DNA of 33,852 bases from sequence record SRR22947727_213. One strand, written 5' to 3'. This document shows positions 1 through 33,852 of this stretch, in pieces. Positions within the stretch are counted from its first letter, which is position 1. Every line of letters starts with the position of its first letter. The notes below the pieces were generated by a model. The model ran no database searches. It was not told the DNA's origin and worked only from the letters and a program-made list of their open reading frames with translations. The position numbers and the translations under genes are program-made.

Positions 1-1
1 A

Positions 2-622
2 ACAGATGGTGTTGATCAAAATCCTCATTGTGTTTTACTCTTAGATGAAATTGAAAAAGCCCATTATGACCTTTTTAATATTTTGCTCCAGGTAATGGAT
101 TACGGCAAGCTAACTGATCATAATGGTAAATCAGTCGATTTTAGAAATGTTATTTTGATCATGACTTCTAATGCAGGTGCAATTGATTTATCTAAAAAAA
201 GAATTGGTTTTAATTCCGCTAGATCAAAGGATGATAATAATGACGCAATAAATAAAATCTTTTCACCAGAGTTCAGAAATAGAATAGACTCAATTATTCA
301 CTTTAATCATTTGAATAAAGAAATTGTTTTATCCATTGTTGATAAATTTATTATTCAAGTTGAAGCTCAATTAGAGGACAAAGGCGTCTCTTTATCAATA
401 GACAAAAAAGCAAAAGAATATCTCGCTAATATTGGGTATGACGAGGTTTATGGTGCTAGAGAATTGAGTAGAGTGATCCAAGAAAAAGTTAAAAAGCCAA
501 TGGCCGAAGAATTAATATTTGGAGCATTGTCAAAGGGTGGGCATGTAGATATCACTATTGATAAAAATGAAATATCTCTCAAGTATTCTTCTAATCAAGA
601 TAAAAAGAAAGAACTAGTTTAG
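2..622 (+). CDS. clpA: ATP-dependent Clp protease ATP-binding subunit ClpA, C-terminal part (5' truncated by the window edge)
   Basis: Frame is open from position 2 (TDGVDQNPHCVLLLDEIEKAH, Walker B of the second AAA module). It continues into LLQVMDYGKLTDHNG, FSPEFRNRID and GARELSRVIQ. Confidence 0.93.
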   Translation, partial: TDGVDQNPHCVLLLDEIEKAHYDLFNILLQVMDYGKLTDHNGKSVDFRNVILIMTSNAGAIDLSKKRIGFNSARSKDDNNDAINKIFSPEFRNRIDSIIHFNHLNKEIVLSIVDKFIIQVEAQLEDKGVSLSIDKKAKEYLANIGYDEVYGARELSRVIQEKVKKPMAEELIFGALSKGGHVDITIDKNEISLKYSSNQDKKKELV

Positions 623-1767
623 TTCTTATAGGGGCCCAAAGCTTCTAAATCTTGTTTATGACTGCTTATCATCTTTGATTCCTCATTAAGGAATTTATTT
701 ATCGCTGTTGAAAAATCCTTTTCTTTTATCCAATGGGCGCTCCATGTTTTTTGCGGTAAGTATCCTCTGCTTAGTTTATGTTCACCTTGCGCTCCCGCCT
801 CAACATATTTTATGTTATTTGCGATCGCATAATCTATTGCTTGATAGTAACATAATTCAAAATGAAGATAAGGTACTTCAAACTTAGATCCCCATAGTCG
901 TCCATATAAATGTGTTTTGCTTAAAAAATTAAGCGCAGAAGCAACTCTAGTATCATCTTGATAAGCAATCATTAATAAAACTTTGTTTTTAAAATTGCTT
1001 AAAATATTCATAAAAAATTCTTTTTTTAAATAAGTTGATCCCCATTTTCTTCCAGTTGTATCAAGATAGCATTCGTAAAAAAATTCTAAATCTTCTTTTT
1101 TGAGATCATCCCCACTTAATAATTCTACTTTAAGATTATTGATTTTTAGGCACTGTCTTTCTTTCTTAATTTGTTTTCTTTTTCTTGATGAAAGTGTTGA
1201 TAAAAAATCATCAAATGATTTGTAGTTGTTATTCTCCCAATGAAATTGAATACCTTCTCTAATCATAATTGGTTCTTCAGATCTCCACTCATTCGGGTTT
1301 TTTATAAAATTAAAATGTGCGGATGAAACATTTAGTTTTTTAGCTTCACTTATAATATTATTAATTATTTCTTTGATCTTATCTTTTCTATTTCTTATCT
1401 TTTGACTAATAAAAATTCTGTCACCAGTTACAGGTGTGAAGGGTATTGCAGACTGTAGTTTAGGATAATAGTTTAACCCATGTCGATGATAAGCATCAGC
1501 CCATGCATGATCAAAAATATATTCCCCATAAGAATGACTCTTTAAATAAAGTGGACAAATAGCAATTATTTCTTTTTTATCATTGCACTCAATATAATGA
1601 TGTGGTTTCCATCCTGTCTGAGAGCAAGCACTCTCACTTTTTTCTAAGGCAAATAAAAATTCATATTGAATAAAAGGATGATCGTTATTAACACAAGTAT
1701 TCCAGTCTTCTTTTTTTATTTTTTTTAGACTGTCTATAAAAAAGAAATCACTTTTTAGTGAAGGCAT
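619..1767 (-). CDS. GNAT-fold FemAB-like (DUF482) protein
   Basis: Motifs PLYLKSHSYGEYIFDHAWADA, YYPKLQSAIPFTPVTG, LHFELCYYQAI and EAGAQGEHKL.RGY; a usual neighbour of clpA and ridA. Confidence 0.88.
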   Translation of the reverse strand: MPSLKSDFFFIDSLKKIKKEDWNTCVNNDHPFIQYEFLFALEKSESACSQTGWKPHHYIECNDKKEIIAICPLYLKSHSYGEYIFDHAWADAYHRHGLNYYPKLQSAIPFTPVTGDRIFISQKIRNRKDKIKEIINNIISEAKKLNVSSAHFNFIKNPNEWRSEEPIMIREGIQFHWENNNYKSFDDFLSTLSSRKRKQIKKERQCLKINNLKVELLSGDDLKKEDLEFFYECYLDTTGRKWGSTYLKKEFFMNILSNFKNKVLLMIAYQDDTRVASALNFLSKTHLYGRLWGSKFEVPYLHFELCYYQAIDYAIANNIKYVEAGAQGEHKLSRGYLPQKTWSAHWIKEKDFSTAINKFLNEESKMISSHKQDLEALGPYKN

Positions 1768-2232
1768 TTATTTCAATTGAACTATAGCATCTATTTCTAC
1801 TGAAATTCCTAATGGCAGAGCATTGGACCCGACAGCAACTCTTGCATGACGACCTCGATCACTAAAAATATCAACAAGCAAATCAGAAGCCCCATTGATA
1901 ATAGTTGGTTGTTCCGTAAAATTATCCATACAGTTTACAAAACCAGTTAACTTAACAAAACTATCTAATTTATCCCAGTCTCCATCAAGGCCAGTTTTAA
2001 CTGCAGCTATGATGTTAATAACGCAAAGTTTAGCTGCCTTAATACCATGCTCAACAGAAATATCGGTTCCAACTTTGCCCTTGTAAATGATCTCTCCATT
2101 CTGAGCTGGTGCTTGACCAGATACATACATCGTTTTACCAACAATTTTGTATGGAACGTAATTCGCTAGAGCTTTAGGAAGTTCAGGAATATTTAAACCT
2201 AAGTTCTTGATATTTTCTTCAAACAAATGCAT
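1768..2232 (-). CDS. RidA/YjgF family protein
   Basis: Motifs ANYVPY, YVSGQ, INGASDLL and GRHARVAVG..LPLG.SVEI. Confidence 0.9.
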   Translation of the reverse strand: MHLFEENIKNLGLNIPELPKALANYVPYKIVGKTMYVSGQAPAQNGEIIYKGKVGTDISVEHGIKAAKLCVINIIAAVKTGLDGDWDKLDSFVKLTGFVNCMDNFTEQPTIINGASDLLVDIFSDRGRHARVAVGSNALPLGISVEIDAIVQLK

Positions 2233-2277
2233 TAGACACTATATAAAACTTTTTGAGCGAAGGTAAAGGGAACAAAT

Positions 2278-2844
2278 ATGATTAAAATTTTAAAATTTTT
2301 ATTTCTGTGCCTGGCAATCTCAACTTTATTTAATGGAGGACCAGTTATGGCAGACGAAAAAGATATGATACATTTGACATTAAAAGATGGTGTGGTGAAA
2401 ATAGAAACTCGCCCAGATTTAGCACCAAAGCATGTAGCACAAATTAAACAATTAATTAGTGAAGGGCACTATGATGGCGTAGTATTTCACCGTGTTATTG
2501 ATGGTTTTATGGCACAAACTGGCGATGTCGAATTTGGTAATTCTTCAAATGATAAATTTAATATGTCCAGAGCAGGTACTGGAGGCTCTAATCTCCCAAA
2601 TATTCCAGCTGAATTTTCTGATGCTAATCATGGCAGAGGGGCGCTTTCAATGGCTAGAGCGCAAGACCCTGGCAGTGCAAACAGTCAGTTTTTTATTGTT
2701 TTCAATGACGCTAGCTTTTTAGATGGTCAATATACAGTGTGGGGTCAAGTGATTGAAGGTATGGAGTTGGTTGATAATATTACACGAGGAGAACCACCTC
2801 AAGATCCTGATAAAATAATTAAAATGGAAATCATTACAGAGTAA
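2278..2844 (+). CDS. Cyclophilin-type peptidyl-prolyl cis-trans isomerase with N-terminal signal peptide
   Basis: Motifs FHRVIDGFMAQTGD, SMARAQDPGSANSQFFI and FLDGQYTVWGQV; hydrophobic N-terminus. Confidence 0.93.
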   Translation: MIKILKFLFLCLAISTLFNGGPVMADEKDMIHLTLKDGVVKIETRPDLAPKHVAQIKQLISEGHYDGVVFHRVIDGFMAQTGDVEFGNSSNDKFNMSRAGTGGSNLPNIPAEFSDANHGRGALSMARAQDPGSANSQFFIVFNDASFLDGQYTVWGQVIEGMELVDNITRGEPPQDPDKIIKMEIITE

Positions 2845-2846
2845 GT

Positions 2847-3929
2847 ATGTTTGTAGCTGATTTGCATAACGATCTTGTGCAAAGAATGATGATTGGCGAG
2901 GATGTGACTAAAAATACATCCTCTGGCCACACTGATATTGAACGATTAAAACTATCTGCAATTGACTTAGAGGTAATGATTGTGTGGGCTTCTGAAAAAG
3001 AGGCTAATACAAGTTACTTTGAATTTGCTTCTAAAATGTATGAAAAATTAAAAGCATTAGAGAATGTTGACGGAGTTTCTATTCCTATTACTCTTGAAGA
3101 CATAAAAGTCGCTAAACAAAATAATCAATTATCTCTTCCTATTGCAATGGAGGGCGGTGAAGCTTTAGAAAATAAAATAGAAAATTTAGAATACTTTATT
3201 AATAAAGGGCTTTTTTATTTTGGTCCAACATGGAACCATTCCTTAGATTGGGTGAGTTCTGGATATGAAGAAACACATAAGAAATCTACCTTAAAGACAG
3301 TAGGATTAAATAAATTTGGTGTTGAAGTAATTAATATCTGCCAAGAAAATAATATTTTAGTTGATATGTCTCATATTGGTGAAAAAAGTTTTTGGGACAC
3401 AATTGCTATTACAAAAAAACCAATCATTGCATCACACTCTAGTGTCTATAATTTATGTCCACATTTTAGAAATCTTAAAGATGATCAAATTGTAGCTATT
3501 AAAAACACAAATGGTTTTATTGGTCTTAATCCTTATCCTTTTTTTATTGATCCAACATTTAAGACTAGAGAACAAAAGGTAAGAGCTAATTGTAAACAAC
3601 AACTCAATGAACTTGCAGACACACAAGAAACGACAGCAGGTAAATGGATAGTGAAACAGCACTTTCTACAAAAAGAATTAGCATCTGTATGTCCTGGAAT
3701 GGACATTTTTATTAATCACATTGAATACATAATTAAAATGATAGGCATTGATTATGTTGGTGTAGGCAGTGATTATGACGGTCTTGACTGTCTTCCACAA
3801 GGTTGGAATGATTGTATGGATCATATGCTTATTGCACAAGAATTAGATAAAAGAGGATACTCTTCAGAGGAGATTGAAAAAATTATGGGAAAAAATATAT
3901 TGCGTGTTTTAGAAGAGATATGGTCTTAA
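2847..3929 (+). CDS. Membrane dipeptidase (peptidase M19) family protein
   Basis: Motifs DLHND, MEGGE, TWNH, VDMSH, ASHS, RNLKDDQI and GSDYDG. Confidence 0.88.
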   Translation: MFVADLHNDLVQRMMIGEDVTKNTSSGHTDIERLKLSAIDLEVMIVWASEKEANTSYFEFASKMYEKLKALENVDGVSIPITLEDIKVAKQNNQLSLPIAMEGGEALENKIENLEYFINKGLFYFGPTWNHSLDWVSSGYEETHKKSTLKTVGLNKFGVEVINICQENNILVDMSHIGEKSFWDTIAITKKPIIASHSSVYNLCPHFRNLKDDQIVAIKNTNGFIGLNPYPFFIDPTFKTREQKVRANCKQQLNELADTQETTAGKWIVKQHFLQKELASVCPGMDIFINHIEYIIKMIGIDYVGVGSDYDGLDCLPQGWNDCMDHMLIAQELDKRGYSSEEIEKIMGKNILRVLEEIWS

Positions 3930-4532
3930 CATTTTATAAAAAATTATAAGTGAAATAAAAATCAAAACAATTCCAGATATATTTTGAATAGTTTTAGTAT
4001 TATTTTCTAAGAATTGTTTTAAACCAAATCCAGTTACCACTATGGTTACTATAATGTACCATATTCCATCAATAGATGAAGCCATAAACACCATGGTTAG
4101 TTTTGTCATACTTGTAGATGAAGCTTCAATGAATTGTGAAAAAATAGCAGTAAACCAAATAAGAATTTTAGGATTTAAAATACTAATAGCAAATCCTTGA
4201 ATAAAGGAATTCAGATTTTTTTGATCATCTTCAAGGGATAGCTTCTCTCCAGAATTTTTCAGAAATAATATCCCTAAAATTAATAAAAAAATACTTCCAC
4301 AAAACTGTATCGTATTAAATACAAAAATATTATTTATTAATATTAGTTGCAAGCCTACAACAGAGATTGAAGCATAGATACCAATACCGATTGCATGGCC
4401 AATAGAGCTAAGCAGGCCAGAAACCCTTCCATATTTTATTGAATTTCTAATGATCAGTGCCATTGAAGGTCCGGGAGACATTGCCCCAACAATACATATT
4501 GAGGCAAATTGGACCCAAAACCAATTAATCAT
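3909..4532 (-). CDS. LysE/RhtB family amino acid exporter
   Basis: GAMSPGPS near the N-terminus, GF...LNPK motif, about 6 hydrophobic segments. Confidence 0.9.
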   Translation of the reverse strand: MINWFWVQFASICIVGAMSPGPSMALIIRNSIKYGRVSGLLSSIGHAIGIGIYASISVVGLQLILINNIFVFNTIQFCGSIFLLILGILFLKNSGEKLSLEDDQKNLNSFIQGFAISILNPKILIWFTAIFSQFIEASSTSMTKLTMVFMASSIDGIWYIIVTIVVTGFGLKQFLENNTKTIQNISGIVLIFISLIIFYKMLRPYLF

Positions 4533-5268
4533 TTTTTTGTTGTGTTATTTTTTTATATTTCTCAATTGTTTCTTTTAGTCCAAAATCAATACTATCACAT
4601 ACTAAAGCATGCCCAATTGATACTTCTTTAATAGTAGAAATATTTTCTAAAATATAATCTAAATTATCTAAATTTAAATCATGTCCTGCATTCAGTAATA
4701 TGAATGGAAATTTTCTTTTTAAATAATCTGCTACTTCAAGATAAGGTTTTATTGCTGAGTTTTTATTTTCATAATAATTTTTGGCATAATCATAAGTGTA
4801 CAATTCCACTCTATCTGGTTTAATGATGCCCAGATTTGAAAGTGTTTCAGAGGATGGATTTATAAAGATAGAAACTCGAATGTCATTATCTCTAAACTTG
4901 TTTATGATATCACTCAAAAAGTTTTTACTTTCTTCGCAGTTCCATCCAAATGATGATGTTAATGCTTCAGGTGGATCTGGAACGAGAGTAACTTGTTCAG
5001 GTGATACATCAATTACTCTACTAATAAAATCATCTGAAGGGTAACCTTCAATATTAAATTCTATTTTTTCATAATTATCAGTAAGATTTTTTAATTCTTC
5101 TAAATCTGAGAATTTAACATGCCTCTCATCTGGTCGAGGATGTACAGTAATGCCGTCTGCACCGTATTCAATACATTTTTTACCTATGTCGACGAGGTTT
5201 GGCATATCGGCACCTCTAGCATTTCGTATTAAAGCAAATTTATTTATATTGATGCTTAGCGCAGTCAT
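4525..5268 (-). CDS. pdxJ: Pyridoxine 5'-phosphate synthase
   Basis: Motifs RNARG, GITVHPRPDERH, NIEG, VTLVPD, VELYT, NAGHDL and EVSIGHAL. Confidence 0.95.
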   Translation of the reverse strand: MTALSININKFALIRNARGADMPNLVDIGKKCIEYGADGITVHPRPDERHVKFSDLEELKNLTDNYEKIEFNIEGYPSDDFISRVIDVSPEQVTLVPDPPEALTSSFGWNCEESKNFLSDIINKFRDNDIRVSIFINPSSETLSNLGIIKPDRVELYTYDYAKNYYENKNSAIKPYLEVADYLKRKFPFILLNAGHDLNLDNLDYILENISTIKEVSIGHALVCDSIDFGLKETIEKYKKITQQKND

Positions 5269-5271
5269 AAG

Positions 5272-5916
5272 TTAAATTTCTTTACCATAGGTTTTCAACA
5301 TCCATTCTTGAACTTTTGGATGGATATGTACTTGATGATGAGCATTTTTTAATTTTGGAAAATCATCAATAATAGAAGTGGGGATACCATCAATGATACC
5401 TGATGTTAACCAGCCAAGTAATCGCCATATTGCAATATCTGCAATACTCATTTTTTCTACAAACCATGTAGATTCATCCTCTAAAAGTAAACTTTCTAAA
5501 TATCTAAACCATCTTGGTAAAAATTTGTTGACTAGCAATTTTCTATCTTCTATTTTTTTATCTAGATCTTTTTCTCTTATTGTGGGGCTTACTAAATTTG
5601 TTATATCTGTTGCGGAATCTATAATCTGATCAATTTTGGCAGCTTTCAGATTATCTTCAGAATAAAGATTGGAAGCTTTACCGCAATATCTTGCTATAGC
5701 TCCAGTTTGACCAATAATTTTACCATCAACTTCTATGACAGGTAGTTGGTGGAAGGGAGCTTTTTTACCATTTGGTAAAAAACCTGTTTTTATTACATGT
5801 ACAAACTCTTCTCTTGAAACTCTAATATCTTCAAAGGGAATATCTTTAATGAATAAAGAAACTCTCAGTACTTCCGCTCTCCAAAAAGGTGTTTGACTAT
5901 AATAAATTTTAATCAT
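5272..5916 (-). CDS. Glutathione S-transferase (sigma-class-like)
   Basis: Motifs RAEVLR, PFHQLPVIEVDG, QTGAIARY, and the C-terminal domain signature SIADIA. Confidence 0.9.
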   Translation of the reverse strand: MIKIYYSQTPFWRAEVLRVSLFIKDIPFEDIRVSREEFVHVIKTGFLPNGKKAPFHQLPVIEVDGKIIGQTGAIARYCGKASNLYSEDNLKAAKIDQIIDSATDITNLVSPTIREKDLDKKIEDRKLLVNKFLPRWFRYLESLLLEDESTWFVEKMSIADIAIWRLLGWLTSGIIDGIPTSIIDDFPKLKNAHHQVHIHPKVQEWMLKTYGKEI

Positions 5917-5926
5917 TATTTTTATC

Positions 5927-6096
5927 GATTCTACCTTAACTCTCTATATTTATCTTTATTTCTTAAGCATTAAATTAAACTTGATGGATTTGTAATCAAA
6001 ATCTTCTAAAACCAGTGTCGAGTCTGGTATTTTGAATTCCGATTTAATTACCTTTGCGCAAATGTCAGACTCAACCACTCCCCACTAGATAGAATC
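5927..6096 (-). ncRNA. Candidate structured RNA or 5' leader (unassigned)
   Basis: On the minus strand GATTCTATCT (6096-6087) can pair with AGGTAGAATC (5936-5927). An inner stem AGTGGTTGAGTCTG / CAGACTCGACACT gives 13 bp with one bulge. It matches no family I recognise. Confidence 0.35.
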
Positions 6097-6140
6097 ATAT
6101 ATAAAATGATATATGTAAATCATTAATAATAGGAGATTTT

Positions 6141-6542
6141 ATGATTGAGACAGCTGGGGGAATGATACCGTTTTTGTGTCATTGTTTTTTAATTTTGTTT
6201 GGGGGCTTCTTTGGACTTAGTTTTGCTTTTAATAAGAGCTTTGTAAAAAATAGCATTGGTTATGAATCTAAAGAGGCAATGTTTATGGGAAGACCTCTTG
6301 GATTTTTAATGATCGGCACGGTTTTAATGCTTATTGCCACATTATTGCAAATTGGAAGTTTCACTTCACCCAACGAAGTTATTGGTATTTTATTTATTTT
6401 TACGATTTTAGCTTTTTGTTTTAATCTTGGAACAACATTAAAAATTTTTGAGAGCTATGATGGAAATGATTGGCCAATTAAACATGCAATTAGACCTTTA
6501 ATACCAATGGTGATAGTTTTAATAAGGTATTTTAGTTTGTAA
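6141..6542 (+). CDS. Hypothetical ~4-TM membrane protein
   Basis: 133-aa ORF with a strong SD (AGGAGA), four hydrophobic segments and its own terminator. Confidence 0.8.
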   Translation: MIETAGGMIPFLCHCFLILFGGFFGLSFAFNKSFVKNSIGYESKEAMFMGRPLGFLMIGTVLMLIATLLQIGSFTSPNEVIGILFIFTILAFCFNLGTTLKIFESYDGNDWPIKHAIRPLIPMVIVLIRYFSL

Positions 6543-6556
6543 ATATAAAATAATTT

Positions 6557-6590
6557 AAATAGCACTCTTTCTATGAGTGCTATTTTCTTT
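6557..6590. terminator. Intrinsic terminator, probably bidirectional
   Basis: AAATAGCACTC-tttctat-GAGTGCTATTT (11-bp stem) followed by a T-rich tract, between convergent genes. Confidence 0.85.
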
Positions 6591-6976
6591 TAACATTTAT
6601 CATTTTTTATTTCATTTTTTCTCATTGGCATTGAATCAATTAAATTAAATAATCTAAACAATATTTTTTCATCTAGGCTATAATCTTTAATTTCCCCATC
6701 ATATCCAAGTAACCAAATACCATATTTTTCATTTATAAATTTGGGTGTTAAAAAATTTATATTTTTAAATTTTTCAAAAAAAATTATTTCTAAATTTCTA
6801 TCATTAAGTTCACATTTATAATCAGAGATAAATTTTTCAATTTTAATAAATAAATTATTATTCTTATTTTCATAAGAAATAATAAGTATTCTTTTTTCCC
6901 AATTTAAATTTGCTATTTGTTTTGCCATTGCCTCAATGCTTATAAAGAAAATTATTAATATGATTATATATTTCAT
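6590..6976 (-). CDS. DUF4174 domain protein with signal peptide (start corrected from 7027)
   Basis: Motifs W.KRIL, LLGYDGEIK and LFNLIDSMPMR.NE. MKYIIILIIFFISIEAMA is a signal peptide. The longer ORF start lies inside the tRNA. Confidence 0.8.
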   Translation of the reverse strand: MKYIIILIIFFISIEAMAKQIANLNWEKRILIISYENKNNNLFIKIEKFISDYKCELNDRNLEIIFFEKFKNINFLTPKFINEKYGIWLLGYDGEIKDYSLDEKILFRLFNLIDSMPMRKNEIKNDKC

Positions 6977-6982
6977 TAAAAA

Positions 6983-7057
6983 TGGTGCCACAGGGCAGAA
7001 TCGAACTGCCGGCTTATTCATTACCAATGAATTACTCTACCCCTGAGTTACTGCGGC
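6983..7057 (-). tRNA. tRNA-Thr(GGT)
   Basis: Reverse complement reads GCCGCAG TA ACTC AGGGGTA GAGT A ATTCA TT-GGT-AA TGAAT AAGCC GGCAG TTCGATT CTGCC CTGTGGC A CCA: a full cloverleaf with encoded CCA. Confidence 0.97.
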
Positions 7058-7058
7058 A

Positions 7059-7088
7059 TTGATTAAACTTCAACATCGAATATATAAT
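7059..7088 (+). promoter_or_regulatory. Putative sigma70 promoter for the nuclease gene (possibly leaderless mRNA)
   Basis: TTGATT-18 nt-TATAAT ends 7 nt before the ATG at 7096, and there is no SD. The AT-rich background weakens this call. Confidence 0.4.
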
Positions 7089-7095
7089 TAAATTA

Positions 7096-7572
7096 ATGAA
7101 AACAACCATATTAATTTTTTACATAATTTTATTGTCTTTTAGTAATTCTGCTTTTGCTAAAACAATAAATGGAAAACCTAAAATTGTAGATGGTGATACA
7201 ATTCATATAAAAAGTAATAAAATAAGACTGCATGGTATTGATGCTCCTGAAACTAAACAAACATGTAAAATTAATAATGAAGATTGGTTTTGTGGCAAGC
7301 AATCTACAAAAGAATTAAAAAACTTAATTAATAATCTACAAGTAGAGTGCATTGTAAATAATATTGATAGGTATAAGCGTTATGTTGCAATTTGTTCCGT
7401 TAATGACATTATTATTAATCAGTGGATGGTGAGAAATGGCTGGGCAATTGCATACCGTTATTATTCTAAAGATTATATTGTTGATGAAGAATATGCTCAT
7501 GATAATAAATTAGGTATTTGGAAAAGTGAATTTGTAGAACCCTATACATTTCGTCGACAGAATAAAAATTGA
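7096..7572 (+). CDS. Thermonuclease (SNase-like) family protein with signal peptide
   Basis: Motifs IVDGDTI, IRLHGIDAPE, DRYKRYVA, MVRNGWA and A...KLGIW. Confidence 0.92.
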   Translation: MKTTILIFYIILLSFSNSAFAKTINGKPKIVDGDTIHIKSNKIRLHGIDAPETKQTCKINNEDWFCGKQSTKELKNLINNLQVECIVNNIDRYKRYVAICSVNDIIINQWMVRNGWAIAYRYYSKDYIVDEEYAHDNKLGIWKSEFVEPYTFRRQNKN

Positions 7573-7621
7573 ATTAAATTCCCTTCTTTTTATCTAGAAG
7601 CTTTTATTATATAGTCATCTC

Positions 7622-8875
7622 ATGAGTGAACTTAATAAATTAGATTTAAATTGGATTGATTCTTCAAACGAAGATCAAAGAGAGCGCTTTTTGGATGCAT
7701 TAAATTCATATCTTTTGTTTAAAAAAGACAGTTTAGATAAATGCAATTTATTGATTGAAGAAAATCCAAATTTTAACGCACCTAAATTATTAAAAATAAT
7801 TTTAATTTTACTCACACGTGATAATAATAAGATAAATGATGCAAAAACATTACTAGGCAATATTAATATTGAGAATTTAAATGATCACTTCAAAAAATAT
7901 CTTAATGTAATATCGTTTTGGCTTAAAAAAGATCTGCACTCAGTCATTTCCATTCTTCAAAATATTATTACCGATCATAAAAAAGATATATTGGCAATAC
8001 GGTTACTTCATTTTAATAATATTTTTATTGGTATAGACTCCAATTTTCTTCGTAAGCACCTAGAGATTTTGGATAGTTGGACAAAAACGGATCCTTTTTA
8101 CAATTTAATTCTAGGGATGACGAGTTTTGCTTATGAGGAAAATGACCAGTTATCTCTTGCTCAAAATTTAGCTAATGAATCATTAGCAATTTCAAAAAAA
8201 GATTTATGGAGTTGGCATGCTTTACTGCACGTGCAAGATAATGAATTATTATCTGATTTAGAAAGTAATGAATTTTTTACATCAATTGATTGGTCTAAAT
8301 ATGGAGCAATTAAGCGACATATATGGTGGCATCAAGCCCTTATGCATTTTTATAAAAAAGATTTTATCAAATGCCTCGAGATGTTTGATAATTTTATATT
8401 TAGTGAAGATGAATTTTATTTAGATTTTTGTAACGCCAGTTCTCTACTGCTAAGGTTGCACTATCAAGGTGTTGATGTTGATCAGAGAATGCACAAACTA
8501 CAACCTTTGGCTAATTATTTTTGTGAACAGCAACTCATACCCTTTATCGATTATCATCTTATACTATTTTATAAATATTTTGATGACACAGAACGTCTGC
8601 AATTAATTAAAGAGGGTGTCAGTCAGCATTATGAAAATACAAAATTTCAGAATACTACTAGTAGTTATTTAGAGCCAGTACTAAACAATCTCCTAAATAG
8701 AAAAGTTATAGATGCAAAAGTGGTGCATAATGCTTTTCATCAACTCGGGGGAAGTTTTGCTCAACGAGAAATTATTTTACTTGGACTTCTTAATCATAAT
8801 GATCAATCTAATTTACAAAAAACAATAAAAGATATCTTTAATGCTAAAAAAACTAGTGTTGTAAACTATGCATAA
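7622..8875 (+). CDS. TTC38-like tetratricopeptide/alpha-helical repeat protein
   Basis: Motifs GM.SFAYEE, D.WSWHALLHV, HIWWHQAL, NASSLL.RL and GGSFAQRE resemble the TTC38 family, but the protein is diverged. Confidence 0.7.
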   Translation: MSELNKLDLNWIDSSNEDQRERFLDALNSYLLFKKDSLDKCNLLIEENPNFNAPKLLKIILILLTRDNNKINDAKTLLGNINIENLNDHFKKYLNVISFWLKKDLHSVISILQNIITDHKKDILAIRLLHFNNIFIGIDSNFLRKHLEILDSWTKTDPFYNLILGMTSFAYEENDQLSLAQNLANESLAISKKDLWSWHALLHVQDNELLSDLESNEFFTSIDWSKYGAIKRHIWWHQALMHFYKKDFIKCLEMFDNFIFSEDEFYLDFCNASSLLLRLHYQGVDVDQRMHKLQPLANYFCEQQLIPFIDYHLILFYKYFDDTERLQLIKEGVSQHYENTKFQNTTSSYLEPVLNNLLNRKVIDAKVVHNAFHQLGGSFAQREIILLGLLNHNDQSNLQKTIKDIFNAKKTSVVNYA

Positions 8876-10700
8876 TTTTGATTCCTTGGGATATCTAAAA
8901 AATGAAATATTTGAAAAATTCACTATTAATAATTTTTCACTTTTAAAAGATAATCTGTTTTTTAGAAGTATAAAATATAATAATATTGAAATATTAAAGT
9001 TAATTTCATTTTTAGTAAGAGATAAAAATTGGAATAATTATTCACCTGAAATTATTAATACTTCATCATATAACAAAGAAAAAAAATTACATTTTGAATT
9101 TGATTTAAAATATGGTGATGTTGAACAATTAGAAGTGAAACTTCTTCTTTCAATAGGTGATAATTCTGTAAAATTAATTGCTAATGGTAAATTTTTAACT
9201 GATTTTTGGACGAATAGAATAGGTTTTAATCTTCTTTTGCCATTAGATGGTGTTGTTAATCAGCAAGTAATTGTGTCAAAAAGTGATCATACAACTGAAA
9301 CACTAAAATATCCCGTAATTATTCAGCCCGATCAACCAATGGTTAAATTTAATAATCTTTCATACAAAATATTTGACTCAATAGCTCTTAACATTAGATT
9401 TGACGGTATTCATTTTGAAATGGAAGATCAACGAAATTGGGGAGATGCATCTTATAAAATTTATAGCGGGTCTTTACTCGATCCATTTCCTTATAAAGAA
9501 AATAAAAATTCTGACTTTCATCAGGAAATAGAAATTACTATGAGAGAAAAAAATAATTCATTCGAAGCTATACCAAATCAAAACATATTACCGAATAATA
9601 TCAGAGAAGAATTCACGATGCCAAAAATAGGTATAAAAGTTGATAATGAAACTAGTGGAATTGATATGGTAAATGTTGATTTTTTATATCATCTGGTCGA
9701 TTTTGAAAATAATACTGAGAGTAGCAAGCCAAATTCTAATCATCTACCTATTTATTTAGTTGTACTTATTGATCATTCTAAGAAGGTTAAGGACATTATA
9801 AAAGATATAAAAGATTATATTGTTTTAAACAAAATAAACATTGATAAACTTCTTATCTGTCCTAAAATTTATTTAAATAGTTTTCAACCTGCTGGTGAGT
9901 GGCCATCAGTTCCACAATTAGGAGATTATTACAAAGAGGCTAAAATTCAATTCCCGGATGTTCAAATTTTCTCTGGCATGGTAACTAATTTTACAGAATT
10001 AAATAGAAAGAAACCAAATGGTGATTTTGATGGAATTAATTTTTCTTTTACCCCAATAGTGCATGATGCAAGTGATTATGGTGTATTAGATACTCCTAAC
10101 TCTCTTAAATTCATTTTAAATTCAATTAATAATTTTAGTAAAGATACACCAATACACATTGGTCCCATGACTCTTGGAATGCATTTTAATCCTTATGGAG
10201 AAAAACTTGCTCCTAATACAGATAAAGTAAGATTGGAAATGACTGATTTGGATCCACGACATGATAGCCTTATTAGTTTGAATTGGACTATTGCTGTGTT
10301 TTCAGAAATTTTATCAAAAAATACTAAATTTGTCACCATTGCTTCACTCAAAGGTATTCATGGTATACTCACAGAAAATAATCAGAAGAGACCTTTATTT
10401 TATCTTTATGAAGTCTTGTTGTATTTTAAAAATGCAAAAATTTATAAAATTGAAAAAATAAATTCAATCTCAGGTGTGAAACTAGTAATGGAAGAAAAAA
10501 TGTATTACTTATTAACAAATAACTCATCAAGTCAGACAAGTTATATTTTAGAAAATGAAACTGTTCTTCAGCAAAGTTATCTCAACAAAAATAATTTTGA
10601 GCAATTAAGCAAATCTCAATTTTCATTTTTAAATTTTGAAGACTCGACAGAGACCTTATCTTTTGAGCCTTATGAAATAAAATTAATTCAGGTTAGTTAA
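8868..10700 (+). CDS. apnL: D-apionate lactonase-like protein (ApnL family)
   Basis: Motifs ISFLVRDKNW, TNRIGF, FEMEDQRNWGDASYKIY, FTELNRK, P.VHDASD and NPYG..DPRH; about 610 aa; adjacent to an apsD-like gene. Confidence 0.75.
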   Translation: MHNFDSLGYLKNEIFEKFTINNFSLLKDNLFFRSIKYNNIEILKLISFLVRDKNWNNYSPEIINTSSYNKEKKLHFEFDLKYGDVEQLEVKLLLSIGDNSVKLIANGKFLTDFWTNRIGFNLLLPLDGVVNQQVIVSKSDHTTETLKYPVIIQPDQPMVKFNNLSYKIFDSIALNIRFDGIHFEMEDQRNWGDASYKIYSGSLLDPFPYKENKNSDFHQEIEITMREKNNSFEAIPNQNILPNNIREEFTMPKIGIKVDNETSGIDMVNVDFLYHLVDFENNTESSKPNSNHLPIYLVVLIDHSKKVKDIIKDIKDYIVLNKINIDKLLICPKIYLNSFQPAGEWPSVPQLGDYYKEAKIQFPDVQIFSGMVTNFTELNRKKPNGDFDGINFSFTPIVHDASDYGVLDTPNSLKFILNSINNFSKDTPIHIGPMTLGMHFNPYGEKLAPNTDKVRLEMTDLDPRHDSLISLNWTIAVFSEILSKNTKFVTIASLKGIHGILTENNQKRPLFYLYEVLLYFKNAKIYKIEKINSISGVKLVMEEKMYYLLTNNSSSQTSYILENETVLQQSYLNKNNFEQLSKSQFSFLNFEDSTETLSFEPYEIKLIQVS

Positions 10701-11728
10701 TGAAATTAAAAGGGGCAATAATTGGATGTGGTTTTTTTGCCCATAATCATATGCAGGCTTGGAATGAAATTAAAAATATTGAGATCGTTGCGGTTTGTGA
10801 TTTAGATAAGAAAAAAGCTATTTCTTTTTCAAAAAAGTTTAAGATTGCACACTATTACACTAATATAAATAAATTATTAGATGAAGAAAATATTGATTTT
10901 GTTGATGTTGTAACAACAATGGAAACTCATCTTCCAATAGGAAAAATATTATCAAAAAGAAAAATTGCTACATCAATTCAGAAACCTTTTGCTGAAAACT
11001 TACAGGACGCAAAAAAAATTGTCAGCCTTTACGAGAAGACTAAAACACCTTTAATGGTTCATGAAAACTTTAGATGGCAAACACCATTGATGACACTAAA
11101 AAAATTAGAAAAACAATATCAGTTAAAAAAACCACAATATTCTAAAATCTCTTTTCGACACGCTAATCCAGTGGGCTATACCAATCAAACCTACCTTTAT
11201 GGCTTAGAGGAATATTTGATTTTAGATGTAGGCATTCATTTATATGATTTAAGTAGATTTTTTCTAGGTGAAGCAACAAGTGTTTATACCATTAACCAAA
11301 ATACAAATAAAAAATTTAAAGGTGAAACGGCATTTACATCCCTTGTTCGACATCAGAATGGGGGAGTTAGCATTATAGATGCTTCAATTTCGTCTATAAA
11401 AACTCCTGATAGATTTGCACAAACTTTAGTAAATGTAGAATATGCAAATGGCTCAATAGATTTAGATTATGATTATAATATTACTGTTCATAAAAAAGGA
11501 TTGAAAAAAATACACAAAGGTAATCCAAAGAAGTTAAAATGGATCTCAAAACCATGGGATCAAATTCAGGAAAGTATAGTTAATACACACAATCATTTTA
11601 TTTCTTGCCTTATCAAGAAAAGAGTTCATGACACCAGTGGAGAAGATAATATCAAAAGCCTGTCTTTGGTTTTTGCATCATATAAGTCAAACAAACATAG
11701 AAAGGAAATACAGCTAAATGAAAAATAA
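10700..11728 (+). CDS. apsD: Gfo/Idh/MocA oxidoreductase, D-apiose dehydrogenase-like
   Basis: Motifs KGAIIGCGFFA.N.M.AW, QKPFA, PLMVHENFRWQTP, D.GIH..D, W.SKPW..IQES and TSG.DN.K match my recollection of rhizobial ApsD. The family call is certain; the substrate is inferred. Confidence 0.75.
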   Translation: MKLKGAIIGCGFFAHNHMQAWNEIKNIEIVAVCDLDKKKAISFSKKFKIAHYYTNINKLLDEENIDFVDVVTTMETHLPIGKILSKRKIATSIQKPFAENLQDAKKIVSLYEKTKTPLMVHENFRWQTPLMTLKKLEKQYQLKKPQYSKISFRHANPVGYTNQTYLYGLEEYLILDVGIHLYDLSRFFLGEATSVYTINQNTNKKFKGETAFTSLVRHQNGGVSIIDASISSIKTPDRFAQTLVNVEYANGSIDLDYDYNITVHKKGLKKIHKGNPKKLKWISKPWDQIQESIVNTHNHFISCLIKKRVHDTSGEDNIKSLSLVFASYKSNKHRKEIQLNEK

Positions 11729-12407
11729 TAAATTATTGAAACTGCAGAAATTTGATACCCCAACTATCTGTAATGGTCTTGAGTTGTTAGATCCAAAATA
11801 CAAGATTAAAGGATATTCAAAAGAAAAGTTTTTCTGTTTAAATCCAAAAATCAAACCGATGGTTGGGTATGCAAAAACAGCAAAAATTAGTTCTCTAAAG
11901 CATAATAAAAAAACTAAAAATTCAATTAGGATTGATTATTATGAGTATGTTAATAAAGGTAATTTCCCTAAAATTTCTGTTATTTATGATCAGCATAAAA
12001 ATCCTATAGGATCATTCTGGGGAGAAGTTAATGCCAATATACACAATAAACTTGGATGTCTTGGAGTCATAACTAATGGTTCGGTTAGAGATCTTGATGT
12101 TATACCAAAAAATTTCCAATTTTTATCAAAGACATTAAGCCCTAGTCATGCAGAAGTTTCGTTAATGGAGTTTGGAACAAAAGTTAATGTGATGGACATG
12201 GAAATTAACGATAATGATTTAATTCATGCTGATGTACACGGCGCAGTATCTTTTGATGATACTCTAATAGATGATTTACTTGATGCTATTAAATTTGTTG
12301 AAAAGAAAGAAAAGGTAATTTTAGACTCTTGCAAAACTAGTAATTTCACATTTTCAAAATTTAAAAAAGCTTTTTTAAAATCTCAAACCTTAAAATTTAA
12401 AAAATAA
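11718..12407 (+). CDS. RraA-like / HMG-CHA aldolase family protein
   Basis: Motifs DTPTICN, PMVGYAKT, FWGEVN, GVITNGSVRD and DLIHADVHGAV. Confidence 0.85.
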   Translation: MKNNKLLKLQKFDTPTICNGLELLDPKYKIKGYSKEKFFCLNPKIKPMVGYAKTAKISSLKHNKKTKNSIRIDYYEYVNKGNFPKISVIYDQHKNPIGSFWGEVNANIHNKLGCLGVITNGSVRDLDVIPKNFQFLSKTLSPSHAEVSLMEFGTKVNVMDMEINDNDLIHADVHGAVSFDDTLIDDLLDAIKFVEKKEKVILDSCKTSNFTFSKFKKAFLKSQTLKFKK

Positions 12408-12537
12408 TAAAAAGGGTTTGTAAAAATTGTCTTGGTTTCTATTCATATCATTTTAATAGTGCTTATTTATAACTATTTATTAAGTACGAATCTCAATAAA
12501 AATATTAAAATGAAAAAATTTAATTAAGGAGATTAAA

Positions 12538-12903
12538 ATGAATTTAAGAACCGTATTTAAAGTCCAATCAATTGTATTATTTTTAAATGCAATAGGGGGG
12601 CTATTCCTAACAAGTGCTTTTTTAGGAGCTGCAGGTTGGGAAGTAACTGATGATCTTATTACTTTAGGTCAATTTTCAGGCATGACTTTCTTAGTTTTCT
12701 CAATTTGGGCATGGAGATTTCCAGATGTTGCAAGTGAGTCAATTAAATCTATTGGCATGCTTCATGCTATTGGAGGCCTTTTATTTACAATAATAATTGC
12801 TTATCATATTATGACTGGGGCAGTTGCAGGAGCTACGGCTTACGTGAATATTATTTTTACGGCTTTATTTGCTATAGGATTTTATATTTATAGTAGAGAT
12901 TAA
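12538..12903 (+). CDS. Hypothetical ~4-TM membrane protein
   Basis: 121-aa ORF with SD AAGGAGA and four hydrophobic segments, followed by a perfect hairpin. Confidence 0.8.
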   Translation: MNLRTVFKVQSIVLFLNAIGGLFLTSAFLGAAGWEVTDDLITLGQFSGMTFLVFSIWAWRFPDVASESIKSIGMLHAIGGLLFTIIIAYHIMTGAVAGATAYVNIIFTALFAIGFYIYSRD

Positions 12904-12916
12904 TATTTTATAAATT

Positions 12917-12958
12917 ACATAAACGCTTTTGTATAAAGCGTTTATGTTAGATTTTTTT
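12917..12958 (+). terminator. Intrinsic terminator-like hairpin
   Basis: ACATAAACGCTTT-tgtat-AAAGCGTTTATGT is a perfect 13-bp stem, followed by TAGATTTTTTT. Confidence 0.75.
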
Positions 12959-12981
12959 CAAATTTAGTAATAATAGCTTTT

Positions 12982-13095
12982 ATGCAAAAATTTTATAATT
13001 TTATTTTTCCTTCAGGTTCATGGTCTCTTAAAAGAATTATCATTCTATTTTTGATATTAAGTTCAATTGAGCTTCTTTTTCTATACTTAAAATAA
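12982..13095 (+). CDS. Small single-TM protein or uORF (37 aa), not in the ORF track
   Basis: MQKFYNFIFPSGSWSLKRIIILFLILSSIELLFLYLK*; its TAA directly abuts the ATG of uup (TAAATG). Confidence 0.5.
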   Translation: MQKFYNFIFPSGSWSLKRIIILFLILSSIELLFLYLK

Positions 13096-14913
13096 ATGCC
13101 TAGTGATTTAATTTTCTCATTACGAGATGTAGATGTTAGATTTGGTAAAAAGGAAATTTTTAATGGTTTAAATTTAAATATACACCGTGGTGATTTAGTT
13201 GCTTTAGTTGGAAAAAATGGTGTTGGCAAAACAACATTAATGAAAATTGTAATGGGAACCCAAGAATTAGATAACGGTGAACTTTGGAACTTCCCCAGTC
13301 TTAAAGTCTCTTACTTTACTCAACACTTTGAATTAGATGTTTCAAAATCGGTTGAAGAAGAAATGAGCGCAATATTAAAAAACGAAGATGAGAAATATAA
13401 AATAGATATTTATTGTGATAATTTAAATTTAGATAAGTATGCAAATATCAAAAATTTATCAGGTGGTCAAAAAAGAAGAATTGCACTAGCTAAATGTCTT
13501 ATACCGGAGTCAGACATAATGCTACTTGATGAGCCTACAAACCATTTAGATTTAGAATGCATTCAATGGCTTGAGCAACATCTCAAAGGATTAAATAGGG
13601 TGATGCTTTGTGTTAGTCATGACAGAACTTTTTTAAGTAACTTTACAAATAAAGTTTTTTGGTTGGATAGGGGGGATTTAAGAATAAGCCCAAGTGGTTT
13701 TAAAAATTTTGACGCATGGTCTGAAGAATTATTAGATCAAGAAGCCCGGGAATTAAAAAATAGAAAACAGTTTGTTAATCTAGAGGTAGAGTGGGCCCAA
13801 AGAGGAGTTAAGGCAAGAGTTAAAAGGAATGTAAAGCGACTTGAAAGGGCAAGACAATTAAAAGAGCAATTGGAAAAAGATGAATCATCTTATCGACTAG
13901 CAATTAAATCAGTAAAACCAATGTTAGTTAAGCCCGCATCTGATAACTCTAAATTTATTGCTGAATTTATTAAAGCGTCTGTTTCGTATCCAAATTCAAA
14001 AAATAAAATATTAAAAGATATATCTGTGAAGATTACAAAGGGCGACCGTATTGGTCTGTTAGGAAAAAATGGAACAGGTAAATCTACATTTTTGAAAACT
14101 TTGATTGGAGAACTTAAAGAAATTAGTGGATCAATTAAATTAAAAAAAAATTTAGAGTTTTCGTATTTTGATCAATTAAGAAATGATTTAAACTCAAACA
14201 AGTCATTAAAAGAAATTTTGGTTCCTAATGGAGGGGACTATCTATCGGTCCAAGGTAAGGAAAGACATGTTTGTAGTTATTTAAAGGATTTTCAATTTGA
14301 TCCTAAGCGTGTTAACGACACAATTTTATCTCTATCTGGAGGACAACAAAATAGATTGTTACTCTCAAAAGTTTTAGCTAATCCGAAAACAGGACTTATT
14401 TTAGATGAGCCAACAAATGATCTAGACCTACAAACAATGGATCTTCTTACCGAAATGCTATCTAGTTATAAGGGTACTTTATTAATTGTTTCTCATGACA
14501 GAGATTTTTTAGACCAAACAGTAAATAAAATTTTATCATTTGATGGTGATGGTAAGATATCAATGTTTTTAGGAGGGTATAGTGATTATCTAAATCATCA
14601 ATCAGACAAACTTCTTATAAATAAAAACTCCAAGAAAAAAGATAGTTCAATTAAAATAAAAAAAATAGATAAATTATCTTTTAAATTTAAATTTGAATTA
14701 GAAAATATTCCTCAAGAAATTAAAATAATGCAAGAAGATATCTTTTCTTTAAAAAACGAATTAAAAGATACAAATTTATATATTAGCAATACTAATCGGT
14801 TCGAAGAAGTCACAGAAAAGTTAGGCAATTTAGAAAAAGATCTTGAGAATAAAGAAAATAGATGGTTAGAATTATTAGAAATGGAAGAAGCTATTAATAA
14901 AGAAAATGAGTAA
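13096..14913 (+). CDS. uup: ABC-F family ATPase, Uup-like
   Basis: Two ABC domains (GKNGVGKT/LSGGQ/LLDEPTNHLD and GKNGTGKS/LSGGQ/ILDEPTNDLD), no TM segments, and a C-terminal coiled coil (KLSFK...RWLEL). Confidence 0.88.
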   Translation: MPSDLIFSLRDVDVRFGKKEIFNGLNLNIHRGDLVALVGKNGVGKTTLMKIVMGTQELDNGELWNFPSLKVSYFTQHFELDVSKSVEEEMSAILKNEDEKYKIDIYCDNLNLDKYANIKNLSGGQKRRIALAKCLIPESDIMLLDEPTNHLDLECIQWLEQHLKGLNRVMLCVSHDRTFLSNFTNKVFWLDRGDLRISPSGFKNFDAWSEELLDQEARELKNRKQFVNLEVEWAQRGVKARVKRNVKRLERARQLKEQLEKDESSYRLAIKSVKPMLVKPASDNSKFIAEFIKASVSYPNSKNKILKDISVKITKGDRIGLLGKNGTGKSTFLKTLIGELKEISGSIKLKKNLEFSYFDQLRNDLNSNKSLKEILVPNGGDYLSVQGKERHVCSYLKDFQFDPKRVNDTILSLSGGQQNRLLLSKVLANPKTGLILDEPTNDLDLQTMDLLTEMLSSYKGTLLIVSHDRDFLDQTVNKILSFDGDGKISMFLGGYSDYLNHQSDKLLINKNSKKKDSSIKIKKIDKLSFKFKFELENIPQEIKIMQEDIFSLKNELKDTNLYISNTNRFEEVTEKLGNLEKDLENKENRWLELLEMEEAINKENE

Positions 14914-15076
14914 TAGAAAAATAAATTTAATAGGCTGGCTACTTTTTATAATATCGGCAATAGGATTTGTTATTTCTAGTGTCGGAAGTTTTTGGTCAAT
15001 GTTTGGGAGTTTATTTTTTTTAATTGCTTGCTTGGTATTCTTGATCCCCTTTTTAAGAAAAGAAAATAAAGATTAA
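14906..15076 (+). CDS. Small 2-TM membrane protein (56 aa), not in the ORF track
   Basis: MSNRKINLIGWLLFIISAIGFVISSVGSFWSMFGSLFFLIACLVFLIPFLRKENKD*. It overlaps the uup stop by 8 nt and the aldolase stop by 4 nt, filling the gap exactly. Confidence 0.75.
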   Translation: MSNRKINLIGWLLFIISAIGFVISSVGSFWSMFGSLFFLIACLVFLIPFLRKENKD

Positions 15077-15858
15077 TACGCTTCGTTTTTTGAAGCTTCT
15101 TTTGTTTTATCCTTCATCTCATCAATAACAGATTGTGCGTGAGCTGACATTGATCTAAAGTCTGATGAAATAGTTACTAGTTTAAAGCCTAAATCTATCA
15201 TTTCTTTAGCATATTGAGTTGTGCCATTATGAATGCCAGCAATTTTTCCGTACTCATTTGCTTTTTTTGCAATTAGCTTAATATTTGAAAAAACAGGATC
15301 TTCTTTAACATCAAATTGTGGCTTCATGCCGTAAGAAGAACTCATATCTGCAGGACCAATATAGACCCCAGTTAAATTTGGGACAGAAAGAATATAATCT
15401 AAGTTATCTACTGCTTGTTGTGTTTCAATCATTGCAAAACTTAAAACATTTTCATTGGCTTGTTCAAAGTAATTAGATCCATGAATTAATTGAGCGCGCA
15501 TAGGACCAAAACTTCTTTGTCCTATTGGAGGGTAGTAGCAATAAGAAACAAACTTTTCACAGTCTTCTTTTGTGTTTATCATTGGTGCTATGATTCCTAA
15601 AACGCCTAGATCTAACATTCTCATTATTATTCCTGGTTCATACCAAGGAACTCTAACCATTGGAGTTGATGAACTAGATGATAAGGCTTGTAACATAGGT
15701 ATGCTAGACGAATAATCACTTTGACCGTGCTGCATGTCTATTGTTATTGCATCCCATCCCATTTTACCAAATGCTTCTGCAGTAAAAGAATTAGGAATTG
15801 AAAGCCATGAATTAATAACAGGTTTGTTTTGTGCCCAAATTTTTAAAAGATTGTTCAT
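15073..15858 (-). CDS. HpcH/HpaI family class II pyruvate aldolase
   Basis: Motifs IDMQHG, PMVRVPW, LDLG..GIIAPMI, YPP.G.RSFGP, AMIET and YIGPADMS; SD GAGGA. Confidence 0.92.
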   Translation of the reverse strand: MNNLLKIWAQNKPVINSWLSIPNSFTAEAFGKMGWDAITIDMQHGQSDYSSSIPMLQALSSSSSTPMVRVPWYEPGIIMRMLDLGVLGIIAPMINTKEDCEKFVSYCYYPPIGQRSFGPMRAQLIHGSNYFEQANENVLSFAMIETQQAVDNLDYILSVPNLTGVYIGPADMSSSYGMKPQFDVKEDPVFSNIKLIAKKANEYGKIAGIHNGTTQYAKEMIDLGFKLVTISSDFRSMSAHAQSVIDEMKDKTKEASKNEAY

Positions 15859-15915
15859 ATTAAGTCCTCAAATATAGGAAAAAAATATAATTTTATATAT
15901 TTTTTTTACTATAAT

Positions 15916-15929
15916 CTTATTATAATAAG
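15916..15929. promoter_or_regulatory. Palindromic operator copy 1 (CTTATTATAATAAG), putative GntR site
   Basis: Perfect 14-bp palindrome in the divergent aldolase/gntR spacer, with an identical copy at 16628-16641. Confidence 0.7.
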
Positions 15930-15940
15930 TTAACTTATAT

Positions 15941-16627
15941 ATGGATACACCTAAGTACAAAAAAATATATGATCACATTGTTAAATTAATTTTAACAGAC
16001 GAATGGCCAGTTGGTTCAAATATGAAATCTGAAAATGAATTAATTAAGATGTTCAGAGTAAGCAGAATTACAATAAGAAATGTTTTAAATATATTAGAGA
16101 GTGAGAGAAGAATTTTAAGAAGTAGGGGGAAGGCAACACTAATACTTGATAAGATCTTTAATAATGTAAAAAGTTCTGAAATTAAAGATTTTTCGAAAAC
16201 GATAAATGCAGATACTAAACTTTTAGATATTGAAGTTGTAAAAAATAATCTAAGTAAAAAATTTAAAAACTCTTCATCACTTTATCATATTACAAGATTA
16301 AGAAGGCTTAAAAATAATGAAATCTATTTAATTAGTAGAGCTTTCATTCCAACTGAGTTAGTTGGTAAGAATTTAAATAAAAGTATATTTAGAGATAAAA
16401 ATTTAGTAGCCGTGTTAATAAATTATTTTAAAATTAAGATAATAAAAAGTGAGCAAGAGATTACTGCAGTAAAGTTAAATACAAATGACGCAAATTTATT
16501 TAAGACAACACTTGGATATCCTGCAATTTCAAATACTTGGTATATGTATGATAGATCAAATAGGTTACTTTTAATGGACCAAGAGCTTACAATTAGGCCC
16601 TTAAAGGTAGAAAATTATTATCATTAA
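15941..16627 (+). CDS. GntR family regulator, HutC/UTRA subfamily
   Basis: wHTH motifs PKY..I, SENEL...F.VSRITIR and RGKAT; the C-terminal ~140 aa are UTRA-like. Confidence 0.85.
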   Translation: MDTPKYKKIYDHIVKLILTDEWPVGSNMKSENELIKMFRVSRITIRNVLNILESERRILRSRGKATLILDKIFNNVKSSEIKDFSKTINADTKLLDIEVVKNNLSKKFKNSSSLYHITRLRRLKNNEIYLISRAFIPTELVGKNLNKSIFRDKNLVAVLINYFKIKIIKSEQEITAVKLNTNDANLFKTTLGYPAISNTWYMYDRSNRLLLMDQELTIRPLKVENYYH

Positions 16628-16643
16628 CTTATTATAATAAGTT
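16626..16643. promoter_or_regulatory. Palindromic operator copy 2 (AACTTATTATAATAAGTT), putative GntR site
   Basis: Perfect 18-bp palindrome right at the gntR stop, about 60 nt upstream of the SBP start. Confidence 0.7.
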
Positions 16644-16705
16644 TAATATCTTTCTTGTTTTATTTTATAGATCTTATTTACATTAAAAATAATTTAGGAG
16701 GAATA

Positions 16706-18031
16706 ATGAAAATTAAAATGATTTACAAATTCATAGGAATTCTTTTATCAATTTCTTTTCTGTCATCACCACTATTTGCTAAAACTACTATTACTTGGTG
16801 GGGCGAATTTGATGCTAACAGAAGTCCTGTAGTAACAGAGATTGTCATGAATAAATTCAATGCTGAACACGATGACATTGAACTTGTTATGGAATTTTAT
16901 GAAGAAATTAGTGAAGTTACAAGAACGGCAATTTTAGCTGGAACTGGTCCTGATATCTTTGAATCACCCGGACCATCATATATAAAAATGTTTCAAGATG
17001 CTGGCTTCGTTAAGTCTTTAGATGAGTATGATGTTAAGTATGGTTGGAAAGAAAAGCTACTACCATGGGCATACGCTTCAGGCGTATTTAATGGTGAGTT
17101 TTTTGCCATTCCAAAAAATTATGAAAGTATGATTTACTTTTATAATAAAACTTTATTTGAAGAAAATGGATGGTCATTACCTACAAACTTGACAGAGTAT
17201 GAGGCTCTTGCTGCAGAAGTAAAAGCAAAAGGCATGCATCCATTTGCTTATGGATCTACTGGATGGCAACCTACTCATGAACATTTAGTTGGTAATTATT
17301 ATAATAATGTTGCTGGTCCAGATAATTTTTATAAAGCTTTAATTGGTGAAAAAAAATGGACTGATCAAGAATTTGTAGACTCTTTAGAACTTTTGAAAAA
17401 ACATATGCTTGACGGGTATTGGTCTGGAAGCTTAGAAAACTATTATGCTCTTGGTTGGGATGATTTTAACGCACAATTTGCAAACAGAGACTCAGCAATG
17501 TTAATGATAGGATCATGGGGATTTGAACCAACTGTTCCAGGATTTGCTGACAAGTCTGATGATTGGGATTGGGCTCCTCTTCCAAACATGACAACTGAAG
17601 GAGGGCCTTCTAATTTTCAACTTGCAATTGGATCAACTTTTTCAATTAATGCTTCATCAGAAAAAGCTGATACAGCTGCATATGTTCTTGATTGGTTAAT
17701 TAGTAATAAAGAATATGTTTTAGAAATTACTGGCAATTTTAACTACGGTGCTTGGTTAATACCTCTAAAATACGAAGATTCTGACTTTCCTGGTGATCTT
17801 GATCCAAGAATTAAAAGATATCTCACTCAGTTTGCTTCTGCTACAGGAGAAGGCAACTATGGATATACAACATGGTCATTTTTTCCAGCTGAGCCAGGAG
17901 TTCATATCTGGAAGGACATGGAGGTTGTTTGGGCTGGAGACATAACAGTCGAAGAATTTTTAGAAGATCAACAAAAATTATGGGATAAAGCTCGAGAAAA
18001 AGATCAGCTTATACCTGTTGGCTCTAGATAA
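16706..18031 (+). CDS. Carbohydrate ABC transporter substrate-binding protein (CUT1; start corrected from 16655)
   Basis: AGGAGG precedes the ATG at 16706; signal peptide ending PLFA; motifs AGTGPDIF, YNKTLFEENG and AMLMIGSW. Confidence 0.92.
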   Translation: MKIKMIYKFIGILLSISFLSSPLFAKTTITWWGEFDANRSPVVTEIVMNKFNAEHDDIELVMEFYEEISEVTRTAILAGTGPDIFESPGPSYIKMFQDAGFVKSLDEYDVKYGWKEKLLPWAYASGVFNGEFFAIPKNYESMIYFYNKTLFEENGWSLPTNLTEYEALAAEVKAKGMHPFAYGSTGWQPTHEHLVGNYYNNVAGPDNFYKALIGEKKWTDQEFVDSLELLKKHMLDGYWSGSLENYYALGWDDFNAQFANRDSAMLMIGSWGFEPTVPGFADKSDDWDWAPLPNMTTEGGPSNFQLAIGSTFSINASSEKADTAAYVLDWLISNKEYVLEITGNFNYGAWLIPLKYEDSDFPGDLDPRIKRYLTQFASATGEGNYGYTTWSFFPAEPGVHIWKDMEVVWAGDITVEEFLEDQQKLWDKAREKDQLIPVGSR

Positions 18032-18040
18032 TTATTTTCA

Positions 18041-18075
18041 AAAAGGGCTTTGATTAACCAAAGCCCTTTTTTTTT
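18041..18075 (+). terminator. Intra-operon terminator or stabilising hairpin after the SBP gene
   Basis: AAAAGGGCTTTG-attaac-CAAAGCCCTTTT, ending in a 9-T run. Confidence 0.85.
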
Positions 18076-18083
18076 CGTATTTT

Positions 18084-18959
18084 ATGAGTTTTATTTTTAA
18101 TAAAAAAATTATACCAATACTATTTGTATTACCCATAGTTAGTTTGCACTTATTAGTGGTTGCCTTCCCTTCGTTTTCTAGTTTGGCTTTGTCTGTTACT
18201 GATTGGAATGGGTTTGGAAAAATCAACTATGTTGGTTTTGAAAACTTTGAAGAGTTATTTGACGATAGAGTGTTTAAAAAAGCTATTAAACATAATATTA
18301 TATGGACAATATTTTTTTTGACAGTGCCAATAGCCATCGCATTATTAGGAGCTTACCTTTTAACTGGCATTAAAAGATTTCAACTATTTTACCGACTAGT
18401 ATTTTTCTTTCCTTATATTTTAGCTAGCATTGTCAATGCTCTAATATGGAAGTATTTGTTCCATCCTCTTCATGGTTTAGGCGCTTGGTTTAATGAAAAA
18501 GGGATAGATTTTTTAGCTTCTTCACCATTTGCTAATAAAGAAACTTCTTTATACGCTGTTGCCTTTGTCGATGCTTGGCATTTTTGGGGCTTTCTCGTTG
18601 TTATTTATATTACTGGAATGTATCAAGTAGATGACCATTTATATGAAGCTGCTGATATTGAAGGGGCCACTAAATGGCAAAAATTTATTTACATAACTTT
18701 GCCAATGATACGACCAGTTTTTATTTTTTCATTAATGATTGTTATTATTTGGTCTGTTCCTGCGTTTGATTATATTTATATCCTTACCCAAGGTGGACCT
18801 GCTTATAGTTCAGAGGTAATTGCTAATCACTTATACTCACAAGCATTTGATCGCTTTAAAGTAGGTTATGCTTCAGCAATTGGAGTAATGATGTGCTTTT
18901 ATGTTATTTTTATAGTTGGTCTATTCGGATTTCTCCGAAGAATGGGTTGGGATATTTAA
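18084..18959 (+). CDS. Carbohydrate ABC transporter permease (MalF/UgpA-like)
   Basis: Motifs VGFENF and the EAA loop LYEAADIEGA.KWQ.F.YITLP; LTQGGP. Confidence 0.93.
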   Translation: MSFIFNKKIIPILFVLPIVSLHLLVVAFPSFSSLALSVTDWNGFGKINYVGFENFEELFDDRVFKKAIKHNIIWTIFFLTVPIAIALLGAYLLTGIKRFQLFYRLVFFFPYILASIVNALIWKYLFHPLHGLGAWFNEKGIDFLASSPFANKETSLYAVAFVDAWHFWGFLVVIYITGMYQVDDHLYEAADIEGATKWQKFIYITLPMIRPVFIFSLMIVIIWSVPAFDYIYILTQGGPAYSSEVIANHLYSQAFDRFKVGYASAIGVMMCFYVIFIVGLFGFLRRMGWDI

Positions 18960-18962
18960 AAA

Positions 18963-19805
18963 ATGTCTCAGGCAAGATTTAAGCAAAAGGCAGCTATTAC
19001 TAATCACATTATATTAATGATATTAGCTTTAACAATAATTTTACCAATTTTAGTACTTGTTTTTAACTCTATCAAACCTCAAGCTGAATTTGGAACAAAT
19101 CCGTTAGGATTTCCTCATAAGCCAAGACTTATGAATTATTATGATGCTTGGGTAAAGGGAAACTATTCCAGAGTATTTTTAAACTCAAGTATATTGGTAT
19201 TTGGGACTTTAACTATTAATTTATTACTATCCGGTATGGCAGCTTTTAGTTTAGCTATTTTAAATCCAAGAGGTAAAACTACTTTAGTATTAGGTATTTA
19301 TTTACTGGTTGGTATTAGTATCCCTGCACAACTATATATTTTACCTTTATTTATACTTTGGAAAAACCTAAATTTAACAAATACATACCTAGGACTAATA
19401 TTAATTTATAGCGCTCTTAATGCGCCTTTTGCAGTTTTTTTAATTAGATCTTATATGATTCAGTTGCCAATAGAGCTTTTCGAAGCGGCAAAAATAGATG
19501 GTGCTAATACTTTCCAATTATTTTTTAAAATTGCCCTGCCATTATCTTGGCCTGTTTTCTTAACAACAGGCCTTGTGGTATCACTTGCTGTTTGGAATGA
19601 GTTTTTATTTGCCATAACATTTATACAAACTGATCAGTTTAAACCAATGGCATCAATTCTATTTGCCTTTCAAGGTAAGTATACAAATGATTTAGGATTA
19701 GTAAGCGCTGCTTCAGTAATGATGGCTGCACCAATTGCAATACTATTTATGATATTTCAACGTAAATTTATTGCGGGTTTAACCAGTGGAGGATTGAAAG
19801 GATAA
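18963..19805 (+). CDS. Carbohydrate ABC transporter permease (MalG/UgpE-like)
   Basis: EAA loop ELFEAAKIDGA, WNEFL, and C-terminal FQRKFIAGLTSGGLKG. Confidence 0.93.
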   Translation: MSQARFKQKAAITNHIILMILALTIILPILVLVFNSIKPQAEFGTNPLGFPHKPRLMNYYDAWVKGNYSRVFLNSSILVFGTLTINLLLSGMAAFSLAILNPRGKTTLVLGIYLLVGISIPAQLYILPLFILWKNLNLTNTYLGLILIYSALNAPFAVFLIRSYMIQLPIELFEAAKIDGANTFQLFFKIALPLSWPVFLTTGLVVSLAVWNEFLFAITFIQTDQFKPMASILFAFQGKYTNDLGLVSAASVMMAAPIAILFMIFQRKFIAGLTSGGLKG

Positions 19806-19807
19806 TT

Positions 19808-21973
19808 ATGAATTTAGATAAATCTTATGAAGAAAAAGTATATGCTGGAGTTTTAGGTAAAATTATTGGAGTTTATTTAGGTAGGCCTTTTGAAGGTTGG
19901 GAACATGACCGAATTATGAGAGAATTAGGTCCTATAAATTATTATGTAAATGATAAATTGAATAAACCTTTGTGTGTTACTGATGATGATATTACCGGGA
20001 CTTTTGCTTTTTTAAGAGCTCTAAAAGATTTTAATTATGATAAAAATATAACTCCAAAACAAATAGGACAAACATGGTTAAATAACTTAATTGAAGATAG
20101 GACTGTTTTGTGGTGGGGTGGAAAAGGTCACTCATCTGAAGACACCGCTTATCAAAACCTAAAGCAAGGTATACACGCGCCAGACAGTGGCTCTATTAAG
20201 GTTAATGGGAAGGTGATTGCTGAACAAATAGGAGCTCAAATATTTATTGACGGATGGGCTTTAGTATCTCCTGGAGATCCAGAGCAAGCAGTATCTCTAG
20301 CTGGCAAGGCAGCAAGTGTCAGTCATGATGGTGAAGCTATATATGGTGCTCAGATTATAGCAGCAATAGAGTCAATGGCATTTGTTGAAAATGACATAAA
20401 AATTATTATTGAAAAATCAAAACAATTCATTCCTAATGACTCAGTAATTTACAAATTAATTTCAGATTTGCAGGATTGGAGCTCAGGTAATATTGATTGG
20501 AAGCAAGCAAGAGAAAAAATAGTAGATAAATATGGCTATGATAAATATTTAGGAAATTGTCACATGGTTCCAAATCATGCGCTTATAATTATGAGTTTAT
20601 TATTTGGGGAAAATAATTTTCAAAAATCACTTATGATAGCTAATACTGCTGGTTGGGATACGGATTGTAACTCTGGTAATGTCGGCTGTATACTTGGTAT
20701 TAAAAACGGCCTAGAGGGCTTGCAAGATGGTCCAGACTACATCTCTCCAATTAACGATATTATTTATTGTCCAACTGCAGTAGGTGGGGAGACTATTACA
20801 GATGCTTTAACAGAAACATATAAAATTATTAACACAGCTAGACAGCTTGAAAAATTAGAAAAGAAAATTATTAAAAATAATGCTCGTTATCATTTTGAAA
20901 TGCCTGGATCTACTCAGGGTTGGAAAGTTGATACACTAAATGATAATAATTTATTAACATCTATATCAAATGTTGAGTTGAAAACTGATGTAGGAAGTTA
21001 TGGTTTAGAAATAGACTTTGGTGATTTAGCGGAAGGATTAAATAGTGAGTGTTTGGTTGATACTTTTTTTCCAGAACACCTGACTAAGTTAGATGGGGTA
21101 GCTAGAAAAACCTTTTTTCATTATGATTTAATCGCGACTCCAATCATTTATTCTGGACAAAAAATAAAAGCACAGATTTTTTCTGAGTCAGAAAAAGATT
21201 TAAATATAAAAATATTTATAAAATATTGGGGTGAAAACGATGAGTTAATTAAAATTGAGTCTAATGATTTTAATTTTTCTTCAAATGATATGAATATTAT
21301 TGAATGGGAAGTCCCATCAACTTTTTCAAATCCAATTGGCCAGTTAGGGATTTCAATTTCTTCAAATGAAAAGTGTTCAGGAAAAATTAAATTAAATTAT
21401 TTAGATATACATGGGGAGCCAAATATACTTTTAACCCAACCAGATCATATCTTAAATCACCCTAGAAAGCATCATATGCATTTTGAGGAAAAATTTTATG
21501 GTCAAATGTGGCGAAATGCCTGGGTTCAAGGTTTAGACAAATGGGAAGATAGGGGGAAAATCTTCAGAGTTACCAATAATATAGACAGTGGAATAATGTT
21601 TACTGGAACAGATGTTTGGAAAAATTATACAGTAACTTCAAATATTTCTTTTCAGTCAGTTAGCTCTGGAGGGTTAGTTGCAAGAGTGCAAGGGTTGAAA
21701 AGATATTATTCTTTTGAGTTATGCTCGAATAATAAAGCTCGTATTGGTAAAATGTTATATGATTTTAACACTATTAAAGAAGTTGACTTTGATGTCGATT
21801 TTTTTAAAGAATATAAGATGTCATTAGTAATCAATAACAATAAAATAAAGGGATATGTTGATGGGCAATTAATTTTGGAATGTGAAGATAATCAAAATAT
21901 CCTAGATAACGGAGGCGCTGGTTTTGTGGTTTCAGATGGAACTATGGTTTCTAATGAAATAAAAATATCTTAA
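19808..21973 (+). CDS. ADP-ribosylglycohydrolase family protein with a long beta-rich C-terminal extension
   Basis: Motifs GK.IGV.LG.P.EGW, TDDD (19979-19990), SHDGEA and GWDTDCN (about 20651-20671), plus about 400 extra C-terminal residues. Confidence 0.85.
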   Translation: MNLDKSYEEKVYAGVLGKIIGVYLGRPFEGWEHDRIMRELGPINYYVNDKLNKPLCVTDDDITGTFAFLRALKDFNYDKNITPKQIGQTWLNNLIEDRTVLWWGGKGHSSEDTAYQNLKQGIHAPDSGSIKVNGKVIAEQIGAQIFIDGWALVSPGDPEQAVSLAGKAASVSHDGEAIYGAQIIAAIESMAFVENDIKIIIEKSKQFIPNDSVIYKLISDLQDWSSGNIDWKQAREKIVDKYGYDKYLGNCHMVPNHALIIMSLLFGENNFQKSLMIANTAGWDTDCNSGNVGCILGIKNGLEGLQDGPDYISPINDIIYCPTAVGGETITDALTETYKIINTARQLEKLEKKIIKNNARYHFEMPGSTQGWKVDTLNDNNLLTSISNVELKTDVGSYGLEIDFGDLAEGLNSECLVDTFFPEHLTKLDGVARKTFFHYDLIATPIIYSGQKIKAQIFSESEKDLNIKIFIKYWGENDELIKIESNDFNFSSNDMNIIEWEVPSTFSNPIGQLGISISSNEKCSGKIKLNYLDIHGEPNILLTQPDHILNHPRKHHMHFEEKFYGQMWRNAWVQGLDKWEDRGKIFRVTNNIDSGIMFTGTDVWKNYTVTSNISFQSVSSGGLVARVQGLKRYYSFELCSNNKARIGKMLYDFNTIKEVDFDVDFFKEYKMSLVINNNKIKGYVDGQLILECEDNQNILDNGGAGFVVSDGTMVSNEIKIS

Positions 21974-21979
21974 GGGATT

Positions 21980-22963
21980 ATGAAATCTAGAAAATTTGGA
22001 AGTTTGGATTGGCAAGTGAGTGAGATCAGTCTTGGTTGCTGGGCTATGGGCGCAGACTGGGGTGATGTTTCTGAAGAAAACGCTAAAGATATTTTAAAAA
22101 CTTCTTTTGATAACGGAGTTAATTTTTTTGATACAGCTGATGTTTATGGTGATGGTCGAAGTGAAAAATTTGTTGGTGAATTTATTAATTCAACTTCTGA
22201 GAGAATATATGTAGCATCAAAAGCAGGAAGAAGGATCTCTCCTCATGAGGCACAGGGGTATTATGATAAGGGTTTAATGGAGTCATTTGTTGATAGATCG
22301 TTAACTAATTTAAGTGTTGAAACTATAGACCTTCTTCAAATGCATTGCCCGCCAACAGAAGTGTATTCTCATGATTTAACATATGAAATGTTAGATAACT
22401 TAGTTACAAAAGGCAAAATACAACATTACGGCTTTAGTGTTCAGACTGTTGAGGAGGCTATTGCGTGTATTCAGCGACCTCATACAAAAAGTGTTCAAAT
22501 TATATTTAATATGTTGAGATTAAAACCAGCTGAAGAATTTTTTAAAATGGCTAAGGAAAAAAACATAGCCATTATAGTAAGAGTGCCACTTGCGAGTGGA
22601 TTGTTAACTGGAAAAATGAATACTAATTCTTCTTTTCCAGAAAATGATCATCGAAATTATAATATTAAGGGTGATGCTTTTGATGTAGGTGAAACTTTTT
22701 CAGGAGTTAACTTCAATAAAGCTCTTAAAGTTGTTGAAGAATTAAAGCTCTTAACACCTGAGGGATTTTCTTTATCACAACTAGCACTTAAATGGATTCT
22801 AATGCATGATGCAGTAAGTGTAGTAATTCCAGGTGCAAAAAACTCTGATCAAGTTTTAAAAAATATCTCTGCTTCATCATTGCCGGATATAAATAATTTA
22901 ATGAAAAAAATTGAACAAATATATATTACATATCTAAAAGACGACATACACCCTCACTGGTAA
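21980..22963 (+). CDS. Aldo/keto reductase
   Basis: Motifs VSEISLGCW, FFDTADVYGDGRSE, IDLLQMH, PLASGLLTGK and VIPGAKN. Confidence 0.93.
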   Translation: MKSRKFGSLDWQVSEISLGCWAMGADWGDVSEENAKDILKTSFDNGVNFFDTADVYGDGRSEKFVGEFINSTSERIYVASKAGRRISPHEAQGYYDKGLMESFVDRSLTNLSVETIDLLQMHCPPTEVYSHDLTYEMLDNLVTKGKIQHYGFSVQTVEEAIACIQRPHTKSVQIIFNMLRLKPAEEFFKMAKEKNIAIIVRVPLASGLLTGKMNTNSSFPENDHRNYNIKGDAFDVGETFSGVNFNKALKVVEELKLLTPEGFSLSQLALKWILMHDAVSVVIPGAKNSDQVLKNISASSLPDINNLMKKIEQIYITYLKDDIHPHW

Positions 22964-22975
22964 AATAATAATTTA

Positions 22976-24121
22976 ATGGATCAAAGTGTTTTTAGAAGGG
23001 CTACCTTTGCAGTAATTCTATGCTCTTCATATCCTATGTTAGTTGTTGGTTGTTATTTTGGCTTAATTCCTTGGAATATGGAAAGATTACAAATTGATGA
23101 ATCTGACCTAGGTTTTGCAATTTTAACTTTTGGTGTCTCATTTCTAATATCTAATCAAATAGCAGGAAGAATTCTAGTTCCAAAATTTGGTACAAAAAGA
23201 ATTATGACGTTTGGATTAGTTATTATTTCCTTATCAAATATTATTTTAGTGTCGGCGCCAGCATATTACATTCTTGTTCTTGCCCATATACCTGCAGGAA
23301 TTGGATGGGGATCATCTGGGCCTATAGGCGGGATCCATGCTCAGTTAATTGAAAAACATTCTGGGAAGATAATAAGCCCTTATTACGCAATGGGTTTTAA
23401 TATAGGGATTTTTATTGGTGGAATTCTGGCTGGTTTGATTTTAGGAAATGGAATGAATCCTACTATTGTTTTTTCAATCCTTTTTCTTACTTCCATATTT
23501 GTTGCTATTGTTGTTTATATTAATGGCCTACCTAATGATTTAGATTTTAAAGGTCAGGGGGAAAAAATAAAAATTCCAGAGAGAAATGTTTTGATTTTTG
23601 GTTTTTTACTTTTTGTCATATTTGGCTCAAATGGAATTATTATAGATTGGTCAGCCTTATGGTTTACCAAAGAACTTAATGCACCTCTTTATCTTGCTAG
23701 CTTAGGATTAATATTCTTAAGTTGTGGTGGAATCTTTGCCAACTTATTCTCCAATCAATTAATTAATTTATTTTCAGAAAAAATAGTCGGATGTTATTTT
23801 GTCATAATTGGGTCAATTATATTGTTTACATCAATCATAATTGGGAATTTTTACTTTATACTTATAACTTTTTTAATTTATGGTTTTCTAACTGCTAATT
23901 TAGTTCCAATAATTATTCGACAAGCAGTTAAGCATTCATCTGAAAGTATCCCAACTACTGTTACTAATTTAATAACAATAGGTTTCTCAGCTTTATTATT
24001 TGCCCCTGCTATAATTGGATTTATTGCAGAAACATACTCTCTAACAATCAATATGTATGCCTTATGTATTATTGTCTTTTTTGCTGGTAATGTATTTTTA
24101 AGAAAATTTAGAGTTAATTAA
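22976..24121 (+). CDS. MFS transporter
   Basis: About 12 hydrophobic segments, DWSALW, and PAIIGFIAE near the C-terminus. Confidence 0.85.
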   Translation: MDQSVFRRATFAVILCSSYPMLVVGCYFGLIPWNMERLQIDESDLGFAILTFGVSFLISNQIAGRILVPKFGTKRIMTFGLVIISLSNIILVSAPAYYILVLAHIPAGIGWGSSGPIGGIHAQLIEKHSGKIISPYYAMGFNIGIFIGGILAGLILGNGMNPTIVFSILFLTSIFVAIVVYINGLPNDLDFKGQGEKIKIPERNVLIFGFLLFVIFGSNGIIIDWSALWFTKELNAPLYLASLGLIFLSCGGIFANLFSNQLINLFSEKIVGCYFVIIGSIILFTSIIIGNFYFILITFLIYGFLTANLVPIIIRQAVKHSSESIPTTVTNLITIGFSALLFAPAIIGFIAETYSLTINMYALCIIVFFAGNVFLRKFRVN

Positions 24122-25185
24122 GGAATTAATTTATATAAGGTTGTATTATTTTCATCTGCAATTAAAAAAATCTCCCCTTTAGAATTAACCTCTATCTCTC
24201 TCACTCTTCCAATTTTATTTTGAAATATTAGTTTTTCTTCACCAAACCCATTATCTTTTCTAGGAAGGTAGGAGAGATATTGAAATTTAAGTGACCCAAT
24301 CAGTAATGAATTTTTTAATTCAGGAAATAAATTGCCAGTATAAAATTTTATTCCACCCACACCTATAGAAGGTACCCAAATATGATCTGGTGGAAGAAGG
24401 CCAGGCTCCCATGCATTCCCATCACCAATTTTTGTTCCAGAATAATTTATTCCACCCCAACCAATTTTTTTCCACCCATAATTTGTTCCTTTAATAACCT
24501 TGCCGATAAAATCCCCACCTTTGGGCCCATGATTAGATATAAAAATATCATTAGTTAATGGGTCTAAATCCATTCCCTGAGGATTTCGTAAACCAATTTG
24601 AAATATTTCTTTCGACCAATTACTATTAACTACATAAGGATTATCTTTTGGAATGCTTCCATCTTTATGTATTCTCACTATACTGCCAACAGTATTTGAT
24701 GGATCTTGAGCTATCATTCCTTTTCCTCTTTCTCCAACACTAATATATAAATATTTATCTTTAATAGTCATTCGTGATCCAAAATGTTTTGCATTATTAA
24801 TATATGGTTTAGCTTCAAAGATTAATTGAGAATTTACCAAAGAGTCGTTTTGAAGTGTTGATTTATAAACTGCTGTTGTAAGAAGTTTATTTTTCATAAT
24901 TGAGCACGTTACCCAAACATTGTCATTTTCAGAGATAATATCTAATAAACCTCCTTGGCCCCAAGCCGCCACAGGTATTTGATGAGATATAATTTTGGAT
25001 GTATTATTAGAGGTATCAAATAAAATTATTTGCGCAGTTTTCTTTTCTGTAATAAGTAATTTTGTGGAATCAATCCAAGTCATTCCCCATGGATAATTTA
25101 AGTTTAAACTCGATTTTTGAAGGTTATATGCTTGGATTTTTGAGGAAAAAATACAAATGATGATAATAAATATTAGTTTTTTCAT
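24118..25185 (-). CDS. PQQ-dependent soluble aldose/glucose-sorbosone dehydrogenase family protein
   Basis: Signal peptide; motifs PWGM, GQGGLLD, HFGSR, GLRNPQG, HGPKGGD, NYGW and GRVR. Confidence 0.9.
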   Translation of the reverse strand: MKKLIFIIIICIFSSKIQAYNLQKSSLNLNYPWGMTWIDSTKLLITEKKTAQIILFDTSNNTSKIISHQIPVAAWGQGGLLDIISENDNVWVTCSIMKNKLLTTAVYKSTLQNDSLVNSQLIFEAKPYINNAKHFGSRMTIKDKYLYISVGERGKGMIAQDPSNTVGSIVRIHKDGSIPKDNPYVVNSNWSKEIFQIGLRNPQGMDLDPLTNDIFISNHGPKGGDFIGKVIKGTNYGWKKIGWGGINYSGTKIGDGNAWEPGLLPPDHIWVPSIGVGGIKFYTGNLFPELKNSLLIGSLKFQYLSYLPRKDNGFGEEKLIFQNKIGRVREIEVNSKGEIFLIADENNTTLYKLIP

Positions 25186-25240
25186 TAATTAAGATTTAGT
25201 TTTATATGTTAAGATATAAAAATAAATAAAAAATTTAGTA

Positions 25241-26047
25241 ATGAAAAAAATAAAGATTTCACAAATTCAATTCGAAGCTAAATCAACTCCAATTGCAAAT
25301 GCAAAATTGTTAAAAAAATATTTTGAGAAAACAAAAAAATTTGATCCTGATTTAATTTGCACACCAGAATGTTCAAATATTATAACAAATGATATTAATT
25401 ATTTAAGAAAAAATACAACTTTTGAAAATGATTGCCCTATAATAAACATGGCAAAGTTATTCGCAAAAGAAAATAATGTTAACATTAATATAGGGTCACT
25501 TCTTCTCAAAATAAAAAATCAAAAGAAGCTAGTTAACAGATCGTACTTCATCAATACCAAAGGTAAGATTGTAAAAACATATGATAAAATTCATATGTTT
25601 GATGTTAATATTAATAAAAAAGAAACTCACCGAGAGTCAGATACATTTCAAGCGGGAAGTAATATTGTTTTATTAAACATAGATAAAATAAAAATAGGTT
25701 TTACAATTTGTTATGATTTAAGATTTCCAAATTTATTTAGAAAATTAGCGAAAAAAGGGGCTCAAATTATTTTGATGCCAGCAGCATTTACTGTTCCCTC
25801 CGGAAAAGCTCATTGGGAGGTGATGTTAAGGTCAAGAGCTATAGAAAATAGTTTGTTTCTTGTGGCAACAGATATGTGTGGAACTCATCATACAAATAGG
25901 AAAACTTATGGACATTCATTATTAGTCAATCCTTGGGGTAAAATTGTAGCAAAGGCAAAGACAAAGCCTAAAATACTTAATACAATCATTAATTTAGAAG
26001 AAGTTGAAGATGCTCGTAATAAAATACCAGCTATTTTAAATGACTAA
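25241..26047 (+). CDS. Carbon-nitrogen hydrolase (Nit1 / deaminated glutathione amidase-like)
   Basis: E-K-C triad in TPE, YDKIHMFDV and ICYDLRFP; also PAAFT..G.AHW, RAIEN and YGHS. Confidence 0.9.
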   Translation: MKKIKISQIQFEAKSTPIANAKLLKKYFEKTKKFDPDLICTPECSNIITNDINYLRKNTTFENDCPIINMAKLFAKENNVNINIGSLLLKIKNQKKLVNRSYFINTKGKIVKTYDKIHMFDVNINKKETHRESDTFQAGSNIVLLNIDKIKIGFTICYDLRFPNLFRKLAKKGAQIILMPAAFTVPSGKAHWEVMLRSRAIENSLFLVATDMCGTHHTNRKTYGHSLLVNPWGKIVAKAKTKPKILNTIINLEEVEDARNKIPAILND

Positions 26048-26660
26048 AGTTAAGTCATTAGTGGATGGTATTGGTAATGAGGCTTTAACTGAAAAATATT
26101 ATGATGATTGGGCTTTAAGTTATGAGCAAACATTAAAAAAATGGAACTATAAGGCGCCTTTAAAGGCAGTTAATGTGATGTCTTTTTTAAAAGAAAACAT
26201 TAATTCTAATTTAGACCTAGCCTGTGGAACAGGCATGTTTGCTGTTAAACTTAAAAAAAATTATCCCAATGTAACTATAGATGGTTGTGATATATCTTCC
26301 CAAAGTCTTAAAATTGCCAATAAAAAAAAACTTTACAGAAAGTTATTCAAACAAAGTTTTGAGAAAAAAATTAATATTACAAAAAAATATGACTCAGTAA
26401 GTATGATTGGTTCTATGACATATTGTAAAAAGCCAAAAAAACTGCTCTCTCTAATATTTGATTATTTAAAAAAAAATGGAATTTTTATTTTCACACATAG
26501 AATTGACTTATGGAAGAAACAAAATTTTGATTTAATAGTCAATAATTTCAATAAGTCTTTTCATCTTGTGTATAAGTCCAGACCATTGAATTATTTGCCA
26601 CTAAATTCTTCTTTTTCAGATAAAATAAAAATAAGATTAGTAGTTTTAAAAAAATTTTAA
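26040..26660 (+). CDS. Class I SAM-dependent methyltransferase
   Basis: Motifs YDDWA..Y, LDLACGTG (motif I) and DGCDIS. Confidence 0.85.
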   Translation: MTKVKSLVDGIGNEALTEKYYDDWALSYEQTLKKWNYKAPLKAVNVMSFLKENINSNLDLACGTGMFAVKLKKNYPNVTIDGCDISSQSLKIANKKKLYRKLFKQSFEKKINITKKYDSVSMIGSMTYCKKPKKLLSLIFDYLKKNGIFIFTHRIDLWKKQNFDLIVNNFNKSFHLVYKSRPLNYLPLNSSFSDKIKIRLVVLKKF

Positions 26661-27046
26661 TTTTTTTTATTAAATTGTTCCATTTTTTTTAATGTTTTAT
26701 TACTTACGTGATGCTCTATACCTTCAGCGTCAGCCTCTGCCGTTCTAGCATCCAGTCCAAGATTTTTTAGAAAAGTCAAAACTATGATGTGTCTCTTTTT
26801 GGAAACACTAGCCACCTCTTGCCCTTTTAGTGTGAGAAAAATTGATCTGTAGGGTTCTTTTTTTACAAATCCTTGATTTTGTAATCTTTGAATAGTTTTA
26901 TTTGCAGTTGCTTGAGCAATATCTAATTTATTCGCAATATCAACAATTCTTGCCTCGCCCTTAGTGTTTAACAGATCGGCAATAATTTCAAGGTAATCCT
27001 CTGTGTTTTCTGTTTTGTGGGCGTCTCTAACTTTTTTAAATGACAT
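26657..27046 (-). CDS. mntR: Manganese-responsive DtxR-family regulator MntR
   Basis: Motifs F.KVR.AH, EDYLE.I, GEAR.VD, PYRSIFLT, RH.IV and DAEGIEHHVS; E. coli-type MntR with no FeoA domain. Confidence 0.92.
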   Translation of the reverse strand: MSFKKVRDAHKTENTEDYLEIIADLLNTKGEARIVDIANKLDIAQATANKTIQRLQNQGFVKKEPYRSIFLTLKGQEVASVSKKRHIIVLTFLKNLGLDARTAEADAEGIEHHVSNKTLKKMEQFNKKN

Positions 27047-27087
27047 ATACTGAATTATTTCTAATTTATAATGTATCTATAGCATTA

Positions 27088-27109
27088 TAATATAGCCATA
27101 GCTATATTT
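27088..27109. promoter_or_regulatory. MntR box
   Basis: TAATATAGC-CATA-GCTATATTT has the ATAGC-N4-GCTAT dyad of the enterobacterial MntR operator. It lies between mntR and the transporter gene. Confidence 0.85.
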
Positions 27110-27128
27110 TTATATATAAGTAAACTTA

Positions 27129-28295
27129 ATGAATGCATTAATTTCAGCAATAAAAGATAAACAAAAAATTATGTTTGCTAATGAAGGTAGACTATTAAAA
27201 AAGTCATTTTTTGGACTAATAATACTTGCGCTCGCTTTTCAAACAGGGGAATTTGGAAATATAATCCGTGAGTCTATGGTTGATGCATATCTAGCTGTAT
27301 CTGTCTTTGTTGGTTTTACATTAATGGTCTTTATTGGTTTAGACTCTCTAACAAAATTTGATATCCAATCCTTTTTAGAAAAAACGAAAAATCTTCATGT
27401 ACCTATTGCATCTTTTCTTGGTGCAATACCAGGGTGTGGAGGGGCTATAATTGTTGTCACCCAATATATACAAGGTAGAATATCGTTTGGTGCTTTAGTT
27501 GCAGTACTGACTGCAACAATGGGAGATGCGGCATTCTTAATTTTGGCTATGGAGCCATCAACTGGATTATTAATTTTTGTATTAGGTATATTTGTTGGCA
27601 CAATATCTGGTTATGTCGTTGATTTAATTCACAGCCGCAGTTTTATGATGACAAATTCAGACATAGAATTGGAGTTTGAAAAATTAAAAAAAACATTTGT
27701 TTCTAAATTTAACATTTTCTGGCTTATGTTATTTGTACCAGGTTTTATAATAGGTATACTTCTCGCTTTTCAAATAGATGTAGATAATTTTTTAAATTTA
27801 CCATCTAATGTTAGCATTGTCATAATGCTCGGTTCTGGAGGAGCCATTTTATCAATCTTTATGTGGTCATTAAATCCGTTAAGTGATTTCCAATGTTCTA
27901 CAGATAAAAGTAGGGGGTTTCTCTCAAGAGTTATTGATACAACAAATTTTGTATCAACTTGGGTAATTAGTGGTTTTCTAGTTTTTGAAATATTCATGTA
28001 TTTTACCAATATAGATTTAAAATTATTTTTTGACTTATGGCTTCCATTTGTGCCTTTAATAGCAATCTTATTTGGATTTCTTCCTGGTTGTGGTCCACAA
28101 ATTGTTGTCGCAACATTTTATTTAAATGGATACATTCCATTATCTGCTGAACTTGGTAATGCAATATCTAATGATGGTGATGCCTTATTTCCTGCTATAG
28201 CTCTCGCACCTAAAGCTGCAATCCTAGCAACTATTTATAGTGCTTTTCCCGCCATTATTGTTGCTTATACTTATTTGTTAATCTTTGAGCTATAA
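27129..28295 (+). CDS. Putative manganese transporter (DUF2899/ArsP_2, MntX-type)
   Basis: Internally repeated motifs [10 protein letters not shown]...ATMGDAAF and [10 protein letters not shown]...[10 protein letters not shown]; about 10-11 TM segments; divergent from mntR. Confidence 0.85.
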
Positions 28296-28419
28296 AAAAT
28301 CAAATTTACCAACCAAGATTTGTAAAAGTTGCAAAAAACCTTTTGACTGGAGAAAAAAATGGCAGAAAGACTGGGAAAACGTATTATATTGCTCAAAAAA
28401 ATGTTCTAAAAAAAAATAG
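28285..28419 (+). CDS. DUF2256 family small Cys-rich protein (44 aa), not in the ORF track
   Basis: TTG start: [44 protein letters not shown], matching the LP.K.C..C..PF.WRKKW...W..V.YCS..C pattern. An in-frame TAA at 28279 bounds the start. Confidence 0.88.
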
Positions 28420-28450
28420 AAATATTAATTTTATATCATACTTATATATA

Positions 28451-29944
28451 GTGTCTCCAAAATCTTTATTCGTCATACTCGGTAATCAGCTTTTTCCATT
28501 AAATGAGATTTGCAATTACAAAGACTCTTATTTTTTTATGGCTGAAGATAAAGAATTGTGCACTTATGAGAAGCACCACAAACATAAATTAATACTTTTT
28601 TTATCATCAATGAGAAAATATGCTTCTGAATTAAAAAGTAAAAAATTTAATGTTACTTATTATCAATTAAATAAAAAAAATATTAATCTAACTTATGAAG
28701 ATAAATTAAGCGAGTTTATTAAAAGTAAAGATATTTCTGAAATTAAAATGTTTGAAATTGAAGATAAGTTTTTTGAAAAAAGAATTTTAACATTTTGCAA
28801 AAAAAATAATATTAAAATAAGTTTTTTAGACAGTCCAATGTTCTTAAATACAAGAAGTGACTTTAAAAAATATTTATCGAAAGTAAAAAAACCTTTTATG
28901 GCAACTTATTATAAACAGCAAAGAATAGAAAAAAATATTCTTATGAATGGTGATAAGCCTATTGGAGAAAAGTGGAGTTTCGATGAAGAAAATAGAAAAA
29001 AAATACCAGATAATCTTCCTATCCCGTCTCTTCCAAATTTTACTGAAGATTCTGTTGTAAAAGATGTCAAAAAAACTGTTGATGATTATTTTTCTGATCA
29101 TCCAGGTGATGTAAGTAGTTATTGGTTAGGAAGCTCTAGAAAGGATGCACTTAAGGCTCTTGATGTATTCATAAAAGATAAAATAATTAATTTTGGTGAT
29201 TATGAAGATGCAGTTAAAAAAAAATCACCTTTTTTATTACACAGTGTTCTTAGTCCTTATTTAAATGTTGGATTAATCACACCTAAGGAAATAATAAAAA
29301 AAATACTTGATACTGGCAAAAATAAGAAAATACCACTTAATAGCTTAGAAGGTTTTATTAGGCAGGTAATAGGGTGGAGAGAATTTATGAGAGGTATTTA
29401 TCAAAATTATGATGGTAATCTAGAAAATACAAATTTTTTTAATCATCAAAGAAAATTAACTGATGATTGGTATAATGGCACTACAGGAATAGATCCTATT
29501 GATGATGCGATAAAAGATGTAAATAAGTACGGATATGCACACCACATAATAAGATTGATGCACTTAAGCAATGTTATGACTTTATCCCAACTGCATCCTA
29601 AAGAAATTTACAAATGGTTTATGGAGATGTTTGTTGACTCATCTGACTGGGTGATGTCCCCTAATGTTTTTGGAATGGGAACTTTTAGTGATGGTGGTAT
29701 TTTTTCAACGAAACCATATATTTGTGGCTCAAATTATATAATCAAAATGAGTAATTATAAAAAAGGAAGTTGGTCCGATATTGTAGACGGTCTTTATTGG
29801 AATTTTATTCATACCAATAAAGATATTTTAGCAAAAAATCCAAGAATGGGTATGGTAATGATGTCTTACAGGAAACTAAAGGAGGATAGAAAAGATTATT
29901 TGCTAAAAATAGCAAATGAATTTATTGCTAAAAAAACCACATAA
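28451..29944 (+). CDS. Bacterial (6-4) photolyase / cryptochrome, PhrB/CryB (FeS-BCP) clade, lacking the cluster cysteines (start corrected from 28343)
   Basis: Motifs ILGNQLF, HHKHKL, G.KWSFD.ENR, FGDYEDA, HS.LSPYLN.GL, EGFIRQVIGWREF, GYAHHI.RLM and DGG...TKPY. The upstream extension overlaps DUF2256. Confidence 0.88.
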   Translation: MSPKSLFVILGNQLFPLNEICNYKDSYFFMAEDKELCTYEKHHKHKLILFLSSMRKYASELKSKKFNVTYYQLNKKNINLTYEDKLSEFIKSKDISEIKMFEIEDKFFEKRILTFCKKNNIKISFLDSPMFLNTRSDFKKYLSKVKKPFMATYYKQQRIEKNILMNGDKPIGEKWSFDEENRKKIPDNLPIPSLPNFTEDSVVKDVKKTVDDYFSDHPGDVSSYWLGSSRKDALKALDVFIKDKIINFGDYEDAVKKKSPFLLHSVLSPYLNVGLITPKEIIKKILDTGKNKKIPLNSLEGFIRQVIGWREFMRGIYQNYDGNLENTNFFNHQRKLTDDWYNGTTGIDPIDDAIKDVNKYGYAHHIIRLMHLSNVMTLSQLHPKEIYKWFMEMFVDSSDWVMSPNVFGMGTFSDGGIFSTKPYICGSNYIIKMSNYKKGSWSDIVDGLYWNFIHTNKDILAKNPRMGMVMMSYRKLKEDRKDYLLKIANEFIAKKTT

Positions 29945-29957
29945 AAAACATTATTCT

Positions 29958-30092
29958 ATGAAAGATAAGATTAATACTAAAAGGTCTGAACACAAACAAA
30001 AACTTAAAGAAGTAAGGCTTTCTAGATTAGAAAAACAACTTAAATCAAACATTCTTAAAAGAAAGAAAGCATCAAAAAAAAATAATGGATAA
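29958..30092 (+). CDS. Small basic helical protein upstream of murA (44 aa), not in the ORF track
   Basis: MKDKINTKRSEHKQKLKEVRLSRLEKQLKSNILKRKKASKKNNG* overlaps the murA start by 8 nt. Its RL...L..N..+RK pattern resembles the small ORF that precedes murA in alphaproteobacteria. Confidence 0.7.
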   Translation: MKDKINTKRSEHKQKLKEVRLSRLEKQLKSNILKRKKASKKNNG

Positions 30093-31341
30093 ATTAATCA
30101 TTAAGGGTAGTGCCGATTTAAGTGGAGAAATATCTATTAAAGGATCAAAAAATTCTGCTTTGCCAATTATGGTTAGTGCTCTTTTATCTGAAGATGCGCT
30201 AAAATTAAAAAACCTTCCCAAGCTTGCTGATATAGAAAACATGTCTAAACTTTTGCGAAATTATGGGGCAACTATAAAATCAAACAGAGATAATATTGAG
30301 ATTAATTGTAAAAAAATTATTAATAAAGATGCTGACTACGATATAGTCAGGAAAATGAGAGCTTCTATATTAATATTAGGACCTCTTTTATCTAGATTTG
30401 GAAAAGCTAAAATTTCACTTCCTGGAGGATGTGCAATTGGAACCAGACCAATTGATATACATTTAGACGGACTAAAAAAATTAGGAGCTAAATTTAAAGT
30501 TGAAAATGGATATGTCATCGGGCAAGTTAATAACCAACTAATTGGCAGTCATATTAAATTGTCTTTTCCGAGTGTTGGGGCAACAGAGAATATAATGATG
30601 GCAGCAATAAAAGCAAAAGGGAAGACCATTATTGAAAATGCAGCAAAGGAACCTGAGATAATAGATTTAGCAAATAGTCTAAACAAAATGGGTGCCAACG
30701 TCAAAATAACTAATAAAGGAATTATAAATATAATTGGTGTAAAAAAACTAAATAAAGCAAATCATAAAATAATGAGTGATAGAATTGTTGCTGGCACATT
30801 TATAATTGCAGCAGTTATGTTAAATAAAAATTTTGAAGTAAAAGATATTGATACAAAGCATATTAAAGCTTTAATATCTGCATTAAAGGATATGGGAGCC
30901 AATATTAAATTAAAAGCAAATAGTATTAAAATTATGCCTACAAATGAATTGCATGGTATTAAAATTCAAACATCTCCACATCCTGGTTTTCCAACTGATC
31001 TACAAGCTCAAATGATGGCCTTAATGAGTTTGGCTAATGGCAACTCACAAATAAAAGAAAATATTTTTGAAAATAGATTTATGCATGTGCCTGAGCTAAA
31101 CCGATTAGGTGCTAAAATAAGAGTAAAGAAAGATGTAGCTTTTATTTCAGGTTCAAGAAATTTCAAAGGAGCTCAAGTAATGGCCAGTGATTTAAGGGCA
31201 AGTGTGAGTTTGGTCTTGGCAGCTCTTTGTGCTGAGGGTGAAAGTCAAATAAATAGAGTGTATCACTTAGATCGTGGTTACGAAAAGATTGAAAACACCC
31301 TTGGTAAACTTGGACCGTCCATAAAAAGAGAAAAATATTAA
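30085..31341 (+). CDS. murA: UDP-N-acetylglucosamine 1-carboxyvinyltransferase
   Basis: Motifs GSKNSALP, MRASIL.LGPLL, LPGGCAIGTRP (catalytic Cys), PGFPTDLQAQ, DLRAS and HLDRGYE. Confidence 0.98.
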   Translation: MDKLIIKGSADLSGEISIKGSKNSALPIMVSALLSEDALKLKNLPKLADIENMSKLLRNYGATIKSNRDNIEINCKKIINKDADYDIVRKMRASILILGPLLSRFGKAKISLPGGCAIGTRPIDIHLDGLKKLGAKFKVENGYVIGQVNNQLIGSHIKLSFPSVGATENIMMAAIKAKGKTIIENAAKEPEIIDLANSLNKMGANVKITNKGIINIIGVKKLNKANHKIMSDRIVAGTFIIAAVMLNKNFEVKDIDTKHIKALISALKDMGANIKLKANSIKIMPTNELHGIKIQTSPHPGFPTDLQAQMMALMSLANGNSQIKENIFENRFMHVPELNRLGAKIRVKKDVAFISGSRNFKGAQVMASDLRASVSLVLAALCAEGESQINRVYHLDRGYEKIENTLGKLGPSIKREKY

Positions 31342-31386
31342 GTTTTTATAGTTTTTTGTGACCTCTGGATATAAAAGCTCAAAATT

Positions 31387-32034
31387 ATGTCTAAAATTAT
31401 TATAGCTATACCAAGAGGTAGAATTATTGGAGAGTTAAAAAAAATTTTAATGAAAACAACTTTTGCTCCTGAAGTAGAAATGTTTGATGATAAATCAAGA
31501 AAATTAACTTTTTTATCTAAAGCTAAGGATGTAAATTTTATAAAAGTTAGAGCTTTTGATGCATGCACATTCGTAGCTTTTGGCGCAGCACAAATTGGTA
31601 TAGCCGGTGAAGATGTTATAAAAGAATTCGATTATTCTGAAATTTATGCTCCATTAGAGCTAAATATAGGGCATTGTCGTTTATCAGTAGCAGCATTAAA
31701 AACACTTTTAAAAAAAGAAGATCCGGAAACTTGGAGTAATATTAGAGTTGCAACAAAATACCCCAATATAAGTAAAGAGTATTTTGCAAATAAGGGAATT
31801 CAAGTTGAGGCAATTAAATTAAATGGCTCAATGGAATTAGCTCCTTCATTAAATATGTGCAGAAGAATAGTAGATTTAGTTTCAACTGGCGCTACCTTAA
31901 AAGCAAATGGCCTTAAAGAAATTGAAGAGATTATGAAAATTCAATCAAAATTGATTATCAATAGATCAGCATTTAAGACAAATAATAAAAAGATCCAAAG
32001 CATAATGGATGAATTTAAGTCCTTAATAAAATGA
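31387..32034 (+). CDS. hisG: ATP phosphoribosyltransferase, short form (HisZ-dependent)
   Basis: Motifs IAIPRGR, GIAGEDV, VATKYPN, KLNGSMELAP and IVDLVSTGATLKANGL; 215 aa, with no C-terminal regulatory domain. Confidence 0.96.
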   Translation: MSKIIIAIPRGRIIGELKKILMKTTFAPEVEMFDDKSRKLTFLSKAKDVNFIKVRAFDACTFVAFGAAQIGIAGEDVIKEFDYSEIYAPLELNIGHCRLSVAALKTLLKKEDPETWSNIRVATKYPNISKEYFANKGIQVEAIKLNGSMELAPSLNMCRRIVDLVSTGATLKANGLKEIEEIMKIQSKLIINRSAFKTNNKKIQSIMDEFKSLIK

Positions 32035-33317
32035 AAGTAATAGAATATTCTTCTGAAAATTTTTGGGAGCTATTAGATGAGCATCTTTCTCTTAGGCAAA
32101 TAGAGACTGACGTAAAAATTGAACAGAGAGTTAAATCAATCATAGAAGACGTTAAAAAATTTGGTGATGATAAAATAATTCAATTTGCTAGAGATTTTGA
32201 TAAAGTTTCTATAAAAAAAAATGATATAAAAATATCAAATTTAAAAAAATTATATTCATTTGATCAATTAAACAATGAAACTATAGAGAGTTTTAAAGTT
32301 GCCATAAATAACATAAAGAAATTTCATCAAAAGCAATTACCTGAAAACTATGAAGTTATAAATATGAACGCAAGACTTCAATCCATTTGGAAGCCAATGG
32401 ATTCTGTCGGGTTATATGTTCCTGGAGGTAATGCTGTATATCCCTCATCTTTAATAATGTCTGTTGTTCCAGCTCAAATAGCTGGTGTGCAAAGAATTGT
32501 TTGTGTTACTCCGCCAACAGATAATTTTAATCCCTATGTAGCTTTTCTATTAGATGAATTAGGGATTAATGAAGTTTACCAAATAGGAGGCGCTCAAGCT
32601 ATTGCTGCTTTAGCATATGGCACAAATACTATTCAGCCAGTAAATAAAATCTTTGGACCTGGAAATGCTTATGTAGCTGCTGCTAAAAAACAAGTTTTTG
32701 GAAAAGTAGGCATAGATCTAGTGGCCGGTCCATCGGAAATTGTCGTTGTTGCAGATGATAATAATAATCCAGATTGGGTAGCTACTGATTTAATGGCTCA
32801 AGCTGAACATGATGAAAACTCTCAATCAATTCTTATAACTAATAGTCAGATATTTTCAGAAAAAGTTTTAGATAGAATTAAAAATTTAAAAAAAGATCTA
32901 AGCAAAAAAGAAATAATCAATACTAGTTTACAAAAAAATGGGCTAATAATTTTAATAGATGACCTTAATTTATCCTCTGATATTATTAATAAGATTGGTC
33001 CTGAGCATTTACATTTACAATCATCTGGCAAAGAAGAGATTTTAAAAAAAGTAAATAATGCTGGTGGAATTTTTTTAGGTGACTACTCAACTGAAGCTTT
33101 CGGAGATTATGTAGCGGGAACTAACCATGTTCTACCAACATCTGGTGCAGCTAAATTTTCTTCAGGTTTAGGAGTGATTGATTTTATGAAAAAAAGTTCA
33201 ATAGTTGAAATTGACAAAGCAAGTTTTAACACTTTATCAAAACATGTAGAAAATATTGCTGATGTTGAAAAGTTAGATGCGCATAAATTATCAGTTACAA
33301 TTAGACAAAGTAAATAA
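32031..33317 (+). CDS. hisD: Histidinol dehydrogenase
   Basis: Motifs GLYVPGG, GGAQAIAALAYGT, GPGNAYV, AGPSE, QAEHD, PEHL and GDYVAGTNHVLPT. Confidence 0.97.
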   Translation: MKVIEYSSENFWELLDEHLSLRQIETDVKIEQRVKSIIEDVKKFGDDKIIQFARDFDKVSIKKNDIKISNLKKLYSFDQLNNETIESFKVAINNIKKFHQKQLPENYEVINMNARLQSIWKPMDSVGLYVPGGNAVYPSSLIMSVVPAQIAGVQRIVCVTPPTDNFNPYVAFLLDELGINEVYQIGGAQAIAALAYGTNTIQPVNKIFGPGNAYVAAAKKQVFGKVGIDLVAGPSEIVVVADDNNNPDWVATDLMAQAEHDENSQSILITNSQIFSEKVLDRIKNLKKDLSKKEIINTSLQKNGLIILIDDLNLSSDIINKIGPEHLHLQSSGKEEILKKVNNAGGIFLGDYSTEAFGDYVAGTNHVLPTSGAAKFSSGLGVIDFMKKSSIVEIDKASFNTLSKHVENIADVEKLDAHKLSVTIRQSK

Positions 33318-33350
33318 AATTAATTATAAAACTTAAAAAAAGGAAAATTA

Positions 33351-33569
33351 ATGCCAAAAGAGGGATCGATAGAATTTCAAGGTGTAGTTTTAGAGCTATT
33401 ACCAAATGCCATGTTTAAAGTTAAACTAGAAAATGACCATGAAATATTAGCGCATTCATCAGGAAAAATGAGAAAAAATAGAATTCGAGTTTTAGTTGGT
33501 GACAAGGTTACTGTTGAAATGACTCCATATGACCTTACTAAAGGTCGAATAACATTTAGATGGAAGTAG
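33351..33569 (+). CDS. infA: Translation initiation factor IF-1
   Basis: [41 protein letters not shown]; 72 aa. Confidence 0.98.
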
Positions 33570-33730
33570 AAAAAAAAAATAACTTAATTCAGTTAAAGAA
33601 AATAAAAAGTAAGTGCCCAACTTGCAAAAAAAATTCAAAAGAACCTTTTAGTCCATTTTGTTCAAAAAAATGTGCTGATTTAGATCTAATGAAATGGCTT
33701 AGTGATGAGCATCAACTAAATATAAATTAA
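33560..33730 (+). CDS. yacG: DNA gyrase inhibitor YacG (56 aa), not in the ORF track
   Basis: [56 protein letters not shown], with the CPxC...PFCS.+C...DL..W zinc finger. Confidence 0.9.
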
Positions 33731-33790
33731 TAATATTTTTTAATATTTAATTGAATTCATGACTAAAACACTTTATCACATTTTTTCAAT

Positions 33791-33852
<62 letters not shown>

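Follow-up and report, generated by a model that had tools for sequence, protein, structure and literature searches.

The window, the whole 33,852-nucleotide stretch of record SRR22947727_213, carries a tightly packed four-gene operon of a SAR11-type marine bacterium. Its genes encode, in order, a TTC38-like protein, a putative sugar-lactone hydrolase of divergent ApnL type, an ApsD-type dehydrogenase and an RraA-like protein (Table 1). Neighboring genes overlap by 8 nt at the TTC38-like/ApnL-like junction (ATGCATAA), by 1 nt at the ApnL-like/dehydrogenase junction (TAATG) and by 11 nt at the dehydrogenase/RraA junction (ATGAAAAATAA). The open reading frames and overlaps from which a sequence-only reading of this DNA had claimed a translationally coupled operon are thus exact. 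In a consensus scan no terminator-like hairpin lies between the four genes and the next small open reading frame, and none separates that frame from the RraA gene; the terminator-like hairpin beyond it would close the transcription unit. The small frame is syntenic in eight further loci of the window clade (identity 57-99%), and its hydrophobic product is a possible fifth member of the operon, perhaps with a membrane or transport role. Among the four operon genes there is no transporter, dehydratase or 2-hydroxyacid dehydrogenase, and neither an apiosidase nor an apiose-type binding protein is encoded near the operon.

Table 1. Features of the operon and its surroundings (window coordinates)
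Feature	Position	Strand	Description
TTC38-like ORF	7622-8875	+	417 aa
ApnL-like ORF	8868-10700	+	610 aa
Dehydrogenase ORF	10700-11728	+	342 aa
RraA-like ORF	11718-12407	+	229 aa
Small hydrophobic protein	12538-12903	+	121 aa; mostly hydrophobic translation; no Pfam match
Terminator-like hairpin	12917-12947	+	13-bp stem, 5-nt loop, then T-rich tail; consensus scan only
HpcH/HpaI-family class II aldolase	15073-15858	-	PF03328, 90.6 bits

Gene order is conserved in 61 related loci with protein identities of 41-97%, far beyond chance, and the trio of TTC38-like, ApnL-like and dehydrogenase genes is present in all SAR11-type loci with enough sequence. In four RNA libraries, drawn from three studies, contigs span the region at 90-99% identity and cross all three junctions. 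They give weak support to transcription of the operon, since DNA can be present in such libraries and one contig does not equal one transcript. SAR11 bacteria are regarded as very limited in sugar catabolism. The ApnL-like gene occurs in 51 of 187 species-level genomes of the order, and this frequency of the ApnL-like/ApsD-like module points to a widespread, unstudied ocean sink for a sugar or lactone.

A sugar dehydrogenase paired with an ApnL-family protein

The dehydrogenase clearly reads as an NAD(P)-dependent sugar 1-dehydrogenase of the Gfo/Idh/MocA family and of ApsD type, as had been proposed. It has the Pfam domains PF01408, PF22725 and PF02894, and no ApsD-specific curated model of NCBIfam matched it. 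Among solved structures PDB 5UHW scores 249 bits, and the next chain 51 bits; the same structure scores 653 bits against the dehydrogenase adjoining canonical ApnL. Used as a query, the window protein has as its top match, in five of five canonical genomes, the dehydrogenase encoded within the ApnL locus (241-297 bits), the next paralogue outside that locus reaching at most 101 bits, a pattern of orthology to the dehydrogenase beside canonical ApnL. Identity to the ApnL-adjacent enzyme is 34-43% in 61 of 75 canonical loci, and a stretch common to the window and canonical proteins, HENFRWQTP, is apparent by eye. All 54 SAR11-type loci that reach past the ApnL-like gene pair it with the dehydrogenase.

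The 610-residue product of the preceding gene is a putative sugar-lactone hydrolase, a divergent member of the ApnL family. Its match to the D-apionate lactonase equivalog NF049900 of NCBIfam (E 5.5e-93) has 312.5 bits, below the cut-off of 750, and residues 32-541 align with model positions 32-571 of 595, which amounts to full-length homology. Other ApnL-like forms of the SAR11 order score 303-320 bits on this model and canonical ApnL proteins 786-1050 bits. Identity to annotated ApnL is 25-31%, and 59 columns, including EMEDQRNW, are invariant across the SAR11 and annotated proteins. The predicted structure (pLDDT 88) consists of a beta-sandwich, a (beta/alpha) barrel and a second beta-sandwich; its top Foldseek matches are GH36 and GH97 glycosidases (E about 1e-14, TM 0.25-0.30), and the PDB holds no sequence relative. 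In a quick tree, which carries a long-branch warning, the branch leading to the protein measures about 2.1 substitutions per site, and SAR11 clades A and B both have very long branches. Specificity may have changed, as the score is under half of the cut-off and the branch is so long. Family membership as such does not fix the substrate, because genome G376 holds two coexisting ApnL paralogues of 935 and 629 bits. The earlier assignment as ApnL therefore stands for a full-length family homologue, but apiose as the substrate is not established.

The TTC38-like and RraA-like partners

No Pfam or NCBIfam model matches the first protein, and its label comes from the names of ESM Atlas clusters: its neighbors there belong to clusters named 'Tetratricopeptide repeat protein 38' (0.97), in keeping with the TTC38-like label given earlier. 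The AlphaFold2 model (pLDDT 87.7) is an all-helical, TPR-like superhelix with structural matches to generic TPR proteins only. A profile recovers 988 relatives at E<=1e-10, among which D122, E173, H199, H203, H233, H237, D256, R289, H312 and the motif GGSxxQR are invariant family-wide. The histidines include two HxxxH pairs, and because these pairs are invariant the protein is probably a metalloprotein. Of 61 SAR11-type loci, 59 carry the gene 5' of the ApnL-like one; the other two have no upstream DNA. Within the family the SAR11 proteins form one tight clade, encoded exclusively next to ApnL-like genes, and the wider family occurs in many unrelated contexts that contain no ApnL. In SAR11-type loci the TTC38-like gene is an obligate partner of the ApnL-like gene. 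The operon gives TTC38 proteins the first concrete metabolic context found for them; no function is known for human TTC38, which is reported as a target of the hydroxamate panobinostat (PMC6885700).

The last gene encodes a putative metal-dependent enzyme, either an aldolase of 2-oxo acids or a decarboxylase of beta-keto acids. It had been called an RraA/HMG-type aldolase; the first half of that name is sustained by the RraA-like superfamily model PF03737 (54.8 bits, cut-off 24.5), but the likeness to HMG/CHA aldolase is at superfamily level only, with 21.8 bits against a cut-off of 304.5 on the LigK/PcmE equivalog TIGR02798 and 21 bits in a profile comparison with the HMG/CHA aldolase structure 3NOJ. 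By profile the closest solved relative is 3K4I, an uncharacterized protein (45.9 bits). In the alignment with 3NOJ, R124-D125 (in GSVRD) falls on GVRD and E103 (in WGEV) on FGD; these residues are invariant in the subfamily. We take the Arg-Asp dyad and the upstream acid to be the catalytic and metal residues in HMG/CHA aldolase.

Linkage of RraA is looser than that of the trio, and even within SAR11 it is an accessory member. The gene lies 3' of the dehydrogenase gene in all 12 window-clade loci with room for it. In the 41-43% clade one of three loci has it, and a 54-aa remnant was seen as well. In the 50% clade, the largest in SAR11, it occurs in one locus out of 36; since it is missing from the other 35, it is not essential to the core function. 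In two loci (L124 and L127) RraA is 65-68% identical to the window protein and the ApnL-like protein beside it only 41-49%. Related SAR11-type genomes hold RraA-like paralogues elsewhere, and RraA relatives outside SAR11 lie in catabolic operons.

Downstream genes in ApnL-family loci

The earlier statement that the described downstream genes are missing holds for the window and also for the related genomes searched. Pfam and phmmer searches of the window recovered no ApnO, DUF1537 kinase or RuBisCO-like open reading frame; an ApnO query that recovered all four positive-control genomes found nothing in 11 related genomes of the SAR11 order, and OiaK and OiaX models found nothing in five. Neither ApnO with OiaC nor OiaK with a RuBisCO-like protein was thus found in the window or its relatives. 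The result covers the window and these relatives only, and because the relatives are represented by SAGs and MAGs (0.9-1.6 Mb) absence from them is not proof. Outside SAR11, rraA and TTC38-like genes do not recur beside apsD-apnL: tblastn found them at none of 75 loci, and a profile search of 136 non-SAR11 loci gave no TTC38-like match and, for RraA, one match of 20 bits.

A different aldolase does accompany ApnL-family genes. HpcH aldolase is encoded in 26 of 73 ApnL-family loci that are devoid of ApnO and in none of 59 ApnO loci. This split between ApnO and a class II aldolase points to an alternative means of taking a branched sugar apart, and the restriction of HpcH to ApnO-less loci gives indirect support to the aldolytic idea. 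Three of five genomes with HpcH-linked ApnL loci do encode ApnO elsewhere, and in Acidobacteriaceae loci HpcH may serve rhamnose catabolism because GH78 and RhaT adjoin its gene. Within the SAR11 order, all four 'type B' loci have the arrangement HpcH, dehydrogenase, ApnL-like; the sole one annotated further (L118) has a sugar ABC transporter alongside, and the type B binding protein is only 25% identical to a canonical one. The window has its own HpcH gene on the opposite strand (Table 1), whose product scores 247 bits against the HpcH whose gene stands in one operon with the nearest RraA relative recovered from outside SAR11 (L223). HpcH is near-core in the order (133 of 187 genomes), so its proximity to the operon is probably incidental; it is a candidate for a generic downstream aldolase and not an operon-specific one.

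A candidate route and known systems

Because the known follow-on pathway is missing, the operon probably follows an undescribed route in degrading apiose or a sugar like it. We give an even chance to the preferred reading, that the genes form a SAR11 version of the D-apiose sugar 1-dehydrogenase/lactonase module with partners absent from the described pathways. Going by homology, the ApsD-type dehydrogenase would oxidize C1 of D-apiose, or of a close furanose or branched sugar, to a lactone that the ApnL-family enzyme would then open to the aldonic acid. From conserved linkage and residues, the acid might be processed by a path that bypasses ApnO, DUF1537 kinase and RuBisCO-like enzymes, the TTC38-like protein, probably a metalloenzyme, making it cleavable, for example by dehydration, isomerization or an oxidation-state rearrangement that yields a 2-oxo or 3-oxo acid. 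The same kind of evidence would have the RraA-fold enzyme of the window clade then carry out a metal-dependent retro-aldol cleavage or beta-decarboxylation, and in lineages devoid of RraA the near-core HpcH aldolase could take the cleavage step. As one chemically plausible outcome, the hydroxymethyl branch could leave as formaldehyde; SAR11 cells can oxidize formaldehyde. Against an aldolase step, a 2-oxo acid is needed, and apionate itself is no substrate for an aldolase. The aldolytic route put forward in the sequence-only reading accordingly gains from the HpcH distribution but suffers from the lack of a dehydratase or 2-hydroxyacid dehydrogenase in the operon.

That apiose is uninvolved, the dehydrogenase/lactonase pair having drifted to a different sugar or lactone of the sea (for instance a pentose, a tetrose, or a sugar in deoxy or methylated form) on which it performs the same two-step chemistry, appears rather unlikely, although much speaks for it: the low score of the ApnL-like protein on the lactonase model, the very long branches of clades A and B, the G376 paralogues, which imply that specificity is not uniform across the family, the missing apiosidase and apiose-type binding protein nearby, and the low identity of the type B binding protein. 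Among the literature matches listed for apiose, SAR11 and seawater, moreover, a single paper mentions apiose, and only in a reference. It must nevertheless be set against the lead of 5UHW over any other solved Gfo/Idh/MocA enzyme, the shared HENFRWQTP stretch, the pairing of ApsD-type and ApnL-type genes that is the hallmark of apiose loci, and an apiosidase-like gene that adjoins canonical ApnL in one locus (L064).

Two further readings concern the partners. The trio might make the acid for reducing power only, the acid being excreted or used elsewhere and RraA having no connection with it, for instance as an oxaloacetate decarboxylase or RNase E modulator. In most SAR11 loci the trio does stand alone; an EamA-family transporter gene lies directly 5' of it in L005, the sole 50%-clade locus annotated, and another locus, L122, has an MFS-like gene further upstream. 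The absence of downstream pathway genes from the related genomes searched and the RraA-like paralogues there fit as well. However, the 11-nt overlap couples RraA translationally, RraA is kept beside the trio across the deep divergence of L124 and L127, and at 229 aa it exceeds the 162-residue RraA chain 3C8O and matches the RNase-E regulator with only 20 bits. The strictly linked TTC38-like gene implies a third dedicated step, and incomplete oxidation seems very improbable. Alternatively the TTC38-like protein might have no catalytic role and bind the divergent lactonase as a TPR scaffold, a chaperone or a regulatory subunit, in line with its generic superhelix, the protein-binding TPR arrays that are its best structural neighbors, the 8-nt overlap and its strict co-occurrence with the ApnL-like gene. 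Such a role is quite improbable, as the residues invariant at about 20% family identity are polar and metal-ligand-like and not those of a surface groove, and family members occur in many contexts devoid of ApnL.

An extension of the preferred reading is more speculative and, taken whole, decidedly unlikely: TTC38-family proteins would be metal-dependent sugar-acid enzymes, and the SAR11 TTC38-like protein with an RraA-fold (or HpcH) aldolase would debranch apionate independently of ApnO, releasing formaldehyde by retro-aldol cleavage to feed C1 oxidation and central metabolism. Many soil bacteria with HpcH-linked ApnL paralogues would use a parallel, non-homologous aldolase route. Four small soluble proteins would be enough to test all of these proposals.

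The ApsD/ApnL step of the oxidative D-apiose pathways was reportedly established by Carter et al. in 2018. These pathways are summarized in PMC13753588, where the step that dismantles the branched sugar is also singled out as the interesting problem. Oxidative D-apiose loci share with the window an ApsD-type Gfo/Idh/MocA dehydrogenase adjoining an ApnL-family protein, but in the window the order is reversed, with the divergent ApnL-like gene first; sugar ABC transporter, ApnO, OiaK, OiaX and OiaC are absent, and two extra partner genes are present. Non-phosphorylative (Dahms-type) pentose oxidation, as outlined in PMC12994016, proceeds by an aldose 1-dehydrogenase, lactonase, dehydratase and aldolase. 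The proposed route shares its logic of sugar to lactone, acid, 2-oxo acid and aldol cleavage, and a predicted metal-dependent aldolase-type gene comes last in the window operon; it differs in that no dehydratase is recognizable in the operon, the fold of the candidate aldolase is that of RraA and not of DHDPS or HpcH, and the TTC38-like protein has no counterpart.

The HpcH-linked ApnL-paralogue operons are seen in soil and rhizosphere bacteria, and no description of them was found in the literature searched. Like the window operon they combine an ApnL-family gene, in the absence of ApnO, with a class II 2-oxo-acid aldolase. Unlike it they have a D-2-hydroxyacid dehydrogenase and an SBP_bac_1 ABC transporter, often a DUF1537 kinase with a class II aldolase, usually no ApsD-type dehydrogenase, and no TTC38-like or RraA gene. 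HMG/CHA aldolase (3NOJ), an RraA-like class II pyruvate aldolase/oxaloacetate decarboxylase, has the PF03737 fold, the Arg-Asp dyad and the upstream acid in common with the RraA-like protein, but sequence similarity between them is low, as the scores above indicate. With human TTC38 the likeness, drawn from feature-space cluster names, extends to length (about 420-470 aa), helical-repeat architecture and conserved motifs rich in His; the SAR11 proteins are set apart as a tight clade that keeps company with ApnL-like genes only.

Layout and RNA coverage of the operon

Four genes follow one another on the plus strand of the window, whose G+C content is about 29%. The sequence-only reading had them overlapping by 8, 1 and 11 nt, and the ORF listing and the junction sequences agree with this exactly, the gene 1/gene 2 junction reading ATGCATAA, the gene 2/gene 3 junction TAATG and the gene 3/gene 4 junction ATGAAAAATAA. 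A hydrophobic ORF of 121 aa begins 130 nt past gene 4. Contigs from four RNA libraries (three studies) align along the operon with 90-99% identity and run across each of its three junctions. They are weak evidence of operon transcription, since such libraries may contain DNA and a contig does not amount to a transcript, and they give neither strand, level nor proof of a single transcript.

Features of the window, by position
Feature	Position	Strand	Remark
Staphylococcal-nuclease-like gene	7096-7572	+	49 nt upstream of gene 1
Gene 1, TTC38-like	7622-8875	+	ORF listing, 417 aa
Gene 2, ApnL-like	8868-10700	+	ORF listing, 610 aa
Gene 3, ApsD-type dehydrogenase	10700-11728	+	ORF listing, 342 aa
Gene 4, RraA-like	11718-12407	+	ORF listing, 229 aa
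Terminator-like hairpin	12917-12947	+	sole strong one on strand; behind 121-aa ORF
HpcH aldolase gene	15073-15858		2.7 kb downstream of operon
Second cluster	15941-24121	+

The staphylococcal-nuclease-like gene is syntenic across the entire window clade (the SAR11 loci with ApnL-like proteins closest to that of the window); it may share the operon promoter, and a functional link is not apparent. The second cluster comprises a GntR/UTRA regulator, a 458-aa ORF that has no Pfam match and lies where a binding protein would be expected, two ABC permeases, a 721-aa protein whose N-terminal domain is an ADP-ribosylglycohydrolase, an aldo/keto reductase and an MFS transporter; it lacks an ABC ATPase gene. 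In window-clade relatives synteny covers its regulator, binding-protein-like ORF and first permease, up to the point where those loci end.

The four proteins

The gene 3 protein has all three Gfo/Idh/MocA domains, and its earlier designation as ApsD-type is upheld by sequence comparison. Among solved structures 5UHW was the only entry set matched (249 bits; next chain, 51 bits), and 5UHW itself gives 653 bits with the dehydrogenase immediately upstream of canonical ApnL, the enzyme of the described oxidative D-apiose pathway, at the Rhizobium leguminosarum locus L011. In five of five canonical genomes the top match of gene 3 was the dehydrogenase at the ApnL locus (241-297 bits), the next paralogue outside that locus reaching 101 bits or less. 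On the strength of these scores and best matches, gene 3 is treated as an ApsD orthologue with putative activity. A literature search on 5UHW returned nothing relevant.

Gene 2 had been read as ApnL. It matches the NCBI D-apionate lactonase model over nearly its full length (E 5.5e-93, 312.5 bits) but fails the equivalog cut-off of 750 bits, so that homology to the ApnL family stands and the narrower assignment is not supported. Identity to annotated ApnL proteins is 25-31%, with 59 invariant columns in common. The ApnL-family tree is a quick version with long-branch and composition warnings, used for clade membership only. The predicted structure (pLDDT 88) has a beta-sandwich, then a (beta/alpha) barrel, then a second beta-sandwich, and among solved folds it comes closest to GH36/GH97 glycosidases, with a low TM-score; such a predicted three-domain architecture is unexpected in a lactonase. 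A PDB sequence search with the ApnL profile found no relative of the family among solved structures. A predicted complex of ApnL-like residues 1-580 with the TTC38-like protein, run without alignments or controls, scored 0.00 and neither supports nor opposes binding.

The description of gene 4 as an RraA/HMG-type aldolase is retained in its first half: the protein is RraA-like (54.8 bits to PF03737), but with 21.8 bits it falls short of the 304.5-bit cut-off for a LigK/PcmE equivalog. A PDB sequence search with the single protein gave nothing useful; with the subfamily profile the best match was the uncharacterised 3K4I, and the HMG/CHA aldolase 3NOJ scored only 21 bits. When gene 4 is aligned to 3NOJ, the GxVRD dyad and the acidic residue before it, which we take to be catalytic, coincide, and they are invariant throughout the gene 4 subfamily. 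One metagenomic RraA-like sequence, P0251, probably a chimera of assembly, is divergent in its N-terminal two-thirds and almost matches the window protein over its last ~60 residues, with one difference seen.

No curated family was matched by gene 1. Its language-model neighbours fall in clusters named "Tetratricopeptide repeat protein 38", and the fold is confidently predicted to be an all-helical TPR-like superhelix, for which fold searches returned generic TPR arrays only; a PDB sequence search with the protein gave nothing useful. A profile search found 988 relatives at E<=1e-10, mostly of 440-470 aa, and those that are plasmid-borne are annotated only as "tetratricopeptide repeat protein" and have heterogeneous neighbours. 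Across the family, whose members are only ~20% identical, D122, E173, H199, H203, H233, H237, D256, R289, H312 and the motif GGSxxQR are invariant. Together, the acidic residues and the two HxxxH pairs resemble a metal site rather than a groove for binding peptides. Panobinostat, a hydroxamate that chelates zinc, has human TTC38 among its reported targets (PMC6885700).

Conservation in SAR11 and the described downstream genes

An ApnL-like gene occurs in 51 of the 187 genomes of the order that contains the relative G005: three belong to the window clade (65-91% identity), 44 to a clade at ~50%, and four (23-27%) to separate loci, here type B. Sixty-one type A loci, those with a window-like operon, were pooled from SAR11 genomes and metagenomes, some being duplicates of one genome. 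In 59 of them the TTC38-like gene lies upstream of the ApnL-like gene (the other two have no sequence on that side), and in 54 the dehydrogenase gene follows the ApnL-like gene (the remaining seven stop inside the latter). An RraA-like gene comes after the dehydrogenase in 12/12 window-clade loci that leave 450 bp or more for it and in only 1/36 from the 50% clade (L127); in a clade at 41-43% identity it is intact at L124, a 54-aa remnant at L125 and absent from L126. By these counts the conserved core is the trio of TTC38-like, ApnL-like and dehydrogenase genes, and RraA is an accessory gene, still attached across deep divergence, whose loss appears to proceed by decay. The L125 remnant (3543-3704, 65% identical) lies right behind the dehydrogenase gene and suggests recent decay.

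Recurrence of rraA and TTC38-like genes beside apsD-apnL, which the sequence-only reading had proposed as a check, does not extend beyond SAR11: tblastn placed neither partner at any of 75 canonical loci, and profiles run on 136 ApnL-family loci found no TTC38-like gene and one 20-bit RraA match. The partnership is SAR11-specific. At two loci of the 50% clade a possible transporter gene precedes the TTC38-like gene: an EamA-family gene directly 5' of it at L005 (7813-8703), and an MFS-like gene ~1.6 kb upstream of it at L122 (5176-6303). Such a gene may supply the transporter that the operon lacks, or may export the acid.

ApnO, a kinase and a RuBisCO-like protein had been noted as missing from the window, and among its ORFs no ApnO, DUF1537 kinase or RuBisCO-like protein was found. 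The search was carried to the genomes of relatives, which are SAGs and MAGs of 0.9-1.6 Mb, so that downstream genes are called "not found" rather than "absent". The ApnO query, a candidate from L011 with 436 bits to PDB 5T57, matches 4/4 other canonical genomes and none of 11 SAR11-order genomes with ApnL-like genes (G001-G005, G010, G013, G014, G111-G113); OiaK and OiaX family models matched none of five genomes of relatives.

Proposed chemistry and aldolases at other ApnL-family loci

As shown by homology and context, the ApsD-type dehydrogenase and the ApnL-family hydrolase would act successively, gene 3 oxidising a sugar and gene 2 hydrolysing its lactone. We infer D-apiose, or a close analogue of it, as the substrate; that it is D-apiose itself is quite possible, if a little short of probable. 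More tentatively, the TTC38-like protein would be a metal-dependent enzyme whose product from the acid, a 2-oxo or 3-oxo acid, the RraA-fold protein would then cleave or decarboxylate. With apionate, dehydration or oxidation at C2/C3, then retro-aldol cleavage, would let the hydroxymethyl branch leave as formaldehyde. The literature searched showed no link between apionate and an aldolase (one work with both terms does not connect them), and among the matches listed for apiose with SAR11, apiose stood in one paper, solely within a reference. The undescribed aldolytic apionate route first proposed is partly supported: the module is real, conserved and without the described downstream genes; against it stand the failed ApnL equivalog, the accessory status of RraA and the confinement of the TTC38/RraA partnership to SAR11.

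Other ApnL-family loci carry an aldolase of the HpcH family. The order HpcH aldolase, ApsD-like dehydrogenase, ApnL-like gene holds at 4/4 type B loci (L118, L119, L120, L123), and ApnO was not found in type B genomes. At L118 (G113:C1:650000-669999) a divergently transcribed ribose-type ABC transporter adjoins these genes; the type B binding protein is 25% identical to the canonical apiose-locus one, which is uninformative. The L118 dehydrogenase has 39% identity and the ApnL-like protein 656 aa (319 bits), and a TIGR02466/2OG-Fe(II) oxygenase-like and an NmrA-like gene are also present. Among 132 non-SAR11 ApnL-family loci, which are phylogenetically non-independent, HpcH occurs in 0/59 with ApnO and in 26 of the 73 without it, on contigs that are often short; 23 of these 26 also have a D-2-hydroxyacid dehydrogenase. 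HpcH in ApnO-less loci independently hints at an aldolase route.

Several observations bear on how that hint is read. ApnO is present elsewhere in 3/5 genomes with HpcH-linked ApnL loci; one genome has two ApnL paralogues, canonical (935 bits) and HpcH-linked (629 bits); and the HpcH-linked clade, which groups apart in the quick tree with its long-branch and composition warnings, may act on a different lactone. At two Acidobacteriaceae loci, where canonical ApnL adjoins an apiosidase-like gene, HpcH could serve rhamnose catabolism. Compact operons without ApnO in soil metagenomes (L150 1288-11129, L189 1466-11796) are typical of the HpcH-linked loci and run in the order HpcH, D-2-hydroxyacid dehydrogenase, SBP_bac_1 ABC transporter, ApnL paralogue, DUF1537 kinase, class II aldolase; they seem to encode a sugar-acid route not yet described, perhaps via 2-oxo/3-oxo-tetronate-type intermediates. 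In the window, HpcH was rejected as a specific operon member: the gene is near-core (133/187 genomes of the order), so its proximity is no evidence for membership, and it could supply a generic aldolase.

Two further loci were observed. L064 (5969-17932, an Acidobacteriaceae MAG) holds a canonical-scoring ApnL, an apiosidase-like gene (PF13204), HpcH, a 2-hydroxyacid dehydrogenase, a GH78 rhamnosidase, a xylose-isomerase-like TIM barrel and RhaT, and looks like a locus for pectin/RG-II side-chain utilisation. At L223 (G587:C48:127000-141000, 3701-7304) the closest non-SAR11 relative among the RraA-like matches (44% identity) belongs to an operon that also encodes a D-2-hydroxyacid dehydrogenase, an HpcH aldolase (247 bits to the window HpcH) and an Ldh_2-family dehydrogenase.

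For the TTC38 family the operon offers a context that lends itself to study, and it suggests that sugar oxidation of this kind is a widespread trait in SAR11. Known apiose routes avoid direct removal of the branch, as the authors of one source remark (PMC13753588); the loci described here suggest aldolase-based alternatives to ApnO.
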